Program-made: the position numbers and the translations under genes
In this document: positions 1 to 64,000 of the stretch, one piece after another
How the letters are laid out: every line of letters starts with the position of its first letter
How positions within the stretch are numbered: the first letter of the stretch is position 1
The notes under the pieces: generated by a model
Database searches by the model: none
What the model saw: the letters and a program-made list of their open reading frames with translations, nothing else
Told to the model about the DNA's origin: nothing
DNA from: an uncultured Bdellovibrionales bacterium
GTDB taxonomy: Bacteria; Bdellovibrionota_C; UBA2361; SZUA-149; CAZDIO01
Assembly (NCBI GenBank): GCA_964505555.1
Contig: CAZDIO010000125.1
Span: 3,088-67,087, forward strand
Length of the DNA stretch: 64,000 bases
Direction: 5' to 3'

Positions 1-947
1 GTGTTTACATCCCCGGCTGCCTCAACAGCTCGACCACTCATCGCAAGCACATTGTGCTGCATCACCCGATCCATACCCGCAATACCTATTGCGCTTAAAA
101 GCCCACCGATCGTGGTTGGGATAAGACATACAAGAAGTGCAACCATAACGGTCACAGAGGGGATCGATCCGTTTTCGCCACCGCCGTTTTCCCCACCACT
201 GTAGACGGCAAAAGGAAGAAGAGTAACCGTTGCAAAGAGAAAGACGATCGTCAGTCCAGAAAGAAGGATACTCAAAGCGATCTCATTTGGCGTTTTTTGA
301 CGCTCCGCCCCCTCAACAAGCGCAATCATTCGATCAATAAACGCCTCTCCCGGATTGCTACTCACTCGCACCAGTATTCGATCAGAGAGAACTTTTGTTC
401 CACCCGTTACCGCAGATCTGTCTCCCCCACTTTCTCGAATCACCGGAGCAGACTCTCCAGTAATTGCCGACTCATCAACCGTGGCCACTCCTTCAATAAC
501 GTCTCCATCTGCGGGAATGATGTCTCCTGCAGTGCATTCAAAGAGATCTCCCTTACGAAGAGTGGTGGCTGGAACGTGCTCCACTTTATTTCCGGTTACC
601 TTTTTTGCCACCGTATCAGTCTTTGTTTTTCTAAGAGAATCTGCTTGGGCCTTCCCTCGTCCCTCTGCCATCGCCTCAGCAAAGTTTGCAAACAAAACTG
701 TAAACCAGAGCCATAATGTGACCTGACCAACAAAAAGCAGATCTCCGCTTCCTGAAATCACTCCCTTAAGAAAGTAATAAGTGGTAACAACACTTCCTAC
801 CTCCACAACAAACATCACCGGATTTTTTAAAACAAGCTTTGGATGAAGCTTGAGAAATGCCTCCTTCAAAGCACGAACCACGATATCTTTTTCAAAAAGC
901 TTGCGTGGTGCGTTTTTTCGAGTTGAGATCACAGTTCCTATTTCCAT
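1..947 (-). CDS. kdpB: Potassium-transporting P-type ATPase subunit KdpB (5' part; the 3' end runs off the window start)
   Basis: Minus-strand ATG at 945-947 with no stop before the window edge. My translation matches the KdpB N-terminus ([66 protein letters not shown]). It is not in the ORF track because there is no in-window stop. Confidence 0.85.
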
Positions 948-971
948 ACTCTACCCTCTCAGTAAGCCCTT

Positions 972-2759
972 TTACTGCAAAAACAAACTATGCATTTGAA
1001 AATGCTCCACGATCGGTCCAAGCGCTAAAGCAGGAAAAAATGTCAGCGCTCCGACGATAAGTACCGTAGCAATCAGTAAAGTTACAAAGGTACCATTATC
1101 TGTTGAAAACGTTCCCAGGGATGCCGGTACTCGTTTCTTCCGAACAAGACTGCCCGATAACGCAAGAAGGGGAACGATCATCAAAAACCGCCCACAGAGC
1201 ATCGCAAGTCCAAGGGTAAGATTGTAGTATGGTGTATTTGCCGTGATCCCCGCAAAAGCAGATCCATTGTTTCCCGTTCCTGATGCAAACGCATAAAAAA
1301 TCTCAGACAATCCATGGGATCCTGAATTATTCACGTTATTTGCAGGGGCACCATAAAAGGTTGTTGTATTTCCAACCCGATTCCAAGCGCTCTCCTGTGG
1401 TAAATCAATCGTTGCCGAGAGTGCTGAAAATCCTAAGATACACGCCGCACAAACAAGCACCGCAAGCATCGCCATTTGAACTTCAAACCGTCCAATTTTT
1501 TTCCCCAGGTACTCAGGCGTCCTTCCCACCATCAATCCAGCGATAAAGACCGCAAGCACCACATACATCAACATTCCATAGAGCCCAGCACCAACCCCAC
1601 CAAAGATCACCTCTCCAGTAAGCATATTAAACAGTGGAACGAGCCCCCCAAGTGGAGTGTACGAATCGTGCATTGAGTTTACCGCGCCACAAGAAGCTCC
1701 TGTAGTAATTGTTGCAAATAAAGTCGAAGAGGCTATGCCAAAACGGGTTTCTTTCCCCTCCATGTTGCCACCAGCTTGAAGCGCGTTTGGAGATTGCTCA
1801 ATTCCAAGTTTTGAAAAATGAACATTTCCATTTTGCTCTGAGATGTTACAGACGAAGGCACCGACAAGAAACATAATGCCCATCGCCCAAAATATCGCCC
1901 ACCCCTGACGAACATTCCCAGTCATCACACCAAACATATAGGTTAAGCCTGCTGGAATAAGAAAAATGAGCACCTTCGTCAGGAGATCTGCGGCTGGATT
2001 CGGGTTCTCATACGGATGTGCAGAATTAGCGTTAAAGTACCCCCCACCATTTGTTCCAAGCTGCTTGATAACTTCCTGAGAAGCGATCGGACCTTGAGGG
2101 ATCACCTGCTTTGCTCCCTCAAGCGTAACAACCTCAACCGGTGCTGAAAAATTTTGCGGCACTCCGGTGAAGATAAATATCAGCGCCCCCACAAAACATA
2201 TAGGCAAAAGCACATACAATGCAGAGCGCACAACATCGACCCAGAAATTTCCTATGGTTTGTGTCGATTCTCGTGAAAACCCCCGAGCAACCGCCACCGC
2301 GATAGCAATTCCCACTGCTGCTGAGATCCAATTATGAATCGCAAGTGCCACCATATTAGAAAAGATTGAAACGGTAGCTTCCGGAAGATACGATTGCCAA
2401 TTGGTGTTCGAAGTAAAAGAAACAGCGGTATTAAACGCAAGGTCGGGGGTCATCTCTTTTGTGCCAAATCCTTGCGGATTGAGCGGCAAGAACCCTTGGA
2501 GTCGAAGCATCAGATAGGTAAGGAGGAGTCCTACCGCACTAAAAATCAGCATCGCAATCGAATACTCTCTCCACCCCATCTCCCGCCGCTCATCAACTCT
2601 GATGAGTTTATAGACGAGCCGTTCACATCGCCTTAGAACGAATGATAAAAACGTTCTCTCTCCAGAAAACACCTGGTGAAGATATATTCCCAACGGCTTC
2701 GTAAGGATGAGAATAATTCCAAAATAGATAAGAATCTCTCCACTCCCATGAATATTCAT
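972..2759 (-). CDS. kdpA: Potassium-transporting ATPase subunit KdpA
   Basis: 595-aa polytopic membrane protein. The N-terminus (MNIHGSGEILIYFGIILILTKPLGIYL) and overall similarity are typical of KdpA. It lies immediately upstream of kdpB on the same strand. Confidence 0.9.
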   Translation of the reverse strand: MNIHGSGEILIYFGIILILTKPLGIYLHQVFSGERTFLSFVLRRCERLVYKLIRVDERREMGWREYSIAMLIFSAVGLLLTYLMLRLQGFLPLNPQGFGTKEMTPDLAFNTAVSFTSNTNWQSYLPEATVSIFSNMVALAIHNWISAAVGIAIAVAVARGFSRESTQTIGNFWVDVVRSALYVLLPICFVGALIFIFTGVPQNFSAPVEVVTLEGAKQVIPQGPIASQEVIKQLGTNGGGYFNANSAHPYENPNPAADLLTKVLIFLIPAGLTYMFGVMTGNVRQGWAIFWAMGIMFLVGAFVCNISEQNGNVHFSKLGIEQSPNALQAGGNMEGKETRFGIASSTLFATITTGASCGAVNSMHDSYTPLGGLVPLFNMLTGEVIFGGVGAGLYGMLMYVVLAVFIAGLMVGRTPEYLGKKIGRFEVQMAMLAVLVCAACILGFSALSATIDLPQESAWNRVGNTTTFYGAPANNVNNSGSHGLSEIFYAFASGTGNNGSAFAGITANTPYYNLTLGLAMLCGRFLMIVPLLALSGSLVRKKRVPASLGTFSTDNGTFVTLLIATVLIVGALTFFPALALGPIVEHFQMHSLFLQ

Positions 2760-2760
2760 A

Positions 2761-2847
2761 TTAGAACCTCTCCGGCTTTAGAAGAGAAAAAAGCAGATAC
2801 ATTATTAACCCGATAACGATTATACTGAGCCAGATATACTCACTCAT
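2761..2847 (-). CDS. kdpF: KdpF small hydrophobic subunit (28 aa)
   Basis: A 29-codon ORF, MSEYIWLSIIVIGLIMYLLFSLLKPERF, ends 1 nt before the kdpA start. It is a single-TM peptide in the canonical kdpFABC position. It is not in the ORF track because it is too short. Confidence 0.6.
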   Translation of the reverse strand: MSEYIWLSIIVIGLIMYLLFSLLKPERF

Positions 2848-2938
2848 CTTTTTCTCCAAGCAGGACATACAGGCCATTTACATACCCAACTGCAACTACA
2901 AAGAAGATAAGAACGATGATTAGAAAAAAGAGATCCAC
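2840..2938 (-). CDS. Candidate second small hydrophobic peptide (32 aa, GTG start) upstream of and overlapping kdpF
   Basis: GTG at 2936-2938 is preceded by AAGGAG with a 5-nt spacer. It encodes VDLFFLIIVLIFFVVAVGYVNGLYVLLGEKDE, a single predicted TM. The stop overlaps the kdpF ATG region. Confidence 0.3.
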   Translation of the reverse strand: MDLFFLIIVLIFFVVAVGYVNGLYVLLGEKDE

Positions 2939-2956
2939 ACCCACTCCTTTTGATTT

Positions 2957-3736
2957 TTAATAACTGCCAAAGTCGATATCAACCTGCATCGTGTACGTTT
3001 CTGCAAGTTGATCATTGTTTGGTATAACATAACCAAAAATTATACTGACATTCTCGGCAAACTTCCAAGCAAAGCCAGGTGCGAGCGCCCCAGCACCGCT
3101 TTCTGATCCTTGGTAGTCAACACAAAACCACAGTTTGTCAGAAATTTCTGACATCGTCCGTTCCCACGCAAGAAGCACCCCGGTAGCATCGGAATTTAAA
3201 CTTTCATCAACAAGCAGATCTTGATTGCCCCAAAACCAGCCTACTGAAAATCTGCCAAGCGTAAAATCGTCAAAGGAAACAGTCTTTGCGGTCTTCAGGT
3301 AATAGATATCTTGGTCCGTCTTGTTGTTTTTAGTGCCAAAGTAAAATCCACCGAGAGCCAGAGCAGGTGCGCCTTCAAAAAGGACGTTTTCTGGTGTGCC
3401 TATCTTGGCGTTAAAATATAGTGGGTAACTATCAAGCTGCCCGTATCCAGCGATGTGATCAAAACCAAATTCAATGCCGAGTTTATCTTTTATGGGCCAT
3501 AATCCGGTTTCAAGACCAATATTTGTTACCGTATCAGGTTTTGAACCGCTGACATCACTTTGGCTTGGAATATAGAGATCACTGGTGAGATGGAATGTGC
3601 GATCCGCCTGAATATCGGTAGAAGGCGCCCAAACATGAGTTGAGGGAGTTGCCGATACCAGATCTGGAAACAGACTGATCGCTAAAAGTCCGAACCCAAA
3701 CCAAAATAGCAAGGTATTTTTCAATTCCATTTTCAT
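2957..3736 (-). CDS. Outer-membrane beta-barrel (porin-like) protein with signal peptide, first gene of the kdp transcription unit
   Basis: An N-terminal signal peptide (LLFWFGFGLLAISLF...ATP), alternating amphipathic strands, and a C-terminal aromatic residue (…DFGSY) typical of OMP barrels. Same strand as kdpFAB, 19 nt upstream of the small ORFs. Confidence 0.55.
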   Translation of the reverse strand: MKMELKNTLLFWFGFGLLAISLFPDLVSATPSTHVWAPSTDIQADRTFHLTSDLYIPSQSDVSGSKPDTVTNIGLETGLWPIKDKLGIEFGFDHIAGYGQLDSYPLYFNAKIGTPENVLFEGAPALALGGFYFGTKNNKTDQDIYYLKTAKTVSFDDFTLGRFSVGWFWGNQDLLVDESLNSDATGVLLAWERTMSEISDKLWFCVDYQGSESGAGALAPGFAWKFAENVSIIFGYVIPNNDQLAETYTMQVDIDFGSY

Positions 3737-3978
3737 ACAATTTCCTGCATTAAAAAATGTCGCCTATTGTTTCTTCGGTTCTGATTGTCGCACACCATCA
3801 CATAAAGAGGGGGTAAGGATTCCCCGTGCGATATAAAGAAAGTATAAAGATTATCAAAAAAACGAATGAAGAGCGGATGAGACAGTAATAGTTTAGAAGC
3901 TTGACAGCTTGCCGTGCGTTAAGAGATCGCCACTTCTTCTTATTTCGGATATGATGAACTTACAAAACATCTTAATAG

Positions 3979-6675
3979 TTGGTGCTACTTTCTATGGGGG
4001 AGAAAAGACCAAACCCTGATACTTTGCTTAAGTTCGCAAATGCCGAAGAGATTCGACGCAAACGCGGCCGACTAAAAATCTATCTGGGCATGGCTGCCGG
4101 TGTAGGAAAAACCTACTCGATGCTTGCTGATGCTCTTGGATTAAAAGGGAGAGGGGTTGATGTTGTCGCCGGATATATCGAGCCTCATGGTCGACCTGAG
4201 ACGACTCAGCTTGCTAATTCTCTAGACTCCATTCCACCAAAAATTATTCAACATGCTGGAATTGAGCTTCGTGAATTTGATGTTGATGCTTCTTTATTAC
4301 GAAAACCTGAGATTCTCCTTGTTGATGAACTTGCTCATACCAATGCCCCAGGTTCTCGCCACATAAAACGCTGGCAAGATGTTGAAGAGATTCTTTCTTC
4401 TGGGATAGATGTTTATACAACTTTAAATATTCAGCACCTTGAGAGTTTACGTGATGTGGTTTCCCAGATCACGGGCATCACCGTCCATGAAACAGTGCCT
4501 GATCGCTTCCTTAATAATGCCGATGAGGTTGAGTTAGTCGACATTCCTCCTAATGAACTTATTGATCGCCTTAAGCAAGGGAAAATTTATCCCCTTTCAC
4601 GGGTCGACACGGCACTTCAGAACTTTTTTAAAGAAGGAACGCTGATCGCGCTTCGCGAGCTTGTCTTAAGGCAAACAGCAGAAAGGGTAAATGCCCAAAT
4701 GCGCCGGTACCGTTTACAAAATGCGGTACGTGAGGTCTGGCCCACTGGTCAACGAGTTTTGGTGTGCGTAGGAGCAAGCCCGATGGCACCACAGCTCATT
4801 CGTGCGGCAAAACGCCTAGCAACAAGTCTCCACGCTGAACTCATCGCAGTTAATTTTCATACCCCAAAGTATGCACTTCGCTCCCTTGAAGGTCGAGCAG
4901 ATGCTCTTGCAGCGTTGGATCTTGCCGAGCTCCTTGGCGCAAAAGTTATGGTTCGCCAATCAAACGATATGGTCACTGATATTCTTACTTTATGTAGTGA
5001 TTATAATGTAACGGCGATTGTGATTGGAAAACCCGTTCGTCCCCGATGGAAGGAGATCTTCTCTCGAACACTTGTTGATGAATTGATTCGTCGAAGTGGC
5101 ACCATTAGCGTTCACGTTCTTGCAACGGTAGAACGCTCCTCACTTCCCGGCATCAAATTTTCCTTCAAGGGGGAGAGAAAACCAATAAAAACACTGCGAA
5201 CTTTTTTTGTAGTTGCCCTCTGCACCGGCCTTGCAGCGCTTATCTATCCCTTCTTGGATCTCTCAAATATCATTATGATTTACTTTCTCGGTGTTACCTG
5301 GGTATCTACTCGGCAATCATATCGAGAAGCTCTGCTGAGCTGTCTTCTCAGTGTAGCCGCTTTTGATTTTTTCTTTGTTCCTCCTCGATTTACATTTGCT
5401 GTTGCAGATGCTCAATATTTAATTACTTTTTTTGTGATGCTCGTGATCTCAATTCTCATTAGTACACTAACGATTCGTCTAAAAGTTCAATCGCAGATGA
5501 TGTCAGAACGAGAACGTCGCACCGCAACGTTGTATGATTTTGGACGAGAGCTTCTTTCTTGCAAAGCGATAGAAGAAGTTTCACAAGCAGTTTTTAGAAA
5601 AACAACAGAGCTCTTTCAACAACAGGGCGCTCTTTTTCTCTCCTCTGATGGAGGAGTACTGGTGTTGCCCACAGAGGCCCAATCGATTTTTAGCTCTAAC
5701 AATGAACTTGCCGTAGCCACTTGGGTTTTAAATAGTGGAACTTCAGCAGGAGTTGGAACCAATACCCTCTCTGGAGCTAAGGGATTTTATTTCCCGCTTA
5801 AATTTCAAGAGCAGTGTTTAGGAGTGTTAGGAATGACCCTTCCAAAACCTCTTCCCGCAGAGGAGAGATCCCTTTTTGAAGCCTTTGGAAATCAGGTGAC
5901 TCTTGCACTGCAACGAATTGCTGTTGAAAACGAGTCGCGACAGGCGGATTTAATCGCAAAAACTGAGCGATTAAGAAGCTCACTGCTAAGCTCCATCTCC
6001 CATGATCTAAGAACCCCGCTTGCTGCAATCTCAGGTTCAGCAAGTGCTCTTGTGGAGCAACAAAACCTACCCCAGGCAAACCGCGTAGAGCTTGCACAAA
6101 CCATTTGGGATGAATCAGAACGTCTCACCCGCATTATTCGTAACGTCTTAGACCTAACAAAATTAGAGGGCGAAGGAAGAGATGGTGAAGGAATAAAACT
6201 ACATCGCGAATGGCATTCACTAGAAGAGCTTATTGGCTCTGCACTCCATCGAACCGAGAAAGTATTGAAACCACGAAAAGTAATCGTAAAAGTTGACCGA
6301 GAACTTCCGCTTATCTACGCAGATGGGCTTCTCCTGGAGCAGGTGTTTGTAAATATTCTTGAAAATGCTGCAAAACATACTCCCGAGACAACTCTCATCG
6401 AAATCGAAGCAACTCGGCACAATTCATCAGCGGTGGTAATTCTTCGTGATAATGGTCCCGGATTAAAGGCGGGGGATGAGGAAAAAGTATTTGAAAAACT
6501 CTATCGTGGTGAGAAAACTCCCTCACAAGGATTTGGGCTTGGGCTTACCATCTGTCGCTCCATAGCGGAAGCGCACGGAGGGAGTATTCAAGCAAGAAAC
6601 AGAGGAGAAAACAACGGCGCAGAATTTGAACTCATTCTCCCCCTTGGAGATGAAGCCCCAGAGGTCCCGCTGTGA
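3979..6675 (+). CDS. kdpD: Sensor histidine kinase KdpD (KdpD N-domain, USP, 4 TM, GAF, HisKA, HATPase)
   Basis: 898 aa. The N-terminal KdpD domain has a P-loop (GMAAGVGKTYSML). A membrane block follows, then HisKA (SISHDLRTPLAAI) and HATPase (GFGLGLTICRSIAEAHGG). Confidence 0.9.
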   Translation: MVLLSMGEKRPNPDTLLKFANAEEIRRKRGRLKIYLGMAAGVGKTYSMLADALGLKGRGVDVVAGYIEPHGRPETTQLANSLDSIPPKIIQHAGIELREFDVDASLLRKPEILLVDELAHTNAPGSRHIKRWQDVEEILSSGIDVYTTLNIQHLESLRDVVSQITGITVHETVPDRFLNNADEVELVDIPPNELIDRLKQGKIYPLSRVDTALQNFFKEGTLIALRELVLRQTAERVNAQMRRYRLQNAVREVWPTGQRVLVCVGASPMAPQLIRAAKRLATSLHAELIAVNFHTPKYALRSLEGRADALAALDLAELLGAKVMVRQSNDMVTDILTLCSDYNVTAIVIGKPVRPRWKEIFSRTLVDELIRRSGTISVHVLATVERSSLPGIKFSFKGERKPIKTLRTFFVVALCTGLAALIYPFLDLSNIIMIYFLGVTWVSTRQSYREALLSCLLSVAAFDFFFVPPRFTFAVADAQYLITFFVMLVISILISTLTIRLKVQSQMMSERERRTATLYDFGRELLSCKAIEEVSQAVFRKTTELFQQQGALFLSSDGGVLVLPTEAQSIFSSNNELAVATWVLNSGTSAGVGTNTLSGAKGFYFPLKFQEQCLGVLGMTLPKPLPAEERSLFEAFGNQVTLALQRIAVENESRQADLIAKTERLRSSLLSSISHDLRTPLAAISGSASALVEQQNLPQANRVELAQTIWDESERLTRIIRNVLDLTKLEGEGRDGEGIKLHREWHSLEELIGSALHRTEKVLKPRKVIVKVDRELPLIYADGLLLEQVFVNILENAAKHTPETTLIEIEATRHNSSAVVILRDNGPGLKAGDEEKVFEKLYRGEKTPSQGFGLGLTICRSIAEAHGGSIQARNRGENNGAEFELILPLGDEAPEVPL

Positions 6676-7370
6676 ATATCAAACAGAAAATTCTGATTAT
6701 CGATGATGAAGTTCAGATTCGTCGTTTTCTTCGCGCAAGTCTCTCCTCCGGAGATATTGAAATCCTTGAAGCCTCCACGGGAAGAGAGGGGATTTCAATG
6801 ACCGCAACCCATAATCCCGATGTGGTGCTTCTTGATCTCGGGCTTCCTGACATATCGGGAATAGAGGTATTAAAAAATATCCGGGAATGGTCAGAGGTCC
6901 CGCTCATTATTCTTTCTGCAAGAGGAGAAGAAAGCGATAAGATACTGGCGCTAGATTCTGGAGCCGATGACTACCTTACAAAACCATTTTCAGTAGGAGA
7001 ACTTCAAGCTCGAATTCGAGTGGTGTTAAGAAATAAACAAAATCCTCTCGAAGAAGCACCGACAATATTTGAAAAGGATTTTTTAAAAATTGACTTCGGT
7101 GCGCGTCGAGTATTTGTAAATAATCAAGATGTGCACCTCACTCCGACTGAATATAAACTTCTTTCGGTACTTGTCCATCACTGTGGGCGGGTGCTCACCC
7201 ATAAACAACTGCTTAATGAGGTCTGGGGTGCAGCTTACGCCAATCAGACCCATTACCTCCGAGTTTTTATGGGGCAGCTTCGACAAAAAATTGAGCGAGA
7301 TCCTGCCCAACCCCAGTTTTTCATAACGGAACCAGGAGTTGGGTATCGATTTCAGTGCGAATTCGATTAG
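6672..7370 (+). CDS. kdpE: OmpR-family response regulator KdpE
   Basis: Receiver domain (ILIIDDE…VVLLDLGLPD) plus a winged-helix C-terminus (GVGYRF). Overlaps the kdpD stop by 4 nt. Confidence 0.85.
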   Translation: MNIKQKILIIDDEVQIRRFLRASLSSGDIEILEASTGREGISMTATHNPDVVLLDLGLPDISGIEVLKNIREWSEVPLIILSARGEESDKILALDSGADDYLTKPFSVGELQARIRVVLRNKQNPLEEAPTIFEKDFLKIDFGARRVFVNNQDVHLTPTEYKLLSVLVHHCGRVLTHKQLLNEVWGAAYANQTHYLRVFMGQLRQKIERDPAQPQFFITEPGVGYRFQCEFD

Positions 7371-7399
7371 CTCTTCGTATTCCTCTCTATTCCTCCTCT

Positions 7400-10303
7400 T
7401 TATTCCCCAATAGGAACACAAGAGCAAAATAGATTTCTATCCCCGTAGGCGTTATCAATCCGCGAGACACTTGGCCAGAATTTAAATTCATGGAGTGACT
7501 TTACTGGAAACGCTGCCTTCTCTCTTGAGTAAGAGCGATCCCACGCTTCAGAGATTACTACCGAAGCGGTATGCGGGGCATTTTTTAACACGTTATCCTC
7601 GCGACTAGCCTCACCTTCCTCGATCTCTTGAATCTCGCCATAAATGGAGATCATCGCCTCACAGAAGCGATCAAGCTCTTCTTTTGATTCACTCTCAGTT
7701 GGCTCCACCATCAACGTGCCAACCACTGGGAAAGACACCGTCGGTGCATGAAAGCCGTAATCCATCAGACGCTTTGCGATATCAATCTCATCAACACCGG
7801 CTCGCTTCTTAATCGCTCGGATATCTAAGATACACTCATGAGCAACAAAGCCGTTCTGTCCCCGATAGAGGATCGGATAGTATTGCTCAAGGCGCTTTGC
7901 GAGGTAATTAGCGTTTAAAATCGCAACCTCGGTGGCACGCTTTAATCCATCAGCACCCATCATTTTAATATAGGCCCAAGGGATCGGTAAGATCCCTGCT
8001 GAGCCCCACGCCGCAGAACACACCGGACCGATCGCCGAAGCGCCTCCAACACGATTGGTAAAATGTCCTGGCAAAAACTCCACCAGATGCGCAGCCACTC
8101 CGATCGGACCTACTCCTGGTCCTCCTCCGCCGTGAGGAATACAAAATGTTTTGTGTAAATTAAGATGACAAACATCTGCTCCAAAATCTCCCGGACGACA
8201 CAACCCAACCTGGGCGTTAAAGTTCGCACCATCCATGTACACCTGCCCACCATGCTGGTGAATCACAGAACAGATCTCCGCAATCGCTTCTTCAAATACG
8301 CCGTGTGTTGAAGGATAGGTGATCATCAAACAGGAGAGGTTTGCTTTGTGCTCCTCTGCTTTTCTTTTGAGATCAGAAACATCAACGTTCCCATTTGCAT
8401 CACAACTTACAACTACAACTTCCATCCCCACCATCGACGCCGTTGCTGGGTTTGTGCCGTGTGCAGAAGCTGGGATTAAGCAGATATTTCGGTGTGCTTG
8501 CTTATTTTTTCGATGATAGGCACGAATTACTAGTAACCCTGCATACTCACCCTGCGACCCCGCATTTGGTTGTAAAGAAACTCCCTTAAAACCGGTAAGC
8601 TCACAGAGCATCGCTTCAAGCTCATCGGTGAGTTCCTGATATCCCCGAGTTTGATCAGCTGGCGAGAAAGGATGAATATTTGAAAATTCTGGCCAGGTAA
8701 TTGGATACATCTCTGCGGAAGCGTTTAGCTTCATCGTGCATGAGCCAAGAGGGATCATCGAGCTTGTAAGCGAGAGATCTTTTGACTCAAGTCGACGCAT
8801 GTAACGAAGAAGCTCTGTTTCAGAGTGATAGCGACTAAATACCGGATGGGTAAGATACTGAGACTTTCTTTGAAAAGCACCCGGAACTGCGGACGTGCTG
8901 GTCAGGAGCTCAGAAAGCGAAAAAGGAAGCTTATCTTTTCCAGAAAAAGATAATAAGAGCTCTTCAAGAAGGAACTCGTCTGTTACCTCATCAAGAGAGA
9001 TTCCCAAGCTTTCATCTTCAAATTCACGAAGATTAATCTTTCTCCCGAGCGCTCTTTTTTTAATCGCTTCTTTATCTCCTTTTACCTCGACCCTGATCGT
9101 ATCAAAAAACGCTGCGTAGCGAATAGTAAAGCCTAGCTTCTTTAACCCTTCACTAAGGATTACGGTTTTTCGATGTACCGCCTGACCAATTCTTTTTAAC
9201 CCTTTTGGACCGTGATAGACCGCATACATGCTGGCAATCACCGCAAGAAGCACCTGCGCTGTGCAGATGTTGCTGGTTGCTCGCTCCCGCTTGATATGCT
9301 GCTCACGCGTTTGAAGTGAGAGTCTATAGGCAAGTCTTCCCGTAGCATCTTTTGACACTCCAACAAGCCTTCCTGGCATAAAGCGCTGAAACTCCTTCTT
9401 TGTTGCAAAAAACGCTGCGTGCGGGCCTCCAAAACCAAAGGGCACACCAAAGCGTTGAGTGTTTCCCACCACCACATCGGCACCCCATTCTCCAGGAGGG
9501 GTGAGCATCGTAAGTGACAAGATATCAGCAGCAACAATAACGAGGATCTCTTTAGCGTTTAGGATCTTTGCAAACTCTCGGTAATCAACAAGTGCTCCAT
9601 CCGTAGTTGGATACTGAACGAGAACCCCGACATATTTTTTATCTGGAACAAAAGCTTCTTTTGTTCCAACCTCGACCTCAATACTTAGTGCTTCGGCTCT
9701 TGTCTTTACGACATCTATCGTTTGCGGGTGAACACTATCAAGAACGTAGAACTTCGTTCGCTCTTCTGACCCGTGAACACGAGCACAGAGCATCATCGCT
9801 TCTGCCGCTGCGGTCGCCTCGTCAAGAAGAGAGGCGTTTGCAAGCTCCATCGCCGTAAGATCGCAAACCATTGTTTGAAAATTAATTAGCGCTTCAAGAC
9901 GACCTTGAGAGATCTCAGCTTGGTATGGGGTGTATTGGGTGTACCAACCAGGATTTTCTAAAATATTTCGTTGAATCACCCCCGGAGTAATCGTTCCTGA
10001 GTAGCCCATCCCGATCAAACTATGAAATACAGAGTTCTTTGCAGCAATCCCACGGAGGGTTTGGAGCATCTGCCTCTCGGTTTGAGGGCGAGAAAGTTCG
10101 AGCGAGCCTTTTAATCGAATTGAGCGGGGAACTGTTTTTTCGGTAAGCTCATCAAGCGAAACAAGACTGAGCATCCGAAGCATCTCGTCGATATCATCAT
10201 TTCGGGGACCGACATGACGAGAGAGAAACTCTCCTTCTTCAAAGCCAATTTCATTTTTTAAATCATCTTTTCCACTCTCAAGAGACTTCATTACAACACT
10301 CAT
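7400..10303 (-). CDS. gcvP: Glycine dehydrogenase (decarboxylating), single-chain P protein
   Basis: 967 aa with full-length similarity to GcvP, including the PLP-lysine region and the [19 protein letters not shown] motif. Confidence 0.9.
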
Positions 10304-10310
10304 AGTTCCC

Positions 10311-10700
10311 TTACTTCAGTAATTCCCCAATATAGCTCTCATACTGCGAAGCATTCATCAGCTCAGAAAGCTGGTTCTTATTTGTTGGCTCAATGATAAT
10401 CATCCATGCATCCTTATGTGGCGAGCTGTTTACCAGTTCAGGCGCTGAGCCAAGACCATCATTAACCTGGGCAACCACTCCATCAATTGGAGAATAGATA
10501 TCACTTACCGCCTTAACTGACTCTACGGTACCAAAAGACTCTCCTTTCTTAATAGTAGCACCTACAGCGGGAAGCTCAACAAACACCACATCTCCTAGCT
10601 CCTTTTGAGCATAGTCGGTGATGCCTACATACACCTTGCCACCTTCCTCTTTCGCCCATTCATGATCTTTTGTGTATCGAAGCTCTGCTGGAACAACCAT
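10311..10700 (-). CDS. gcvH: Glycine cleavage system H protein
   Basis: 129 aa with the lipoyl-lysine motif ESVKAVSD, flanked by gcvT and gcvP. Confidence 0.9.
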
Positions 10701-10702
10701 CT

Positions 10703-11836
10703 CTATTTCTCCTTTCGCTTATAAAATGGAACTTTTATTACCTGAATTGCTAACTTTCGTCCGCGCACCTCCGCAAGAAGCTCCGTGCCGAGCGTTGCAT
10801 ATTCTGTTTCTACAAAAGCAAGACCGATCGCTCGATTGACCGTGGGGGGTTTTGTCCCACTGGTAGCCCAACCGATCTCCTGACCTTTTGGAGAGAAGAT
10901 CTTCATCTCCCCCCGCACGATCCCCGGTTCACAGACCTCAAAGCCGATAAGCTTTATCTTTGAACCTTGCTCTTTCTCTTTAAGGAGGGATTCTCGTCCG
11001 ATAAAATCTTCTTTATTGAATTTTACCACCCATCCCAACCCAGAAGAGAGGACACTAATAATGTCACTAAGTTCATGTCCGTGGAGCGGAAAGCCTGCCT
11101 CAAGTCGGAGCGTATCTCGCGCCCCAAGCCCTGCTGGCTTGACCCCAAACTGGGCTCCTTCCGTGATCAGCATCTTCCAAAAACTTGGGGTATCTGCCGC
11201 TGCACAAAAGAGCTCAAATCCATCTTCTCCCGTATATCCCGTTCGAGCAACGATGCCCTTTTTCGGGGTGGTGGTGTTTGTAGAAACCGACTCAACCTGA
11301 AATGAAGGGAAGGATTTTAGATCAAATGCTTGCGAGGGGAAGATTCGTTCCAAAAGATTTTGAGCCTTTGGTCCCTGAATTGCAATCTGACCATAGGAGG
11401 GTGAGGCATCTTCGATAATTGTTTTTCGTCGGCTGTGGGTGAGAAGCCAGTGGTAATCTTTTTCGATATTTGAGGCGTTTACACAGAGTAGATACTCTTC
11501 ATCTTTTAGTTGATAGACAATGATATCATCAACAGCTCCACCTTGAGGATTAAGAAGGAGTGAATACTGCGCTCGCCCCGGAGTTAATTTCGATACATCG
11601 TTACTGGTGAGGTATTGTAAAAACGGAAGGGCGTTTGGACCACGAATAAAGATCTCTCCCATGTGGGAAACATCAAACAGCCCAACCTGGTTTCGTACCG
11701 TGAGGTGTTCATCGACAAGCCCACTATACTGAACGGGCATACTCCACCCACCAAACTCGGTAAAGCGCGCACCAAGCTCCTGATGGCAAGAATAAAGAGG
11801 GGTTCGTTTTAGTGCGGTTCCAGTTGGGGTATTCAT
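10703..11836 (-). CDS. gcvT: Aminomethyltransferase (glycine cleavage T protein)
   Basis: 377 aa with GcvT family similarity (LFDVSHMGEIFIRG). Forms a gcvT-gcvH-gcvP operon order. Confidence 0.9.
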   Translation of the reverse strand: MNTPTGTALKRTPLYSCHQELGARFTEFGGWSMPVQYSGLVDEHLTVRNQVGLFDVSHMGEIFIRGPNALPFLQYLTSNDVSKLTPGRAQYSLLLNPQGGAVDDIIVYQLKDEEYLLCVNASNIEKDYHWLLTHSRRKTIIEDASPSYGQIAIQGPKAQNLLERIFPSQAFDLKSFPSFQVESVSTNTTTPKKGIVARTGYTGEDGFELFCAAADTPSFWKMLITEGAQFGVKPAGLGARDTLRLEAGFPLHGHELSDIISVLSSGLGWVVKFNKEDFIGRESLLKEKEQGSKIKLIGFEVCEPGIVRGEMKIFSPKGQEIGWATSGTKPPTVNRAIGLAFVETEYATLGTELLAEVRGRKLAIQVIKVPFYKRKEK

Positions 11837-11943
11837 TATTAGCCCTTAACAGCTAGAGCTATAGGGTACTTAGAACAAAAAGGAAAGGAATGTTATCTTT
11901 AATATACTTAAGGAGTTGCGTATTTGAGAGATCTTTTTGTGCC

Positions 11944-12831
11944 CTAGGATCGGTCTACGTATGTATCGAACGTGTTTTGAAGAAGCATCGCAACCGTCAT
12001 CGGACCTACTCCGCCCGGCACGGGGGTAATTGCTGAGCAAATTTTTGATACTTCATCAAAATCGACATCCCCAACTAACTTTCCTTCAGAATCGCGGTTG
12101 ATCCCAACATCAATAACGATCGCTCCTTTCTTAATCCAAGAGCCTTTTACAAGTTTTGGATTCCCTACCGCAGCAATAACGATCTCTGCGTTCATGCATT
12201 CTGCACGGAGATCTCGAGTCTTTGAGTGACAGTAGGTAACTGTGCAGTTCTTCTCTAAGAGCATGATCCCTAACGGTTTTCCAACAAGGATGGAGCGTCC
12301 AAGTATCGTCGCCTTAAGACCTGCAAGGTCTTTTGAAAGACCGAGCGCCTCTTGTGCTTTCTCAATAAGTTTTATAACGCCTGCAGGCGTACAAGGGCGG
12401 GGAGCTTTTTCATGTCTTAGTAACAATCCCTGGTTAAAGGGATGAAGACCATCGACATCTTTTTTGGGAGCAATAGCGACAATGGCTCTAAATTCATCTA
12501 ATCCCTTTGGAAGTGGGAGTTGAAGAAGGATCCCATCGACCGCTGGATCGGTATTGAGTTGAGAGATCTTTTCAATTAACTCTTCGTTGGTGCAGTTCTC
12601 TCCGAGCTTAATATCACGAACCGTAAATCCACATTTCTCTGCGCTTTTTGTTTTTGCTCGCACATACACCTTTGATGCAGGGTTTTCACCTACTAAAATC
12701 ACGGCAAGACCTGGGGGGCGGGCGAGGGTTTCTGAGCTTTTTGTGACCTTTCTTGTTAGCTCAAGTTGAAGCTCTTCTGCTATCGCCTTTCCATCGATTA
12801 TTTTGGCGGGGATTTTTTCGTTATTGTGCAT
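11944..12831 (-). CDS. folD: Bifunctional methylene-THF dehydrogenase / methenyl-THF cyclohydrolase
   Basis: 295 aa with FolD motifs (VGENPASKVYVRAKTK, GILLQLPLP, TPVPGGVGPMT). Confidence 0.9.
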   Translation of the reverse strand: MHNNEKIPAKIIDGKAIAEELQLELTRKVTKSSETLARPPGLAVILVGENPASKVYVRAKTKSAEKCGFTVRDIKLGENCTNEELIEKISQLNTDPAVDGILLQLPLPKGLDEFRAIVAIAPKKDVDGLHPFNQGLLLRHEKAPRPCTPAGVIKLIEKAQEALGLSKDLAGLKATILGRSILVGKPLGIMLLEKNCTVTYCHSKTRDLRAECMNAEIVIAAVGNPKLVKGSWIKKGAIVIDVGINRDSEGKLVGDVDFDEVSKICSAITPVPGGVGPMTVAMLLQNTFDTYVDRS

Positions 12832-13136
12832 GTCTAGATGGCGATGAAATTAACAAAAGAGCGCTTCTTAAAAGGGTTGAGTGTAGAATGGAACCTTGCA
12901 GTAAAACAATCTATGTTATTTTACTTAAAAAATCAGTATTAATATCAAGAGGTTTGAGTTCTTTTTTCTAAAAATGCGCCGCGAATGTTGAAATTTTTGG
13001 GTAATTATAATACCCTATGTGGCGCCTATTAAATACACACTTCAATATCATCATGTCTTGAGGTTTAGTTCATTGGTTATAGGCGTGTTACTAGCAGTGC
13101 AATCAGAACATTCTTTGTAAGGAGATAACAAATTTT

Positions 13137-14276
13137 ATGATAATCGGTGTTCCCCGTGAGCGAAAAGAAGGCGAGAGACGAGTAGCAATCACTCCAGATG
13201 GTGTTCAAGAGCTAACTGCAAAAGGCCACACGATCGTTATTGAAACCGAGGCTGGGCAGTTAAGTGGATTTAGTGATGATGACTTTCACCGTGTAGGTGC
13301 GCAGATTGTAAACTCCTTAGAGAAGGTCTGGTCCAAAGCTGAACTCCTCTTAAAAGTTAAAGAACCAGCACCAGAAGAGATAAAATTTTTCCGGCCTGGA
13401 CTTCCCGTATTTTCCTTTCTTCACCTGGCTCCTCAACCAGAGCTTACCAAAGCGATGGTTGATAGTGGCGTTACTGGGCTCGATTATGACCTGGTAATGC
13501 TTGATGATGGCAGACTGCCTATTCTTGAGCCGATGAGCATTATCGCAGGAAAGCTCGCCATCCAGTGCGGTGGATATGCCCTTCAAGCTAACAGTGGTGG
13601 ACGAGGTGTTCTCCTTGGTGGCTCCGTTGGTGTGCGTCCAGCTCGGGTGGTGGTCATTGGGGCTGGAGCCTCTGGAAGTAACGCTGCTCGAGTCGCGATC
13701 GGATGTGGAGCAGAGGTTACTATTTTAGATATTAATCTTACAAAGCTTGCTCCGTTTACGGATGGCGCATTTCGTGCCCGCACCCTTCATTCAACACCAA
13801 ATGCACTGAAGCGTGAGCTTCAGGAAGCAGATCTTGTTGTCGGAGCGGTGCTTATTCCAGGAGCGCTTGCGCCACGGGTGGTCACTCGAGATCATCTCTC
13901 CTCGATGAAACCAGGATCGGTGCTTGTTGATATCTCCATTGACCAAGGAGGAATTGCAGAAACAAGTCGGCCCACAAGCCATGCTCATCCAACTTATGTT
14001 GAGTGTGGGGTGATCCATTACTGCGTTCCAAATATGCCGGCGCTTGTTCCAAGAACATCAACGGAAGCATTAACCAGTGCCACGCTTCCATGGGTGAAGA
14101 TGATCGCCGAGAGAGGAGTTGAAGGAGCACTCTTACATTCGATTCCACTTCGAAGAGCGCTTACGAGCTACCAAAAGAATCTAACAAATTCGGTCATCGG
14201 AAGTGCAATGAACATGCGCGCACTTGATGAGCTCTCAACCGATAAGCTTCTCTCTGAAGGTCGAAACGAGAGATAG
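13137..14276 (+). CDS. ald: Alanine dehydrogenase
   Basis: 379 aa. The N-terminus IIGVPRERKEGERRVAITP and the NAD Rossmann loop VVVIGAGASGSNAARVA are characteristic of Ald. Confidence 0.85.
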   Translation: MIIGVPRERKEGERRVAITPDGVQELTAKGHTIVIETEAGQLSGFSDDDFHRVGAQIVNSLEKVWSKAELLLKVKEPAPEEIKFFRPGLPVFSFLHLAPQPELTKAMVDSGVTGLDYDLVMLDDGRLPILEPMSIIAGKLAIQCGGYALQANSGGRGVLLGGSVGVRPARVVVIGAGASGSNAARVAIGCGAEVTILDINLTKLAPFTDGAFRARTLHSTPNALKRELQEADLVVGAVLIPGALAPRVVTRDHLSSMKPGSVLVDISIDQGGIAETSRPTSHAHPTYVECGVIHYCVPNMPALVPRTSTEALTSATLPWVKMIAERGVEGALLHSIPLRRALTSYQKNLTNSVIGSAMNMRALDELSTDKLLSEGRNER

Positions 14277-14295
14277 GTCGAACTAAGTTCGAGAA

Positions 14296-15495
14296 TCAGT
14301 GGCTCCTTCTCTCTTTTAATCGAGAAAGTTTTAGTCGAGAAAGAAGGAGAAGGAGCCCAAAGACTCCAACCGTTGTTAAAAGATACCCACCGGTGTGATA
14401 CCAGGGGAGTAAGCTCTGCCTTGGAGCATCAGAGATCGCGTCATCAATGTGGCCAGTGAGGCCACTGACCAAGAAAAGAACTACCAAGAAAGCTCTATCG
14501 TAACTTCTTGTAGGCGAGAGAAGAAGCCGAGAAAACACCACCCCAATCGGCAGCACGAGAACCGTGAGGTAGTGCCCCCAGGAGATCGGTGAAAGGAGTA
14601 TCATTGAAACTGATGCAATGAGAAAGGCTGTTTCATTCTCATCCTTATGAGAGAAATGCTGCATCAATCGAAGGGAATAGAAAAAGATGCCCCCAACCAC
14701 TCCCCACCCGATCACCAATGAAACAACGGGAGAAAGATCTACTACGGGACTTACCCATCCTCCTTGATCTCCAAAAAACCTCTCTACACTACCAAGAAGA
14801 GAGAGATTTCCACGAAAATCTTTATACTCCATAAAATTCTCAGGCGTTATCTGAAAAAGAAACCTCCCTAGCTCACCTTGAGGAAGGAGAAAAACAAACA
14901 ATAAAAAGATAAGCACCCCGGTTACTACAAATCCCCCAACCGCTCGCCACCGCTTTGAAAGAAGAAAAGATAAAACTATCAACCCCGGATAAAGTTTTAA
15001 TGCGGTAGCCAGAGAGAGAAACACCCCCGAAAGAACATCACTTTTCTTTCGATAGAAACACCAACTGAGGATCACCAGAGCAGAGACGATTGAAGAAAGT
15101 GCTCCTAACGAAAGAGATGCGATATGTTGGGGAGAGGAGAGAGCAAACGATAAAAACACAGGCACAAGATACAACGGAAGTTGAAGCGCCCGGACAAGAA
15201 AAAGGAGCGAGAGAAAGTATAAGATATCAGAGAAGATACTAAAGAGAAGAAAAGCCTCTGCGTAGGGAAGCCTTACAAGAGGGGTAGCAAGAAGTGCACT
15301 CAGTGGAGGGTGATCGTTTGGTACATCATAGATTGACTGCTGTTTTAGTAACGCTTGTGCAGCGTTATAATCCTGGACAAAGTCCGCAGCAGGATCGGTA
15401 GCATACTTAAGAATAACAAAGGTATGAATGGCGAGGGCGGCAAAGCAGCCAAGAAGAAAAACTACAAAAAGAAACCGCTTCGAGTTAGGTTGCAA
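14296..15495 (-). CDS. Polytopic membrane protein, DUF2029/GT87-like glycosyltransferase family
   Basis: About 10 predicted TMs. ALKLYPGL and SPISWGHY motifs are reminiscent of GT87-type membrane glycosyltransferases. Confidence 0.4.
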   Translation of the reverse strand: MQPNSKRFLFVVFLLGCFAALAIHTFVILKYATDPAADFVQDYNAAQALLKQQSIYDVPNDHPPLSALLATPLVRLPYAEAFLLFSIFSDILYFLSLLFLVRALQLPLYLVPVFLSFALSSPQHIASLSLGALSSIVSALVILSWCFYRKKSDVLSGVFLSLATALKLYPGLIVLSFLLSKRWRAVGGFVVTGVLIFLLFVFLLPQGELGRFLFQITPENFMEYKDFRGNLSLLGSVERFFGDQGGWVSPVVDLSPVVSLVIGWGVVGGIFFYSLRLMQHFSHKDENETAFLIASVSMILLSPISWGHYLTVLVLPIGVVFSRLLLSPTRSYDRAFLVVLFLVSGLTGHIDDAISDAPRQSLLPWYHTGGYLLTTVGVFGLLLLLSRLKLSRLKERRSH

Positions 15496-15793
15496 GGGCT
15501 GCAGCTTGCACTTTTTTCTTCTCTTGAGAACGTGGTCTTCCCATCACCGGGGTATTGATAATCAACGCGGTGCAAGCATCTGTTCGTTGCCACTCAATAT
15601 CCACCTGCTTTCGTTCAAGGACAAAATACTTACAGATCACATCTAAAAGATCCCTTCGAAAAAGGTCCATCTCTTCTGAGGTAAGCCCACTGCGATCCTG
15701 AATAAGAACCATCTGCAGCCGGTTCTTTGCAGTTTCGTTACTAAAGACCTTTCCAAATATGCGTGAAGTTATATTTTTTAGCACGGCATTCAC
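15485..15793 (-). CDS. minE: Cell division topological specificity factor MinE
   Basis: 102 aa with the MinE signature (KNRLQMVLIQDRSGL). Downstream of minD. Confidence 0.85.
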   Translation of the reverse strand: MNAVLKNITSRIFGKVFSNETAKNRLQMVLIQDRSGLTSEEMDLFRRDLLDVICKYFVLERKQVDIEWQRTDACTALIINTPVMGRPRSQEKKKVQAAALAT

Positions 15794-15862
15794 CTACTTG
15801 TTTTTTCTTATACTATCCTTAAGGCAACTTCTATAATCGACCCTCATCTTTTCCTGTCGTTA

Positions 15863-16657
15863 CTAGGCTGCTCTTAGTCTACGGCCAAGTCTCGCTAAGA
15901 GTCCCATGCCTAAGTTTGCCTCTTCAAGAGGAACATTTGTCCCGGTAAGCCGCTCTGCAATACGGAGAAACGATCTCCCCGCCGGCGATCGGGTGTTATA
16001 CACAACCGGGTCCCCTGTATTTGCCGACACAACGACCTCGTTGTCACGAAAAACAATTCCTATCTGTTCAACGCCTAAAATATCCATCACATCCTGAGGA
16101 GAGAGCATATCCCCCTTTCTCACCATGTCACGATCCACCCGATTGAGAATCATCACAGGTTCAATCCCTCGTGCGGCAAGAAGGCCTATAACACGATCGG
16201 CATCACGAATCGCTGCAACTTCTGGGGTAGTAACTAGTATCGCCTCGTCAGCAGCGGCGCAAGCATTTCGAAACCCCTGCTCAATCCCTGCTGGAGAATC
16301 AATTAATACAAAGTGAAACTCCTGCTTTAGTCCATTTACGACATCAGCCATCTCTTTTTCAGAGATCGCCTCTTTATCGTCGGTCTGCGACGCGGGAAGC
16401 AAGAATAAGTTATTTGATTTTTTTGACTTGATAATCGCTTGCTGCGGCCTACAAACATTTTTTGCAACATCGATTAAGTTATAGACGATGCGATTTTCAA
16501 GGCCCATTATGACATCAAGGTTTCTCAACCCGATGTCAGCATCAACAACAAGCACTTTTTTACCTTTTAGCGCCAGTGCTGCTCCCAAGTTCGCAGTGGT
16601 AGTGGTTTTCCCAACACCGCCCTTTCCTGAAGTTATTACAATTGACCGACCTATCAT
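15863..16657 (-). CDS. minD: Septum site-determining ATPase MinD
   Basis: 264 aa with the deviant Walker A (SGKGGVGKTTT) of the MinD/ParA family. Confidence 0.9.
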   Translation of the reverse strand: MIGRSIVITSGKGGVGKTTTTANLGAALALKGKKVLVVDADIGLRNLDVIMGLENRIVYNLIDVAKNVCRPQQAIIKSKKSNNLFLLPASQTDDKEAISEKEMADVVNGLKQEFHFVLIDSPAGIEQGFRNACAAADEAILVTTPEVAAIRDADRVIGLLAARGIEPVMILNRVDRDMVRKGDMLSPQDVMDILGVEQIGIVFRDNEVVVSANTGDPVVYNTRSPAGRSFLRIAERLTGTNVPLEEANLGMGLLARLGRRLRAA

Positions 16658-16720
16658 ATCCTTCCTCTATTCGTAGCTTAGCAATGTTACAATCACTTTC
16701 TCCGTCCCCTTAAATCTCTC

Positions 16721-17692
16721 TTACCGCAACGGCCGTCGAAGAAATACCCGTGGATGAAACGCTTCAACAATAATTCGTCGCTCCTCAATTCGAGCAATCT
16801 CTGCCCCATCCACCATCTCTTCACTTCCACGAGAAATTACTGATCCGATACGAAGCTGCATCGGTCTCATCTGAAGCGCGATAATCACACGATCGCTCCC
16901 TTCATCATTATAGGCAGAGGCATGAGCTGTTCCCCGTAAATTCCCAAACACAACGATATCTCCCCCAGCAATTACATCCGCACCAGGATTTACATCTCCA
17001 ACAACCAGCAAGCTAAACGGTGTTTCAATTCGTTGCCCAGAACGAAGCGTACCAAAGACAACTTTGGCGTTTGCTTCTTCGTCGTAGAAGACACTTTCAC
17101 CTAATAAATCCGCCATTTTCCCTAGTTGCCTACTTTCTAGATCCCTGCCTTCTAACCCTTTTCCCCCTAACGAAATAACCCTTTCCAGGGAACTTCCGTC
17201 GTAATCTAATCCTCCAGAACCCCAAATTTCATCTCGCGCTTTTTTTCTCGGAGTCGCTTTTCCCTTCAGAGTAGCTTCTTCAATGTTTTCAAAAAGCGGA
17301 ATTGTAACGGATCGTGCTTTTTCCGAGACTGCTTCGTCTTTGTCTCCAATGCTGAGCGCGTGCTCCGGTTTTTTTCTGCGACTAACAATTTCTATTGCGT
17401 AGTTTTCGCGAAGATTTTTTGCAAGCTCCTGACTCTGATCTTTTGTGGGCATGCGGTCAAGCCACTCCAGAGAGAGCTCACCCCCTGAAAGAAAATGCCG
17501 TCGTTCTTCAAGAAACTGGCTTAACTCTCCAAGAATCATCCCCCATTCAGCTCGTCCATCGATGCGTAGCACAAGTCCCTCCTCAGTGCCTCGTGCGGAG
17601 ATGACCTTAAGTCCCTGATCGCGGATGAAGCTCTTTTCCGAACTGTCCCTAGCTTCACCCATGCTAACAAGATCATCAATTACATCACTCAC
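16721..17692 (-). CDS. minC: Septum formation inhibitor MinC (long N-terminal domain)
   Basis: The C-terminal beta-helix dimerisation domain (LVVGDVNPGADVIAGGDIVVFGNLRG) is typical of MinC. Sits upstream of minD and minE. Confidence 0.8.
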   Translation of the reverse strand: MSDVIDDLVSMGEARDSSEKSFIRDQGLKVISARGTEEGLVLRIDGRAEWGMILGELSQFLEERRHFLSGGELSLEWLDRMPTKDQSQELAKNLRENYAIEIVSRRKKPEHALSIGDKDEAVSEKARSVTIPLFENIEEATLKGKATPRKKARDEIWGSGGLDYDGSSLERVISLGGKGLEGRDLESRQLGKMADLLGESVFYDEEANAKVVFGTLRSGQRIETPFSLLVVGDVNPGADVIAGGDIVVFGNLRGTAHASAYNDEGSDRVIIALQMRPMQLRIGSVISRGSEEMVDGAEIARIEERRIIVEAFHPRVFLRRPLR

Positions 17693-17931
17693 TGCTTACC
17701 CACTGCTTAGAGGTTTAAGTTAGTTGTAGCTTGTGGATGGCTTATAGCAAGTAAAAAAGTTTTGCGTCAACTATCCTGCCATTTTGGTAAACAGTCACTA
17801 ACCTTGTCGGCTTCTTCCTCTTATCATTGAGAGCAGTATCGGAGGTGCCTACTCTGATGTCATGAGACTTGGCTTTGCAAAAGGTAAGTTGTAGTTATCG
17901 CTTATTAACTTTGTAAAGTAATTGATCAGCC

Positions 17932-19392
17932 ATGTCTCAAAAATCGCTTTTAAGATCTGTTCGATGTCGTTTTGCCCCAAGTCCGACGGGGAATCTTCAT
18001 GTAGGGGGGGCTCGAACGGCTCTCTTTAACTATCTATTTGCAAGGAAACATGGTGGGGTTCATATCTTGCGGATTGAAGATACCGATCGGGAGCGATCGA
18101 CCGATGAGGCGATTGACGCGATCATGGATGGCCTTAACTGGTTAGAGATCCCTTTTGATGAGGGACCATTTTTCCAATCAAAAAGACTGAGCCTCTATCA
18201 TCAATACGCAAAGAAACTCCTCCTGCTTGGGGCTGCCTACCCTTGCACCTGCACCACAGAGCGCTTAGATCAGCTTCGAGAGGAGCAACGGATAAAAAAC
18301 GAGAAACCACAATACGACAGACTTCATCGCCCTAAGGTGCTTTCTCCACAGTCTGATGCCATTCCAAAGGGAGATGAAAAAGATCCTTTTGTAATTCGCC
18401 TTGCTGTTCCAGAAGAAGGCGATATCGTCTTTCATGATGCTATTCTTGGAGAGATTCGAACTTCACGCACAGAGATTGACGATTTTATTATTCTTCGCAG
18501 TGATGGCACGCCAACGTATAACTTTACTGTTGTTGTTGACGATATTGAGATGCAGATTAGCCATGTAATTCGGGGGATGGATCACATTTCCAACACTCCA
18601 AAGCAACTTGTAATTTATCACGCACTTCAAGCATTAACACCAGTTTTTGGGCATGTTCCGATGATCTTGGGGAGCGATAAGAAAAAACTATCAAAACGCC
18701 ATGGAGCGACCTCAGTATTTGAATACAAAAAGGAGGGCTACCTTCCTGATGCTTTTATTAATTATTTAGCCCGACTTGGCTGGAGTCATGGGGATCAGGA
18801 GATCTTCTCCCGAGGGGAGCTTGAATCGTTTTTCTCTTTGGAGACCATTGGAAAAAGCCCTGCGGTGTTTGACCTTGAGAAACTCTCCTGGGTTAATGCC
18901 GAACACATGAAGACTCTTCCTTCAAAAAAACTTGCTGAGCATCTTGCTGGCTATTTACAGGAGCAGGGTTTTTCAACTGATACGCTCCTGGGAACCCCGG
19001 TGTTTTTAAAACTTGTTGAGAGCCTGAAAGAACGAACAAAAACGCTTAAGGAGATGGCAGATAATTGTCGGTGGTTTTTTCTTAATGACATCCAGATTGA
19101 ATTTGATGAAAAGGCGAAAGCGAAACATCTTACTGCTGAGGTTGCAAAACCGCTTTCTTCGTTAATTGAGAAACTGAATGGCACTGAGGATTTTGTAGAA
19201 ACGGAGATCGAGGCTCGCTTTCAAGAGGTTCTTCAAGAGCATGGGGTAACGCTTGTAAAGATTGCGCAGCCGGTGAGAGTTGCGGTAACGGGCACGGCGG
19301 TGAGTCCCCCAATTTATACCGTGCTTGAAATTCTTGGAAAAGAGCGCACACTGAACCGCCTCAAACGGGCACTGGCGTCAATAAACGTTTAA
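17932..19392 (+). CDS. gltX: Glutamyl-tRNA synthetase
   Basis: 486 aa with the class I HIGH region (PSPTGNLHVGGARTALFNY) and KMSKS-like (KLSKRHG). Confidence 0.9.
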   Translation: MSQKSLLRSVRCRFAPSPTGNLHVGGARTALFNYLFARKHGGVHILRIEDTDRERSTDEAIDAIMDGLNWLEIPFDEGPFFQSKRLSLYHQYAKKLLLLGAAYPCTCTTERLDQLREEQRIKNEKPQYDRLHRPKVLSPQSDAIPKGDEKDPFVIRLAVPEEGDIVFHDAILGEIRTSRTEIDDFIILRSDGTPTYNFTVVVDDIEMQISHVIRGMDHISNTPKQLVIYHALQALTPVFGHVPMILGSDKKKLSKRHGATSVFEYKKEGYLPDAFINYLARLGWSHGDQEIFSRGELESFFSLETIGKSPAVFDLEKLSWVNAEHMKTLPSKKLAEHLAGYLQEQGFSTDTLLGTPVFLKLVESLKERTKTLKEMADNCRWFFLNDIQIEFDEKAKAKHLTAEVAKPLSSLIEKLNGTEDFVETEIEARFQEVLQEHGVTLVKIAQPVRVAVTGTAVSPPIYTVLEILGKERTLNRLKRALASINV

Positions 19393-19397
19393 ATAAC

Positions 19398-19471
19398 TGG
19401 CTCGCCCACAAGGACTCGAACCTCAATCTTCAGAGTCAGAATCTGACATGCTACCATTGCACCATGGGCGA
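19398..19471 (-). tRNA. tRNA-Gln (anticodon CUG), CCA encoded
   Basis: Manual fold of the reverse complement TCGCCCATGGTGCAATGGTAGCATGTCAGATTCTGACTCTGAAGATTGAGGTTCGAGTCCTTGTGGGCGAGCCA. The anticodon stem is TCAGA/TCTGA and the loop TTCTGAC gives CUG. U1-A72 and G73 match Gln identity. Confidence 0.8.
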
Positions 19472-19646
19472 ACAAAATTGGTCATTAAAGCTTTTTCTTT
19501 AAGATAGTTCTAGCACACAATTCTTGAAAGCGTTATCGACGCTACACACAAGCACTAACTTCCCACCACCCTAAAAATAAATAAAATAGATAGGAAATGC
19601 TTTCTTTCTTAGCTACTTTCACATATTATCGCTTCCTTCCTTTTCC

Positions 19647-19718
19647 GGCCCCTTCGTCTAGCGGTTAGGACGGCGGCCTCTCACGCCGCAAGCACGGGTT
19701 CGATTCCCGTAGGGGTCA
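19647..19718 (+). tRNA. tRNA-Glu (anticodon CUC), CCA not encoded
   Basis: Manual cloverleaf of GGCCCCTTCGTCTAGCGGTTAGGACGGCGGCCTCTCACGCCGCAAGCACGGGTTCGATTCCCGTAGGGGTCA. The anticodon stem is GCGGC/GCCGC and the loop CTCTCAC gives CUC. The T-loop is TTCGATT. Confidence 0.8.
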
Positions 19719-19969
19719 CAAGCTCTCTCCAACAAGTGTCAGAGAGTTTTTAAAAAACTTATAAATCCTCACCTCGTTGATTGCGATCGCATCGAAAATC
19801 ACTCCTCAAAGTGCCAAAAAAGTAGGCATGGAGCCACAAAATCTTGAAAATTACGATCTAGCATCCTCTGAGTTGACAATGTTTGTTACATGACCAGATC
19901 TGCGTACACACGCAGAAACCATCGGAGATACCGACACTAACGTTCCTCCGAAAATCGCGAAACTCTTTT

Positions 19970-20890
19970 TTATGTTCTACAGGTCCAGGCGGGAGGATGA
20001 AAGGTCCAAACCGGAAAGTCAACGTTAAGAACACCACTAAGAAATTGCTTGGATATTTTTTTGTATTCAACACAGATTGCTTGATACCATTTCTTAAATT
20101 GATATCGACGTTTTGGACATGCCGTATGACAAAGAGGTCGAGGTGCTTTCTTTGTCATAAAAGGACGAAAGCCTGGTTTTATCCGGGAAAGCGCCAAGAT
20201 ACCAAAAACATTTTTCCGTTCTAATTGTCTTTTTTTCGCATACTCGCGCTCAAAATTCTCCAGTGCCTTCTTTTGTATTGAAAGCCTTTTTTCTTTCGAT
20301 AAGTGCTTCCAGATTGGAAGAGGTGCTAGTTGAAGAGCATAATTTCTCTGATAGTTTTTAATATCAACGTGCTTATATCTTCCTTTATTAGCTTTGTCTT
20401 TTCTAAAATTTGCCCAATCTGTCCAAGTATAAGTGGGAACGGTTCCCGTAATAGCTTGATGATACCCTGAAAGACCTTTATATTCGTCGCCCTTAGACAC
20501 AAGATATGAAGAAACTGCATTCGCATTTACATAACAATACATGTGCACCAATTTATCTTCAAACACCACTTCACAGTCGTATCTTCGATGCCAGAGCTTG
20601 CCATCTTCCCAACCATAGATTCTCTTTGTCGCCGCAGCTAATGCGGACTTTAAGTCTTTCATGAACTTAGGTATCCGTTTTTTTCTTCCTTGAAGGAGGA
20701 GATGAAAATGATTCCCAAGCACACTCACTCCATAAAGCTTAATTTCATATCGAGCAGCAGCTCTTGCAATGATACTGCCAAAGATATTTTCAAACTCCTT
20801 TGAAGGAAGAAACCAGATGCGACTTTCCTTTGTTCTGGAACAAATATGATAGATCTTTTTTGAACTTAATACGCGTAATGGCCAGCCCAT
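19970..20890 (-). mobile_element. Y1 HUH tyrosine transposase-like protein (IS200/IS605 TnpA or RAYT family) with a ~170-aa C-terminal extension
   Basis: The N-terminal ~135 aa align with IS200 TnpA: YHI…, the HUH motif GNHFHLLL, and a catalytic-Tyr helix (KLWHRRYDCEVV…YCYVNANAV, equivalent to the YIE.NPV motif). Visibly AT-rich relative to flanks. Adjacent to two tRNA genes. No tnpB partner. Confidence 0.7.
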
Positions 20891-21080
20891 ATATTTGATT
20901 CCTTTCTAAGTATTAGTGTTTTGAGAGAAGAGAGCTTCGAATGAGCGCTCTTTAAGGCTTCTATCTTTGTTCTCGTTTCTTTTTTAAGTTCGTCTCAATC
21001 TTTAAGGATCTGTGGGATGGTTAAGTATTTATTTCAATGCTATTAAGCACTTAACCTTATAATACGAATGTCTTTGACAC

Positions 21081-21500
21081 TTGAGGGAAGGGAAGTTGGC
21101 AAGGATTTTCTTTTTGCCTTTGGGATTTTTTAGCTTGGCGTTGGGCGTCGTGGGGATCTTTCTTCCGCTTCTGCCGACAACGCCCTTTCTCCTCCTTTCT
21201 GCCTTTTGCTTTGCACGGAGCTCCTCAAAAATCCACTCCTGGATGCTCTCTCACAAAACCCTCGGTGCCATCATTCATGATTGGCAACTTCATGGCGCTA
21301 TCGCACTAAAAGTAAAAATTCTTAGCTCCGCACTCCTCCTCTCAACAATGAGCTACTCAATACTCTGGAAGGAAAACTCAAAACCACTAACAGCTCTCCT
21401 TCTCTCGATCATGTCCGGGGCCCTCCTCTTCATTTGGTCAAGACCCTCTCGGCAACAAACAGAAATTGAACCGTCTTCAAACAAGCCAAACAAGCTATAA
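21081..21500 (+). CDS. DUF454 (YbaN-like) inner-membrane protein
   Basis: 139 aa. The motif GIFLPLLPTTPFLLLSAFCFARSS is the DUF454 signature. Confidence 0.65.
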   Translation: MREGKLARIFFLPLGFFSLALGVVGIFLPLLPTTPFLLLSAFCFARSSSKIHSWMLSHKTLGAIIHDWQLHGAIALKVKILSSALLLSTMSYSILWKENSKPLTALLLSIMSGALLFIWSRPSRQQTEIEPSSNKPNKL

Positions 21501-21563
21501 GGACATGAGAAGAGCAGTGGCGCAGCTCCCAACCTCCTCACCACGCCACCACTTATTTTTCAT

Positions 21564-22163
21564 CTAGTTCTTTATCGCTACACTTTCCTTCTTTGGAAAT
21601 TCACGATCAAGCACCTGATTCCACTCTTTTAGCTTCCCATCAGCCTTTGAGAGCACCCCTTTCGTGTCCCCTTCCACAGTAACTTTGAGCATTTTATCTC
21701 CCTGCTCAATCGCATTGACCACCTCTTGACCACTGGTCACCTGCCCAAACACTGAATGCTTACCATCAAGCCAAGGAGTTTCCTTATGGGTAATAAAAAA
21801 CTGACTCCCATTGGTATTCGGTCCACGATTCGCCATCGAGAATATTCCCGGCTTTGAATGCTTGAGACTAGAATCAAACTCATCCGTAAACGTATACCCT
21901 GGTCCCCCAGTCCCATTGCCCTGCGGATCCCCGGTCTGTACCATAAAATCCTTGATCACTCGGTGAAAAGCGAGCCCATTGTAATATCCACGTTCAACAA
22001 GATTAATGAAATTTGCTGTCGTCAGTGGAACTTTGTCAGCAAACAATTCCCCCTGAATCGTTCCTTTCGAAGTAACAATCGTCACCGTCGGGTTTGCTGC
22101 ATCTGCTGAATTAGAAAACAAAGCCATAATAAGCGCCCCAAATAAAAAGTTATACCGATTCAT
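21564..22163 (-). CDS. ppiA: Cyclophilin-type peptidyl-prolyl cis-trans isomerase, periplasmic (signal peptide)
   Basis: Cyclophilin motifs ([32 protein letters not shown]). The likely true start is MNRYNF… with a signal peptide ending at ADA. The ORF-track start at 22238 is probably an upstream in-frame extension. Confidence 0.8.
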
Positions 22164-22305
22164 AAAATCTTCTCCTTCATTTAAAAAAAGAGCCTCATCA
22201 AACAACAACACCCCCATCCATACTGCGGAAGAAGACAAAAAACAAATGAGGCTTGGATTTAAAAATTAATAAGATCTCCCTCGCAGCGGTTGCTCACAAA
22301 GGGAA

Positions 22306-22346
22306 GCTCACTAGTCTTTGGTCTTTACAGCCAAAGTCTAGTGAGC
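22306..22346. terminator. Strong near-perfect hairpin (16-bp stem) immediately 3' of the ECF sigma gene
   Basis: gctcactagtctttgg / tctttacag / ccaaagtctagtgagc has a single mismatch. On the minus strand a T-rich run follows it. Confidence 0.4.
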
Positions 22347-22368
22347 AACAAAACCGAGAAAGAACCTC

Positions 22369-23016
22369 TTAAACCGTATGAAGTTGTTGGACTACGTTTA
22401 TGGTAGTTAATGTAGTTTTTTCAGCACAACGAACATCGTCGTAGTATTTTCGTAAACGCCTGCGAAGCATCACTCGTGATCGGTGAAGTCGAGATTTCAC
22501 TGCAGGTATGGAAAGGCTTAAAATCTCTCCCACTTCTTTATTGGATAATCCATCAATATCTCGAAGTATAAAAACTGCTTTATATTCTTCAGGAAGTCTA
22601 CATATCGCTCTCTCCAACGCCACACGAAGCTGGCTTCGCAATACACGCCCATCAGTCCGCGCACCAAAATCGGTATCAGAACGATAATCAGATGGAATAT
22701 GTGGACAGAGCTCTTCAATGGAAACAGCATTTTGGTGTTTTCTTTTTCGCAATTTCATAAACGAAGCGTTTACCGTTATGCGATAGAGCCAGCTTGAAAA
22801 AGCAGATTTGCCTTGAAAATCTCGAAGCTTCTTATAGAGTGTGACAAACACATCTTGAAGCACTTCCTGTGCATCTTCGGGACTTTTCGTAAGGCGAAGG
22901 GCTAAATTGTAAACTTTCGTTTCGTAACGACAAATAAGTTCTTCAAAACTTTCAACGGAACCACCTAAGAAACACTCGATCAGTTCTTGATCCGGTCGGT
23001 CTACAACGCTCATCAT
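22369..23016 (-). CDS. ECF-subfamily RNA polymerase sigma-70 factor
   Basis: Region 2 (LYRITVNASFMKLRKRK) and region 4 (LSNKEVGEILSLSIPAVKSRLHRSR). No anti-sigma gene directly downstream. Confidence 0.8.
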   Translation of the reverse strand: MMSVVDRPDQELIECFLGGSVESFEELICRYETKVYNLALRLTKSPEDAQEVLQDVFVTLYKKLRDFQGKSAFSSWLYRITVNASFMKLRKRKHQNAVSIEELCPHIPSDYRSDTDFGARTDGRVLRSQLRVALERAICRLPEEYKAVFILRDIDGLSNKEVGEILSLSIPAVKSRLHRSRVMLRRRLRKYYDDVRCAEKTTLTTINVVQQLHTV

Positions 23017-23191
23017 AACCTAGCCCTCCAGGTATAAACAAATGTAAAAAACGCACAGCCAACGTCTCTAGCTTTACACAAATTAGCCAGGTTAGTTGTC
23101 ACAGGTTTGTAAAAAGGATTGGAATAATTGTAAAAAAACCTGGAAGCAGTAACCGTTACGACCTAATTAAAACAAGTTTCTACTTATAAAC

Positions 23192-23854
23192 CTAACTCAT
23201 TCGCGTACCGAACATTGTAGTCAGAAACTCCTTTCGATATCTACTGAGTCGATGCCTTTCTGAAAGAATTATTTTGTGTGAAAGTGCGGAGCTCTCATCA
23301 AGTTTAGAATTTAGAACAAAATAGTCTGAGAAATCAGGGGCTAACAACTGTTCAATCTCTTTTCTTGCAGTTTCAAGTCGTAAATCCATCTCCTCCTTGC
23401 TCTCGGCATTTCGCTGACGAAGACGCACCTTAAGGTCCTCCATCGATGGAGGAAACACAAAGATAGTTACCACCAGCCCTGGAAATAGCTTTTTGAGGCT
23501 CATCACTCCGTTGACCTCAATATCAAAAAGGATGTCTTTGCCCCCCTGAAACGCTGTCTCAACTTTTTGTTTTTCTGTGCCGTAGCGATGACCGCTAAAT
23601 ACGGCATGTTCTAGAAACAAACCGTTGTTAACTCTTTTATCAAACTCTTCCTCATCAACAAAAAAATAATCAATTCCCTCCCTCTCTCCTACACGAGGTT
23701 TTCTCGTTGTTGTTGAACAAGAAAGAACAAGGGCATTATCTCGTGTCACTAAATCACGACAAATACTTGATTTCCCACTCGCAGTGGGGCCACAAAAGCA
23801 AAAAAGTATGTTTTTGCGATCTGGTATCTGATCCACTTTTTGTATCTTACTCAA
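23192..23854 (-). CDS. gmk: Guanylate kinase
   Basis: P-loop GPTASGKSS and the guanylate kinase body (STTTRKPRVGE…GIDYFFV). Confidence 0.85.
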   Translation of the reverse strand: MSKIQKVDQIPDRKNILFCFCGPTASGKSSICRDLVTRDNALVLSCSTTTRKPRVGEREGIDYFFVDEEEFDKRVNNGLFLEHAVFSGHRYGTEKQKVETAFQGGKDILFDIEVNGVMSLKKLFPGLVVTIFVFPPSMEDLKVRLRQRNAESKEEMDLRLETARKEIEQLLAPDFSDYFVLNSKLDESSALSHKIILSERHRLSRYRKEFLTTMFGTRMS

Positions 23855-24743
23855 TGTTTAATACTTGTTCACGCATCTTTTCCACAAGCGCTTTCCCCTC
23901 AATGACTAAATTCACTATCTCGGTACTCTGCGCTTTTGATCCCGTAGTGTTAATCTCCCGCCCCATCTCCTGAAGGATAAACTCCAGCTTTCGTCCCGCT
24001 GCTTCCTCAGCAGCAATGGTTGAACGAAACTGTTCGCAGTGACTTTTTAATCGTAATAATTCCTCGCTCACATCAGAACGATCAGCAAGAATCGCAACTT
24101 CTTGTGATAATCTTTGGGGATCAACCAGTTCTTTATCTCCCAACAATTTATCTAACCGCGCCTGCAAACGTTGCTTGGAAAGTTCAGGAAGTTGCGAAGC
24201 AGCCTTTTCAAGCGCCTCCCGTACCTCTTCAAGTCTACCCAGCTGACCAAGAACCTCTCGTTGCAAAACTCCCCCTTCCCGCAAACGCATCGCCTGGAGC
24301 TTTCCCAATGCTTCTCGAAACGCCTGGAGTAAAAGGTCTTTTTCTTTAGGAAGATCAACTTCCGCAGGCATCACCTCAAGCACATCTCTTCGTAAAAGGA
24401 GTTGTGAAAGAGCCAAGGTAAACGCTTGTTTGTCTTTCACACCCGCTACCTTCATTGCTTGCTTCATAGAATCTACATAGGTTTTAAAAAACCCTTCCTG
24501 AAATACTATTTCATAAGTCGACTCGCCTAAGACAAGTCGATGCACTCCCACCTCCAGCCGCCCTCTCTTCAGTCCCTCTCGTGCAACAAGTTGCAACTCA
24601 TTTTCAAAAGAAGAATAAAGAGTAGGGAGTTTGCATGAAACATCCAAGAAGCGATGGTTAACAGACTTTACCTCCACCCGTAAGGAAATCCCATCACGTT
24701 CTATTCGCGCCTCTCCAAAACCGGTCATGCTATTTGCAGTCAT
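23847..24743 (-). CDS. yicC: YicC-family stress-induced protein (DUF1732/YicC_N)
   Basis: N-terminus MTGFGEA…VEVKSVNHRFLDV is the YicC signature. Overlaps gmk by 8 nt, the classic yicC-gmk pair. Confidence 0.8.
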   Translation of the reverse strand: MTANSMTGFGEARIERDGISLRVEVKSVNHRFLDVSCKLPTLYSSFENELQLVAREGLKRGRLEVGVHRLVLGESTYEIVFQEGFFKTYVDSMKQAMKVAGVKDKQAFTLALSQLLLRRDVLEVMPAEVDLPKEKDLLLQAFREALGKLQAMRLREGGVLQREVLGQLGRLEEVREALEKAASQLPELSKQRLQARLDKLLGDKELVDPQRLSQEVAILADRSDVSEELLRLKSHCEQFRSTIAAEEAAGRKLEFILQEMGREINTTGSKAQSTEIVNLVIEGKALVEKMREQVLNIE

Positions 24744-24798
24744 ATTTCCTATATCCGAAGCATCACAGGAGATCTCGGGATTCTTTCCAATCTTTTAA

Positions 24799-25812
24799 CT
24801 ATTCTTCTTTTACAGCTTCTTTTAATTGTGCCGCAGTGACAGCAACAGTGCCCACCTCACCGATCACTATCCCAGCAGCTCTATTGGCAAGCTCTGCAGC
24901 TTCCGCAGGCGTAGCGCCCGCGGTGAGGGCCAACATGAAAACAGCTGACACCGTATCTCCCGCACCCGATACGTCATAGACCTCTCGTGAACGAGTTTCG
25001 ATCTCTACGGCATTGTTTGGACCTTCCTCTCTTGAAACAAGCACCATTCCCTCTTCACCCAAAGTAATGAGCACCATTTCAGCACTCCAGCGGGCAAGCA
25101 GCACTTTGCCCGCCTCTTTTGCACTTGCACGATCACCAATCACAACACCGCTCGCTTCCTGCGCTTCAATCCGGTTTGGCTTCATAATCGTTGCTCCACC
25201 ATACATTGAAAAATGCGGCGCCTTTGGATCAACAAGAACTGGGACTTTGGCTCTCCCGATCACTCCGTCTTTGACTCCTTGCCGAATCTTATCAAAAACA
25301 GCAGGAACAATGGCGCCCTTGGCATAATCAGAAATAATTACTCCTTTACTAACAAGCAACTTCGCCTGCATCGCACCACAGAGTCCTTGTGCATAAGCTT
25401 CTGCTAGTGGCTTCACCTCTTCGCGATCTACTCGAACCACTTGTTGGCCATGAGCGATAACACGGGTTTTAACAGTGGTTGGTCGCTGACGATCTACTAA
25501 AACACCATCCGTTTTCATGCCGCTTGCATCAAGAAGCGCTAGCAGTTCTCGACCCTCTTTGTCATCACCAACAACACCACAGAGCGAAACTTGCGCACCA
25601 AGAGAGATTAAGTTTTGCGCCACATTGCCCGCTCCGCCGGGGCGCTTATCTTCTTCGCTCACTTGCACCACTACCACTGGTGCCTCGGGAGAGATCCGAT
25701 TGACCTTCCCCCAAATATAGTGATCAAGAATAAGATCGCCTACAACAAGTATTGGTGTGTCCTGAAAAGAATTGATCAGTGAAAGTAATCTCTCTTCATT
25801 TTTTTTCATCAA
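24799..25812 (-). CDS. hldA: D-glycero-beta-D-manno-heptose-7-phosphate kinase (RfaE domain I, stand-alone)
   Basis: 337 aa in the PfkB/ribokinase fold. The N-terminus [29 protein letters not shown] is typical of the HldE kinase domain. Confidence 0.75.
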   Translation of the reverse strand: [337 protein letters not shown]

Positions 25813-26659
25813 AACTACCTCCCTGCTTCAATTCGTTTGCCTTTAAGAAATAAATCTCCCAGAGTTTTGCATACTTCATAAAGGTGTAATAAGACTCCGC
25901 CACCGCAACAATAAACCCTGCAATCCCTTCGCGATATCCCTTTTTCAACACAAAGAATTTAAAGAATCTAAACACCGGATTAAAAATAAGTTGGCGAAGC
26001 TTAAATTTTCGACCACGCTCATATTCTTCTCGTGCAGCAATCATCGAGTAATTCTGCAGTCGCTGGAAATGGTCATCCATGCTTTTATAAGTGTAGTGGT
26101 ATAATTCTCCCCGTAAGGTTGAAGTGGGACCTTCTACTATTGCTTTTTCATGAGGATCGATTCCGCCCCAAGTCGTTGCCGACTTCTTAAAAAAACGCAG
26201 CCGATGTTCAGGATACCACCCACCGTTTCGCCACCAACGATTCAAATAATACACCACACGGTTAATATAGTAACCAACCGCTCCGTCTTCTTTATTTGGA
26301 TCTTCTTTTTCAGCTCTTAATACTTCAAGGATACTCTCCCGAAGTTCGTCAGACACCCTCTCATCCGCATCGAGATTCAGCACCCAGTCGTAAGTTGCAC
26401 AACTCAAACCAAAGGTTTTTTGGTTTTTAAATCCGGGCCACTTGCGCTGAACTACCTTTGCACCAAGAGCCTCAGCAATCGAAACCGTGTTATCGTTGGA
26501 AAAAGAATCAATAACGACAATTTCATCACAAAACGCAATGCTCCGTAAGCAGTCTCCGATATTGTCTTGCTCGTTATAACAGATAATAAAAGCCGAAACT
26601 GGCTCCCGCTCAAGCGATAATTTTTTTTCAATACGTGTGCTCTCTTCGGCGCCCATCAT
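25796..26659 (-). CDS. Family-2 glycosyltransferase (LPS core GT, WaaE/KdtX-like)
   Basis: GT2 fold (SAFIICYNEQDNI…VIDSFSNDNT…LDADE). Confidence 0.7.
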   Translation of the reverse strand: MMGAEESTRIEKKLSLEREPVSAFIICYNEQDNIGDCLRSIAFCDEIVVIDSFSNDNTVSIAEALGAKVVQRKWPGFKNQKTFGLSCATYDWVLNLDADERVSDELRESILEVLRAEKEDPNKEDGAVGYYINRVVYYLNRWWRNGGWYPEHRLRFFKKSATTWGGIDPHEKAIVEGPTSTLRGELYHYTYKSMDDHFQRLQNYSMIAAREEYERGRKFKLRQLIFNPVFRFFKFFVLKKGYREGIAGFIVAVAESYYTFMKYAKLWEIYFLKANELKQGGSFDEKK

Positions 26660-26668
26660 CTCTTTCGT

Positions 26669-27448
26669 TTAGTCAACAAATCGATATTTAATAATTGTCC
26701 AGAGCGCTTCAAATCCATCTTTCATGCCGATTTTCTTCCCTTCTTCATAGGTACGCCCTGAATAGCTTATGGGAACCTCATAGATTCGCAACTTTTTCTT
26801 GGCAACTTTTGCAGTAATCTCCGGTTCAAAATTGAACCGGTCAGAACGGATCGTAATCTCGTCAAAGATCTTGCGACGAAATACTTTATATCCAACCTCC
26901 ATATCGCTGAGGTTGAGATTCGTAAACACGTTTGAGAGAAACGTAAGCATTCGATTCACCACATAGTGCCAAAAAAACAACACTCGGTGCGGACCACCAA
27001 GAAACCGCGAACCAAACACGACATCTGCTCGACCATCACAGATCGGCTCGAGGAGTCGTGGATAATCTTTGGGATCATATTCGAGATCCGCATCTTGGAT
27101 AAGCACGATCTCGCCTCGCGCACTCCCAATGCCCGAGCGGATCGCTGCTCCCTTCCCTTGATTGTGGTGATGATAATGGATCTCCACTCCGGGGCGCTTT
27201 TCTTGGGCTATCTCCGCAAGCACGTCCCTCGTCCCGTCACTTGATCCATCGTCAATAATAATAATCTGCGTTGCAAGTCCAGTTCGTTCAATCCGGGAAA
27301 GGATCTCTCGAATGGTAGATTTTTCATTATAAACGGGGACAATAACAGAAAGAGTATGCTCTTTTGTTTGTTGACTACCCCCACGAGTATCCCAAAGTCC
27401 TTCCCCCATGTTCTCTCCCTCTCCCCTTCTCCTATAACGGTCAAACAA
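26669..27448 (-). CDS. Family-2 glycosyltransferase (DPM1-like)
   Basis: LSVIVPVYNEKSTI…IIIDDGSSDGT…IQDADLEYDP. The true start may be an internal Met (MGEGLW…). Confidence 0.7.
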   Translation of the reverse strand: MFDRYRRRGEGENMGEGLWDTRGGSQQTKEHTLSVIVPVYNEKSTIREILSRIERTGLATQIIIIDDGSSDGTRDVLAEIAQEKRPGVEIHYHHHNQGKGAAIRSGIGSARGEIVLIQDADLEYDPKDYPRLLEPICDGRADVVFGSRFLGGPHRVLFFWHYVVNRMLTFLSNVFTNLNLSDMEVGYKVFRRKIFDEITIRSDRFNFEPEITAKVAKKKLRIYEVPISYSGRTYEEGKKIGMKDGFEALWTIIKYRFVD

Positions 27449-27533
27449 TAATTAATCTGACTTTGACCAGATCGATAGTGCAAACTGCGGTGGTATTTCA
27501 TGGCCGCAGCTCACCTATGTATTTCGGGGAAGC

Positions 27534-28664
27534 TTACTTGATTTTGAGCTCTTTCTCAATTTCCTCTTTTTGGACTCTCCCTACCGGAGTTTTCCCTTGC
27601 TTGAGCAGTGCTTCTACTTGCCGGAGCACATCTTCCACAGAGATCTTTCGCATACAGAGATTATTAAGACCTGGACATTCTCGAAGATAACAAGGCGCAC
27701 AAGGAACATCCGATTGGAGAACATACTGCTCACTGCCATAGGGGGCAGATCGCAACGGACTTGTTGCCCCCCAGAGAGAGATTACTGGCGTTCCCACTGC
27801 TGCCGCAATATGCATCGGTCCCGAATCTGATCCGATAGCAAATAAAACATCTAAAAACACCGCTTTGAGTTCTCGAAGTTTTGTCTTCTCAACGAGATTC
27901 AAAACACGACCTGGCAACACACCTCTCATTATTTGATCCGCAACAACCCTCTCACTCTTCCCCCCAATCAGTATAGAAATCACCCCAAACCGACGAAACA
28001 TCTCTTCAATGAGCGCTTGATAATATTCGGAGGGCCAAAACCGACTTTTCCAGGAAGAACCCAAAATGAGGGCTACTCGTTTAGAACTTTCCGGAAGAGA
28101 GGAGAAACCTTGAACTTGACTCTGTTCTCTCCACAGCAAATCCAATTGCGTCTGAGTCTCATGATCAACCGTAAGACCAAACTCCAAAGGTGTGCTCTCT
28201 GTAAGACCAAGAAAATCTCCAAATTTTTGATAATGGAGGATTTTAGGAAGGGGGGCGTCAATTTCCTCGATATGGTAGTTATTAAAAAACCAGTTACCCT
28301 CTTTGGCGTTTTTTCTTGCAAATCCGAGTCGAAATGATGATCCCGTAGAATAACTTGTAAATCCACTCTTTAAGTGCCGTTGCAGATCAAAAACGAGGTC
28401 GAATTTCTCATCCCGGAGCTCTTGCAAGAATGCTCGATACGCAGAAAACCCCCCAGGGCGATTAAAGACAATGATCCGATCAATCGCAGTATGCCCTTCA
28501 AGAACCCCAAAGGACTTTGGCTCAACTGCCCAGGCAAGATAGACCGCGGGCCATTCTTTTTTTATTCGAAGGGCAAGCGGAAGCGCTCGGGTAACATCAC
28601 CAATCGCTCCGAGGAGCACAATGAGCACCTTTTTTGGTGCTGGGATATTGAGCGCTTCATTCAT
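27534..28664 (-). CDS. ADP-heptose:LPS heptosyltransferase (GT9)
   Basis: GT9 N-terminus KKVLIVLLGAIGDVTRALP. I place the start at MNEALNIP (28664) because the upstream ORF-track extension overlaps the kinase gene in another frame. Confidence 0.7.
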   Translation of the reverse strand: MNEALNIPAPKKVLIVLLGAIGDVTRALPLALRIKKEWPAVYLAWAVEPKSFGVLEGHTAIDRIIVFNRPGGFSAYRAFLQELRDEKFDLVFDLQRHLKSGFTSYSTGSSFRLGFARKNAKEGNWFFNNYHIEEIDAPLPKILHYQKFGDFLGLTESTPLEFGLTVDHETQTQLDLLWREQSQVQGFSSLPESSKRVALILGSSWKSRFWPSEYYQALIEEMFRRFGVISILIGGKSERVVADQIMRGVLPGRVLNLVEKTKLRELKAVFLDVLFAIGSDSGPMHIAAAVGTPVISLWGATSPLRSAPYGSEQYVLQSDVPCAPCYLRECPGLNNLCMRKISVEDVLRQVEALLKQGKTPVGRVQKEEIEKELKIK

Positions 28665-29478
28665 GTTTCCCAAAAAGTCCTCTCTCAAACGGCTCAGTAG
28701 CAACATTCTCAAGATGATGCTTTTTTGCCGATCTTCGCCATCGTTTTGCAAGCTGCCTCGTTTGCATGAGCTTTTTTTCTGGATATTGAAACTCTCGGGC
28801 CTTATCAAAGTCAATGAGGGAGAGCTCTCCATCGCTCCCATACAATACATTTCCAATATGAAGATCGGGGTGAGAAACTCCCTGCTCAAGCATCCGCCTA
28901 GCAAGCTGTCCGGTTCGATAACAGAGATGTGAAAATGCTTTTTGTTGAAGCACATCCCCTCGGGCCATCGAGATGAGATCGAGCAAATTTCTCGAAGATT
29001 CAATATGCAGCATGATTAACATCGCTTGGTAGAAATGACCAAAAGCACATGTCTTAATATATGCCCCTACGGGAAAAGGAACAGGAAGTTTCGCCTGATG
29101 AAGTTTTGAAAGAATCGCAAGCTCAGCTATTGGTCGAAAGCGTGGCTGAGAAAGTCGAAAAAACGGGTTTGAAAAGAATGTTTTTTTTAAGAAAAACCTT
29201 ATATATCCTCCTCGATACAGAGGGCGAAAGACCAAACTCCCTACACCAGAAAGAGAAAAGAATTTCACTCCCCTTCTGCCCATCTGGCCAAACTCCTGCT
29301 TCTCCTTGGATCTCCCCAAAAGTTCGATAAATGCCTGCCGTGCTTCATCAACGATTGGGAGATAATGAGGTTGATAGTTTGTGTGAAGACAAAATATTTC
29401 GCCACGATCAAGCCGCTTACAAATAAAGCTCATTTCTGAAAATACCAACCTTTCTTCGGAAACCAGCTCTGCTGCCAT
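28657..29478 (-). CDS. Kdo/LPS-core kinase family protein (KdkA/WaaP-like)
   Basis: Eukaryotic-like kinase catalytic motifs HPDLHIGNVLY and LIDFDKA, in the context of LPS core genes. Confidence 0.65.
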   Translation of the reverse strand: MAAELVSEERLVFSEMSFICKRLDRGEIFCLHTNYQPHYLPIVDEARQAFIELLGRSKEKQEFGQMGRRGVKFFSLSGVGSLVFRPLYRGGYIRFFLKKTFFSNPFFRLSQPRFRPIAELAILSKLHQAKLPVPFPVGAYIKTCAFGHFYQAMLIMLHIESSRNLLDLISMARGDVLQQKAFSHLCYRTGQLARRMLEQGVSHPDLHIGNVLYGSDGELSLIDFDKAREFQYPEKKLMQTRQLAKRWRRSAKKHHLENVATEPFERGLFGKHE

Positions 29479-29484
29479 GGGGGT

Positions 29485-30546
29485 TTACTCGCTTGTCGTT
29501 CCAGCAGTCAAACCGCTCTGAGATCTGCGCGTGAACTCCAGAAGGTTTGAAATTCCTGAAATGACCTCTAGAGGTAAAAGATTTTTCTGACAAGCGTGCG
29601 TCCCTGTTGGACAGATCTCTCCACCATGCCGTCCGCAGGGTCTGCAAGAAAGCCCCTCCACACCAAGAATCCGTGAGGGCACCTTCCATGGTGTATATCC
29701 AAACTCTGGCACGGTTGCACAAAATAACGCAACAACCGGAGTTTGCACCGCCGATGCCATATGCAGAGGCGCCGTATCATTAGCAAGAAGGAGCTCTAAA
29801 CACTTAATAACCGCAACCGAGACCAGCAGTGAGGTGCTCCCGCAAAGATTGAGGCACTGAACTCCTGCCTCCCTTTCGATCTCCTCAGAAAGGATTCGAT
29901 CTCTCTCTCCACCAAGGAGCACTACCCCAAATCCTCGTTGAGAAAAGTTTCGTACCACCTCAGAAAATCCTTCTTTGGTCCACCGCTTTGTCGCCCAGAC
30001 GCTTCCCGGAGCAACTCCAAGGATCGGCATTCCTTCAAACACTTTCAGGAGCTCCGTGGCCTGATTCTTCGCAACTTCGCTGAGTTCTATGTGCAAGTTC
30101 GATTCAAGGTGCTCAGGATCTTCGCCCACATTTCTAAAAATCGCTAAATTCCTTAACACCTCATGAGCGAGATCCCGTCTCGGCGCCGTCTGTGTATAAA
30201 ACATCTGTCCCGACGCCTCAGAAAACCCATATCGCTTTGGAATTCGAGCAAGCCATAAAAGCAATGCGGTCCTCCATGATTTATGGAGGCTAAAAACTAT
30301 TTGAAATTGTTTTTCTCGAAGGAGCGCGCTCATCTTCAAAAGCCCGCTCATTCCACGCATAGATCTCCGCTTGTCAAATATGAGGATCTCCTTCAATTCT
30401 GGATGATGCTGCACCAGCTCTGCCGCATCGGGAGTAGTCATAAAGAAAAGTTCTGCTTGCGGATAGAGTTTGCGAAGACTTGCTATTGTCGGAGTAGATA
30501 AAACTACATCACCAAGAAACCCAGTTTGCACAAGGAGAATCTTCAT
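29485..30546 (-). CDS. ADP-heptose:LPS heptosyltransferase II-like (GT9)
   Basis: MKILLVQTGFLGDVVLSTP and GT9 family similarity throughout. Confidence 0.75.
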   Translation of the reverse strand: MKILLVQTGFLGDVVLSTPTIASLRKLYPQAELFFMTTPDAAELVQHHPELKEILIFDKRRSMRGMSGLLKMSALLREKQFQIVFSLHKSWRTALLLWLARIPKRYGFSEASGQMFYTQTAPRRDLAHEVLRNLAIFRNVGEDPEHLESNLHIELSEVAKNQATELLKVFEGMPILGVAPGSVWATKRWTKEGFSEVVRNFSQRGFGVVLLGGERDRILSEEIEREAGVQCLNLCGSTSLLVSVAVIKCLELLLANDTAPLHMASAVQTPVVALFCATVPEFGYTPWKVPSRILGVEGLSCRPCGRHGGEICPTGTHACQKNLLPLEVISGISNLLEFTRRSQSGLTAGTTSE

Positions 30547-30566
30547 TCAACACTTCAACTCCACAT

Positions 30567-31199
30567 CTATTGAATCGTAACACGTTTTGTTACAGAAGCG
30601 TTTTTAGAAGAGACGAGATCTCGGAAAGTAAATATAATATCGTATGTTCCCTGAGGAGCTCCGGTAAGCGCAATCTCCAAGTTAAAATATAACGCGTACA
30701 TCGGTTCTGAGTAGACCTGAGTTTTTCGAATCAGATCTTTTCGAGCATCAAGCACGCGCCCCTCAGCTGAGCGAATCTCCACATCGACAGCAAGAAGATA
30801 TGAGTAGCGCTCAGCCTCCATTCGGAAATCATAATACTTCGGCTCAGCATAAAAAATGAGCGGTTCATCACTGCGGTAGGTTGAGCTTTTTCGAAGCTCT
30901 CTATCTCCGTAGGATCCAGCATATCGCGTTACAGCTGCAAAATTTGAAACCTGAAACTCATTTTTTGCCCACAAGGCCGCCGTCAAGCGCCCACATGCGC
31001 GCACAGCTTCTCCATATTGCTTATTTTTTACCGCTGATTGACATGGCGAGAGCAGTCCCCCAAGCTCATCTTGACTACTAAAATCTGCCGCGTAAAGTCG
31101 CTGAGGTATCGCAAAGCTAAAAAATAAAAGGACCCACATTCCCACGAAATTTACAAACCACATCTCTCGTTTTTGCATCATGTTCATCCTTTCTTTCAC
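30567..31199 (-). CDS. Hypothetical secreted/periplasmic protein
   Basis: N-terminal hydrophobic signal/anchor. No recognisable domain. Confidence 0.4.
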   Translation of the reverse strand: MKERMNMMQKREMWFVNFVGMWVLLFFSFAIPQRLYAADFSSQDELGGLLSPCQSAVKNKQYGEAVRACGRLTAALWAKNEFQVSNFAAVTRYAGSYGDRELRKSSTYRSDEPLIFYAEPKYYDFRMEAERYSYLLAVDVEIRSAEGRVLDARKDLIRKTQVYSEPMYALYFNLEIALTGAPQGTYDIIFTFRDLVSSKNASVTKRVTIQ

Positions 31200-32167
31200 T
31201 TAATAAGATCTGAAGCGAGCATCTGCTCTACCCAAGAGATCTCTTTTTTTAGTCCTTCTGCTAAAGAGGTCTGCGGCGAAAATCCCAGTATTTTTTTAGC
31301 GAAAGTAATATCCGCACCCGTATTTCTGGCATCTCCTGCTTGTCGTCCCTGATGCTCAACGGTAATGGTTTTTCCTCCAAGCAGTTTTCCAAGCAAAGTG
31401 ATTACTTCTTGCAAACCGACGCGAGAACCACCACCGATGTTATAAACGAGCTCTCCTCCAGAGCTTTTTGCCGCAAGGATATTAGCCTCGACAATATCAT
31501 CAATGAACGTAAAATCTCTTGTCTGTGTGCCATCGCCATAGACATGAATCTTCTCTCCTTTCAAGCTTGCTCGGATAAATTTATGAAATGCCATATCAGG
31601 CCGTTGCCGTGGTCCATAGACGGTAAAATATCGAAGGCTGACAGTCGGCAGGTTAAACTCTTTGTTATAGAGCACCATCAGATGCTCTGCAGCGAGCTTT
31701 GTCACTCCATACGGACTTACTGGTTGAGGACGGATACTTTCCGCCGTTGGTAAGGTTTCAGCATTGCCGTAGACACTGGAGCTAGAAGCAAAGATGATTT
31801 TTTTTAAATGCTTACTAATGTGTGGAAGCTTTGCGCTTTCTAAAATGCGCTGCGTTGCTCGAATATTGTTCTCTGTATAGATTTGAAAATCCTCTCCCCA
31901 ACTTGCGCGCACTCCTGCCTGGGCAGCTTGATGAAATACCCAATCCACTCCTTCAAGAAGCTCCTGCATCGGTATCTCAAGCAAGTTCTCCTCCCTAAAG
32001 GAATATCTGTTATATTCCTGCGCACGTTCAATATTTTTAAGCTTTAGAGGCTTTGGATAATAGTCAAGGAAACAATCCACTCCGATAACCTCGTGACCAT
32101 CGCGCAACAATCGTTCCGAGAGAGTTGAGCCAATAAATCCCGCCGCTCCTGTTACCACACAACGCAT
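31196..32167 (-). CDS. NAD-dependent nucleotide-sugar epimerase/dehydratase (SDR extended family)
   Basis: VTGAAGFIGS Rossmann motif, a YxxxK region, and a 323-aa length. Located in the heptose cluster, so possibly an ADP-heptose or UDP-sugar epimerase. Confidence 0.7.
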   Translation of the reverse strand: MRCVVTGAAGFIGSTLSERLLRDGHEVIGVDCFLDYYPKPLKLKNIERAQEYNRYSFREENLLEIPMQELLEGVDWVFHQAAQAGVRASWGEDFQIYTENNIRATQRILESAKLPHISKHLKKIIFASSSSVYGNAETLPTAESIRPQPVSPYGVTKLAAEHLMVLYNKEFNLPTVSLRYFTVYGPRQRPDMAFHKFIRASLKGEKIHVYGDGTQTRDFTFIDDIVEANILAAKSSGGELVYNIGGGSRVGLQEVITLLGKLLGGKTITVEHQGRQAGDARNTGADITFAKKILGFSPQTSLAEGLKKEISWVEQMLASDLIK

Positions 32168-32185
32168 TCCTTTCCCCTTTTCGTC

Positions 32186-32779
32186 TTAGCGATTCCCTGT
32201 TTGCTTTTTCTCTTTACGAAGCATCTCATTTATATACTCTACTGCTTCTTTTAGATCTTCTTTTACAACCATTGTATCTTTATTCTCAACAAGCTGTAAT
32301 TGTTCATCTCCAGAGCCGGTACGCACCAACACTCTCTGCGAAGAAGGAATTCCAATATTTGCTCCAAACTCTAGATCCCGTAACTTATCTCCAATGACCC
32401 AACTTCGTTGTGGATTAAACTTCCACATCTTTTTAATTTGAACAGCAAGCCCTGGGAGGGGTTTGCGACAATCGCAATTCTCCTCGGGGGCGTGCGGACA
32501 ATAAAAAACCCCATCTATTGTCGCATTCGGATCTTCTTCTAAGAGTTGTCTCAGAATTTCATCATTTGTCGCATCTACATCCGCCCGTGTGCCATATCCC
32601 CTCCCCACTGCAGACTGATTGGACACAATCACGGTAAGAAACCCTAACTGCTTCATCTGAGAGACCGCTTTCGAAACCCCTTCAATGAGCTCCACATGTT
32701 GTGGTGAACATACATACCCCCGATCGACATTGAGCGTGCCATCGCGATCGAGAAATATCACCGACACCTCTCCTCTCAT
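32186..32779 (-). CDS. gmhB: D,D-heptose 1,7-bisphosphate phosphatase (HAD family)
   Basis: HAD motif I FLDRDGTLN, and the Cys cluster CPHAPEENCDCRKP typical of GmhB. Confidence 0.8.
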   Translation of the reverse strand: MRGEVSVIFLDRDGTLNVDRGYVCSPQHVELIEGVSKAVSQMKQLGFLTVIVSNQSAVGRGYGTRADVDATNDEILRQLLEEDPNATIDGVFYCPHAPEENCDCRKPLPGLAVQIKKMWKFNPQRSWVIGDKLRDLEFGANIGIPSSQRVLVRTGSGDEQLQLVENKDTMVVKEDLKEAVEYINEMLRKEKKQTGNR

Positions 32780-32913
32780 CAGGAAGACTCTCCGATTTCC
32801 TTATTAACTGACAATGCGTAAAAATACAGGAATATACGAAATTTTGCTAGCACTCGAATAGGGCTTGCTAAAAACAAGCCCCAATCAAAAACAGCAAGAA
32901 AAGAGGAGACGAA

Positions 32914-34014
32914 TTACGCGGCAAACAAATTAAGCTGGAGTGGAGTTCCTGTCGTTACCTGCTTTGGGAGAAGTAACTTCTGTGGAGCAAGAATTTTTAG
33001 CGCGTAATAGAGATTTCGATAACTATGTGGTCGTAGCATTCGCAGTTGCTTATCAACAACAAGCTTCTGAGCCACCGGAAGATGCTTCAACTTCAGCTCA
33101 TCTTCCACTCTTCCCGCCGAAAGAGCGCCAAATGTAATATAATCACTATGTGCATCAAGAAGCTCAGCAAACTCCCAAGCATCGCGGGTAATCTCTCCAT
33201 AGGGGAGAATTGGTGATACGACGAAATTTACTTTAATCCCCTGTTGGCGGAGTCCATCCGCTGCAATCATCCGCTCAGTAATGCTTGGTTGCCCTGGGGT
33301 ATAACGATTCACAACACTATCGAGTCGAGTTTCTACATGCAACGCTACTACTGCTTTTGTTCCCAAAGCACGTAAAGTTGGAAGCCCCGCTATCACGAGT
33401 GGTGAACGGGTTTGAATCACCAACAAACCAGGTCGGTACCGCTCAAGGAGAGCAAGGCAATTCATTGTTACATTAAACTTTTTTGGAAATGAAAAGAACG
33501 GATCCGTAGTTATTCCAAAATAGATCACACTCGATTCCAGTTTTCCTTGTTCATGGAGTTGAGAAAGTCTTTTCTCAAGCGCCTCTTCATAATGCTCCTT
33601 ATAAAGGAAGTACCTTCCGGTCGGGAGGAGATAATCTCTCGTATCTCGAAACCGTAAGTGAAACTGGCTTGGTTGAAATCCGTGAAGCGCGTTTTCCTCA
33701 CCTTCAGATTGAGTTGTTACTTGGGAAGATCCACTTCCCAAATGAGAGGAAAACGTCACACCATTTGGATACGCGTTTAAGGTGTAAATGTGTGTCGCGT
33801 TATCATGCCACGTCCGCACGAGTTCTTCCGCCCCAGGGTTAAAATAAAAATCATCTCCCAAGCTATGGGTATCTCTCACTTGAGGAATTTTCGTTCCTGA
33901 ACTACCCCCCCCGTCAATGGGGGTATGTAATTCTATCAGGGCAGATTTTGCGTTATCTTCTCGAATCTTTAGTTGTTTCATATAGCCTCGTAAAACGCTA
34001 ACGTTTACAACCAC
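32914..34014 (-). CDS. Unknown-function protein, paralog of 34930..35796. Possibly an SPL/COG1533-like fold without radical-SAM cysteines.
   Basis: 366 aa. Shares conserved blocks with the 288-aa paralog (FG…DPF, IQ(T/S)RSPL, NRYTP…ER…A). It has a single Cys and no CxxxCxxC. Confidence 0.45.
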   Translation of the reverse strand: MVVNVSVLRGYMKQLKIREDNAKSALIELHTPIDGGGSSGTKIPQVRDTHSLGDDFYFNPGAEELVRTWHDNATHIYTLNAYPNGVTFSSHLGSGSSQVTTQSEGEENALHGFQPSQFHLRFRDTRDYLLPTGRYFLYKEHYEEALEKRLSQLHEQGKLESSVIYFGITTDPFFSFPKKFNVTMNCLALLERYRPGLLVIQTRSPLVIAGLPTLRALGTKAVVALHVETRLDSVVNRYTPGQPSITERMIAADGLRQQGIKVNFVVSPILPYGEITRDAWEFAELLDAHSDYITFGALSAGRVEDELKLKHLPVAQKLVVDKQLRMLRPHSYRNLYYALKILAPQKLLLPKQVTTGTPLQLNLFAA

Positions 34015-34269
34015 ATCCCCTATTTGTCCCCATTATACAGCTTCACCAATACTAGTTCAACCCACTTAAAGCAATTTGTGTATGATCTAGATTAGTTTCA
34101 ACTTTGGATTTCATTAAAGATTATTAATAACCTGCCGATATACATGTGATTGACAAGCTATTGCCTCATCAAAACGCTGAAAGATTTTATTTTAGCGACA
34201 GGCACATAGGTTTTTTGGAGGTTTGATGCTCCGATTGGCCAATATATAAAAGATGAAAAGGTAGGCACC

Positions 34270-34452
34270 ATGAAAGAAGCACTTCGTAAACTAAAAGAAA
34301 AAAAGACAGAGCAAAATGAACAGGGGTCCATTGAGCTTATTGTTATCGGCCTTCTTGCAGCGTTGATTATTGTTCTTGCAATTCCACTCTTAAAAGATAC
34401 TGGTTCAAAAACAGCATCTGCACTCTCGTCTCTAAACGGACAGATGACATAA
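34270..34452 (+). CDS. Small pilin-like membrane peptide (Flp/type IV pilin-like), paralog 1
   Basis: 60 aa. A charged leader MKEALRKLKEKKTEQNEQG is followed by SIELIVIGLLAALIIVLAIPLL, a single TM, and a short polar tail. It resembles a prepilin leader plus hydrophobic N-terminal helix. Confidence 0.45.
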   Translation: MKEALRKLKEKKTEQNEQGSIELIVIGLLAALIIVLAIPLLKDTGSKTASALSSLNGQMT

Positions 34453-34591
34453 GATTGTGTTGCTTAGGAACTAGGTTGAGAGAACCTCCTCTTCAGAGCG
34501 CTGTATTATATACTTAATATTGACTCTTATAGTGTAGACACTCAACCTTTTTCCAAACTTGCATAGTGCTCTTTGGCTGGAACAACTTACA

Positions 34592-34768
34592 ATGCGCGTT
34601 AAAGCGCTGGGGCAGAAAATGAAAAAAGAAACAAATGAACGTGGTTCGATAGAAATTATCGTTATCGGACTGCTTGCAGCGTTGGTGATCGTCCTTGCTA
34701 TTCCGTTATTAAAAGATACCGGATCAAAAACGGCGAGCTCACTTTCCTCGATGAACGCCATATACTAA
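34592..34768 (+). CDS. Small pilin-like membrane peptide, paralog 2
   Basis: MRVKALGQKMKKETNERGSIEIIVIGLLAALVIVLAIPLLKDTGSKTASSLSSMNAIY is near-identical to paralog 1 in the core. The ORF track extends it to a TTG at 34559, but the ATG at 34592 aligns with paralog 1. Confidence 0.45.
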   Translation: MRVKALGQKMKKETNERGSIEIIVIGLLAALVIVLAIPLLKDTGSKTASSLSSMNAIY

Positions 34769-34929
34769 TTCTAGCATGTAAAACATGCTTCTTCTTGAGG
34801 GCTTGGTCACAAAATATCGCTCTTATGCGATAGAAAAACCGTAGTTTAAGTTTCCTGAACCAACTTCTTTCCTCTTGAATCTAATCGAGAGGATGAATGA
34901 AATAGGGTTAACAACAACTACGGTTTTTT

Positions 34930-35796
34930 ATGGCCACACTCCACACTGCTCGTACTGGAAAATTTTCCCTTTTAATTGCCGACATCATCGGTGGAGATCT
35001 GCATTTACAAAAAAAACTGCTCGCTCTTGATACTCAGCAACTACCCCTTCTCCTCCCCCAACTTCCCCTATTTTTACCTGATACTCGTTGTTCCGGTTCA
35101 ATTCAAAAATCGAGAGGTACAACGTTTCGCCGTTCGCTAGGAAAACTGACCGATGAACTTTCAAGACACCATTCAGCAAATACGATCATTCTCTTTGGAG
35201 CAATGAGCGATCCTTTCTCACCTTTTGAGAATGCTTTCGATCTCGCTCTGAAAGTCACCGAGTCATTTGCACGCTTTCTTCCAAAAAAACTTTTTATCCA
35301 ATCACGATCTCCTTTGCTCTCACTTCTTTTTCCAATCTTGAAATCTCTTGGAAAAAGGGTCTGCATAACTATGGCCCTTGAGACAAACAATCAAGATATC
35401 GCGGACCGCTACACACCGCACTTACCACTGGTTGCTGAAAGAATTGAAACAGCAAAATTGCTCCGTTCTTTAGAGGTTGATATGCTTCTTCAAGTTGCAC
35501 CACTCTTGCCCTTAAGCGACGCAGCAAACGCTGCATCACAATTTGCAACTATCTTACGAGAAACAAGCACCTCAATGTATGTAAAGCCTCTTGCCTGGTT
35601 TTTAAGCCGAGTACTAAGCACAAATTGCTACAAAACTCTCTCGCTTCAAACTGCCCGCATGAATGCAAACGATCCTTACACCAAACACGCCTCCACTCTT
35701 CTTATCGAAGAACTCAAAGCCACTGCTTCAAACCAGTTACTGTATCGCTCCCTTCCTCCTCAACTGCCTCTACGAACAGAGCCGGTAAGAATCTAA
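34930..35796 (+). CDS. Unknown-function protein, paralog of 32914..34014
   Basis: 288 aa. Blocks ILFGAMSDPF, LFIQSRSPLL and DRYTPHLPLVAERIETA align with the 366-aa paralog. Confidence 0.45.
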   Translation: MATLHTARTGKFSLLIADIIGGDLHLQKKLLALDTQQLPLLLPQLPLFLPDTRCSGSIQKSRGTTFRRSLGKLTDELSRHHSANTIILFGAMSDPFSPFENAFDLALKVTESFARFLPKKLFIQSRSPLLSLLFPILKSLGKRVCITMALETNNQDIADRYTPHLPLVAERIETAKLLRSLEVDMLLQVAPLLPLSDAANAASQFATILRETSTSMYVKPLAWFLSRVLSTNCYKTLSLQTARMNANDPYTKHASTLLIEELKATASNQLLYRSLPPQLPLRTEPVRI

Positions 35797-35871
35797 AGAT
35801 TACCCGCTCCTTGTAAGCATGTTATTGATAGTTGCCCACCGAAGTTCTTTTGGTTACTATTTCCTGTAATA

Positions 35872-36951
35872 ATGAAAACCTTAATTTTGTTTGTAGTTTT
35901 TTTATTGCTGCTTGGATGCGCTCCCCAGCGTCCCCCTCTTCCACCTGGCGTTGTCCCTGAAGCACGACCCGTTACGGCCTCGGAAGAACAATATGGCCAC
36001 CAAGTCTTAAGTGCGTTAAGCGAGCAATATCCTCTCGATTATAATCATCCTCGTTTTGATGCGGTGATTGAAGTTGTTGATAAACTCACCAGCGCTGCCC
36101 AAGCGGATAAAGATCCCTGGCACGTGTACCTTTTTGACGCTCCTCGTATAAAAAATGCTGCGGCAACCAGAGGAAACCACGTTTTTGTTTGGTCAGGCCT
36201 TCTTAACTTTACCAAAGATGACACCGAACTCGCCACGATCCTCGCTCATGAAATTGCCCACGTACTTGCTGGTCATACCGATCCTGATCCCAACGAAGAG
36301 ATTAAAAAACTTCTTATCAACATCGGTGCTGTTGCCGTGGGAGTCGCCGCTTCACGAACAACGGGGAATCCCTATACGGCTCAAAATCTAGGAAATATCG
36401 CTTCCTCTCTCACTTCGGAGGTAGGAAAAGGAATTCTCATCAACCCCTATTCCCGTGAACGTGAACTTGAAGCAGATCAGATCGGTTTATTTATGATGGC
36501 TGATGCAAAATTTGATCCTGAAGTGGCGATTAAGTTTTGGCACCGTGTTCAAAATGATCCTGATTTTGGAGGAACGCTCTCTTTTTTCTCATCTCATCCT
36601 CCTCCTGCAGATAGGCTTTCTAAACTACAATCGCTTCTCCCTCAGGCAAGAGCGCGCTTTCAAGGGCTTACTCCAAAACTCTCCTCTCTCGATCCTCGCA
36701 CTCCTCTTCGAAGTAACACCCGCGATACTTTTAACTGGTCTGGCACCTCAAATAATCTCCGTGAGAATAAATCCTTTCGGGTGGCATCAAATCGGGCCAT
36801 CCTTTATGAAAAACCATCTACGGGAAGTAAAAAGATCGGAGAATTTGCCCCTGGGGCAGAGATCATAGGAAGAGAGGTCAATTCAGATTTTGTGGAGATC
36901 TCCTCACCCGATCACGGCTATCTCCAACGACAACTTCTTGTGCCAAAATAA
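35872..36951 (+). CDS. M48-family zinc metalloprotease (lipoprotein-like) with a C-terminal SH3b-like domain
   Basis: HEIAHVLAGH (HExxH) plus a downstream E. The signal peptide has Cys (LLLGCAP). The C-terminal ~60 aa (EFAPGAEIIGRE…FVEI) look like SH3b. Confidence 0.7.
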   Translation: MKTLILFVVFLLLLGCAPQRPPLPPGVVPEARPVTASEEQYGHQVLSALSEQYPLDYNHPRFDAVIEVVDKLTSAAQADKDPWHVYLFDAPRIKNAAATRGNHVFVWSGLLNFTKDDTELATILAHEIAHVLAGHTDPDPNEEIKKLLINIGAVAVGVAASRTTGNPYTAQNLGNIASSLTSEVGKGILINPYSRERELEADQIGLFMMADAKFDPEVAIKFWHRVQNDPDFGGTLSFFSSHPPPADRLSKLQSLLPQARARFQGLTPKLSSLDPRTPLRSNTRDTFNWSGTSNNLRENKSFRVASNRAILYEKPSTGSKKIGEFAPGAEIIGREVNSDFVEISSPDHGYLQRQLLVPK

Positions 36952-36990
36952 TATCTCCTCTTACACTTGAAAGAATTCTTAATTCAGTAT

Positions 36991-38679
36991 TTATTCTTCT
37001 CGAGGCAGCGTAAAGAAAAAGGTTGATCCCTTCCCCGGCTCTGAGTCCACCCAGATCTGACCACCATATCGCTCCACAATGCGCTGACAGATTGCTAAAC
37101 CAATGCCCGTACTCTCCTGTCGTTGACGATCCACTCGTTTAAATATTGAAAATATCTCTCTCTGAAACTCCTTGTGAATACCGATACCATTATCTTTAAT
37201 AGCAAACATCCAATGCCCCTTCTTACGCTCTGCTGAAATCTGCACCCGGGGAGGAGGTGCCTCACGATATCGAATCGCATTCACTAATAAATTTTGAAGA
37301 AGCTGCACAAGATGCGCTTTATGCATCCTTACTGCAGGAAGAGCTCCAAAACCGATCTCCGCTCCATTTTCCTTAATCAACGCCTGAAGATTCAACATCA
37401 CTTCTTCAAGCGCAGTGGTCGTTTCCACAACAGAAGAATTCTCAATATCTGCCGCTGCACGAGCATAGGTAAGCAGGTCTTTTAACAATTTTGACATTCG
37501 CTTTGTCCCCGCAACAATCTGCTGCAGAAATTCTTTGGCTTCACTGCTTAGCTCCGAATGATACTTTTTGTGAAGAAGTTCAGCATAGATCGTTACCATC
37601 CGTAACGGCTCCTGAAGGTCGTGACTGGCCGCATAGGCAAATTGCTGAAGAGCTGCATTTGATCGTATAAGTTCTGCGCTCTGAATTTCTAGTTTTTCTT
37701 CTGCTTTCTTACGAGCAATGATATCCGCCTCCAAAAACCGAAGCGTACTCTCTTGCTCCTCCTCCGCAAGACGCCTTTGGAAAATACTTGCTGCTAACAC
37801 CATTCCCACAACAGAAAGTGTCGCCACAAACGACTGCAAAAGGAGCAGTGACTCATTCGGATGCACGTTAGAAAACGGCCCCATCACATTGAGAGTTCCA
37901 ATAATAGCTATGCTGGAGATCGACAATGTTACTATCGCAACTTCGCGATGACTAAATCGCACCGCAGCCCAAACAATGATCGGGATACAGAGAAACTCTA
38001 GGGGATATCGCTTGTTTGATGGAAACATCAGTTCACCAAAACAAGCAAAACTAACAAAAAGTAAAACACAAAAAAGCATTATCCCCTCAAGCGCCTGCCA
38101 GCGATTCCAGGGAATTATCTTCGTCCTTATGAATGAGATAATAACGGGACTTACAATTAAAATTCCACTTGCATCTCCAAGCCACCACGTAAGCCAGATT
38201 CCTTGCCAATCACTCCATGCCGCATACCCACCAAGCTCAAGACTCGTTAATCCCACACTTGCACTAATCATCGGAGCGAGTGCCGCCCCAAAAACTACAA
38301 AACGAAAAATGTCACCAGGTCGTTCAAGAAAAGTTTCGCCCCGTGCATAGCGACGAATCAGAAAGACTCCGAGCACTGCTTCAAGGGTATTACCAAGAGC
38401 AATTCCCGTTGAGCTTAAAATTGCAGCGCCACTGATTTCATCAAGTGCAGTAATTTTGGCAATCGTGGTAATATTGACAAGAAATGCTCCGAAAAACACT
38501 GCCCACGAGGAGCGATAGCCATAGAGCAATACCACAGCAAGCGCAATCCCACTCGGAGGCCACACTGGGGAGACGCTGCCATGGCGAAACGCCATAGCTA
38601 AACCAAGTCTTCCCGCTAAAAAATACGTGGCAGTAAGAAGAAAAAAGCGCACAACTTGCTCACGTCCTCGGACGCTCAT
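36991..38679 (-). CDS. Sensor histidine kinase with an N-terminal MASE1 membrane sensor domain
   Basis: About 8 TMs with the MASE1 signature (PVWPPSGIALAVVLL…VFFGAFLVN). Then a coiled coil, HisKA (ASHDLQEPLRM) and HATPase (GTGIGLAICQRIVERYGG). Confidence 0.75.
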   Translation of the reverse strand: MSVRGREQVVRFFLLTATYFLAGRLGLAMAFRHGSVSPVWPPSGIALAVVLLYGYRSSWAVFFGAFLVNITTIAKITALDEISGAAILSSTGIALGNTLEAVLGVFLIRRYARGETFLERPGDIFRFVVFGAALAPMISASVGLTSLELGGYAAWSDWQGIWLTWWLGDASGILIVSPVIISFIRTKIIPWNRWQALEGIMLFCVLLFVSFACFGELMFPSNKRYPLEFLCIPIIVWAAVRFSHREVAIVTLSISSIAIIGTLNVMGPFSNVHPNESLLLLQSFVATLSVVGMVLAASIFQRRLAEEEQESTLRFLEADIIARKKAEEKLEIQSAELIRSNAALQQFAYAASHDLQEPLRMVTIYAELLHKKYHSELSSEAKEFLQQIVAGTKRMSKLLKDLLTYARAAADIENSSVVETTTALEEVMLNLQALIKENGAEIGFGALPAVRMHKAHLVQLLQNLLVNAIRYREAPPPRVQISAERKKGHWMFAIKDNGIGIHKEFQREIFSIFKRVDRQRQESTGIGLAICQRIVERYGGQIWVDSEPGKGSTFFFTLPREE

Positions 38680-39812
38680 GAAGTCAGCGTTTCACCATCT
38701 GTCCGCATTGTTTGGAAAGAATCCTCCTCTAATGCTAACAGTTGAATTAAATCCTTGGCTACCCAAGGCTTTTCTAAGTAGTGATCGACCCTTTCACTAT
38801 CAAAACTTGCTTCCCGACCATTCCTACTTGTTCCAACTACTATAATTCCTGGGCGCGCACTTCGTATCTCGTTGATAAAGTTCCTTGTCTCCTCACCAGC
38901 AACCTCATAATCAATGACGACAATAAGAATGTCAGAATCTCTCGTAAGAAGTTGAATCGCCTCCTCACAGGTCGTTGCCGCATGACAAGCACAACCAATT
39001 CGTCGAAAAGACTCAACGATAATTCGACGTGATAATTGTTGATTGTCAACCACGAGAAGATGAACCAAAGATGGCCATGTATAATCACTGCGAACAGACT
39101 CTCCGACCAATAACCTCACAATCGGTGAGCGTTGATAGAGGGCGTGACGTTTTTCAAGAATAAAAAGAAATCGCGACCTCGATTCCGGCCATTCCCGAAG
39201 TCGCACACTCCAGGTAACAAATGAATCAGAAAGAGGAAGCAGATCACACCAATTCTGTGCAGCATTTTCAATAAGCTCAAGTGCTTTCGGGCCGAAAATT
39301 CTCTGCACAGTTTGAGGAAGGATCTTCATTCCCAAATCAGCACACAACTGCTCCATATGAGGATTCATGTACAATACCCTCCCCTGCTCATCAATTTCAA
39401 TCACACCTACAGGATCTAATAGGTCTAGTGGTCCATCAGCGACAGTCTGTGGAAGAGCCTCCGCCTCTCGAGCAATTCGTTTAATTTGTTCTGCAGAAAA
39501 CGGTTTATCAAGAAATGAATACGCATTTTTTGCATCAGCTTCAAAGCGCAGATCCCGAGACCCGAACCCCGAAATCAATACAACTTGAATGGCTGGATTG
39601 ACAATTCTCATCACATCAACAAGAGTAAGCCCATTGATTGAATCTTTTAACATCCAATCAACGATCAACATCTCCGGCTTTTCACGTAATCCAAGATCAA
39701 TGGCGCTATAGCTGTCAACGGCCGTAAAAACGGTATGGCCTTCTCTGCTCAAAATCAGCTCCAGCTCCTCACGATAATCTTTTTCATCATCAATGATTAG
39801 TATGGTGGCCAT
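38676..39812 (-). CDS. REC-PAS-REC dual-receiver signalling protein
   Basis: N-terminal receiver (ILIIDDE…LIVDWML), a central PAS-like segment, and a C-terminal second receiver (LLVVDNQQ…VVIDYEV). Overlaps the HK start by 4 nt. Confidence 0.65.
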   Translation of the reverse strand: MATILIIDDEKDYREELELILSREGHTVFTAVDSYSAIDLGLREKPEMLIVDWMLKDSINGLTLVDVMRIVNPAIQVVLISGFGSRDLRFEADAKNAYSFLDKPFSAEQIKRIAREAEALPQTVADGPLDLLDPVGVIEIDEQGRVLYMNPHMEQLCADLGMKILPQTVQRIFGPKALELIENAAQNWCDLLPLSDSFVTWSVRLREWPESRSRFLFILEKRHALYQRSPIVRLLVGESVRSDYTWPSLVHLLVVDNQQLSRRIIVESFRRIGCACHAATTCEEAIQLLTRDSDILIVVIDYEVAGEETRNFINEIRSARPGIIVVGTSRNGREASFDSERVDHYLEKPWVAKDLIQLLALEEDSFQTMRTDGETLTS

Positions 39813-41104
39813 GTTCTTGTATCTCCATCGCTTTTTTGCATCCCGAGCTTATCTCGATTTGCCATCTCATCTTTAGGTTGCATAAGCGGAAGATGAATCA
39901 CCACTTTTGTACCTACTCCCAGGGTACTTTCCACCTCTATCGTACCACCGTGATCAATGATAATTCCATGTGCAATACTCAACCCTAAGCCAGTTCCACC
40001 GTTTCGTTGCCTCGTTGTGTAAAAAGGATCAAAGATATGCTTTAATGCCTCTTCAGCTATTCCAGCTCCATTATCTTCAACCGTAATCATCGCTTGTTTA
40101 TTATTTTCTTGAATATCGACAACGACTCGACAACCCCCCACTCCAGACTCTAAAGCATTTCGAAAGAGATTGACAAATACCTGCTCCATTTCCAGGGGAT
40201 TAAGAACAACTTGAAGCGGTTTGATGGAGGAGTTGATCATGAAAGAGCCTTTTGATCGCTCATCAGAGTCATAGAGGAGTTGCAGAGCACTTTCAATGAC
40301 CGAAGTTACATTGTGTGGCCATTTTTCTGTGCTCTGCTGCCGTGAAAATTGGAGAATTCCTTTAACGATCAAAGCACACCGTTTGGCATTATTTGTCACT
40401 TTCTGACAGGTTCTAGAAAGTAACTCCGAAAGCTCCTCTTTGGATTTGCAATCGTTCTTCATTTCCTGTGCATTTTGTGCAATGAGCAAAATAGCGCCAA
40501 CAGGATTGTTAATCTCATGAGCAATACCTGCAGAGAGCGCACCAATTGATGCCATTCTTTCAGACTGTCGAAGCTTTTCTTGTGATGCGGCTAGCTCCTG
40601 GGTTCGCTCCACAACAAGCTTCTCAAGGTGATCTCGGTATCGAGTGATCTCATTTTTTGCATGTTTACGCTGAATGGCATAACGAATTGACCGCAAAAGC
40701 AGTGAACTACTCATCTCTCCCTTTACTAGATAATCCTGAGCGCCTTCATTGATAGTAGTAACCCCAAGCGCCTCATCTTCAAGACCTGTGAGCACAATAA
40801 TTGGCACCTCAGGAAGATGACGAAAGAGTATTCTAAATGTTTCTAAGTGCTTGCTATCAGGAAGAGTAAGATCAAGAAGCGCCACATCAACTTTGTGCTG
40901 TAAAGCATGGTCGAGTGCCGTTGACAATCTTTCACAATGCGTTAGGTCGAAGGCAGATCCGATCCGAAGAGTCGCTTCCGGGTCAGAAAGCATCTCGCGG
41001 ATATATAAACTATCTGCTGGATTATCCTCTATGAGTAAAACGTTAATTACATCCATCACGGGCGTTCCGTATAAAACGAATGGTACCTTGGAGATCAACG
41101 TCAA
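39797..41104 (-). CDS. Hybrid response-regulator/histidine kinase (REC-HisKA-HATPase)
   Basis: Receiver (VLLIEDNPAD…ALLDLTLPD), HisKA (IAHEINNPV) and HATPase (GTGLGLSIAHGIIIDHGG). Confidence 0.75.
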   Translation of the reverse strand: MTLISKVPFVLYGTPVMDVINVLLIEDNPADSLYIREMLSDPEATLRIGSAFDLTHCERLSTALDHALQHKVDVALLDLTLPDSKHLETFRILFRHLPEVPIIVLTGLEDEALGVTTINEGAQDYLVKGEMSSSLLLRSIRYAIQRKHAKNEITRYRDHLEKLVVERTQELAASQEKLRQSERMASIGALSAGIAHEINNPVGAILLIAQNAQEMKNDCKSKEELSELLSRTCQKVTNNAKRCALIVKGILQFSRQQSTEKWPHNVTSVIESALQLLYDSDERSKGSFMINSSIKPLQVVLNPLEMEQVFVNLFRNALESGVGGCRVVVDIQENNKQAMITVEDNGAGIAEEALKHIFDPFYTTRQRNGGTGLGLSIAHGIIIDHGGTIEVESTLGVGTKVVIHLPLMQPKDEMANRDKLGMQKSDGDTRTWPPY

Positions 41105-41152
41105 AAGACAGTCATAGTTCCTTATCTTCAGAAGGAAGGCAAGATTCCCTTA

Positions 41153-42247
41153 TCAAGGAACCTCTTCGGTTGCCATTATCTCCAATAAATCATCCATTTG
41201 CCAAGGTTTCGGTAAAAACTTGTTTACCCCAATTGCCTTAAACTGCTCTTTATGATCTCCAGCGCTCGTGCCAATAATTTTTACTTGAGGACGAAGTCCC
41301 AGAACTTTGGCAACGAATTCCTGAGGATCGGAATTGCCCATTTCAAAATCAAGCACCACCTGTTCGATTTCAGAATCATGAGCAAAAAGCCTAATCGCTT
41401 CTTCATGAGTTTCTGCTGTATGACACACACACTTGAGTTCACGAAGAACGTCAACAATTAAGCGCCGAGCAAGCTCAGAGTCATCGACTATTAAAAAATG
41501 TCCTTTCAGAGGGAGCACTCGAGGCTCAGGAATTCCCAGTAATCTACATACCGTTGGGTTGTGCCGTAATGAAATATCTTTTTCATAGAGAATAATATAG
41601 GTTTTTTTTCCTAATTTTCCCACCTCTCGCGAACGCACTAACCACCGAACTCCATCTTGTTCAATTGGAGTCAACGAGACCCACCGTTCTGACGTGGCTT
41701 TTAAACTTTTCTGCTCTTCAGCAGAGAATAACTCATCGATACCCTTTACAAACATTCCGGGAATAGTTCTTCCCATCATCTCTTCAGCAGTGGCATTAGC
41801 AAAAAGAATCTTCCCCCGTCGATCCGTTTCTAAAAATCCCACCAATGATGCATGACTCCACCAAGTTCTCTTTTTTGAGGCTCGCTCCACAGCAAGACGA
41901 ATTTCTTTGAGAGGAAATGGTTTTTCGAGAAAATCAAAAACGGCTGCCTGCGTAGCCTCATTACGGAGATCCGACGAAACATATCCGGAAATAAGAATCG
42001 TCTGAACAGAGGGACAAACAAGTTTTAGTGCTTCAGCTACATCAAGACCATGGATATGATCGCGAAGCATCCAATCTGTCACCAGCACATCGGGCCGAAC
42101 AAGGCTTCCGATCTCAACTGCCTCTCTTCCGCTCGTTGCGAGCTTTACCTCGTGACCATCGCGCGCGAGACCAAATCCTATCTCTTCACAGTAGTCCTGA
42201 ATGTCTTCAACAACTAAAACAACTGACATAACGCTCCATAATAGCAC
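41153..42247 (-). CDS. REC-PAS-REC dual-receiver signalling protein (paralog of 38676..39812)
   Basis: Same architecture (VVLVVEDIQD…LVTDWML; FLIVDDSELARR…VVLDFEM) and collinear similarity to the 378-aa protein. Confidence 0.65.
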   Translation of the reverse strand: MLLWSVMSVVLVVEDIQDYCEEIGFGLARDGHEVKLATSGREAVEIGSLVRPDVLVTDWMLRDHIHGLDVAEALKLVCPSVQTILISGYVSSDLRNEATQAAVFDFLEKPFPLKEIRLAVERASKKRTWWSHASLVGFLETDRRGKILFANATAEEMMGRTIPGMFVKGIDELFSAEEQKSLKATSERWVSLTPIEQDGVRWLVRSREVGKLGKKTYIILYEKDISLRHNPTVCRLLGIPEPRVLPLKGHFLIVDDSELARRLIVDVLRELKCVCHTAETHEEAIRLFAHDSEIEQVVLDFEMGNSDPQEFVAKVLGLRPQVKIIGTSAGDHKEQFKAIGVNKFLPKPWQMDDLLEIMATEEVP

Positions 42248-42503
42248 GGTTCAACCACCCAATGTGCGAATATTTTTTTATAGCGTTTGCCAAAATTTAA
42301 ATTATTAAGGTTCCCTCTCGTAATAACGCCCCACCTTACACATCATGACTTTTGCCAATCAGTATAAGCGAGAAGATTTCTCCCTAATTACAATTACTAT
42401 GCTGTTCTTAACGTATGAGACTTGTTTAAAAAAATTTTATTCTGGGGTGAGCCAAATAAAACCGGAGGGGATCCTTGCCGAAATAATCAAAAGAGAGGGG
42501 TTT

Positions 42504-43166
42504 TTAATACCTTCCCTTGCCATGGCGAACGATCTCTCCCTCATTCATATAGATAACATCTTCCGCGATGTTCGAGGCATGATCTGCAATACGTTCTAGG
42601 TTTTTAGAGATCGCAAGAACAAGAAGCATCTGGTCAATTTTTGAAGTATCCCGCTTCATCTCTTCCTTTACTAAGGTATACACCTTGCGATTAATCTCAT
42701 CTATCTCCGTATCTGAAGCAAGAACGGCAGTTGCCTGGGTACTATCCATCTCCACAAGGCATTGCAGGCTATTTTCCAGGGTTCTCTTCGTTTTCTCCAC
42801 CATCTCATTAATTAAAGGGATATTAAGCGGGGTACCAAGAAAGGTGAGATTCTTAGCCCGCTGTGCAATGTTTACTGCCAAATCACCAATTCGCTCAAGA
42901 TCACTATTCATTTTTAACACCGCAACAATAAATCGAAGATCAATTGCTACTGGCTGATGAAGCGCCAAAAGCTTTAGACATTCCTCTTCTAAATCTACTT
43001 CATACGTATCAATCTCGCGATCTCCCTCGATCACCTCCCCCGCAAGTTTATCGTTAAGAACAATAATTGCAGCGGTTGCTTTTTCAACTCGTTGTTGAAC
43101 AAGGATTCCCAATTCGATAATTCTTTTCTTCAGATTGAGGACTTCATGTTGTAAATGTCTTGTCAT
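42504..43166 (-). CDS. phoU: Phosphate signalling complex protein PhoU
   Basis: 220 aa with the two PhoU repeats (E.DLERIGDLAVNIA / E.NLERIADHASNIAE). Confidence 0.9.
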   Translation of the reverse strand: MTRHLQHEVLNLKKRIIELGILVQQRVEKATAAIIVLNDKLAGEVIEGDREIDTYEVDLEEECLKLLALHQPVAIDLRFIVAVLKMNSDLERIGDLAVNIAQRAKNLTFLGTPLNIPLINEMVEKTKRTLENSLQCLVEMDSTQATAVLASDTEIDEINRKVYTLVKEEMKRDTSKIDQMLLVLAISKNLERIADHASNIAEDVIYMNEGEIVRHGKGRY

Positions 43167-43176
43167 ACACCTCTTT

Positions 43177-43986
43177 TTAACCGAATCGGCCCGTCACATA
43201 ATCTTCTGTTTCTTGTTTCTGTGGATTTGTAAAGATTGTCTTTGTTTTATCAAACTCTACGAGCCTCCCTTCGTAAAAAAAGGCGGTAAAGTCAGAAACT
43301 CGTGCGGCTTGTTGCATATTGTGGGTAACGATCACAATGGAGTACTCTGTGCGAAGCTCATTGATCAGATCTTCAATCTTTGCTGTTGAGCGGGGATCGA
43401 GCGCAGAGGCGGGCTCATCCATGAGTAAGATCTCCGGATTTACCGCAAGGGCACGAGCGATGCACAAGCGTTGTTGTTGTCCACCAGAGAGACTAAAGGC
43501 ACTTGACCTAAGTCTGTCTTTTACCTCATTCCAAAGATCTGCTCGCTTGAGACTCCCTTCGACAATCTCCTCAAGCTGCTTGCGATCATTTACCTGGTGT
43601 AACCTCGGTCCATAAGCAACGTTATCAAAAATTGATTTTGGAAAAGGGTTACTCCTTTGAAACACCATCCCCACTTTTTTTCGCAAAAATACAAGGTCAA
43701 CTTTCTCCCGATAGATATCAATCTCTCCAATCTGCACACTCCCCTCAAGGCGCGTATTGGGAATGAGATCGTTCATCCGATTCAGTGTTCGAAGAAATGT
43801 AGACTTCCCGCATCCGGAAGGCCCAATGAGCGCCGTTACCGCATTTGAGGCGATCTCTACATTCACATCGAAGAGGGCTTGCTTTTGTCCATAGAAAAAA
43901 TTCAACTCCTTGACTCTGACGCTCACTCGTCTCTGCTCTGTAATTGGTTTCTCCATCGGAACCTCTAGAACGTTTAGTAATCTCAT
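43177..43986 (-). CDS. pstB: Phosphate ABC transporter ATP-binding protein PstB
   Basis: Walker [10 protein letters not shown], the signature [15 protein letters not shown], and Walker [12 protein letters not shown]. Confidence 0.9.
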
Positions 43987-43992
43987 AGATCG

Positions 43993-44847
43993 TTAAAAAT
44001 CATATCTTTTTTCAAACTTTGCACGAAGGAGTACCGCAATACAATTCATTGTCAACAAAAGTGAAAGAAGTACAACAATAGCCGCAGCAGCATTTGCATG
44101 AAACGCTTCCTGTGGACGAGAGGTCCAGTTAAACGCTTGAATCGGAAGAGCCGTAAAGGAAGAAAAAAGCCCATCTGGAATAAAGGCCACATAGGTCAGG
44201 GCTCCAATAGTAATGAGTGGCGCCGTTTCACCGATCGCACGAGAAAACGCTAGAATGCACCCGGTAAAAATCCCTGGAAGTGCCGCAGGAACCACCTGAT
44301 CACGCACAACCTCCCACTTACTTGCACCAAGAGCGTAGGCAGCCTCTCGAAAGGTATAGGGGACTCGACGAATGGCTTCACGCGCAGCGATAATGATCAC
44401 CGGCATTATTAATAAAGAGAGCGTAAATGCTCCCGTAAGCAGACTCCGTTCCAAGCGAAACGTCCTTACAAATAGCTGTAAACCAAGGATTCCATAAATG
44501 ATTGAGGGAACAGCAGCAAGATTTGCAATATTAAGTTCAATAAAACGGGTCAATCGGTTCTGAGGTGCATATTCCTCTAAATACACGGCCGCTCCTATTC
44601 CAAGAGGAGCACTAATCACCGCGGTAAGGAGCATCAAATAGACTGAACCAGTAAGTGCCGAAGCAATACCAGCTTTCTCCGGGTGCCGAGAGGGAAAAGC
44701 AGTGAAAAACGATCCTTGCAGACGCGGAAGTGCGTCATAGAGAATATCCACTACCAAAGTAGCAAGCATTAACACTGAAAGTGAAAGTGCAAACACTCCT
44801 GCGAATCGAAATAAGTGTTCAGCCTGTTTTCTTGCTAAGAATCTCAT
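43993..44847 (-). CDS. pstA: Phosphate ABC transporter permease PstA
   Basis: 284 aa, 6 TMs, with the [12 protein letters not shown] permease motif. Confidence 0.9.
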   Translation of the reverse strand: MRFLARKQAEHLFRFAGVFALSLSVLMLATLVVDILYDALPRLQGSFFTAFPSRHPEKAGIASALTGSVYLMLLTAVISAPLGIGAAVYLEEYAPQNRLTRFIELNIANLAAVPSIIYGILGLQLFVRTFRLERSLLTGAFTLSLLIMPVIIIAAREAIRRVPYTFREAAYALGASKWEVVRDQVVPAALPGIFTGCILAFSRAIGETAPLITIGALTYVAFIPDGLFSSFTALPIQAFNWTSRPQEAFHANAAAAIVVLLSLLLTMNCIAVLLRAKFEKRYDF

Positions 44848-44855
44848 CCGTTTCT

Positions 44856-45812
44856 TTATGAAAATCTGCGCTTAAAGCGACTTCTCATGTACAAACTAAA
44901 AAGATTTAATAGTAAGGTAATAACAAACAATGCTCCTCCTACGGCAAATATTGTTTTGTATTCAAGCGTACCGTGCGGTGTGTCACCAAGAGAAATTTGG
45001 ACAATATATGCTGTCATCGTCTCGACCCCTTGAAGGGGATTGAAAGAAAGTCGTGGTTGTTGGCCTGCAGCGATGGCGACGATCATGGTTTCTCCAACCG
45101 CTCGTGACATCGCAAGAACAAAAGCTGCCATAATCCCCCCAAACGAGGACGGCACAAGAACACCAAAGATCATCTGCAACTTAGAAGCTCCGAGTGCATA
45201 TGCCCCTTCTTTTAGATTTCTTGGCACTGAATAAAAAGCATCTTCACTGAGAGAGGCCACCATCGGAAGAATCATAATCCCCATTACAATTCCTGGACTT
45301 AATGCATTAAACCCTGAAAGATTTGGAATGAATCTCTGCAAGAGAGGGGTAACAAAAAGTAGAGCAAAATATCCAAAAACTACGGTAGGGATGCCCGCGA
45401 GCACCTCTAGAATCGGCTTTAATATTCCACGCACCCGCGCACTTGCAAACTCACTCAGGTAGATGGCACTCATCAGACCCATTGGCAACGCCACAGTAAG
45501 TGCAATAATTGATGTCAAAAATGTCCCCGATACTAATGGCAGGATTCCAAAATGTTTATCTGCAAAAAGAGGGGTCCACTGGGTATCAAACAGGAAATCG
45601 GTAATCGGCACATCAACAAAAAACGAGCCCGCCTCAATCACAAGAACAAGAACAATACCGAGCGTGGTAAACACGGAAATACACGCACAGAAAAAAAGCA
45701 TTAGCCGAATCGATTCTTCCTTAATCCTTTTTAACGAAGCAACACGCAGTCGGCGCACTTCGGTAAAGACAGGAGTGTCAATGCTTGTTTCTGTCATGGA
45801 AGGATCCATCAC
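44856..45812 (-). CDS. pstC: Phosphate ABC transporter permease PstC
   Basis: 318 aa with the [12 protein letters not shown] motif, upstream of pstA. Confidence 0.9.
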
Positions 45813-45845
45813 TTACTGAGGGAGATAGATAGGAGCGAGTTTTTT

Positions 45846-45934
45846 AATGAACACAGGGTTTCACAGAGATCCACAGAGTCAGAATATTCGATTTTATTCT
45901 TTACTCTGTGAAACTCCGTGAACTCTGTGTTCAA
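45846..45934. repeat. Palindromic dispersed repeat, copy C (REP/MITE-like, CACAGAG family)
   Basis: gaacacagggtttcacagag…ctctgtgaaactccgtgaactctgtgttc: imperfect long inverted arms around a loop gaatattcgattttattc. Intergenic between pstC and pstS. Confidence 0.7.
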
Positions 45935-45959
45935 AAAATCTTATCTTACTGCCGTTTGA

Positions 45960-46979
45960 CTACTGCTCTTTTTTTAACAACTCAGCAAGGGTCATTCCCA
46001 CATGGTTTCCACCCTGAGTAAAAACGGTGCCAATAATGGACTTATTAAACCTTCCCTCAGCGAGATTATAAACTTCGGAGGGAAGCTGCACGTAGCCTAC
46101 TTCATTTGATAATGTTGATACATTCTTCAAATAGAAGGAAACAAACTCCTTCACAGCAGGACGATCAAGTGCTTTCTTACTCACATAGATAAACAGTGGG
46201 CGAGATAATGGCTGATACAATCCCTTAACCACGTTTTCTTTTGTGGGTGATTGTGGACCTTTGCCATTAGCTTCTTTTTCATCATCAATTGCCAATGCCT
46301 TTAATTTGCCTTTATTCTCTTCATAGTATGCCATTCCAAAAAATCCGAGAGCATTTGGATCACTCGCAATTCCCTGAACAAGCACATTGTCATCCTCACT
46401 ACTGGTGAAGTCACCTCTACTAGAATGCTCTTTTCCCACCACAGCTTCTGTAAAGTAGTCGTACGTCCCGGAATCAACCCCTGCTCCAAAAAGAACAAGT
46501 GGTTTATTTGGCCAATCCGCTCGAATTTGATTCCACGTAGTAATCTTTCCCTGAGCTTCAGGTTCCCAGATCTTTTTTAGCTCGGCTACCGTGATTGAAT
46601 TCGCCCAGGTGTTGTCCTTACTGACGATTACCGAGAGCGCATCATAGGCAACAGGAAGCTCCACAAACTCTACCCCGTTATCCTTACAGAGTTGAAGTTC
46701 CGTTTCTTTTATTGGTCGTGAGGCATCAGAAATATCGGTCTCTCCTGCACAGAACTTTTTAAATCCACCCCCAGTTCCTGAGATACCCACGGTAATTTTG
46801 ATCTCTTTGTTTTTTGAACCAAACTCCTCTGCAACTGCTTCAGTAATTGGATACACAGTACTCGAGCCATCAACTCGGATCATATCTGTCCCCATGGTGG
46901 TGGGCGCAGCAGATACCGATTGTGAAAGGAGAATGCCCGTAAGGAATGCTACATACTTCAGATTGCCATCTTTTTTCAT
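45960..46979 (-). CDS. pstS: Phosphate-binding periplasmic protein PstS
   Basis: PBP fold ([16 protein letters not shown]…[11 protein letters not shown]). The likely start is [10 protein letters not shown]…, giving a signal peptide. The ORF-track start at 47045 is an upstream extension. Confidence 0.85.
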
Positions 46980-47126
46980 ATTCCCATGCCTTTTTCTTTC
47001 AACTGTCCTAAATAAATAATAACAATACGCTATTACTGCGCGCACAGTGCAGTAGTTTTGTTAGGGTATTATTAGGAGAATGCTAGAAGTTTTTCAAGTT
47101 CCGGAGAGAATGGCAAAAAACTGAGC

Positions 47127-48188
47127 TTATTTGATCTCCGGCAGGGGCAAATGAATTGAAAACGTACTGCCTTGTCCCATTTCACTCTTCACATCAACGT
47201 TTCCGTTATGAATACTTGCTACGTGCTTAACGATGGCTAAACCAAGACCAGTACCTCCCATCTTTCGACTCCGGGCCTTATCAACTCGATAGAATCTCTC
47301 AAAAATTCGTGCGAGGTGCTCATCAGAAATCCCCGGACCCCGATCTTGAACTTCAATGATAATCTCTTCTTTAGTGCGAATTCCTTTAATGGTAACGGTA
47401 GTGTTGTTCCCACTATATTTCACTGCATTATCAATAAGATTAATAACCGCTTGCTCAAGGAGTGATCGATCAACCACCACGTTCAATAGTGGGTCACATT
47501 CTACCCGCAACGTAATTGACTTTGCTGCAGCTCCACCCCGACAAACTTCAGAAGCGGCATTTAAAATATCACGCACCTTCTCTGTTTCAAGAACAAGAAA
47601 CTCCTGTTCAGATTCACTCTCTAACCGCGCCAGTGTCAATAAGTCTTCGACGATCGCATGTAAGCGATCTGCTTGCACCGACATGATCCGCAAAAACCGC
47701 CGAGCATCTTCTTTATTATCCATCGCTCCATCAAGGAGGGTTTCCACAAATCCCTTAATCGAAGTAATTGGGGTCTTAAGCTCGTGAGATACGTTTGCTA
47801 CAAAATCCCTTCTTACCTTCTCAAGAAGTTTGAGGCGCGTTACATCATTAACAATAATCAACATACCAAATAATTCTCCTTCCTGACCGCGAAGCGCGGT
47901 GCTCCGAAGGGTAAAATACTCCTCATCTCCACTGCGAAGTGTTATCTCTGCTCCAGACTCCACAGCAAGCGCCGAATCATTGGAAAAAAACCGCTTTAAT
48001 CCTTCATCTCTCACCACCTGATCTATTCGCTTTCCTAAAATGGCCTCATCATCAACATCAAGAAACTTTGAGGCAGCTTTATTCGTATGAACCACAAGAT
48101 ATTCTGCATCCAGAATTAATACCCCCTCGGTCATACTCGAAAGCATGGTCTCAAGTGAGAGTTCTTTTGCGCGGGGATCAAGTGTCAT
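47127..48188 (-). CDS. phoR: Phosphate regulon sensor kinase PhoR (soluble PAS-HK, no TM segment)
   Basis: PAS (EGVLILDAEYLVVHTNKAA), HisKA (VSHELKTPITSIKGF) and HATPase (GTGLGLAIVKHVASIHNG). No hydrophobic segments. Confidence 0.85.
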   Translation of the reverse strand: MTLDPRAKELSLETMLSSMTEGVLILDAEYLVVHTNKAASKFLDVDDEAILGKRIDQVVRDEGLKRFFSNDSALAVESGAEITLRSGDEEYFTLRSTALRGQEGELFGMLIIVNDVTRLKLLEKVRRDFVANVSHELKTPITSIKGFVETLLDGAMDNKEDARRFLRIMSVQADRLHAIVEDLLTLARLESESEQEFLVLETEKVRDILNAASEVCRGGAAAKSITLRVECDPLLNVVVDRSLLEQAVINLIDNAVKYSGNNTTVTIKGIRTKEEIIIEVQDRGPGISDEHLARIFERFYRVDKARSRKMGGTGLGLAIVKHVASIHNGNVDVKSEMGQGSTFSIHLPLPEIK

Positions 48189-48871
48189 TCTTTAAAGCGA
48201 TATCCTACACCACGAACGGTTTCAATATATTTTCCAACCGGTCCAAGCTTCTTTCTCAATCCCACAATCTGCACATCCACCGCACGATCGGTAACCGGAT
48301 AATCTTTTCCCTTAATAGCATCAACAATCTGATACCTTGTAAAAACCCATCCCGGATGCCTTGCAAGAAAATGAAGAATTTGAAACTCCGTTAAGGTTAA
48401 AGGGATCGGCTCCTCCTGAATTAATACCTCATGCCTTCCGGGATGAATCGTAATCTCATGCACCCGAAGCACCGCCTCACTATCAAGAGGCTCTGCTTGC
48501 CGACGCCGAATCACCGCTTTTACCCGAGCAATAAGGATTCTGGGACTAAAGGGTTTTGTAATATAGTCATCCGCTCCAAGTTCAAGTCCCGTAACAATAT
48601 CACTCTCTTCACCTTTGGCAGAAACCATCATGATCGGAATGTCCCGAGTCTCTTCGTCGTTTTTTAAAATACGACACACATCGAGACCATCGATCCCGGG
48701 TAGCATTAAATCAAGAACTATCAGATCCGGAATCTGCACCCGCGCTAAACGCAACCCCTCCTCTCCAGAGGTAACCCCAGAGACCCCAAACTGTTCCTTT
48801 GTAAGATTATAACGAACAAGTTCGAGGATATCCTCCTCATCTTCAATTACAAGAATGTTCTGTTGAGCCAT
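48185..48871 (-). CDS. phoB: Phosphate regulon response regulator PhoB (OmpR family)
   Basis: Receiver (ILVIEDEED…LIVLDLMLPG) and winged helix (GVGYRF). Overlaps phoR by 4 nt. Confidence 0.85.
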   Translation of the reverse strand: MAQQNILVIEDEEDILELVRYNLTKEQFGVSGVTSGEEGLRLARVQIPDLIVLDLMLPGIDGLDVCRILKNDEETRDIPIMMVSAKGEESDIVTGLELGADDYITKPFSPRILIARVKAVIRRRQAEPLDSEAVLRVHEITIHPGRHEVLIQEEPIPLTLTEFQILHFLARHPGWVFTRYQIVDAIKGKDYPVTDRAVDVQIVGLRKKLGPVGKYIETVRGVGYRFKE

Positions 48872-48975
48872 GAGGGTATCTGCGCAAATGAATGTTAGCG
48901 GCGTGTTTGGTCTCTGTTAAAAGTTCATAACACACCCCAGGCCACGGCCATAAGTTAAGGATCTGAAGAAAGATT

Positions 48976-49050
48976 TATAGGACCACAGAGTCACAGAGAA
49001 GATCAATAAAATCTTTTTTCTCTGTGCCTCTGCGTCTCTGTGGTTCTATA
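48976..49050. repeat. Palindromic dispersed repeat, copy A (short variant of copy B)
   Basis: tataggaccacagagtcacagagaagatcaataaaatcttttttctctgtgcctctgcgtctctgtggttctata. Terminal IR TATAGnACCACAGAG/CTCTGTGGTTCTATA. It shares the central agagaagatcaataaaatc with copy B. Confidence 0.75.
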
Positions 49051-49084
49051 AAAAATCCTTCCCTTAATGCCCGTAACCCCAGGG

Positions 49085-50527
49085 CTACTGTATAATATTA
49101 GCTCGTTTTAGTTGCAAACGCTTACGCAACCATACTTCAAGAGCCCGTGTGGCAAGCACATCATCTCGGTTATATTGAAGAATCTCCTCTTGGATTGCTT
49201 TTTGTTCCGTGAGAATCTCAGACTCAAGATATTTTAAATATCGAACAACAGACCACTGGGAACCAGATCCTTCATTTTCCCAAGAAAAGTTCACCAGACG
49301 CTTATCTTTGCAGATCTGCTTAAGACCATATCCTGTGGTTGGAAGAACAAGAGAGCGTTTTACAATTGAAAGAAGATCCACCAAGGCATCTTCTTCCTTC
49401 AAAAGAAACTTCACGATGGGATGACTCTCCATCGTGTAGCGCTGTGCATAAGCCCGAAGTTGCGCCTTTTCAAATGGCGAAAAGTGAATAAGACGCGGCT
49501 TTTCATAGTGCTTCTGGTAGTGCTCCACTGCCTGAAGAAAAGAAAGCCAACCTTGATAATCACCCTCTGGACCATCTTCACTCCATACATACTGATATTC
49601 TTTTCGGCTATACGGAGGAGGAAGCAATCCCCAGAGATAGACCTGCCCACCGTCTACTGAGGCAAAGGGGTTAAGTTCAACATCAAAGTGAATCCAGGTT
49701 CCCTCCGGCAAATCGGGAGACTCCAATTCGATCACCTCTCCTTGGAGAAAGCTTCGTGCTTGATGAATCACTCGTTGTCTCTTCTCTTGTGTCGTAAAGT
49801 ACGGCAGATCTGCCAGGTCCTCAGGAGTAGCTTCAGCAAGTTGTGAAATATTTTTAATTCCCCTTCCTTCTAGAGCACCTACATTTCGAACATCGATGCC
49901 ATAGATCAGAGTCAGCTCCCCTTGAGTATGAAATTCAGGAATACAGATCTCACTATAACCACACCCTTTACATTTGGAATGACTAAAATGTGTTTCTGGA
50001 GGGGTTTTTTGTGCAAGAATTTTTTGAAAATTTTCAAGAAAATTATCTCTTATCCCATTTGCTTCATCCCCAACCTCTTCAATGACTCCGGAACGAAGAT
50101 AACATCTTGCCGGGAGTTTACTTGAAAAGAGTAGCCGATAGAGCGCAAGTTGTAATCGAATCTCTGGATGACCAGAGAGTGAATCCGCGAGCTTTGCGTC
50201 GGCAACTATATACTCCCCAGTTTCATTACGAATCAGAAAATCAGGTTTCCCTATTAATTTTCGTTGCTCATCAATAATCACCGGCTGATAAATAACGGGA
50301 ACACCTTGCTTCATTAACTCTTGAGTGTGCGCTGGAGAGAGTGCGAGCGTAATCTCCGAGAATGAGTTCTTAATCCGTTCTTCATGTTCCATTCCCAACT
50401 TTGAAAGTAATTGCTCAAAGGGATCTTTTTCAACAAACAAATTGTCTGGGGGAAATTGATCGTACCAAAACTTGCGAACACACTCTCGCCAAGTCTTTGC
50501 AGTACCTACAGGAAGAAGAAAGCCCAT
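49085..50527 (-). CDS. TM0106-family RecB-like nuclease (N-terminal PD-(D/E)xK Cas4-like domain with a Cys cluster, plus a C-terminal RNase-H-like domain)
   Basis: GKPDFLI…ADAKLA (PD-D/ExK), CKGCGYSEIC (Fe-S/Zn Cys cluster). The C-terminal half has YGID…DV motifs of the predicted RNase H-like exonuclease fold. Confidence 0.6.
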   Translation of the reverse strand: MGFLLPVGTAKTWRECVRKFWYDQFPPDNLFVEKDPFEQLLSKLGMEHEERIKNSFSEITLALSPAHTQELMKQGVPVIYQPVIIDEQRKLIGKPDFLIRNETGEYIVADAKLADSLSGHPEIRLQLALYRLLFSSKLPARCYLRSGVIEEVGDEANGIRDNFLENFQKILAQKTPPETHFSHSKCKGCGYSEICIPEFHTQGELTLIYGIDVRNVGALEGRGIKNISQLAEATPEDLADLPYFTTQEKRQRVIHQARSFLQGEVIELESPDLPEGTWIHFDVELNPFASVDGGQVYLWGLLPPPYSRKEYQYVWSEDGPEGDYQGWLSFLQAVEHYQKHYEKPRLIHFSPFEKAQLRAYAQRYTMESHPIVKFLLKEEDALVDLLSIVKRSLVLPTTGYGLKQICKDKRLVNFSWENEGSGSQWSVVRYLKYLESEILTEQKAIQEEILQYNRDDVLATRALEVWLRKRLQLKRANIIQ

Positions 50528-50599
50528 GGTTGGATCTCTAACGAAATCTCAACACAATGAAAAGATTAAAGAGTAACGCGCATTGATAGAACGAGGAGC

Positions 50600-50854
50600 T
50601 TAGTTCGAGTTGACGTAATAATTACGAACGCTTCCTACCTCATAGCGCTCTGGTGCCGTGCGATGTTTTCCATAAACGCTTACATTTTTATACGCACTCG
50701 GACGAGAAAAAAGCTTTTCAATGATGTCTGGCTCTACCTGCGGAGACCCAAACAGTTGCGCTCCAAATATTCGTGCAAGCGAGAACAGTCCGCTTGTTTT
50801 TACTTTATACTGAAGGGAGAGATTTAACACATCTCCCTTATCCTGAGTTACCAT
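50600..50854 (-). CDS. Hypothetical small protein (84 aa)
   Basis: ORF only, no recognisable motif. Possibly a gene fragment. Confidence 0.25.
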   Translation of the reverse strand: MVTQDKGDVLNLSLQYKVKTSGLFSLARIFGAQLFGSPQVEPDIIEKLFSRPSAYKNVSVYGKHRTAPERYEVGSVRNYYVNSN

Positions 50855-51054
50855 GCCACTACCTCCACTTACCTTATTGACCGAACCGACCTTACACCCC
50901 CTTATCGGGAAAACCGGGATATTCGCTTCAGTTTTTCGTGATTTACTAGTTGTTTTAAGAGGTTATCAATGTCCGGAATATTGAAAATCTATCTTTTGAG
51001 GGGGATTGGGTCGTGAGGTAGAGCGCCTTGGTATTGGGCTACGTTAGGTTTATT

Positions 51055-51150
51055 TAACGCAGAGCACACGGAGCACACAGAGAGGAGAATTTATCCCTTT
51101 TCCCCTCTGTGTGCTCCGTGTGCTCTGCGTCTTCCTCTGTGTTAAAAACC
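51055..51150. repeat. Palindromic dispersed repeat, copy D
   Basis: Perfect 25-bp IR gcagagcacacggagcacacagagg / cctctgtgtgctccgtgtgctctgc around loop agaatttatcccttttcc. An outer IR ttaacGCAGAG/CTCTGTGttaa matches the termini of copy C. Confidence 0.75.
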
Positions 51151-51182
51151 TTATACTTATAAGCATTCAAGTCGAGACCACA

Positions 51183-52268
51183 ATGACATCAGCAGAAACA
51201 AGAACGCAGATCGTAAAAGATCTTCTTTCCTGGTACAAAAAAAACAAACGACCTCTTCCTTGGCGAGAGAACGCCAATCCGTACAAGATCTGGATCGCTG
51301 AAGTCATGCTTCAACAAACCCAGGTGAGTCGAGTTCTTCTTTACTACAACCGCTTTCTCAAGCGCTTTCCAAATCTCACCTCACTTTCAGAAGCTTCCTG
51401 GAGCTCCCTCCTTCCTTATTGGCGCGGACTTGGCTACTACAATCGAGCTCGAAATCTGCAGAAATCTGCAAAACTCATCAAGAAGCATTTTCAAGGGCGA
51501 ATTCCAAAAGAGCAAAAAACATTGCGCTCTCTTCCCGGAATCGGCGACTACACCTCAGCAGCCATCTGTTGTTTTGCTTTTGGAGAGCCTCTTCCTGCAC
51601 TTGATACAAACCTTAGGCGGGTGTTCTCACGACTCCTCGGCACTTCAGGTAAAACAATCTCTCAGAAATCTCACGTTCTCTTTCAGGAGCACCACAAACA
51701 TGCCCCCACGTTGAATCATGCTCTGATGGATTTAGGTGCTCTGCTCTGTAAGGGGAGCACTCCCCATTGTCATCAATGCCCCCTGAAAAACAACTGCTAT
51801 TTTTTTCAAAGTAAGACCTCTTCATTGCCATCCTCCGCATCAACGAAACCTCGAAAAAAACCCCCGCAGATTCGCGTTGGCATTGCTTGCATTCACCACG
51901 AAGGACGATACCTTATTGGAAAAACCAAACGGAACGCCAAAATATTATGGGAGTTTCCAGGAGGCAAATGTGAAAACGGGGAAAGCGTCCGTTCCTGCAT
52001 TAAACGAGAGGGGAGAGAAGAGTTAGGGGTTGAACTCGCCGTAAGGCCGCCTTTTCTTATCGTTACAAGACTCCTCGAGGGACAAAGAGTAGAGCTGAAT
52101 TTCTGCCGCGCGCAGATTCTTCGGGGAAGACCGCGAAATCTAGTTTATCAAACACTCCGCTGGATCCCTCCAAACCAGTTTCAAAACTACTCGTTCCCTA
52201 CTCCAAACAAAAAAGCTCTTCGTATTCTCCAATCGCTTCAACATAAAAACAAACACGTTTCACATTAA
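51183..52268 (+). CDS. mutY: A/G-specific adenine DNA glycosylase MutY with C-terminal NUDIX-like domain
   Basis: HhH-GPD region (PYKIWIAEVMLQQTQV…LPGIGDYTSAAI) and the 4Fe-4S loop CxxxxxxCxxCxxxxxC (CKGSTPHCHQCPLKNNC). Start chosen at MTSAETR. Confidence 0.8.
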   Translation: MTSAETRTQIVKDLLSWYKKNKRPLPWRENANPYKIWIAEVMLQQTQVSRVLLYYNRFLKRFPNLTSLSEASWSSLLPYWRGLGYYNRARNLQKSAKLIKKHFQGRIPKEQKTLRSLPGIGDYTSAAICCFAFGEPLPALDTNLRRVFSRLLGTSGKTISQKSHVLFQEHHKHAPTLNHALMDLGALLCKGSTPHCHQCPLKNNCYFFQSKTSSLPSSASTKPRKKPPQIRVGIACIHHEGRYLIGKTKRNAKILWEFPGGKCENGESVRSCIKREGREELGVELAVRPPFLIVTRLLEGQRVELNFCRAQILRGRPRNLVYQTLRWIPPNQFQNYSFPTPNKKALRILQSLQHKNKHVSH

Positions 52269-52960
52269 GAAATGCTTTTTCTCTCTTGCGCTTCTCGAGG
52301 ATAATATTCATCAAGCCAATGACGAAGCGAGATCCCCGTAGCACGATGATCTTCTACAAATCTTAAGATGAGCGTATCAAGGGTAGGATGACCTTGATAC
52401 AGAGCTTTTAACTTTCTTTCAAACTGAAAAAACCCGTAACGAGAAGAAAGCTGCTCAAGTGCCACACCGGGATCCACCCCTTCTTTTTCAATCAACCAGA
52501 GCGCAGCAGCAACTCCGGCGCGATGGGTACCGCTTGAACAATGAATCAAAACTGGAACCTCTGCCTGATCATAGACAGAGAGAAGAAGATCTATCTTCTC
52601 TCGTCTTGGAACACGGGAACTTCTCATCGGAAAATGTATATAGCGTGCTCCAGCCTCCTCTACCGCTAACTCCTCGCTCTCGCCTTTTTTTGTTTCATCG
52701 TCATCGTCAAGACGGAGATCAATAACTGTGCGAATGCGATTTGTAGCAACAATCGATTGGAGCTCTTGGGGAGACATCTGTCCCGCTCGAAAAAATCTCC
52801 CTTTCACTACTTCATGGAGATTATGATTAAAAACTGCTCTGGCTATGAAGCTTGTAATCGCTGTAGTTTCTGAAACAAGCTGTGGAAATAAAAGTGCCCC
52901 AAAGAGCACACAGCAAGTAACATTTACTGACATAATTCGAGTAAAACTTTTCCTCATCAA
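52265..52960 (-). CDS. Secreted protein-tyrosine/dual-specificity phosphatase family protein
   Basis: Signal peptide, and the CX5R P-loop VLIHCSSGTHRAGV. Confidence 0.65.
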   Translation of the reverse strand: MMRKSFTRIMSVNVTCCVLFGALLFPQLVSETTAITSFIARAVFNHNLHEVVKGRFFRAGQMSPQELQSIVATNRIRTVIDLRLDDDDETKKGESEELAVEEAGARYIHFPMRSSRVPRREKIDLLLSVYDQAEVPVLIHCSSGTHRAGVAAALWLIEKEGVDPGVALEQLSSRYGFFQFERKLKALYQGHPTLDTLILRFVEDHRATGISLRHWLDEYYPREAQERKSIS

Positions 52961-53049
52961 CGAAACGAAAACCCCTTAGCAATAATAGGTAAAGTGAACT
53001 GTCGATGGTGTGATCTCGCCCTCTTCTCTCAGATTTCGACGAACAGCTA

Positions 53050-54498
53050 TTAGCGCTTCTTCACTCCATCATGAGAAACTTTCTTTAAGAGGCGGTACAT
53101 CCAGAGTCCGAGTCCTACAACAACAAAAAGAACGATACCATTCAAGAGGTTTCTTTCAACTTCACCCTGAAACGATCGGTGTTTTTTTGACCGCTTAAAA
53201 CCTGGGTTTTTCTCAACCACCCCAAGCGTACACAAAGGATAGCGATCCCGCTCAAGCTGCGAGTGCGGAATAAGATTCATCAACTCGTACTTTGGCAGTA
53301 ACAGCGAATCATTTCCTACATAGAGATGATATTTGCGGCTCGGCTCCGGAACAAAATAGAGCACCTGCCTTGCCCATGAAAACTCTAGCTCGGTAACCTG
53401 TAGTGGCGGATTGTCGCCATTGATGATTTGCAGTACAAGCTCTTCCTCAAATGGCACAACGGTCGTTTGCCCCCCAAGAAGAATGGTATCTTCTGATTTA
53501 CTCATTCCTGGAAACTTATAAATCACTCCTCTTCCAACAACGCGTTTTTGAGCTTCTTTCTTTGAAGGATTTTTTTCGAACTTCCACAATTCAACTGCAC
53601 GATAGTAGTAAGAGTTATTGATTTTTAGTTTTAATCGTTCTAACGGAAACGAAGTTGTCCCAAGTTTGTAAAAACTGTTCCGATCTTCATCTAACTCTTG
53701 TTGAAGATTGAGAATACTCAAACGATCAGATATTGTTTCCCTTTTCTCCCCCTGCTGAAATTGGCCGCGAATAGAATCGATTTTAAAATGTACGTCTGAA
53801 CTCTCATTCACTGAAAACTCAAGACCGTTATAACGAAGATTCATCTCGGTACCGTCTTTGGCGATCAATTGATCTTTGAAGATCACACGAACATAGCGTG
53901 CCTTTCGTGAGGGAAGCTCAATGGTCGTCTTTCGGAGATTAATCCGTGAAGAAAAATCAAAGATAGTGTCTTCAAGGGGATCGGTCCAGGAGACCATATC
54001 GCTACTTGTTTGCAGTTCGATATTCTTCTTGAAATCCTTTGAGGTCGTTGTAAAGTCAATTCGTTCAAAAGCTCGCTCACTCTCTGGATTTTCAAAAATA
54101 AGCGTTGTCTGGACCTCCTCAGGAGTGTAGCTGATTAACCTAAATAAAAACCACCTCCCGACTTCCTGCATGGGAGGACTATCACGATAGATGGCATACG
54201 GAGTTTCTCCTCCCCGTTCATCGAAGATTCGAATGTCGGAGCGATCCTCCTGAGCAAAGGAAAACATCTCTGCGGTAAGTGCTACCTGAACTGGCTCACC
54301 GCTAGAAACAGAGGAACTCGTTGTGATTTCAGCGCGATGAGTGAAATCACTCGGGGAGAGGGAAAAACAGGGCACGGGAAAAAGCACGAAATAAAAGATT
54401 ATTGCTTTCTGGCAATAACTTAAAAATTTAAACCGCCGAGAGGCAGGCAGGTTTAGAATTCCCTTATTGAAAAACAGGTTGTTAATTATTTTACACAT
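53050..54498 (-). CDS. DUF3999-like secreted protein (partner of the DUF2339 membrane protein)
   Basis: 482 aa with an N-terminal hydrophobic segment and no catalytic motifs. The family assignment is from memory of the conserved DUF2339/DUF3999 gene pair. Confidence 0.4.
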   Translation of the reverse strand: MCKIINNLFFNKGILNLPASRRFKFLSYCQKAIIFYFVLFPVPCFSLSPSDFTHRAEITTSSSVSSGEPVQVALTAEMFSFAQEDRSDIRIFDERGGETPYAIYRDSPPMQEVGRWFLFRLISYTPEEVQTTLIFENPESERAFERIDFTTTSKDFKKNIELQTSSDMVSWTDPLEDTIFDFSSRINLRKTTIELPSRKARYVRVIFKDQLIAKDGTEMNLRYNGLEFSVNESSDVHFKIDSIRGQFQQGEKRETISDRLSILNLQQELDEDRNSFYKLGTTSFPLERLKLKINNSYYYRAVELWKFEKNPSKKEAQKRVVGRGVIYKFPGMSKSEDTILLGGQTTVVPFEEELVLQIINGDNPPLQVTELEFSWARQVLYFVPEPSRKYHLYVGNDSLLLPKYELMNLIPHSQLERDRYPLCTLGVVEKNPGFKRSKKHRSFQGEVERNLLNGIVLFVVVGLGLWMYRLLKKVSHDGVKKR

Positions 54499-54511
54499 CC
54501 TTCGTTACTTC

Positions 54512-56497
54512 TTATTTTTGTAAGTTCTTTGGCAATATAAGATCTTTGTAGCGGTGATAGAGATACGAGGCGAGGATCAATACCAGCCCAAGAACCATAA
54601 AAGAGATGATCCGAAAAGGGGTGCTGACATTTTCCATATCTACAAAAAACACCTTTGTAATCGTTAAGCCAAACAAGCCGATGGCACATTTTCGTATTGC
54701 CGATTCATTGGTTACAAACCCAATAACAATAGTCACAATTGAAAAAAGTGCCCAGAGAACAGAGAGGGCCGCAAACCGAGCTTGCGGTAAGTATTCCCGA
54801 AAAAACGCACTGACTTCAATGTTGAGTGCATAAAACAACAGTATCGCAAAAAGGGTAAAAAACGCCTTAGAAGAAAGAGTGACAAGCCCAGTACCTTTCT
54901 TGGCGTTTTTCCTTAAAAGAATTGCCGAAATATATACTGCTGCCAAGACTGTCCCCGTAGTAATCCATCTTTCAACAAGGAGGTAAGTAAACGGTGGGGC
55001 GGCTCCACCATGATAGAGATCACGATCAACAGAGAGATAAAACACCTCAGGATAATCATAGAAGATAAATCTCCCAATCGCTACGCCAAGGAGGGCCATC
55101 CCGCCCATGTAGAGACGTTTATTATACAAACGCAATGCAATCCAAACTAAAATCGTCGCTTGCATTGCCCAAAAAACAGTAATCCACTGTTTTGAAAAAA
55201 GTAGTGGTACCGTAATTATTAAAAAAAGAAGCGCCTGACCAAGAAGGATAACCAGTATCCCAGTATTTGTTTTATCTTTTCGATAGATCCACTGCGCCAT
55301 CCAGAGAAAAAATGCCGCATACGCTACACTGACGACACTAATTGCGGGGACACCAAAGAGTGGTTTAATCATCAGATAGGAATAGAGAAAGGTAAGAAAA
55401 GCATTTGGCACAGAGATGGAGAATCCTCCTATTGCCTCACGGGGACGCTTTGGAAAAAAGTAATAAAGAAAAGGAACAAAGGCATAGATTAGAAAAAAAA
55501 TGTTCAAAAATAGCATCGTCTGCCAGAACTTGGAGCCGTGATAATGGTTTGCATACCACGCAGCAAAGAGCAGACTGGTAAAGATAAATCCTAGATAGTT
55601 GAGTGAGCGCCAATTTTTATAAAATGCAATTCCCAACAATCCAAAATTGAGAATAACCATATAGGTCATGAGCGCAAGCTGATTATCCCGCCCCGTGCTC
55701 AGCAGCACAGGGGTGAGAAACCCTCCTATAAGTCCAAGTACTGCTGTTTGTTTACTGTCATAAATCACTGCAAGCGTGCCCGCTAGCGCAGTAATCATGA
55801 CCATGATCCCAAATGACACCCCTTGGTCAAAGAGATCATACATCTGATATGCCGCATAGGTTGAAAAATATAAGGTGGCGATACCTCCTCCCACCAAATT
55901 TAAACCAAAGGCCACAAAATCTTTTTTACGAAAACGCTCTCCAAGGACAAGAAGCACAATTCCTGTAAGATACGCCATGGAAACGCGCGCTGCAGGGCCG
56001 ATCCAGTTTTGATCAAAGGAATATTTCAGAAAATATCCAACCCCAAGAACCATGATAATGATTCCAGAAACAAGCAACCATTTCTGACCAAACTGGATCT
56101 CCGCTTCCTTATTGCTCTGAACCTGCTGTGGACCTTGCCTCACCGAAGGATGGGAGGGGTTCTTTTCTTGCTCAGCTACGAAGGGTGCTACGGGTTCCTT
56201 TGCTTGAGCTTCTTGTCGAATCTCTCGAGTGAATTTTTCGTTTTCCGGTTTTTCAGTCGTGGGGATCTGTTTTTCAAAAGAAGCTTGTTTGGGCTTAACG
56301 CTTTTTGCAACCATATCCTCAAGCGCTTGAAGGGAATTTTCCAAGGTCGAAAGCCGCGAGCCGATAGTTTGCTTTACCTGAAGAAGGTCGCTTCGGATCT
56401 TACTGACATAACTTAAGGCGCCAAGATCTGCCTGACACTGAGGACAGGTAAGGACCACCTCTTGAAGAACCGTTGTCTCGCAGTGAGGGCATTTCAT
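54512..56497 (-). CDS. DUF2339-like polytopic membrane protein with an N-terminal zinc-ribbon
   Basis: MKCPHCE…CPQCQ zinc ribbon, a coiled-coil/Pro-rich linker, then about 18 TMs. Start placed at MKCPHCE. Confidence 0.5.
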   Translation of the reverse strand: MKCPHCETTVLQEVVLTCPQCQADLGALSYVSKIRSDLLQVKQTIGSRLSTLENSLQALEDMVAKSVKPKQASFEKQIPTTEKPENEKFTREIRQEAQAKEPVAPFVAEQEKNPSHPSVRQGPQQVQSNKEAEIQFGQKWLLVSGIIIMVLGVGYFLKYSFDQNWIGPAARVSMAYLTGIVLLVLGERFRKKDFVAFGLNLVGGGIATLYFSTYAAYQMYDLFDQGVSFGIMVMITALAGTLAVIYDSKQTAVLGLIGGFLTPVLLSTGRDNQLALMTYMVILNFGLLGIAFYKNWRSLNYLGFIFTSLLFAAWYANHYHGSKFWQTMLFLNIFFLIYAFVPFLYYFFPKRPREAIGGFSISVPNAFLTFLYSYLMIKPLFGVPAISVVSVAYAAFFLWMAQWIYRKDKTNTGILVILLGQALLFLIITVPLLFSKQWITVFWAMQATILVWIALRLYNKRLYMGGMALLGVAIGRFIFYDYPEVFYLSVDRDLYHGGAAPPFTYLLVERWITTGTVLAAVYISAILLRKNAKKGTGLVTLSSKAFFTLFAILLFYALNIEVSAFFREYLPQARFAALSVLWALFSIVTIVIGFVTNESAIRKCAIGLFGLTITKVFFVDMENVSTPFRIISFMVLGLVLILASYLYHRYKDLILPKNLQK

Positions 56498-56606
56498 AAT
56501 CGAGCTCCCAATATGGTAATCATTATGGAATAGGATGCTTCGATGCAAAGAAAAAACGTTGGAAGGAGAAAAATCGGGGGCTATGCTATTATCTGCGCTT
56601 TTTTCA

Positions 56607-57884
56607 TCATAAAATCATGGCCGCCTGACTGAGTGTTTCAAAAAGCTGGGGAACATGAATTTGATGATCTTTACTAGAGAGATAATCGTTAAAAATATGC
56701 TCCGCCGGTGGGAGATAAAATTCACCGTTAGGCTTTTTTACTGTGGTATCTTTTAGACGATACACGTAGTGCCCACAGGTATAGCAGGAATACTTCATGA
56801 AGTGGTAACAGATACACATCTTTTCCGTTACTGGAAGTTTTCGTCCCTTTTCATCAACTCCGGTCGCTGCATACGCATCTACGTAAGCACATTTTCCATC
56901 GCGATCGAGCATATACCCAAGCGCCTCACAGTTTGGTCGAATATTTGAAGTGAGACACGGACTAAAAGACAACATTCTCATCGCATATCCAGCTGGGGAG
57001 ATCATATTGACGATAACATTCTTTGGCTCCGCACGAAGATACACCTGTTTTACATTATCAGGTAACCCACACTCTTGAGAGATCGTAAATCGCGTTGCAA
57101 CTTGCACAGCGGATGCTCCCATCTCAAGAAATTGCGCTGCATCAGTTCCTGTAAAAATTCCTCCTGCGGGGATTACCGGAATTTTTAAATTCTCTTCCTG
57201 GATAAAATCAAGTATCTCCTTAACGATCGAGTGCAAGCTGTATTGCTCCCAATCAAGTCCAAATCCAAGATGCCCTCCCGCGAGAGGTCCCTCAACAATG
57301 ATATAATCTGGACGGCGATCGCATTTTGCGCCTGCACGAAGGAAAAGCTTTAACGCTCGAAGCGATGAGACAATGATGCCAATGTTTACATCTCGAAATC
57401 GAGGATGGTCAGCAATTAAGGAAAGTGATCCTAGATGGAGCCCGGCAGATAATGTCACACCATCAATTCCACCATCAAGTGCCGCACGCAGCCGCGCACG
57501 AAGGGTTTCTTTTGGCGCCCCCATTAAAAGCTTCTCCATCACGTTAACAAAAACCGCACCATCCCCTCGCTTTGCGGTCATGGTGGATTCAACGTGTTTG
57601 AGAGTTGCTTGGTAGAGATCCTGAGGATCCCACTTCACCTGAGTCTTATCAGTTGAGTCTACATTATCTTCGTATTTTTTTTGTTTGAGATTTTGATACC
57701 GTGTGCCAAACTTTTTATCAGACACCCAAGGAGACATCGCGTCAGAAATGTGTCCAATTCCACCGAGTTTCGCGATGGCTAACGCAAGATCGGAGGTGGA
57801 GATATCAACGCCCATTCCGCCCACAACGAGCGGTACATAGGTCTGGCCCCGTAGGCTAAGTGCGTAATCATCAAGTTTTGACAT
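56607..57884 (-). CDS. NMO/FabK-family FMN-dependent oxidoreductase (nitronate monooxygenase-like TIM barrel) with a Cys-rich C-terminal extension
   Basis: VVGGMGVDIS…LALAIAKLGGIGHIS is typical of the NPD/NMO family. The C-terminus has CICYHF…CYTCGH. Confidence 0.55.
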   Translation of the reverse strand: MSKLDDYALSLRGQTYVPLVVGGMGVDISTSDLALAIAKLGGIGHISDAMSPWVSDKKFGTRYQNLKQKKYEDNVDSTDKTQVKWDPQDLYQATLKHVESTMTAKRGDGAVFVNVMEKLLMGAPKETLRARLRAALDGGIDGVTLSAGLHLGSLSLIADHPRFRDVNIGIIVSSLRALKLFLRAGAKCDRRPDYIIVEGPLAGGHLGFGLDWEQYSLHSIVKEILDFIQEENLKIPVIPAGGIFTGTDAAQFLEMGASAVQVATRFTISQECGLPDNVKQVYLRAEPKNVIVNMISPAGYAMRMLSFSPCLTSNIRPNCEALGYMLDRDGKCAYVDAYAATGVDEKGRKLPVTEKMCICYHFMKYSCYTCGHYVYRLKDTTVKKPNGEFYLPPAEHIFNDYLSSKDHQIHVPQLFETLSQAAMIL

Positions 57885-58215
57885 AGGTTACTTAAACCAT
57901 ATAGCATATAATGAGACCTCCTTCATTTCCTACATGATTGGAGTCATATACAAAAATGAACTTGTCCAGACTACAGTGTCATATCTTTAAGGCGCTGCGC
58001 TGACAAGTCCCAGATAAGGAGATCTATCGGTAATTGCGTGATTTAGAGCGATAAACAGCTGGTATGAAACACTTAAACGCGAATTTCAGATCGATACTCA
58101 CTGGCTACTTTCTTATCGTAATCGCAGAATCAGAGGGATCAAACCTCCTTACGACACTAGGAGAAGCTTACACAAAAGTATACAGTGTTTATAAATTACT
58201 GACTGGAGATGAGAC

Positions 58216-59076
58216 ATGATTAGGAGCATTCTTACCCCATTTGATGGGTCTTCGTCGGCAGAAGCCGCCTTAAACATTGGCTGTAGTGTCGCAGGGATCA
58301 CCGGCGGTTACCTTAAAGCGATTTATATCGAAGATCAGCGGCGTCTCATGCACTACGACCTTTCAGCCTCAGTAGCGAGCGCTGTGGGTATCCAACCAGT
58401 TTTCCCGGTCCCTCTTCCTCCTGATAAAATGCTAGAAATTGAAAGTAAGTTTGACCTCGAATATCAAAAGTTACTTGCGTTTTTTGAAGAGCAACTTCGT
58501 GAGGCTCACATTCGAGGAGACTTTATCCGCCGACGAGGAATGCCGGTGGAGGTCATCCTCGAGGCTTCTCGCGAAGTAGATTTCGTCGTGATGGGAAATC
58601 ACGGCAAACATACCGGTGTTGAATATATAGAAAATGGCTTTACTACCAATGCCCTCTTGCAAGAAACCACTCGGCCGGTGTTGGTCGTCCCAGCAGATCC
58701 TCAAGGTGAATCCTCTCTCGTCATTGCTTACGATGGAAGCCCGGCCGCTGAACGAACATTACGAGTTGCGGCAGAATTTGCGGAGCTTACTGAAATGGAG
58801 CGCATCCATTTATTTACCGTGGAGACCCATAAAGAACGAGCAGAGGAGATTTTAGCCCCTGCCCGAGAGTATCTCTCCATCTACGATGTTGAAGTCCTTG
58901 CTGAGTCACGCGGCGGAAAGACCGCAGAGGAAATTTTGCGTTATACAAGTGAAGTCGGCGCAAGCGTCCTTGCGCTTGGGGCTTTTGGAAAAACAAGTTT
59001 TGCAAGCAAACTCTTTGGAAGCACGACAAGTGCGATTCTTAAAGATACCGATCGGGCGGTTCTTCTCTCCTCTTAA
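58216..59076 (+). CDS. Tandem universal stress protein (2x UspA domain)
   Basis: Two USP-like halves, each ending in a G-x2-G-x9-GS-like ATP-binding region (VMGNHGKH…; LGAFGKTSFASKLFGSTT). Confidence 0.75.
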   Translation: MIRSILTPFDGSSSAEAALNIGCSVAGITGGYLKAIYIEDQRRLMHYDLSASVASAVGIQPVFPVPLPPDKMLEIESKFDLEYQKLLAFFEEQLREAHIRGDFIRRRGMPVEVILEASREVDFVVMGNHGKHTGVEYIENGFTTNALLQETTRPVLVVPADPQGESSLVIAYDGSPAAERTLRVAAEFAELTEMERIHLFTVETHKERAEEILAPAREYLSIYDVEVLAESRGGKTAEEILRYTSEVGASVLALGAFGKTSFASKLFGSTTSAILKDTDRAVLLSS

Positions 59077-59406
59077 AAACAGAGTAACGCTTCGTAGGAG
59101 AACACCCTAAGGACGGTTCGAAGAAGCGAAAGCTCTACTGTCCGTAGTTTTCCCTATAGCGAAGAGCTCTTTATTTGATGACCACTGCGCTTCAGAGAGG
59201 CCATAGAGGTCTAATTACTGGCTTTTTTCTTCACTCCATAAACCGAATCTTTCTCTGAAAGCTCCTCCCACCCAGGGAGAATTGACGTGAATCGATCTTC
59301 CTAGTTTTCGCTCTAAATAAGAGCATGAAATTTGCCTTTCGGGGCTGAGATGTTTATAGTTTTTACTTAATTTCGATTAGTCTGCGCTGCATTTTAGGAA
59401 GGTACT

Positions 59407-62400
59407 GTGGATGATCAAACTCCTCCAGCCCTTATCAAGAGAGCGGAAGAGATTCGTCTAAAATTTGAAATTAGAGACACCTCGCTGATCTCTGCTCTCC
59501 GCCAGATCTCTTTTATTGGAGAGAGTACAAAAAAAGTAACTTCTGTTTCACAGAAAACACAAACAACTGAAGTTATATTTGGTAATTTTGTCCCAAATAA
59601 TTCTTTTTTAACTTTTAGCGGTGTTATTCACAATCGTTTTCGAGTTAATTTTCGTGTTCATGCTGAAACAAGAACATACCGAGAGATTATTTCATTTCTC
59701 TATGCGCAGTGCGCTTCTTCCTTTGTTCGTTCCTCATTAAAAAACGCCTCTGCTGCAGATAAAGAATTAATCCTTTCTTCATTACGAAACGAGCAGCATC
59801 AACTTGATGGAGAATCACCCGCACGTGACCGCAAATCCCCGATTGCTGTTTATCCCGAAGATTTTCAAGTAATCGATGATGATCCTTTCGATCTCGTACT
59901 CCGGGAACAAGAGTTTGCCGCAATACGGAAAAGAAAAAGCTCTCGAACAACTCAGCAAGGCAACGTTTCCCCACGATCAATCTTAAGAAATAGACGATTT
60001 CGAGTTTTTGACCGCAGCTCAACTGAATCAGCAATTGTTCCAGCCACGATTATTCTCTCCCTTGAGAAAGCTCCAACTTCAGTCAAACTCAAATCTGCCG
60101 GAAGAAGTCTCCGCAGTTCAACTTCACTTGAGCAAGACTTTGCTCGAGCAGAAAATTTCCGTTTCCTCTGCACCCCTGACATAAAGATAAAAACAGATTG
60201 CGTTGAAGCTTCTGTTGAGGTGGAAACAAGCGCAGAAACACTGGAAGCATTAGAATGCTACCTCCGTTGGGGAAGATACGGCGATAGTGATTCGCTTTGG
60301 GTTGATGAGCAGTTGTTTCCCGAAGATTTTACGCGAACAAATCAAAATATCTATCGGGTAACAAAAACTATCTCCCCTCATCACGCCGGTCAATACGGAG
60401 TGACCTTTTATGTTCGCTATGCAAATCACGGGAAAAAATACTGGCTGGGACGTCCCTACATTGACGACGGTCAATTTTACTTAGAAAACGGATTTCCCAA
60501 TTCTTCTCCACAAAATCAGCTCATCGAACAAATCAGTCATTTGAGTTTTCAAACTGAGCTTATTCAAAGCATGCTCAGTTTCGAAAGTTTCGTAAAAACC
60601 ATAGAGGGACTAAGCAAAGAAAAACTCTGTCGTGGTCTTGGGCGAGCACTCTTCGAAATCACCAGAGATGACGAAGGGTTGAGAGCTCTCCTCTCTGAGT
60701 ATTATGAGCTCGCATTACGCCACCTCAGTGAGGAGCACGAAAGTAGTGAAAAGCGTCTGTATCAGCTCGTTACCACCACTCTCCAAAATATCGGAATTGG
60801 CGAGATCGTTTTTATTGCTCCAGAAGGACCGCACGCAAATGCCGGTGGTCTTGGTCAGGTGATTATCGGCTTAATGCAGTCACTCAACCGAACGGGCATT
60901 TCTACAACTTTGATCACTCCGCTCTATGAACAATCCCAAGGAAACAAACATACCTCAGCTGCAAAGCTTCTTCGCGAAGGTTTAACGATCAATAACCGCA
61001 AAGTTCCTCTTGGCCTCATAGGAAATGTCGAAGTAGTTTTTGGCCCAACTCGTTTTTCGGGAACTTCCTTAATCAAAGAACACGCTCAAACTATTGCCGT
61101 TCAGGTGTATCTTGCTGAATATGAAAACGTAAAGATCTTTTTTCTTCGTCATAAGCGGTATGCATCAAAGCTCTACAGCGCGGGATCATCTGAGGAGCTC
61201 TTACGAAGGGCGATCTTTCTTTCTCGGGGAGCGCTCGAGTTACTTTCAAATCCCCGATTTGGCGTTCGTCCACATATCTTGATCACCAACGATTGGTTGA
61301 CTGGCCTTGTTCCTGTATTTTTGAAAACCGATCCGAAATACTCCTTCGGGCAACAGCTCCATGGTGTTGAAACGGCCCATATTCTCCATAATTGCGGGAG
61401 AGCCTATCAAGGTCGATTGTTTGTAAACCAATATGGAGAGGATCTGTGGCCGATTCTTGGGCTTAGTGATGAGCACTTCTTTGGGTTATGCGATCCACAT
61501 GATCGTAACTATTTCAATCTTACCGCAGGAGCAATCTTCCATGTCGAGCGAGCTCTCGTCGCCGTCAGCAAGCCTTACGCAGAGGAGCTTTTTACGAAAG
61601 AAGGTGGAGAAGGGCTCCATGAGATGTTACAAAAAAAATCAAAAGTACTTTTTGGGATCAGTAACGGGGTCGACATGCAATCGCTTCACCATGTTTTATG
61701 GGAGCTTGGTGAAAGTGCACGGTCAGTTTTTGAACAAAACACAAACACTCCGGAACACTATTCACAAGAACGCTTGCTGCTCAGGCTCCCCAGCTACAAA
61801 GAAGCTCTCAAACGAAACGTGCAGAGAAAAAGTGGTTTAGCAGAAAATCAGGAGGCCGTTCTTATCTCGCTCGTAGGAAGACTTGCGGAACAGAAAGGAA
61901 TTGGTTTACTCACACAAAAAATCGAGAAGGAGAACTGTACGGTTCTTGAGCTGATTCTGCGCACACACCGCCAAACACAGCTCATCATTGCTGGCCCCCC
62001 AAGTGAAGGAGATCCGGCTTTTCTGCGCTTGGTAACCACTCTTCGCGATCTGGCAAAACGCTATCCAAATCGCATTCAGGGGATCTTTGATTTTGTCACC
62101 CATGGGGAAGCTTTAGAGATCACGGGAGCAAGTGATCTCTTTCTCATGCCTTCTCGTTATGAACCCGGTGGAATTACACAACTTGAGGCACTGGCTACCG
62201 GCACCCTGGTGGTAGCCAGAAATGTCGGGGGGATTTCTGCAACGCTTGTTGATTATGGCAAAAATACCGACTTAGGAAATGCCTTCTTGTTTGAGGAATA
62301 TACTCCAGAGGCATTTCTCCGTGCCATCGTACGGGGAATCGAGGTGGCGGGAGACAGAAAAATGAGAGATCATTTAATGCTCAAAGCTGCCGTATCTGAA

Positions 62401-62565
62401 AACGACTGGACCCATCGGGCGCCAAAATACCTCAGCCTCTTACAACATGTTGCCGGAGTTTTTTCCAAAGGAGATCTCTATCCTCACCTTTCTTCACGTC
62501 GGACACTCCTTAGCAGCATTCGACCCGATCAGGAGAAGAGAATTATCACCACTCCTCTCCCCTAG
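59407..62565 (+). CDS. Glycogen/starch-synthase-like GT5 glycosyltransferase with a ~460-aa N-terminal extension of unknown function
   Basis: Residues ~470-1000 align with GlgA (IVFIAPEGPHANAGGLGQV…; the C-terminal GT1 half has PSRYEPGGITQLEAL). The canonical K-T-G-G-L motif reads N-A-G-G-L. Confidence 0.65.
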   Translation: MDDQTPPALIKRAEEIRLKFEIRDTSLISALRQISFIGESTKKVTSVSQKTQTTEVIFGNFVPNNSFLTFSGVIHNRFRVNFRVHAETRTYREIISFLYAQCASSFVRSSLKNASAADKELILSSLRNEQHQLDGESPARDRKSPIAVYPEDFQVIDDDPFDLVLREQEFAAIRKRKSSRTTQQGNVSPRSILRNRRFRVFDRSSTESAIVPATIILSLEKAPTSVKLKSAGRSLRSSTSLEQDFARAENFRFLCTPDIKIKTDCVEASVEVETSAETLEALECYLRWGRYGDSDSLWVDEQLFPEDFTRTNQNIYRVTKTISPHHAGQYGVTFYVRYANHGKKYWLGRPYIDDGQFYLENGFPNSSPQNQLIEQISHLSFQTELIQSMLSFESFVKTIEGLSKEKLCRGLGRALFEITRDDEGLRALLSEYYELALRHLSEEHESSEKRLYQLVTTTLQNIGIGEIVFIAPEGPHANAGGLGQVIIGLMQSLNRTGISTTLITPLYEQSQGNKHTSAAKLLREGLTINNRKVPLGLIGNVEVVFGPTRFSGTSLIKEHAQTIAVQVYLAEYENVKIFFLRHKRYASKLYSAGSSEELLRRAIFLSRGALELLSNPRFGVRPHILITNDWLTGLVPVFLKTDPKYSFGQQLHGVETAHILHNCGRAYQGRLFVNQYGEDLWPILGLSDEHFFGLCDPHDRNYFNLTAGAIFHVERALVAVSKPYAEELFTKEGGEGLHEMLQKKSKVLFGISNGVDMQSLHHVLWELGESARSVFEQNTNTPEHYSQERLLLRLPSYKEALKRNVQRKSGLAENQEAVLISLVGRLAEQKGIGLLTQKIEKENCTVLELILRTHRQTQLIIAGPPSEGDPAFLRLVTTLRDLAKRYPNRIQGIFDFVTHGEALEITGASDLFLMPSRYEPGGITQLEALATGTLVVARNVGGISATLVDYGKNTDLGNAFLFEEYTPEAFLRAIVRGIEVAGDRKMRDHLMLKAAVSENDWTHRAPKYLSLLQHVAGVFSKGDLYPHLSSRRTLLSSIRPDQEKRIITTPLP

Positions 62566-62617
62566 TTCTCAACTAAAACTGTGAAAACTTCTCACGGTCA
62601 TTACGTTAAGGATTTTT

Positions 62618-62716
62618 TATAGAACCACAGAGGCGCAGAGACATAGAGACATAGAGACATAGAGAAGATCAATAAAATCCCTTTCCTCTGTGTCTCTGCG
62701 CCTCTGTGGTTCTATA
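62618..62716. repeat. Palindromic dispersed repeat, copy B (long variant with 3x CATAGAGA microsatellite)
   Basis: tatagaaccacagaggcgcagagaca (tagagaca x3) gaagatcaataaaatc cctttcc tctgtgtctctgcgcctctgtggttctata. The 26-bp terminal IR is perfect. Confidence 0.8.
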
Positions 62717-62754
62717 AATCTTCTTTCAGATCCGTCACTTCATGGCCGTGAGAA

Positions 62755-63993
62755 TTACCACACCCCAGGCACAAACATCCATCGTACTTTCTTTTTATAT
62801 AAGAGGTAATCAGCATCCTGCTTAAGATGTCGCTCTTCGGTCCAGGCACGAAGTCCGTAGATGAGAACAAGTATAAACATCCGTGTCAGCGCTCGTGTTT
62901 GGAACATGCCTGCTTCAATTCCCCAAAGAAGCACCTTTGATGCATAGGCCGGATGACGAACAACCCCGTAAGGTCCAGAAGTAACGATACCACGATTAGT
63001 AAGATTTGAGCTTCGCACTCCAAGTGCAATAGTTGCCCAAAGATAAATGCCCCAAAGAATCGTAATGAGCACAACAGCAAAATCTTGAACTATTGGAGAC
63101 AACACCTCAGAAAGAGCTCCCCCCGGACCGGCATCAAGAGAGAGGTCAAAAAGCTGAAAAGAGAAATGACTAAAGGGGGGATAACACATCACACACACTA
63201 TCCAGCCAAGAAGTGTTGGCTCAACAGAGCGGATCTGATTTTTTAGTTGTGGAAGCTCAACTACATAACCAAAAGTAAAGATCGTCACATCAATAAGAAT
63301 AAAAAGTGAAACCAGATAACTGTTGATCTGCCGAAATTCCCATTGAAACGACTGCACGAAACTCCATTGGTGAATAAACCCCCCGATCATCCAACTACTT
63401 AACAAAGGAAGAAAAAACACCTTCACCGCAATCGCCAAAGCTCCGGTCTTACTTAAGGCACTCCAATAACAACGACCCCCCTCCTCGCTTCGCCCAAACG
63501 ATAAAAATGAAAAAACACTTCGGAGAAGATGCCAATACTTATCCGTCTGCGGATCAGGCTTGATGTAGCGAGTAAGGACAAAAAGGTTTGCAAGCATCAT
63601 GTAAACGTAGAGCGGATCGGCAAGATAGAGAATAAATTGCTCAACATCATTCGCCCCAAAATAAAACCAGGTAAGCACGGTTGTCAGTGCGCGGTGAAGC
63701 CATTTTCCAAAGTGGTTATCTGAAAACAATTCAGGGGTAATATGCGGCAAGAGCGCATCTGGGATCACATAGAGTGTCTTTAATAAAAAAAAGAGCAGAG
63801 AGATCACAAACACACTAAAGGTAAAGCGAATCAGTGAAACGCTCAACAGTGACGCTGACAGAGACTCTGACCCCGACCCTTCCTCTTGAGGGTTATTTTT
63901 TCCGGGGAGAGAAACGAAAACCAAAAAAACAAGGGTCGTTAGAAAAAAGATTCGCCCAAGAAATAGCTGAAACGCGGGAGAAGTATCAAACAC
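62755..63993 (-). CDS. Polytopic membrane protein with a C-terminal ICMT/PEMT-type methyltransferase domain
   Basis: The C-terminus IVTSGPYGVVRHPAYASKVLLW…EERHL is the isoprenylcysteine/phospholipid methyltransferase family signature. The N-terminal ~250 aa are multi-TM. The start is near the window edge. Confidence 0.6.
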   Translation of the reverse strand: MFDTSPAFQLFLGRIFFLTTLVFLVFVSLPGKNNPQEEGSGSESLSASLLSVSLIRFTFSVFVISLLFFLLKTLYVIPDALLPHITPELFSDNHFGKWLHRALTTVLTWFYFGANDVEQFILYLADPLYVYMMLANLFVLTRYIKPDPQTDKYWHLLRSVFSFLSFGRSEEGGRCYWSALSKTGALAIAVKVFFLPLLSSWMIGGFIHQWSFVQSFQWEFRQINSYLVSLFILIDVTIFTFGYVVELPQLKNQIRSVEPTLLGWIVCVMCYPPFSHFSFQLFDLSLDAGPGGALSEVLSPIVQDFAVVLITILWGIYLWATIALGVRSSNLTNRGIVTSGPYGVVRHPAYASKVLLWGIEAGMFQTRALTRMFILVLIYGLRAWTEERHLKQDADYLLYKKKVRWMFVPGVW

Positions 63994-64000
63994 CCATCCT

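Follow-up and report, generated by a model that had tools for sequence, protein, structure and literature searches.

A RAYT-like Y1 nuclease gene enclosed by inverted repeats in a Bdellovibrionales genome is probably a TIRtron-type cassette

The 'peel and paste' chemistry is known for the TnpA enzymes of IS200/IS605 elements and has been proposed for RAYTs. Within the TnpAY1 superfamily no part is larger, or less well understood, than the Y1 enzymes that are RAYT-like but lack REPs, and in the literature covered we found no biochemical characterisation of any of these enzymes or of a TIRYT. The TIRYTs, encoded by TIRtrons (Di Nocera et al. 2013, PMC3733652), correspond approximately to TnpAY1 subclass 2.1 (Quentin et al. 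2018, PMC6006769) and to Bertels group 1. They join a RAYT-like Y1 core to a DnaA_C/HTH-like tail of ~70-110 aa (Bac_DnaA_C, HTH_23 or HTH_28). The single gene lies within inverted repeats at roughly fixed distances, without REPs; copy number is low, paralogues are divergent, and in some genomes the repeat also forms small families, present as monomers or dimers. The TIR motif GGGGWSAS is common to many published TIRYTs, though not to all of them. The RAYT or TnpAREP proteins (E. coli YafM, PDB 4ER8; subclasses 2.2/2.5, Bertels groups 2/3) have a core with HUH and Y---NP-type motifs, are single-copy and lack tnpB. Their genes are flanked by GT[AG]G-footed REPs or REPINs, which occur in large numbers throughout the genome, and REPs directly flanking the gene are a defining RAYT trait (PMC5581495, PMC6006769). 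IS200/IS605 TnpA (IS608, ISDra2; subclass 1.1) consists of the core only (~150 aa) with a Y---Q motif, and the elements carry asymmetric subterminal hairpins, often tnpB, and occur in several near-identical copies. Finally, the proteins of subclass 2.3 (Chromatiales/Alteromonadales, median 325 aa) have no REPs and a long subclass-specific distal tail, with two insertions in the core (172 aa) and the motifs NHYH / WE / YVDLNP. Subclasses were compared by the motifs and lengths in Table 1 of PMC6006769.

Here we describe a Y1 gene in a 64-kb stretch of DNA from an uncultured Bdellovibrionales bacterium, referred to as the window (Table 1). A sequence-only reading of this DNA had described a lone gene without tnpB, and this is borne out: it is the sole Y1 gene in the window, and neither the ORFs nor the neighbours of the locus include tnpB or a remnant of it. 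The same reading held that the gene has no flanking IS ends. This is not the case, because a 13-nt inverted repeat brackets it.

Table 1. Features of the Y1 cassette and its surroundings in the 64-kb window (positions count from the first letter of the window)
Feature	Position	Strand	Remarks
tRNA-Gln(ctg)	19398-19471	-	
tRNA-Glu(ctc)	19647-19719	+	
Whole cassette, one gene, repeat to repeat	19733..21083	-	1351 bp, bounded by inverted repeats
Downstream terminal inverted repeat	19733..19745	.	+ strand CAAGTGTCAGAGA = coding strand TCTCTGACACTTG
Y1/HUH nuclease gene	19970..20890	-	intact, 306 aa, ATG start
C-terminal extension, residues ~151-306, family-specific	19973..20440	-	conserved in relatives of full length (~300 aa)
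N-terminal catalytic core, residues 1 to ~150	20441..20890	-	Foldseek and family profile/HMM matches
Tyr120 within YCYVNANAV	20531-20533	-	direct reading of sequence
HUH motif N60-H61-F62-H63	20702-20713	-	direct reading of sequence
Upstream terminal inverted repeat	21071..21083	.	+ strand TCTTTGACACTTG = coding strand CAAGTGTCAAAGA
CACAGAG-heptad palindromes (four)	45852-45929, 48984-49042, 51058-51141, 62626-62708		

The assignment of the encoded protein to the Y1 (HUH) enzymes, already made from the letters alone, is supported by profile and structure comparisons. Pfam Y1_Tnp (PF01797) matches residues 12-122 with 40.7 bits (cut-off 23), and both the HUH motif and Tyr120 are conserved in an alignment of 67 family members, Y120 being invariant. 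The catalytic residues are intact in the sequence. Asn124 is the class-2 'Y---N' residue, and the class-2 signature Y---N[P/A] is present as NHFH plus Y120---N124-A125; as the family consensus reads YxxxNPV, the window protein has Ala replacing Pro. The AlphaFold2 model of the full-length protein has a pLDDT of 95.8 and a pTM of 0.92. Foldseek matches the catalytic core to the structures of IS608 and ISDra2 TnpA (2XM3, 2VJV and others, E 1e-6 to 1e-4), with the best E-values for ISDra2 TnpA, and to TnpAREP 4ER8 (TMt 0.72, rmsd 3.5 over 156 columns). With the family profile, the best match in the PDB is E. coli TnpAREP 4ER8 (E=1.8e-10). The NCBIfam equivalog for RAYTs (REP_Tyr_transpos) scores 42.5 bits, below its cut-off of 80, and that for IS200 (NF033573) 19.3 bits, below its cut-off of 55. 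Thus the RAYT-like lineage suggested by the sequence-only reading stands, and the protein is not a canonical IS200 TnpA, as that reading had also supposed. A PADLOC search with the protein gave no match, PHROGs only a weak generic transposase match, and the full model found nothing significant in BFVD. A promoter and terminator scan revealed nothing convincing for the gene.

The long C-terminal extension noted at the outset is real. This tail of ~150 aa is conserved in hundreds of ~300-aa relatives and has no counterpart among solved folds. A phmmer search gave 2836 representatives at E<=1e-3, of which 675 reach <=1e-10 and 30 reach <=1e-30; nearly all of the best 150 matches are ~300 aa long and align end to end. 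Full-length identity including the tail is 24-33% across hundreds of clusters, and the two-part architecture of core and tail is conserved family-wide. The family N-terminus reads MxRPLR...TxRT and the tail contains the motifs LPLP, PRPLCH and FPxxxFxPP. In the AlphaFold2 model the tail comprises two short strands and two long helices; modelled alone it has a pTM of 0.51 compared to 0.92 for the full-length protein. No Pfam family matches the tail in any of 29 family members, its sequence has no match in the PDB, and a Foldseek search of its fold against the PDB returned no significant match (best E 2.6). Copies in relatives number one or two per genome and are divergent; one genome has two paralogues, at separate loci and with 63% identity. 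By tblastn the family is absent from 50,697 phage records and also from 72,556 plasmids, where only N-terminal matches in Skermanella were found, so these records reveal no transfer vehicle. Metagenome contigs searched with the single protein yielded only one weak N-terminal match.

The ends of the window cassette are CAAGTGTCARAGA-type inverted repeats that read CAAGTGTCA[G/A]AGA. The upstream copy begins 193 nt before the ATG and the downstream copy 225 nt after the stop codon, 13 nt after tRNA-Glu. The 64 kb contain the exact pattern RGTGTCARAGA just twice, once at each gene end, on opposite strands. By itself, the 13-nt repeat does not stand out from shuffled flanks (its score is 10.5, and the 95th percentile of the null 11.0), and it carries weight because the repeats are conserved across loci. 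Related repeats bracket the homologues at six of eight other loci, and four of these exceed every shuffle; at L003 and L005 (two of the nine loci) no clear inverted repeat was found. The core is TCAGAGA upstream and TCTCTGA downstream, in constant orientation, forms a TCTC-A-GAGA-like mini-palindrome and is found again in distant members of the family. At L002 (P0002, 59% aa identity) the upstream repeat lies 108 nt before the start and has the core GGTGTCAGA in common with the window, while the downstream ends align as TTTTTAAAAACTCTCTGACACTTGTT against TTTTTAAATAATTCTTTGACACCTATT; this inverted repeat spans 23 nt with 87% complementarity (score 15.5, shuffle maximum 14.5). L006 likewise has a 23-nt repeat (15.5 versus a shuffle maximum of 13), L007/L008 one of 31 nt (26 versus 13), L132 one of 22-24 nt (19-20 versus 14.5) and L131 a perfect 20-mer. 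The repeat of L004, GGTATCAGCTT..., lies 187 upstream and 215 downstream and is accompanied by an inner palindromic pair.

Near two relatives (L007, L132), dispersed repeats copy that gene's own inverted repeat: TIR-like copies lie away from the gene at L007:6759-6789 and L132:6973-6998, and a REPIN-like inverted dimer of the gene's repeat at L132:7082-7130. With blastn-short, solo copies of the ends numbered zero in the window, and relatives gave only one borderline match (L002:18977, E 0.34). Single-strand folding of both cassette ends is no better than that of shuffles (z -1.0 to -2.4).

The composition and surroundings of the cassette point to a foreign origin. The region had been called AT-rich, and indeed its GC content (0.386, window mean 0.446, sd 0.018) is the lowest among all 1351-nt stretches of the window. 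Besides gltX, its neighbours are genes for a DUF454 protein, a cyclophilin PPIase, an ECF sigma factor and gmk. Among GltX relatives on long contigs, the closest one keeps the order minC-gltX...tRNA-Gln-tRNA-Glu-PPIase-sigma-gmk, and its gltX-PPIase interval holds other accessory genes and no Y1 gene. The similarity between L002 and the window cassette lies between the repeats, with unrelated flanking genes. The copy in GCA_964405665.1, with 59% identity, no longer keeps its reading frame and is located in an unrelated context, between xseB and a 456-aa ORF with a C-terminus that looks DnaJ-domain-like by eye. We found no target-site duplication at the cassette, no empty site in a close relative, and no second cassette copy or solo repeat in the 64 kb. 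Two tRNA genes do adjoin the cassette, as reported from the sequence alone, where they were seen as a typical landing site, but such adjacency is no family property: five further homologue loci were scanned, and no tRNA lies close to any of them.

We consider it probable, though well short of certain, that the locus is a TIRtron-type cassette, i.e. a RAYT-like Y1 nuclease-ligase gene enclosed by its own recognition repeats, and that it was acquired horizontally into the gltX-PPIase interval, which is variable. On sequence comparison its closest known kind appears to be the TIRYT, or TnpAY1 subclass 2.1, from which it departs in its tail and apparently in its repeat motif. Both share the RAYT-like core, the single gene at roughly fixed distances within inverted repeats, the low copy number with divergent paralogues and the small repeat families. 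The family HMM matches published TIRYTs with 66-87 bits, over HMM positions 1 to ~150 only (87.2 for gbm 2474, 81.0 for hch 1378, 78.6 for rba 2408, 78.0 for aba 2776), and the E. coli RAYT with 43.9 bits, but one Pseudomonas RAYT reaches 74.9 bits, so the margin of TIRYTs over RAYTs is small. In contrast to the DnaA_C/HTH-like tail of TIRYTs, the window family has its unrelated ~150-aa extension, and published TIRYTs begin with MARxPR...HVxQRGN. The repeat core also appears to differ, being TCAGAGA (GTGTCAGAGA in the window) instead of GGGGWSAS: L002 fits the latter at 7/8 positions (GGTGTCAG) and the window (AGTGTCAG) and L004 (GGTATCAG) at 6/8, while other family members (TTCTCAGAGAAC) do not fit. 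Compared to RAYTs, which have the same type of core and fold, the window protein is twice as long, and no REP-like hairpin flanks its gene, in line with the earlier statement that REP copies are missing there. Subclass 2.3 resembles the window protein in length, tail and lack of REPs, whereas the window model has an uninterrupted core of ordinary size.

In the mechanism that we propose, the enzyme would bind the repeat in one of two forms, folded into a small hairpin of single-stranded DNA or as palindromic duplex DNA. One strand would next be nicked and rejoined by the HUH metal site and Tyr120, at each repeat or beside it, and this could move the cassette, or repeat-only derivatives of it, by 'peel and paste' chemistry. 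The family-specific C-terminal half is predicted to pack onto the catalytic core and probably provides repeat recognition or dimerisation, replacing the DnaA-like helix-turn-helix tail of the published TIRYTs. The tail could thereby reveal how such enzymes select their DNA, a choice that bears on the short repeats populating bacterial genomes and is also relevant to HUH enzymes as sequence-specific single-strand DNA tools. The locus is a compact, testable case: the gene of a 306-aa enzyme predicted with high confidence lies between two defined 13-nt candidate sites, and relatives of the gene show the same site spread as solo copies and a REPIN-like dimer. For the annotation of the genome the meaning is ordinary, namely one acquired selfish or semi-domesticated cassette in a hot spot of accessory genes.

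A domesticated host gene, with a protein that moves nothing and serves some single-strand DNA transaction in the cell, is an unlikely explanation but one that retains a real share of the probability. The inverted repeats would then be relics or regulatory sites, such as an autoregulatory operator or a 5'/3' pairing of the transcript. The single copy in the window, the one or two divergent copies in each relative's genome and the absence of near-identical copies, of plasmid or phage carriage and of target duplication all favour it, and Bertels et al. 2017 (PMC5581495) make the case that the behaviour of RAYTs is generally that of housekeeping genes. The conservation of the full length, tail included, across hundreds of clusters points to purifying selection on the protein. 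Several findings argue against domestication: the composition is foreign, the 59%-identical copy is decayed and has other genomic surroundings, and the nearest long-contig relative lacks the gene in its syntenic interval. So do the repeat copies dispersed near two homologues, including the REPIN-like dimer, which imply activity on DNA in trans. That the locus is instead a degraded canonical IS200/IS605 element, stripped of tnpB and subterminal hairpins, is scarcely tenable. The Pfam match and the Foldseek preference for ISDra2 TnpA agree with it. IS200/IS605 TnpA and the window protein have the HUH/Y1 fold in common, and presumably the single-strand cut-and-join chemistry. The degraded-element reading is contradicted by the IS200 equivalog score, by the Y---N[A/P] motif (YVNAN) in place of Y---Q (Table 1 of PMC6006769), and by a long-tailed 306-aa architecture that is family-wide and no fusion artefact. 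Further, the ends are inverted repeats rather than asymmetric hairpins, no tnpB remnant is present, and the window holds one copy in 64 kb.

The sequence-only reading had proposed the gene as a candidate RAYT for the CACAGAG-heptad palindromes of the window genome. The four palindromes themselves were confirmed: CACAGAG occurs 27 times in the window compared to 6.7 expected, and the four heptad hairpins contrast with none in shuffles. RAYT-like enzymes reportedly act on dispersed hairpins, and the family repeat core TCAGAGA has CAGAG(A) in common with the heptad CACAGAG(A). So short a match (5-6 nt) counts for little, however, and we regard the role as mobiliser of these palindromes as very unlikely. 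None of them lies within 24 kb of the gene, all four being located at 45.8-62.7 kb; directly flanking REPs are a defining trait of RAYTs. The gene has its own, different repeats, with only CAGAG in common, and the dispersed copies in relatives match the gene's own repeat and form no heptad arrays. Around seven homologue loci (71 kb) we found no heptad hairpins, where ~4 would be expected at window density, and no Y1-family gene or HUH/Y-motif ORF around 120 hairpin loci of other genomes (836 kb, up to 8 kb each). The idea that the shared CAGAG(A) is not chance, and that the Y1 family or a close relative makes and spreads the heptad hairpins across phyla in trans, is a long shot; if true, enzyme and hairpins would form a partnership of the REP/RAYT type in which the DNA element keeps its sequence across phyla.

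Apart from ordinary housekeeping genes, no gene family is enriched beside the same 120 loci. Against Rfam, the CACAGAG hairpins reached only sub-threshold matches to generic hairpins (miRNA precursors), no published description of them was found in the literature, and the motif is absent from the supplements of PMC6006769. CACAGAG hairpins occur in many phyla, including Acidobacteriota, Planctomycetota, Chloroflexota, Bacteroidota, Myxococcota and others. The 'atypical' class-3 TnpAY1 repeats have a CnGA foot and are found in Acidobacteria, Planctomycetes and Proteobacteria, and the CACAGAG hairpins might be repeats of this class.

In the profile check proposed by the sequence-only reading, residues 12-122 of the window protein match Pfam Y1_Tnp with 40.7 bits, above the curated cut-off of 23. 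An alignment of 67 relatives shows Tyr120 to be invariant and Asn60, His61 and His63 nearly so. The surrounding genes are minC, gltX, a DUF454 gene and those for a cyclophilin PPIase, an ECF sigma factor and gmk; tnpB was not found near the Y1 gene, and the family HMM detects no second Y1 gene in the 64-kb window. GC over the 1351-bp cassette (19733-21083) is 0.386, the minimum among window stretches of equal size (mean 0.446, sd 0.018). The description of a lone, long, AT-rich Y1 gene without tnpB beside tRNA-Glu and tRNA-Gln is accurate by ORF, Pfam, GC and tRNA scan. Adjacency to tRNA genes is not a family property, as none of the five other homologue loci scanned has a tRNA in the fetched flanks.

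Features of the window and flanking repeats at homologue loci (L numbers)
Feature	Position	Strand	Sequence	Remark
tRNA-Gln(ctg)	19398-19471	-
tRNA-Glu(ctc)	19647-19719	+
Downstream inverted repeat	19733-19745	+	CAAGTGTCAGAGA	225 nt after stop
Y1/HUH ORF	19970-20890	-		306 aa, ATG start
Tyr120	20531-20533	-	YCYVNANAV	seen in sequence
HUH motif	20702-20713	-	NHFH	residues 60-63, seen in sequence
Upstream inverted repeat	21071-21083	+	TCTTTGACACTTG	193 nt before ATG
CACAGAG palindrome 1	45852-45929
CACAGAG palindrome 2	48984-49042
CACAGAG palindrome 3	51058-51141
CACAGAG palindrome 4	62626-62708
L002 repeat	108 nt upstream, 218 nt downstream		AAGAGGTGTCAGACAATTATTTA and complement	23 nt, 87%
L004 repeat	187 nt upstream, 215 nt downstream		GGTATCAGCTT...	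inner palindromic pair too
L006 repeat (Bdellovibrionota MAG)	89 upstream, 165 downstream		TAACCCCCTCAGAGACCATGAGT	score 15.5, shuffle maximum 13
L007/L008 repeat	136 upstream, 149 downstream		ACAAATTCTCAGAGAACTTGTTAGACGAAAT	31 nt; score 26 vs 13
L131 repeat			AGTTCTCAGAGAACGTGTTT	perfect 20-mer
L132 repeat	2x upstream, 1x downstream		CTAGCTCTCAG[G/A]GA[A/G]CGTGTT

The same reading saw no ends to the gene, which was wrong: an inverted repeat brackets it. By itself, the 13-mer repeat of the window does not stand out from shuffled flanks (its score is 10.5, the 95th percentile of the null 11.0). The exact pattern RGTGTCARAGA occurs at only two sites in the window, which are the two cassette ends on opposite strands. 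The core GTGTCARA, derived from the closest homologue's locus L002, is found once, correctly oriented, in each of the two 400-nt flanks of the window gene, which by our own estimate has a chance probability of ~1e-4. The L002 repeat scores 15.5 against a shuffle maximum of 14.5, and at its downstream end the L002 cassette can be aligned with that of the window (TTTTTAAAAACTCTCTGACACTTGTT versus TTTTTAAATAATTCTTTGACACCTATT). The same arrangement is found in more distant members of 24-33% identity. In L006, L007, L131 and L132, as well as at the downstream end in the window, the coding-strand core is TCAGAGA on the upstream side and TCTCTGA on the downstream side, a small near-palindrome of the type TCTC-A-GAGA. 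L003 and L005 have no convincing flanking repeat, and neither a target-site duplication nor significant single-strand hairpins were found at the ends.

The 13 nt after tRNA-Glu (AAGCTCTCTCCAA; region 19721-19760) pair with AGAGAG of the cassette repeat and TTTTT follows, so that the cassette end completes a terminator-like hairpin for tRNA-Glu; a fold of 111 nt gives a z of -2.4.

The protein stays below the cut-offs of both NCBIfam equivalogs, RAYT (42.5 versus 80 bits) and IS200 (19.3 versus 55). By family profile the best solved relative is E. coli TnpAREP (4ER8, E=1.8e-10, positions 1-149), and IS200-type TnpAs reach ~1e-3. In a very confident AlphaFold2 model (pLDDT 95.8, pTM 0.92), the first ~130-156 residues can be overlaid on the ISDra2/IS608 TnpA structures and also on 4ER8 (TMt 0.72, rmsd 3.5 Å, 156 columns). 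The tyrosine motif of the family is Y---N[P/A], the class-2 (TnpAREP-like) signature, without the Y---Q of IS200 (Quentin et al. 2018, PMC6006769).

An exhaustive phmmer search yields 2836 cluster representatives with E<=1e-3, of which 675 reach <=1e-10 and 30 reach <=1e-30. Among the top 150, nearly every protein has 290-340 aa and aligns end to end, which makes the doubled length a trait of the whole family, not a local accident. Conserved motifs in the C-terminal ~150 residues are LPLP, PRPLCH and FPxxxFxPP. PRPLCH is found in the window protein and its closer relatives and is replaced by KRPLVLTL in a large subgroup (P0176-P0182, alignment A4); thus the Cys-His pair does not occur throughout the family and is improbable as a metal site shared by all its members. 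The tail has no match in Pfam (29 members), among PDB sequences or by Foldseek (best E 2.6). Modelled alone it is less well defined (pTM 0.51), suggesting that it packs onto the catalytic core and is not a free-standing domain.

The closest known kind is the TIRYT, which with its bracketing terminal inverted repeats forms a TIRtron (Di Nocera et al. 2013, PMC3733652) and is largely equated with TnpAY1 subclass 2.1 (Quentin et al. 2018, PMC6006769) and Bertels group 1 (PMC5581495). TIRYTs are RAYT-like genes with inverted repeats in place of REPs, low copy number and wide distribution (PMC3733652, PMC6006769, PMC5581495). The window family resembles them in its bracketing repeats and its core, but it lacks their helix-turn-helix tail, and the TIRYT motif GGGGWSAS fits its repeats loosely. 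The family HMM scores 66-87 bits on published TIRYTs and 44 bits on the E. coli RAYT, the alignments always being limited to positions 1 to ~150, and the family's tail or N-terminal signature occurs in 0 of the 37 sequences of the published TIRYT/RAYT alignment. Relatives are labelled 'REP element-mobilizing transposase RayT' in IMG; the few named NCBI records are from MAGs of Bdellovibrionota, 'Deltaproteobacteria' and Pseudomonadota. The family falls outside RAYTs proper and IS200/IS605 TnpAs, and sequence comparison points to a variant within the TIRYT/TIRtron kind, set apart by its tail. It may form a subclass of its own or belong to a so far unsampled section of 2.1.1, the Quentin subclasses being compared by description only.

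In L007 the palindromic repeat core recurs ~680 nt outside the cassette (6759-6789, CCCCAACAAGTTCTCTGAGAATTTGTTGGGG), and L132 has three extra copies ~2 kb away (6973-6998; two within 7082-7130). The latter two form an inverted dimer (GTTCTCAGAGAGCGTGTTATTGAAAATAACACGCTCTCTGAGAGC, 19-nt arms, 3-nt loop) with, as judged from its sequence, REPIN geometry; Di Nocera et al. (2013, PMC3733652) describe this REPIN-like pattern in some families of TIRs. Such dispersed copies point to activity on DNA in trans. In the window itself no solo repeat copies were found.

In GCA_964405665.1 the closest homologue (P0002, 59% identity) sits in an unrelated context, between a 456-aa ORF and xseB. Its frame is lost (L002 10001-10921), with 183 aa called and C-terminal motifs readable in other frames, and it is probably a pseudogene. 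A 15-bp tandem duplication at its downstream end (11151-11180, TGACACCTATTCTTC) overlaps the xseB stop codon, and a possible solo upstream end of borderline significance lies 7.8 kb away (18975-19010, GGTGTCAGACATTTATATAATGGCCTAAGT). GCA_020852715.1 carries two paralogues, 63% identical, at different loci. The nearest GltX relatives of the window organism are 65-69% identical, so no close genome was at hand. One such syntenic locus, L009, retains minD-minC-gltX ... tRNA-Gln-tRNA-Glu-PPIase-sigma-gmk; its interval from gltX to the tRNAs encodes a 691-aa protein, Imm53 and an antitoxin, and contains neither a Y1 nor a DUF454 gene. The differing contents between gltX and PPIase mark an accessory-gene hot spot. 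We count low GC, the frame loss in L002, the diverged paralogues and the variable L009 interval as signs of acquisition and turnover; neither the plasmid and phage collections nor PADLOC contain the family. L009 (7456-11127) has its two tRNAs on the minus strand, with 13 nt separating tRNA-Glu from the PPIase gene. In the window (19398-21563) the orientation of tRNA-Glu is opposite to that of tRNA-Gln, and the Y1 cassette and a DUF454 gene separate tRNA-Glu from the PPIase gene. This suggests a local inversion or rearrangement.

The HUH/Tyr residues are intact, the two-part protein and bracketing repeats are conserved, and repeat copies are dispersed in relatives. We hold it moderately probable that the cassette is a TIRtron, a claim that leaves the mobility of the window copy aside. 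By analogy with IS608/ISDra2 TnpA and E. coli TnpAREP, the enzyme would recognise its own repeat and would nick and rejoin single-stranded DNA at or next to it via a 5'-phosphotyrosine intermediate, which could move the cassette or repeat-only derivatives; the tail probably serves site recognition or dimerisation. The alternative that the gene is now purely domesticated appears unlikely. A degraded IS200/IS605 element, with which the core shares its fold and from which the tyrosine motif and equivalog score set it apart, is scarcely credible. As a TIRtron, the cassette is a clean, testable system that would not surprise specialists.

The proposal that the gene is a RAYT mobilising CACAGAG palindromes found no support. 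All four palindromes are present in the window (relaxed detector: 4, versus 0 in shuffles), but they lie 25-42 kb from the gene with none flanking it, and CAGAG(A) alone is common to them and the gene's repeats. The same detector finds no hairpins in 71 kb around seven homologue loci, and none in 22 kb from two relatives of the window organism. A pattern scan of one genome per GTDB species (CACAGAGN{1,3}CRCAGAGN{15,45}CTCTGTG) yielded at least 120 stretches. Matches listed include Acidobacteriota, Planctomycetota, Chloroflexota, Bacteroidota, Nitrospirota, Verrucomicrobiota, Gemmatimonadota, Pseudomonadota, Myxococcota (the complete Sorangium cellulosum So0157-2 genome among them) and one archaeal MAG; the design thus spans at least nine bacterial phyla besides the archaeal MAG, complete isolate genomes included, and is not specific to the window lineage. 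The 836 kb around the 120 matches listed contain neither a Y1-family gene nor an ORF that combines HUH and Y motifs, and no gene is enriched in the neighbourhood. The link is therefore very improbable; we keep a small probability for it because the survey saw ~8 kb per genome. The hairpins form an element of wide distribution for which the Y1 gene is no obvious explanation, and they may merit closer attention than that gene does. They correspond to no Rfam family, and we found no description in the searchable literature.

Among the 120 matches listed, 64 hit both strands and are thus true palindromes, each arm holding two to four heptad units. A typical hairpin reads ...CAC-CACAGAG-n-CACAGAG...loop...CTCTGTG-n-CTCTGTG-GTG..., and among the copies listed variant units are mirrored between arms, e.g. 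CGCAGAG with CTCTGCG. All four window palindromes lie in its last 18 kb, mostly just downstream of genes. Palindromes 2 and 4 (48952-49074, 62594-62740), in opposite orientation, share ~125-145 nt including flanks past the hairpin at 85-88% identity and look like one MITE-like family with a central heptad hairpin. Elsewhere in the window, a 141-nt direct repeat (34298-34438 and 34617-34757; 73% identity, 319 nt apart) falls in one of its lowest-GC stretches (~0.397 at 33951-35400).

What the first reader, a model, noticed from the sequence alone, without database searches (positions are those of the whole stretch)
32914..36951. Candidate undescribed module: two tandem Flp/pilin-like micro-proteins bracketed by divergent paralogous 'cysteine-less SPL-like' proteins and an M48 protease
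Two ~60-aa paralogs (34270-34452, 34592-34768) have the same design: a charged ~18-aa leader ending in (Q/R)G, then SIE(L/I)IVIGLLAAL(I/V)IVLAIPLL, then a polar tail KDTGSKTAS(A/S)LSS. This is the layout of Flp/type-IVb prepilins (leader-G|xxxxE-hydrophobic helix), but with E at +3 rather than the canonical +5 and no Tyr. The window contains no tad/cpa genes, prepilin peptidase or secretion ATPase. The pair is bracketed by two paralogous large proteins on opposite strands (366 aa and 288 aa). These share blocks (FG..DPF, IQxRSPL, RYTP..ER..A) that, from memory, line up with the C-terminal half of spore-photoproduct-lyase/COG1533 radical-SAM enzymes (compare B. subtilis SplB …F.PGTSPLDKRIEAA…VAPI…). 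Both completely lack a CxxxCxxC Fe-S motif. A radical-SAM-derived scaffold that has lost its cluster, duplicated around duplicated pilin-like peptides, with an M48 (HExxH) SH3b protease immediately downstream, is not a described system. It could be a peptide-maturation or novel surface-filament module, or the small proteins could be membrane anchors or regulators of the large ones.
Basis: partly seen in the sequence, partly recalled or inferred. Interest (0 to 1): 0.8.

Follow-up and report, generated by a model that had tools for sequence, protein, structure and literature searches.

The report
Orphan Flp pilins beside cluster-less radical-SAM paralogs
Two tandem mini-genes encode a divergent type of Flp (Tad-pilus) pilin, and they lie between two copies of a radical-SAM-fold protein that has lost its iron-sulfur site and a membrane-envelope protease; this gene neighbourhood is conserved in uncultured Bdellovibrio-like bacteria, but its parts come and go independently, so it is probably not one machine.

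The parts
34270..34452 (+). flp-like prepilin gene A (60 aa): basic leader MKEALRKLKEKKTEQNEQG | SIELIVIGLLAALIIVLAIPLL + polar tail
   Evidence: ORF, with an AAGGTAGG ribosome-binding site upstream. It is a member of the >=149-protein family (P0113). Family members head tad-like operons. hhalign to canonical Flp gives 81% probability. Purifying selection relative to copy B.
34592..34768 (+). flp-like prepilin gene B (58 aa as read; probable true start is the ATG at 34619, giving 49 aa, MKKETNERG|SIEIIVIG...)
   Evidence: ORF; sequence; database entry P0111.
34773..34789 (+). weak terminator-like hairpin just after peptide B (AGCATGT-AAA-ACATGCT then a T-rich run)
   Evidence: Consensus scan only. 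The number of such sites in the region is not above the shuffled expectation, so this is tentative.
32914..34014 (-). A-type cluster-less radical-SAM-fold protein (366 aa from GTG; 355 aa from the ATG at 33981). It is transcribed divergently from the flp genes and is the first gene of the co-directional GmhB-like/epimerase/heptosyltransferase string.
34032..34060 (-). sigma-70-like promoter match (TTGAAC-17-TATAAT, 10/12) just upstream of the A-type gene
   Evidence: Consensus match only; fewer such sites were found in the region than in shuffles, so this is tentative.
34930..35796 (+). B-type cluster-less radical-SAM-fold paralog (288 aa), on the same strand as the flp genes and M48
   Evidence: BLASTP to the A-type protein E=6e-23. 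NCBIfam PA0069 E=5e-6. It is its own 50%-identity cluster representative (P0390), matching the family profile at E=5e-58. Syntenic B-type copies occur in L003, L004, L005, L007, L008, L011, L013, L015, L016, L018 and L031.
35872..36951 (+). M48 zinc metalloprotease, predicted lipoprotein (LLLLGC), HEIAH motif, BepA/LoiP-like catalytic domain without TPR, possible C-terminal SH3
   Evidence: Pfam Peptidase_M48 9.6e-33. NCBIfam BepA 82.8 bits (cut-off 570) and LoiP 43.7 bits (cut-off 365). SH3_3 E=0.038. Syntenic in most related loci.
29485..32779 (-). Context: LPS inner-core genes co-directional with and downstream of the A-type gene. These are a GmhB-like HAD phosphatase (32186-32779), an NAD-dependent epimerase (31196-32167), a 210-aa unknown protein (30567-31199) and a GT9 heptosyltransferase (29485-30546).
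   Evidence: Pfam. The same order follows the A-type gene in most loci. In L039 it is followed by GT9 and a Kdo kinase.

Best explanation
The 4-kb stretch is a conserved cell-envelope gene neighbourhood of an uncultured Bdellovibrionota lineage. It is built from separable parts and is not one dedicated machine.

(1) The two micro-genes encode Flp-type (Tad / type IVc) prepilins of a lineage-specific subfamily.
- Inferred mechanism: the basic leader keeps the N-terminus in the cytoplasm while the hydrophobic helix inserts into the inner membrane.
- A prepilin peptidase (TadV-type, or PilD as shown for B. bacteriovorus Flp1) cuts after the invariant Gly.
- The about 40-aa mature pilin, starting S-[IV]-E-L, is polymerised by a TadA/TadB/TadC machine encoded elsewhere in the genome.
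- The window copies are orphan, anciently duplicated flp genes.

(2) The 366-aa and 288-aa proteins are paralogs of a large branch of the COG1533/PA0069-like radical-SAM family.
- They keep the SPL-like partial TIM barrel and most barrel motifs (TDP(F/Y), QTRSPL, (R)YTP..P....R, SP.LP).
- All three cluster cysteines are replaced, so they cannot carry out reductive SAM cleavage through the canonical site.
- They most likely act as non-radical binding proteins or enzymes. The A-type copy is probably co-transcribed with LPS inner-core (heptose) genes.

(3) The M48 lipoprotein is a BepA/LoiP-like periplasmic envelope-quality-control protease.

Shown: the identities of the parts, the synteny, and the independent presence or absence of the parts. 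Inferred: pilin processing and assembly, and any role of the cluster-less proteins.
For: Peptides:
- The family has at least 149 members with a near-invariant core.
- In L019, L021, L025, L030, L032, L033, L035 and L045 the gene lies immediately upstream of SAF/CpaB-like, T2SSE, T2SSF x2 and ParA-like genes. L021 also has TadE/TadG nearby.
- The ATPase's best NCBIfam hit is the TadA family, and NCBI names its homologs TadA/CpaF.
- hhalign to canonical Flp gives 81% probability, E=1.2e-5.
- Synonymous substitutions dominate between the two window copies.
- A third, degenerate paralog is found in the same sequencing sample in yet another context.
- Non-TAD-associated flp genes and trimmed Flp motifs are published for BALOs (PMC5430801). 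PilD processes Flp1 in B. bacteriovorus (bioRxiv 10.64898/2026.07.08.737194).

Large proteins:
- NCBIfam sub-threshold hits to PA0069, Rv2578c and SPL.
- Exhaustive profile search: down to about 1e-29 no hit carries a CxxxCxxC motif. Below that, canonical LNPYxGCxFxCxYC proteins appear that hit PA0069 at 1e-32 to 1e-43.

Separability:
- flp was found in 7 of 18 A-selected loci.
- All four combinations of flp and B-paralog presence occur.
- The A-type gene is followed by LPS-core genes after gaps of 57-135 bp in most loci.
Against: - The peptides fail Pfam Flp_Fap (no hit at E<=10, against 73-77 bits for controls). They also lack the defining G-x4-E-Y motif, having Glu at +3 and no Tyr.
- No Tad machinery or prepilin peptidase is visible in the window or in any A-type locus.
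It is therefore not shown that the window's organism owns a matching Tad system.
- The flp subtype found beside the A-type and M48 genes (IVIG...IIV) is sequence-distinct from the tad-linked subtype (IVLG...IVV).
- In every assessable case this flp subtype sits in this same neighbourhood, including on a deep branch (L034, 40% identity). That is what a functional link would also predict.
Confidence: 0.6

Rival explanations
1. This is a true functional module. The cluster-less radical-SAM-fold paralogs and/or the M48 protease act on the IVIG-subtype Flp-like peptides, for example by binding, chaperoning, trimming the periplasmic tail, or controlling their level. On this reading the flp - (288-type) - M48 genes form an operon that is regulated divergently with the 366-type gene.
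For: - Every assessable IVIG-subtype peptide gene lies between the A-type gene and M48 or the B-type gene: the window, L001, L002, L005, L007, L009, L015, L016, L024, L026 and L034.
- At least 14 contigs carry both an A-type gene and a peptide gene, judged by equal contig lengths.
- The arrangement persists down to 40% identity of the A-type protein.
- The peptide genes share a strand with the B-type gene and M48, with short spacers.
- The subtype is sequence-distinct from the tad-linked one.
Against: - flp is absent from 11 of 18 A-type loci.
- The B-type gene is absent from L001, L002, L024, L026 and L034, which have flp. It is present in L003, L004, L008, L013 and L018, which lack flp.
- M48 and the A-type gene remain adjacent without either (L017, L039).
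- The A-type protein has no signal peptide and M48 is periplasmic, so the two cannot act at the same face of the membrane (inference).
- A single ancestral relocation of flp followed by vertical descent and loss explains the pattern without invoking function.
Confidence: 0.17
2. In this lineage the peptides are no longer pilins. They would be small single-pass inner-membrane proteins derived from Flp and kept for another role, such as a regulator or anchor in envelope or LPS biogenesis. The Tad machinery may be absent.
For: - No tad genes are near any IVIG-type copy.
- No matching TadA homolog is on the large A-type contigs.
- Glu is at +3, and in the third paralog P0191 the Glu is lost altogether.
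- The neighbours are all envelope or LPS genes.
- L022 keeps the gene although the tad operon next to it is gone.
Against: - The leader-Gly-Ser-[IV]-Glu-Leu core and the helix are virtually identical to the tad-linked copies. That degree of conservation fits constraints from a peptidase, a platform and filament packing.
- Dispersed flp genes that still serve a distant Tad machine are documented in Bdellovibrio, where the non-TAD flp4 is required for predation (PMC5430801).
- Tad operons without an adjacent flp exist (L043), so some genomes must supply the pilin from elsewhere.
Confidence: 0.13
3. The association that matters is with LPS, not with the pilins. The A-type cluster-less protein would be a component, enzymatic or regulatory, of the LPS inner-core (heptose/Kdo) pathway, and the flp genes are bystanders in its divergent intergenic region.
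For: - The A-type gene is followed co-directionally, after 57-135 bp, by GmhB-like HAD, epimerase and GT9 heptosyltransferase genes in most loci.
- In the distant L039 it is followed by GT9 plus a Kdo kinase.
- This is the most constant neighbour relation seen.
Against: - The evidence is guilt by association only.
- The canonical COG1533 relatives are uncharacterised and are usually annotated as DNA-repair-like.
- L014 and L040 lack the LPS neighbours.
- No sugar-binding or catalytic feature could be tested here.
Confidence: 0.25

Closest known systems
Flp/Fap major pilins of Tad (type IVc) pili, Pfam PF04964, including the non-TAD-associated flp3/flp4 and the trimmed Flp2 of Bdellovibrio bacteriovorus (PMC5430801)
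   Same: - Length is 50-60 aa.
- A short basic leader ends in an invariant Gly and is followed directly by a hydrophobic helix containing a Glu.
- The tail is short and polar, with an (I/L)G(T/S)...L...(hydrophobic) pattern.
- In many genomes the gene sits at the head of a cpaB-tadA-tadB-tadC-tadZ-like operon.
- There are several copies per genome, some far from the tad genes.
- hhalign to canonical Flp gives 81% probability.
   Different: - The motif is G|S-[IV]-E-L, with Glu at +3 and Leu in place of Tyr, instead of G|xxxxEY.
- A Pro lies 17 residues after the Glu.
- There is no Pfam or NCBIfam hit.
- The associated Tad-like operons show no secretin or A24 peptidase in the stretches fetched.
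COG1533 radical-SAM proteins (NCBIfam PA0069 family NF033668, Rv2578c family NF038135, radical SAM mobile pair protein B TIGR04470) and spore photoproduct lyase (PDB 4FHC)
   Same: - Sequence motifs after the cluster loop are shared: TDP(F/Y), QTRSPL, ET, (Y/F)TP..P....R, (S/A)P.LP.
- The cluster loop itself is still recognisable: LN.Y..G..F.
   Different: - All three cysteines of CxxxCxxC are replaced (LNxYPNG(V/I)TFSxH).
- A-type proteins have a 40-90-residue insertion after the loop (QFHLRFRDTRDY.LP.GRYFL) and a disordered N-terminal tail.
- Scores are far below the curated cut-offs (40 against 360 bits).
- The family is confined, as far as records are named, to Bdellovibrionota-like MAGs.
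- It occurs as a divergent A/B paralog pair next to LPS-core genes and M48.
BepA / LoiP-type M48 envelope metalloproteases
   Same: - The M48 catalytic domain carries HExxH.
- It is a lipoprotein-type or periplasmic protease.
- It sits among outer-membrane and LPS biogenesis genes.
   Different: - There is no TPR domain.
- It scores well below the BepA and LoiP equivalog cut-offs.
- It has an extra C-terminal region with a weak SH3 signal.

Membership tests
Flp/Fap pilin (Tad / type IVc major pilin, PF04964) | Small prepilin with a short charged leader ending in Gly, followed immediately by a hydrophobic helix about 20 residues long (class III signal peptide layout) | tested here: met
   Gly, Ser and Glu are invariant across the 37 aligned family members, and the helix is near-invariant. 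Both window copies conform.
Flp/Fap pilin (Tad / type IVc major pilin, PF04964) | G-x4-E-Y motif (Glu at +5 and Tyr at +6 of the mature pilin) | tested here: not met
   The family motif is G-S-[IVT]-E-L, with Glu at +3 and no Tyr. The motif definition is taken from PMC5430801.
Flp/Fap pilin (Tad / type IVc major pilin, PF04964) | Score above the Pfam PF04964 gathering threshold (32.2 bits) | tested here: not met
   The window peptides give no hit even at E<=10. The best family member, P0131, scores 14 bits. Two NCBI-annotated Flp controls score 73-77 bits.
Flp/Fap pilin (Tad / type IVc major pilin, PF04964) | Profile-level homology to canonical Flp | tested here: inconclusive
   hhalign of A5 against three canonical Flp sequences gives 81% probability and pairwise E=1.2e-5 over 49 columns, with the cleavage Gly and GL(L/I)AAL in register. 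The template profile is thin, and one of its sequences was recalled from memory.
Flp/Fap pilin (Tad / type IVc major pilin, PF04964) | Genetic linkage to Tad assembly genes (cpaB/rcpC, tadA/cpaF, tadB, tadC, tadZ, tadE/F/G) | tested here: met
   Met for the family: L019, L021, L025, L030, L032, L033, L035 and L045. Not met for the window copies themselves.
Flp/Fap pilin (Tad / type IVc major pilin, PF04964) | Cleavage by a prepilin peptidase and assembly into a filament | not testable with these tools
   This needs proteomics or microscopy. No A24 peptidase was found in the window ORFs that were scanned.
Radical SAM superfamily, COG1533 / PA0069 / SPL branch | CxxxCxxC motif ligating the [4Fe-4S] cluster that cleaves SAM | tested here: not met
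   There is no conserved Cys in the 61-sequence alignment. No motif is found in any profile hit down to about 1e-29. The aligned position reads LNxYPNG(V/I)TFSxH.
Radical SAM superfamily, COG1533 / PA0069 / SPL branch | Partial (beta/alpha)6 TIM-barrel radical-SAM fold | tested here: met
   [not shown]
Radical SAM superfamily, COG1533 / PA0069 / SPL branch | Sequence score above the curated family cut-offs (NF033668 360 bits; PF20903 27 bits) | tested here: not met
   40.3 bits and 25.7 bits to NF033668, and 13 bits to Pfam SPL. Homology is nevertheless significant (E=1.9e-10) and is bridged by canonical relatives.
Radical SAM superfamily, COG1533 / PA0069 / SPL branch | SAM binding and 5'-deoxyadenosyl radical generation | not testable with these tools
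   This needs biochemistry. The canonical mechanism is expected to be impossible without the cluster ligands (inference).
Peptidase M48 (BepA/LoiP-like) | M48 domain above the Pfam threshold, with an HExxH zinc site | tested here: met
   114 bits against a cut-off of 20.3. HEIAH is read directly.
Peptidase M48 (BepA/LoiP-like) | BepA equivalog (M48 plus TPR, >=570 bits) or LoiP (>=365 bits) | tested here: not met
   82.8 and 43.7 bits, and no TPR domain.

The most novel reading that the evidence does not exclude
The cluster-less radical-SAM-fold paralogs, the M48 lipoprotein and the IVIG-subtype Flp-like peptides form a previously unknown functional unit. For example, a pseudo-radical-SAM scaffold might bind or license a non-canonical (Glu+3) pilin, or couple it to LPS-core/envelope assembly, in genomes where no adjacent Tad machinery exists.
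Probability: 0.15. Interest if true: 0.7.

Novelty: new variant of a known kind. Interest (0 to 1): 0.4.

Why it matters
Two things here are missing from the curated libraries.

(1) A sizeable, highly conserved Flp-like pilin subfamily with Glu at +3 and no Tyr.
- Pfam and NCBIfam miss it, so Tad pilins, and therefore Tad systems, are under-annotated in Bdellovibrionota and Oligoflexia.
- In these predators Tad pili have been shown to matter for prey invasion.

(2) A large branch of the COG1533 radical-SAM family that has lost all cluster ligands while keeping the barrel motifs.
- It gives a clean natural case for asking what a radical-SAM scaffold does without radical chemistry.
- It is also a possible handle on the unknown substrate of the canonical PA0069/Rv2578c-type enzymes.

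The conserved placement next to LPS-core genes and a BepA-like protease gives a testable starting point.

Tried and rejected
- The PDB sequence-profile search with the 61-sequence family alignment found nothing (best E=0.9, an unrelated exonuclease). Only fold comparison linked the family to SPL.
- The first attempt to scan genome contigs with the mixed A/B alignment failed because no stretch was conserved enough. It was repeated with A-type sequences only.
- The metagenome scan with the peptide alignment confirmed only 12 loci, several of them very short.
- I tried to tie the window's MAG to a tad operon through cluster-member accessions, but no accessions were returned. Sample look-ups of two TadA homologs pointed to other samples.
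- I looked for a prepilin peptidase among the unannotated proteins flanking flp in the tad-type loci (the 203-aa, 176-aa, 71-aa proteins and others). There was no Pfam or NCBIfam signal.
- The afdb50 fold library was unavailable.
- A type IVa-pilin reading was considered, because the Glu-to-Pro spacing of 17 equals E5..P22. I did not pursue it. It rests on memory only, there is no N_methyl Pfam hit, and the operon context is Tad-like.
- A RiPP-precursor reading (peptide plus radical-SAM maturase plus protease) was rejected. The 'maturase' has no cluster, the peptide core is a membrane helix conserved like a structural protein, and the same peptide heads Tad operons.

Full report
**1. The observation**

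All five ORFs are present as described.
- The A-type large protein is 366 aa from a GTG at 34014. The public databases hold it as 355 aa, starting at the ATG at 33981 (P0001).
- Peptide B has a better-supported start at 34619 (MKKETNERGS..., preceded by GGGG).
- The two peptides are an old tandem duplication. Over 47 aligned codons, 16 are identical, 21 differ only synonymously and 10 change the residue, mostly at the ends. Both copies are therefore under purifying selection.
- Neither has a CxxxCxxC motif.
- The downstream gene is an M48 metalloprotease with HEIAH, a lipobox-like LLLLGC and a weak C-terminal SH3 signal.
- G+C content is unremarkable across the window.

**2. What the small proteins are**

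- No Pfam or NCBIfam model hits them.
- A profile search found at least 149 proteins of 40-90 aa from Bdellovibrionota, Oligoflexia, 'Deltaproteobacteria' and 'Dadabacteria' MAGs.
- They share a strikingly invariant core, (E/Q)(K/R)G-S-[IVT]-E-L-[IV]-V-[ILM]-G-L-L-A-A-L-I-[IV]-V-L-A-I-P-L-L. An Flp-like tail follows..IG(T/S)xTxxxLxxhNxxh.

The decisive evidence is genomic context.
- In L019 (Oligoflexia GCA_019694515.1) the gene is followed by a SAF/CpaB-like gene, a T2SSE ATPase, two T2SSF genes, a response regulator and a ParA/MinD-like ATPase.
- In L021 it is followed by SAF and T2SSE, with TadG- and TadE-like genes nearby.
- L025, L030, L032, L033, L035 and L045 show the same arrangement.
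- The SAF protein's best NCBIfam hit is CpaB, and the ATPase's is the TadA family.
- NCBI names the ATPase homologs 'Flp pilus assembly complex ATPase component TadA' or 'CpaF family protein'.
- A profile-profile comparison with canonical Flp gives 81% probability (E=1.2e-5). The controls were two Phyllobacterium proteins annotated as Flp that score 73-77 bits on PF04964, plus a recalled Caulobacter PilA. The cleavage Gly and the GL(L/I)AAL segment align in register.

The family therefore works like, and is most probably homologous to, Flp pilins. It fails two formal criteria: the Pfam threshold, and the G-x4-E-Y motif (here Glu is at +3 and there is no Tyr).

**3. Two contexts for one family**

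- Tad-linked copies carry GSIELIVLGLLAALIVVLAIP.
- Copies next to the radical-SAM-like and M48 genes carry GSVELIVIGL(L/I)AALIIVLAIP.
- The window and all 18 genome loci fetched through the A-type protein contain no tad genes. Pfam scans of 43 of the window's 50 larger ORFs show only housekeeping, LPS, two-component and pst genes.
- A third, degenerate paralog (P0191, Glu lost) occurs in the same sequencing sample as the window, between an MMPL transporter gene and a Ddl gene.
- Some tad operons have no flp nearby (L043).
- Dispersed, non-TAD-associated flp genes, a trimmed Flp2 motif and the absence of TadV are published for Bdellovibrio-like organisms (PMC5430801).
- In B. bacteriovorus PilD processes Flp1, and the tad genes are spread over several loci (bioRxiv 10.64898/2026.07.08.737194).
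- The lack of tad genes in the window is therefore not anomalous for this group.

**4. What the large proteins are**

NCBIfam gives PA0069-family radical SAM at E=1.9e-10 (A-type) and 5e-6 (B-type). The match covers only the part of the model after the cluster loop and is far below the cut-off.
- The A-type protein has 109 homologs at 36-61% identity, all from Bdellovibrionota-like MAGs, with no conserved cysteine.
- An AF2 model built from 61 sequences is confident: pLDDT 86.9, pTM 0.82.
- An exhaustive profile search of 1.84 billion representatives gave 2038 hits (90 at E<=1e-30). No hit down to about 1e-29 carries a CxxxCxxC motif, and this group includes many 250-300-aa forms and the window's own B-type protein.
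- Below that threshold, canonical proteins with LNPYxGCxFxCxYCY appear. They hit PA0069, Rv2578c and mobile-pair-B models at 1e-32 to 1e-43.
- In a joint alignment the canonical cluster loop aligns with LNxYPNG(V/I)TFSxH. The later motifs TDP(F/Y), QTRSPL, ET, (Y/F)TP..P....R and (S/A)P.LP are shared.
- This is therefore a genuine, diverse, cluster-less branch of the COG1533 family. It has no curated model, and I found no paper describing it in the library searched.

**5. Is it a module?**

- Synteny is real. The order M48(-) – [B-type](-) – [flp](-) – A-type(+) – GmhB-like HAD – epimerase – GT9 heptosyltransferase recurs in Bdellovibrionales MAGs. It also recurs in metagenome contigs fetched through the peptide.
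- The variable parts are independent, however. The peptide HMM finds flp in 7 of 18 A-selected loci.
- L001, L002, L024, L026 and L034 have flp without the B-type gene. L003, L004, L008, L013 and L018 have the B-type gene without flp. L017 has neither.
- In L001 a class-I methyltransferase-like ORF sits where the B-type gene would be.
- On a rough NJ tree of A-type orthologs the flp-positive loci are scattered, including the deep L034 branch. This suggests an ancestral arrangement with repeated losses.
- The most constant neighbours of the A-type gene are the divergently oriented M48 gene and the co-directional LPS inner-core genes, with gaps of 57-135 bp. This holds even in the distant L039 (GT9 plus Kdo kinase).

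**6. Mechanism**

*Shown:*
- gene identities
- fold
- loss of the cluster motif
- contexts
- selection on the peptides

*Inferred:*
- The peptides are inserted in the inner membrane, cleaved after the invariant Gly by a TadV- or PilD-type peptidase, and polymerised by a Tad machine encoded elsewhere.
- The cluster-less proteins cannot generate a 5'-deoxyadenosyl radical by the canonical route. They act as non-radical binders or enzymes, with the A-type copy possibly tied to the LPS-core operon.
- M48 is a periplasmic envelope-quality-control protease.

The alternative of a real functional unit is not excluded. Every assessable IVIG-type peptide sits in this neighbourhood, and no Tad system could be shown for these genomes. 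I give that reading about 0.15-0.2.

**7. Novelty and verdict**

- The parts are new variants of known kinds: a Glu+3 Flp-like pilin subfamily, and a cluster-less COG1533 branch occurring as an A/B pair. Neither has a curated Pfam or NCBIfam model.
- The claim of a categorically new 'module' is not supported by the co-occurrence data.
- Interest is moderate (0.4).
- The most useful follow-ups are whole-genome checks for Tad machinery, phylogenetically corrected co-occurrence, multimer modelling, and basic biochemistry of the A-type protein.

Noticed in passing
L019 5150-7631; also L020, L022, L023, L025, L030, L033: A Ser/Thr protein kinase gene followed by two unannotated genes (about 200 aa and 180 aa) is conserved immediately upstream of the tad-linked flp gene. 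Two further unannotated genes on the opposite strand lie before the kinase. In L022 this block and flp are kept, but gyrA follows directly and the tad operon is absent.
   Followed up: partly
L019 8001-14885; L030; L033; L043; L045: The Tad-like operons linked to this pilin family show CpaB-like, TadA, TadB, TadC, a response regulator and TadZ-like genes. No secretin (RcpA/CpaC) or A24 prepilin peptidase is seen in the fetched stretches. In L043 and L045 TadZ is divergent from TadA, and CpaB is missing from the operon.
   Followed up: partly
L036 3329-3511 and L037 1302-1484 (P0191), same SRA sample as the window: A third Flp-like paralog has the conserved Glu replaced (…NRGAISLIVIGLLAALIVVIAIPFF…). 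Its tail is nearly identical to that of window peptide B. It lies between an MMPL transporter gene and a double D-Ala-D-Ala-ligase-like gene.
   Followed up: partly
window 19970-20890 (-): A 306-aa ORF carries an IS200-like Y1 transposase domain (Pfam Y1_Tnp, E=3e-10). It lies in a slightly lower-GC stretch (0.41-0.42 at 20-24 kb).
   Followed up: no
window 42504-47045 (-) and L021 740-5161: A pstSCAB-phoU operon lies within about 8-10 kb of the flp genes both in the window and in the distant tad-type locus L021. This hints at an older shared regional synteny from which the tad operon is missing in the window's lineage.
   Followed up: no
L001 6483-7325 (+): Where other loci have the B-type paralog, L001 has a 280-aa ORF on the opposite strand. 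By eye it looks like a class-I SAM methyltransferase (…CLDLGSDNGV…); no profile was run.
   Followed up: no
[not shown]
   Followed up: no
window 49085-50527 (-): A 480-aa protein combines a PD-(D/E)XK/Cas4-like nuclease domain with an RNase_H_2 domain (Pfam). It is unrelated to the finding.
   Followed up: no
window 27534-29003 (-) and 28657-29478 (-): Two long ORFs on the minus strand overlap by about 350 bp. The 489-aa GT9 ORF (TTG start) probably starts further downstream than listed.
   Followed up: no

Follow-up and report, generated by a model that had tools for sequence, protein, structure and literature searches.

Four genes for two-component signaling proteins adjoin the phosphate transport operon in a 64,000-nucleotide stretch of DNA (the window) from an uncultured Bdellovibrionales bacterium, which raises the question of whether they belong to the Pho regulon or make up a signaling system of their own. 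The gene order on the minus strand is phoB-phoR-pstSCAB-phoU, followed by a 274-nt gap and then by the genes that we designated RPR_A, REC-HK, RPR_B, and MASE1-HK. The upstream genes encode PhoU, PstB, PstA, PstC, PstS, a PhoR-like PAS-HK, and an OmpR-type PhoB-like regulator, in agreement with the initial annotation, which had placed the PhoR and PhoB of the Pho regulon there.

Organization of the four-gene cassette

42230..42503, minus strand: intergenic gap from the phoU stop to the RPR_A start, 274 nt
41153..42229, minus strand: RPR_A, REC-PAS-REC protein, 358 aa (Pfam and product on record); REC1 ~41870-42223, PAS ~41534-41848, REC2 ~41165-41503 (Pfam)
41175..41204, minus strand: promoter-like match TTGGCA-18-GATAAT (10/12, consensus scan), candidate internal promoter
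39797..41056, minus strand: REC-HK, REC-DHp-CA protein, 419 aa (Pfam and product on record); REC ~40682-41047, DHp with H180 ~40331-40564, CA ~39884-40198
38676..39812, minus strand: RPR_B, second REC-PAS-REC protein, 378 aa (Pfam; 378-aa gene call on record)
36991..38679, minus strand: MASE1-HK, MASE1-HisKA-HATPase_c protein, 562 aa (Pfam)

Pfam searches confirmed the four minus-strand ORFs and the domain architectures that had initially been assigned to them, and, as had been claimed, none of the four proteins had a DNA-binding domain. Two of the original lengths, 378 aa and 562 aa, were also correct. The other two, 364 aa and 435 aa, should likely be 358 aa (ATG at 42229) and 419 aa (ATG at 41056), because products of these lengths are the ones recorded for the contig. 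With RPR_A starting at 42229, the gap comprises 274 nt (42230-42503), not the 256 bp (42248-42503) first reported. The ORF coordinates place overlaps of 16 nt between REC-HK and RPR_B and of 4 nt between RPR_B and MASE1-HK, which bears out the proposed translational coupling of the last three genes. Five receiver domains were found, rather than four. Pseudo-receivers, a concern raised at the outset, were not among them: the phospho-acceptor Asp, the Thr/Ser, and the Lys are kept in all five.

REC-PAS-REC proteins

The ORF of RPR_A (41153-42247) matched Response_reg twice (E 3.6e-32) and PAS_8 at 26.3 bits (cut-off, 21.8), and that of RPR_B (38676-39812) matched Response_reg twice, with a sub-threshold PAS_8 match of 19.5 bits. 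Neither protein has an enzymatic or DNA-binding domain according to Pfam. The two are 32% identical (alignment A1). Their receiver residues are E8, D9, D52, S81, and K103 (REC1) and D249, D250, D294, T321, and K341 (REC2) in RPR_A and D8, D9, D52, S81, and K103 (REC1) and D256, N257, D301, T328, and K348 (REC2) in RPR_B. The Asp-Asn of RPR_B REC2 is the sole deviation from an acidic pair among the five receivers of the cassette.

In the AF2 model of RPR_A, which was confident (pLDDT 92, pTM 0.87), the receivers and the PAS domain form a single compact unit, and RPR proteins are predicted to fold in this way. The top whole-model Foldseek match was PleD (E 2e-13) with a TM-score of only 0.31, and thus the superposition is limited to the receiver domains. 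The central domain has a genuine PAS fold: its AF2 model had a pLDDT of 90, and all PDB Foldseek matches at E ≤ 0.001 were PAS, LOV, or haem-PAS domains.

We defined the RPR family from alignment A1, in which both window proteins align over their full length with 46 homologues. Its features are invariant D9, D52, and K103 in REC1 together with a DWML motif, a central PAS fold, and a C-terminal REC2, and RPR_A and RPR_B display them in the alignment, the receiver residues, the fold, and the central domain. A search of 5.8 billion proteins found about 85 full-length RPR homologues, and the central domain as the lone query retrieved almost only proteins of 350 to 420 aa with the same layout. By these sequence comparisons, RPR proteins are a discrete family; the REC-PAS-REC family is uncharacterized. 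Among the 48 aligned members, REC1 has an acidic residue at position 8 in 47 and D9, D52, and K103 in every one. In REC2 the acceptor Asp is present in 44 and the Lys in 45 of the 48, and the second acidic residue in only 28. In one metagenome locus (L088), the RPR_B-like protein has His-His in place of the REC2 acidic pair and His-Pro-Ser in place of the Lys-Pro-Trp motif.

A conserved kinase-RPR gene pair

The core unit conserved across phyla is an AHEINNP-type kinase gene with an adjacent downstream RPR gene. Such a kinase is encoded directly upstream of RPR, on the same strand, at 41 of 71 testable loci in five phyla, and in all but one of the 41 the spacing is within ±25 nt of the RPR start. 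The kinase cores are 33 to 51% (mostly 40 to 51%) identical to that of the window REC-HK. All 40 cognate kinases examined have the AHEINNP-type H-box, and their sensor domains comprise 29 PAS, 7 GAF, 5 REC, 1 MASE1, and 1 PHY. No third conserved gene was found near the pair among the loci compared.

Within the window, RPR_B has such a cognate kinase, as the REC-HK stop overlaps the RPR_B start. For RPR_A, phoU is the upstream gene, and REC-HK lies ~96 nt downstream. A REC-HK gene directly followed by an RPR gene recurs at three further sites (L086/L087, L088, and L172), and at L086 a REC-Hpt protein is encoded beside the pair. All four parts also occur on the metagenome contig of L088, arranged as two kinase-regulator pairs in divergent orientation. 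One is a MASE1-PAS-HK gene (39%/35% identical) followed by an RPR_A-like gene (42%), and in the other a REC-HK gene (48%) directly precedes an RPR_B-like gene (38%). In the organism represented by L086 and L169, MASE1-HK and REC-HK are on separate contigs.

The two kinases

The ORF of REC-HK (39797-41104) contains Response_reg (E 8e-13), HisKA, and HATPase_c domains. Pfam detected no other sensor or transmembrane domain, and the receiver joins the DHp-CA core directly. The receiver residues are E10, D11, D62, T90, and K112; across 13 REC-HK homologues, T90 is nearly invariant and the other four are fully so. The kinase motifs are H180 in AHEINNP, NLFRNA, DNGAGI, and GTGLGL, and visual inspection of the translated sequence added an F box, FDPFYTT. 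The closest PDB sequence was Leptospira LvrB (8vc9; E 1.1e-30), with residues 51-395 aligning to 45-380 across the receiver, linker, and CA domain. Because its input domain is a receiver, REC-HK appears to be a Rec-controlled kinase in the LvrB-type REC-DHp-CA architecture class. Orthology with LvrB was rejected because the alignment to the NCBIfam LvrB model (NF047466), although full length, scored 135.7 bits, far under the cut-off of 500. The core of REC-HK also matches the NCBIfam EspC and EspA models, and the best PDB match of its receiver is not a phytochrome-type regulator. LvrB is activated through phosphorylation of its receiver by the upstream kinase LvrA (PMC5863495, PMC13269768), and acetyl phosphate has been proposed as an activator (PMC5863495).

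MASE1-HK (ORF 36991-38679) matched MASE1 (E 2.4e-45; 155.4 bits, cut-off 29.8), HisKA (45.9 bits), and HATPase_c (97.4 bits), and its MASE1 region matched the NCBIfam EspC model (E 9.7e-81, 272 bits). The H-box, with H353, is of the SHDLQEPLR type. Neither window kinase has lost its H, N, G1, or G2 box, and the F box was identified by eye. The PDB entry closest to the MASE1-HK kinase core was an unnamed histidine kinase (8f71), followed by bacteriophytochrome kinases, which usually signal to single receiver domains. More than 100 homologues have both MASE1 and kinase domains and are 36 to 51% identical (many 40 to 46%) over the aligned part. The closest (46%) is followed by a stand-alone receiver gene, the product of which is only weakly similar to the receiver of REC-HK (27% over 129 aa, E 0.005).

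Relationship to the Pho regulon

The initial annotation had suggested that the cassette is a phosphate sink or a phosphorelay of several steps and that it is physically coupled to the Pho regulon. Flanks of loci L001 to L088 were searched by tblastn with PhoU, PstS, PstC, and PstA. The loci counted were 80 from genomes (L003 to L082), which are the best 80 of 162 relative-encoding stretches from 185,579 species genomes, and five from metagenomes (L083 to L086 and L088). None of the 80 genome loci or the five metagenome loci had phoU or pstS, pstC, or pstA within 10 kb of the relatives, and a PstB query yielded only generic ABC ATPase matches in the L001 to L088 flanks. Thus, the position beside phosphate genes is not conserved across the ~90 related loci. 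Because even the closest relatives available share only ~50% identity, the linkage to pst may be specific to this lineage.

No E. coli-type Pho box with ≤3 mismatches was found near pst or the cassette, although the host's own box may differ. A TTAACA/CAAACA/CTAACA repeat with 11-bp spacing occurs upstream of phoB only. At the scan thresholds, the gap (42230-42503) contained no promoter-like or terminator-like site, and it had no Rfam match. Its sole hairpin is A/U-rich, followed by a U-run, and weak (-5.9 kcal/mol, z -0.96). The promoter-like site at 41175..41204 falls within the 3'-terminal part of RPR_A and precedes the REC-HK start by ~120 nt; we treat it only as a lead, because the 12 promoter-like sites in the region match the number in shuffles (10.2 ± 3.7).

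One reading of the locus is that the cassette extends the Pho regulon, being cotranscribed with pstSCAB-phoU under Pi limitation and acting as a relay or sink that modulates PhoR/PhoB. The cassette is immediately downstream of phoU on the same strand, the 274-nt gap has neither a strong intrinsic terminator nor a consensus promoter, so that read-through from phoU is possible, and the dual-receiver proteins have no output domains. There are also two single cases among the relatives: L085 adjoins a gene for a CHAD-domain protein, a type that associates with polyphosphate, and among the 40 cognate kinases, one carries Phosphonate-bd as a sensor domain. However, phoU and pstS, pstC, and pstA are absent within 10 kb at all 85 loci, no Pho-box-like motif precedes RPR_A, a canonical phoB-phoR pair is already there, and 274 nt is long for an operon-internal junction. 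A sink is unlikely for the family, because RPR is the sole regulator beside its kinase at 41 loci, which suggests that it is the output of that kinase. A classical multi-step phosphorelay is also at odds with the gene content, as no Hpt was detected in the cassette by Pfam or in the window by tblastn with the L086 REC-Hpt protein, a crude search of low sensitivity. We therefore regard an extension of the Pho regulon as improbable. The cassette is, with moderate confidence, a self-contained four-component two-component module rather than a Pho-regulon appendage.

Proposed signal flow and alternatives

For this module, it seems reasonably likely that signals pass from the MASE1 kinase to the receiver-gated kinase and on to the REC-PAS-REC adaptors; we infer all of the phosphotransfer steps, their direction, and the output. 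Operon conservation suggests that the AHEINNP kinase would phosphorylate the invariant Asp of RPR REC1. In the window kinase, an N-terminal receiver would have taken the place of the usual PAS/GAF sensor, and by analogy with LvrB, phosphorylation of D62 should switch on the REC-HK autokinase. The most likely phosphoryl donor to D62 is the co-encoded, translationally coupled MASE1-HK. In favor of a receiver as the target of MASE1-HK are the stand-alone receiver gene behind its closest homologue and the resemblance of its core to bacteriophytochrome kinases. A membrane signal would then generate MASE1-HK~P, which would phosphorylate the receiver of REC-HK, and REC-HK~P would in turn phosphorylate REC1 of RPR_B and RPR_A. 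MASE1-HK might, in addition, pass phosphate straight to RPR_A. The RPR proteins are probably phosphorylation-dependent adaptors that make protein-protein contacts with an unlinked target, and REC2, possibly with the PAS domain, could provide a second input.

It is possible, but doubtful, that the cassette instead comprises two independent adjacent pairs, MASE1-HK/RPR_A and REC-HK/RPR_B. No phosphate would then pass between the kinases, and the REC-HK receiver would obtain its phosphoryl group from acetyl phosphate, the activator proposed for LvrB (PMC5863495), or from an unlinked kinase. The two divergent operons of L088 have exactly these pairings; there the MASE1 kinase gene is directly upstream of the RPR_A-like gene, so MASE1-HK could pair with RPR_A rather than with the REC-HK receiver. 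In addition, MASE1-HK in the L086/L169 organism has its own stand-alone receiver, on the other contig. The separate contigs of that organism, the weak receiver likeness (27%), and the non-phytochrome match of the REC-HK receiver are further points against flow from MASE1-HK to REC-HK. However, the MASE1-HK start in the window overlaps the stop of RPR_B, whereas RPR_A is two genes away. The occurrence of all four parts together in two unrelated genomes, those of the window and L088, argues for a functional unit. Furthermore, the SHDLQEPLR-type DHp of MASE1-HK differs from the AHEINNP type of all 40 RPR cognate kinases, which makes RPR REC1 unlikely to be the preferred substrate of MASE1-HK. It is very unlikely that one or both RPR proteins are decoys, either pseudo-receivers or sinks that drain phosphoryl groups from the kinases. 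The departures from the REC2 acidic pair, such as Asp-Asn in RPR_B, the frequent loss of the second acidic residue in the family (present in 28/48), and the His-His and His-Pro-Ser of the L088 protein, would fit such a role. However, REC1 is fully canonical, REC2 mostly retains its acceptor Asp and Lys, and a compact three-domain layout with a dedicated kinase across five phyla exceeds what a sink needs.

Comparison with known systems

The cassette adds a variant with REC-PAS-REC regulators to the known multi-kinase two-component networks. Like REC-HK, Leptospira LvrB has a REC-DHp-CA architecture with no other sensor, and the Lvr system likewise has a second kinase in the same gene cluster and a downstream regulator that lacks a DNA-binding domain. 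However, the upstream Lvr kinase is a cytoplasmic PAS hybrid kinase rather than a membrane MASE1 kinase, and the downstream Lvr regulator is a REC-anti-sigma protein with a Bergerat fold rather than a REC-PAS-REC protein.

RedCDEF of Myxococcus xanthus is likewise a set of four co-encoded two-component proteins without DNA-binding output. The dual-receiver protein RedD presumably has no PAS domain between its receivers, and the cassette differs from RedCDEF in that it encodes a second dual-receiver protein and a kinase with a fused receiver. Both sets include a membrane kinase, another protein of the kinase type, and dual-receiver regulation, and RedD participates in a non-linear phosphate flow (PMC2755868). 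RedE cannot autophosphorylate and RedF is a single receiver (PMC2755868), whereas the H, N, G1, and G2 boxes are present in both window kinases and Pfam detected no single-domain receiver gene in the cassette. With the catalytic motifs intact and a single-receiver gene absent, classification as a RedCDEF-type four-component system was rejected, and RedCDEF is an analogue only.

The window kinases match the models of M. xanthus EspA and EspC (NF052574, NF052573) far under the equivalog cut-offs (1200, 1400). EspA and EspC act together via inter-protein phosphorylation and thus also constitute a two-kinase system, like the cassette. Both have a hybrid-kinase architecture, with additional domains besides the C-terminal receivers, and, unlike the cassette kinases, are not known to have RPR-type partners. 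FrzZ is a dual-receiver regulator without an output domain. Like RPR, FrzZ and the REC-REC adaptor stem of PleD (1w25, 2v0n) have two receivers per polypeptide; they act through contacts between proteins or through dimerization. They differ from RPR in that their receivers are not separated by a PAS domain, and PleD carries a GGDEF output.

Gene content of the cassette

The cassette lies on the minus strand, 3' of a phosphate gene cluster. The order of transcription is phoB-like, phoR-like, pstS, pstC, pstA, pstB, phoU, a noncoding gap, and the four cassette ORFs.

Features of the phosphate cluster and the cassette (coordinates, strand, assignment and its source)
48185-48871, minus, phoB-like OmpR-family regulator (Pfam/NCBIfam)
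47127-48188, minus, phoR-like kinase, PAS-HisKA-HATPase (Pfam/NCBIfam)
45960-47045, minus, pstS (Pfam/NCBIfam)
44856-45812, minus, pstC (Pfam/NCBIfam)
43993-44847, minus, pstA (Pfam/NCBIfam)
43177-43986, minus, pstB (Pfam/NCBIfam)
42504-43166, minus, phoU (Pfam/NCBIfam)
41153-42247, minus, RPR_A ORF, two Response_reg domains and PAS_8 above threshold (Pfam)
39797-41104, minus, REC-HK ORF, Response_reg, HisKA, and HATPase_c (Pfam)
38676-39812, minus, RPR_B ORF, two Response_reg domains and a subthreshold PAS (Pfam)
36991-38679, minus, MASE1-HK ORF, MASE1 (E value 2.4e-45), HisKA, and HATPase_c (Pfam)
35872-36951, plus, M48 peptidase gene, convergent with the cassette

The Pho and Pst assignments were upheld by both Pfam and NCBIfam. 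For example, PhoU scored 189.9 bits (cut-off, 130), and the NCBIfam PhoB and PhoR models were the best or near-best matches, yet slightly below their equivalog cut-offs. With only 353 aa and a PAS domain that starts at residue 12, the phoR-like kinase seems to lack the membrane-spanning N terminus found in E. coli PhoR. The two NCBIfam models that match it best fell slightly short: PnpS scored 360 bits (cut-off, 400), whereas phoR_proteo scored 323.7 bits (cut-off, 334.2).

The mechanically listed starts of the RPR_A and REC-HK ORFs are probably too far upstream. The ATG at 42229, which is preceded by GGAG, gives an RPR_A of 358 aa, and the ATG at 41056 gives a REC-HK of 419 aa; products of these two lengths are on record for the window's contig (P0001 and P0121). 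RPR_B is 378 aa and MASE1-HK 562 aa. Because the RPR_A start was taken as the ATG at 42229, the gap between phoU and RPR_A is 274 nt, and with the revised starts about 96 nt separate RPR_A from REC-HK. REC-HK and RPR_B overlap by 16 nt, and RPR_B and MASE1-HK by 4 nt. Thus, the initial annotation described the cassette correctly apart from start codons, strand, and the number of receivers, which is five. Pfam detected no helix-turn-helix or other output domain in the four proteins.

Horizontal acquisition of the cassette was considered and rejected because its G+C content (0.43 to 0.455) falls inside the window's range (0.41 to 0.47), and no mobile-element signature was noticed among the scanned flanking genes. 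Directly upstream of phoB is a gene for a 480-aa protein with PD-(D/E)XK/Cas4-like nuclease and RNase_H_2 domains (49085-50527, minus strand). A second two-component pair occupies 3979-7370 on the plus strand. Its kinase has 898 aa, and the overlapping gene after it encodes an OmpR-family regulator with 34% identity to the PhoB of the window in tblastn; the sizes of the two suggest a candidate KdpD/KdpE.

Receiver and kinase motifs

The possibility that the receivers are pseudo-receivers, raised by the initial annotation, was evaluated by locating the catalytic residues. They are present, and by this criterion none of the five is a pseudo-receiver.

Catalytic residues of the cassette receivers
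RPR_A REC1: E8, D9, D52, S81, K103
RPR_A REC2: D249, D250, D294, T321, K341
REC-HK REC: E10, D11, D62, T90, K112
RPR_B REC1: D8, D9, D52, S81, K103
RPR_B REC2: D256, N257, D301, T328, K348

The second acidic residue is missing only from RPR_B REC2. REC1 is near-invariant among 48 family members: position 8 is acidic in 47, and D9, D52, and K103 occur in all 48. In REC2, 44 of these proteins have the acceptor Asp and 45 have the Lys, but just 28 have the second acidic residue. REC-HK and MASE1-HK retain the H, N, G1, and G2 boxes, and their F boxes were identified by eye in the translations. The H boxes of the two kinases are of unlike types, AGIAHEINNP in REC-HK versus ASHDLQEPLR in MASE1-HK.

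A conserved kinase/REC-PAS-REC pair

Relatives of the cassette proteins at other loci (numbered with the prefix L) were compared by tblastn with the window's proteins and by ORF-level analysis. Among the 71 loci with enough upstream sequence, 41 had a same-strand kinase upstream of the gene for the REC-PAS-REC (RPR) regulator, and in 40 of these 41 the kinase ended within 25 nt on either side of the RPR start. The DHp-CA cores of these kinases are 33 to 51% identical to that of REC-HK, mostly 40 to 51%. All 40 cognate kinases examined had HisKA and HATPase_c, with the consensus H box AGIAHEINNP, whereas their sensor regions varied: PAS in 29, GAF in 7, a receiver in 5, and MASE1, phytochrome, and a periplasmic Phosphonate-bd domain in 1 each. 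As judged from these sequences, sensor domains (PAS, GAF, phytochrome, MASE1, or receiver) are freely exchanged within a kinase family that appears dedicated to RPR proteins. No conserved third gene for an output was found around the pair. These comparisons indicate that the conserved functional unit is an AHEINNP-type kinase followed by an RPR regulator. The RPR protein would then be the output of its cognate kinase, which argues against the earlier proposal that the dual-receiver proteins are a mere phosphate sink.

The remaining loci, mostly from Myxococcota, "Deltaproteobacteria," and Spirochaetaceae (L057 to L078), encode an orphan RPR protein without an adjacent kinase. The orphan neighborhood is conserved and housekeeping-looking, with ferrochelatase, uroporphyrinogen decarboxylase, octanoyltransferase, E2 acyltransferase, and NuoB-like genes recognized by eye.

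At the loci of the closest RPR_A relatives (48 to 50% identical), the RPR gene follows a PAS-PAS kinase gene, and the gene before that kinase, nearly touching it, codes for a small protein with ETR1_N, an ethylene receptor-like membrane domain. These loci are a Bdellovibrionota metagenome-assembled genome (MAG) (L001, 6803-9154) and two metagenome contigs (L084, 7087-9459, and L083, 5387-5596). The precomputed Pfam list for the protein P0145 includes PF25487, and therefore ETR1_N may be fused to the kinase there.

Distribution and structure of the RPR family

Full-length homologues of RPR_A numbered about 85 among 5.8 billion clustered proteins and carried only generic names such as "response regulator." No NCBIfam model reached its cut-off for RPR_A, and a literature search for "REC-PAS-REC" returned no paper containing that term. 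When 185,579 species were scanned, each represented by a single genome, an RPR relative was encoded in 162 stretches. The best 80 of the 162, fetched with 10-kb flanks, were all from MAGs, labeled Bdellovibrionota, Planctomycetota/Phycisphaerae, Acidobacteriota, Myxococcota, "Deltaproteobacteria," and Spirochaetaceae. Overall, the family occurs in about 150 genomes at the species level, from Bdellovibrionota, Planctomycetota, Acidobacteriota, Myxococcota, and Spirochaetota. Neither the REC-PAS-REC family nor its dedicated kinase appears to have been described so far, and the positive result of this analysis is a discrete, uncharacterized regulator family with a kinase family of its own.

An AlphaFold2 model of RPR_A, built from a 48-sequence alignment, was compact and confident (pLDDT 92, pTM 0.87), with receivers at residues 3 to 120 and 243 to 355 flanking a beta2-alpha-beta3 domain at about 128 to 232. 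A Foldseek search of the PDB with the whole model superposed single receivers only (top match, PleD; TM 0.31) and yielded no structure homologous to the three-domain unit as a whole. When the central domain was modeled alone (pLDDT 90), all Foldseek matches at an E value of ≤0.001 were PAS, LOV, or heme-PAS domains (e.g., WalK/YycG PAS, EcDOS, and FixL; TM 0.45 to 0.58), which confirms the designation as PAS at the level of the fold. A phmmer search with this domain against 1.84 billion representatives matched 41 proteins, nearly all of 350 to 420 aa with the domain at about 125 to 240; a few multi-PAS proteins matched its N-terminal half. The central domain is thus a PAS variant essentially confined to the REC-PAS-REC architecture.

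Many of the RPR homologues of about 410 to 420 aa have a conserved, zinc ribbon-like CxxC...CxxC C-terminal tail of about 55 aa (P0033, P0040, P0044, P0048, P0052, and P0059; columns ~440 to 490 of the RPR alignment A1). The tail had no significant Pfam match and is absent from the window's RPR proteins; it may serve in output or targeting. At L074 (4841-12361), L083 (6532-9837), and L023 (559-2829), one kinase is followed by two or three RPR paralogues in tandem. Their presence in some Bdellovibrionota-type loci indicates that RPR duplication is recurrent in that lineage.

The receiver-controlled kinase and its partners

In the window's RPR-type kinase, a receiver replaces the sensor. Among proteins of solved structure, REC-HK is closest in sequence to Leptospira LvrB (8vc9; E value 1.1e-30, aligned from the receiver through the CA domain). 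The NCBIfam LvrB model spans REC-HK at full length with 135.7 bits against a cut-off of 500. REC-HK thus falls in the same architectural class as LvrB but is not its orthologue. In LvrB, phosphorylation of the receiver by LvrA, the kinase upstream of it, frees the catalytic domains, and LvrC, a regulator without a DNA-binding domain, is then phosphorylated by LvrB (PMC5863495, PMC13269768).

A REC-HK directly followed by an RPR gene recurs at L086/L087 (kinase 49% identical), L088 (48%), and L172 (51%). L088 has all four parts. Its first pair is a MASE1-PAS-HK (MASE1 39% and kinase core 35% identical to the window's; H box ASHDLGAPLR) followed by an RPR gene nearer RPR_A (42%). The second, divergent from the first, is a REC-HK followed by an RPR gene nearer RPR_B (38%). 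This recurrence, reordered on an unrelated contig, is the best evidence that the four parts form one functional unit. The L086 organism would also have a 46% identical MASE1-HK, followed by a stand-alone 137-aa receiver, if, as we infer, the other contig from the same sample that encodes it at near-identical coverage belongs to the same genome. A scan of metagenome contigs with a REC-HK alignment matched only distant kinases, none above 40% identity. A weak RPR-like match (24% identity, 72 bits) lay near one of these at most, on L145, and a MASE1 domain was present in none of them.

MASE1-HK belongs to a large family of MASE1 kinases of about 540 aa, and its core resembles bacteriophytochrome kinases. 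A phytochrome-type receiver in REC-HK would have supported pairing with that core; this was not supported, as a PDB sequence search instead returned the receiver of a "dual sensor histidine kinase" and KdpE, and similarity to the stand-alone receiver beside the closest MASE1-HK homologue was weak. Convergent with the REC-HK/RPR pair at L086 are genes for a 267-aa REC-Hpt protein and a 530-aa REC-HisKA-HATPase-REC hybrid kinase (12315-14873); in that organism the module adjoins true phosphorelay parts.

Proposed signal flow

In the cascade proposed here as the likeliest mechanism, MASE1-HK would sense a membrane-associated signal, autophosphorylate, presumably on H353, and pass the phosphoryl group to D62 of REC-HK, a step suggested by the analogy to LvrA and LvrB, by translational coupling, and by co-occurrence at L088. 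Activated REC-HK would autophosphorylate on H180 and then phosphorylate D52 of RPR_B and RPR_A, as suggested by the conserved kinase/RPR operon. Phosphorylation would in turn alter how the RPR proteins interact with an unlinked partner. A second input may enter through REC2 and PAS, possibly straight from MASE1-HK, a route that the order of genes at L088 would suggest. However, that arrangement, with MASE1-PAS-HK/RPR and REC-HK/RPR as two divergent pairs, is fitted equally well by two parallel kinase/RPR pairs instead of a cascade. A more ambitious reading, which we consider improbable, is that RPR proteins make up a novel class of adaptor regulators with dual inputs, in which REC1 receives from the AHEINNP-type kinase and REC2 from a second kinase (here MASE1-HK), and PAS couples or gates the two, so that two signals would be logically combined before an unlinked target is bound; in this lineage, placement behind pst-phoU would, through read-through, make the module a second signaling layer induced by Pi starvation.

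The cassette works like the closest known systems yet belongs to none. The Lvr cascade has a Rec-controlled kinase, as the cassette does; the RedCDEF four-component system of M. xanthus combines two kinase-type proteins with a dual-receiver regulator and no DNA-binding output (PMC2755868); and EspA/EspC gave partial NCBIfam model matches. Multikinase, output-less networks are already familiar and no surprise to a specialist in two-component systems. The window nevertheless offers a compact natural case of a receiver-controlled kinase coencoded with its candidate upstream membrane kinase, convenient for testing how Rec-controlled kinases are wired in cascades and for finding the binding partners of dual-receiver regulators that lack an output.

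Relationship to phosphate

The attraction of the original finding was coupling to the Pho regulon, which comparative and sequence evidence did not support; what is left is a tidy, testable module. No PhoU, PstS, PstC, or PstA homologue was found by tblastn within 10 kb of the 80 genome loci or of L083 to L088, the sole matches being generic ABC ATPases. The window's PhoU was found in only two Logan contigs, which are 100% identical to the window and therefore represent the same organism, with no independent synteny. Exact-sequence look-ups of MASE1-HK and RPR_A gave no match, and the closest available relatives are only about 50% identical. In practical terms, adjacency to pst-phoU is no basis for annotating the cassette genes as phosphate signaling.

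A separate promoter between phoU and RPR_A, the alternative named in the initial annotation, was not detected; scans of the 274-nt gap for sites resembling promoters or terminators returned none at their thresholds. Its fold was no more stable than shuffled sequences (z, +0.24), and its one hairpin with a U run was weak (-5.9 kcal/mol), no better than shuffles. No Pho box was found upstream of the cassette with the E. coli-type pattern, nor was a provisional TTAACA motif that occurs upstream of phoB with an 11-bp period; because the host's Pho box may differ, this result was counted neither for nor against Pho coupling. Rfam had no RNA family in 36000-50000, gap included. A promoter-like match (10/12) inside the end of RPR_A (41204-41175), of a kind that occurs at the chance rate, could drive the three overlapping genes, and read-through transcription from phoU into the cassette is possible.

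REP-like palindromes (CACAGAG...CTCTGTG) are located between pstS and pstC (45843-45938), upstream of phoB (48965-49061), and upstream of an HhH-GPD/NUDIX gene (51076-51111), with none in the gap upstream of the cassette; the pattern had five matches versus none in shuffled sequences. CHAD proteins are associated with polyphosphate granules, and in a single case (L085, 2194-3267) a CHAD-domain gene is convergent with the closest RPR_A homologue (53% identical).
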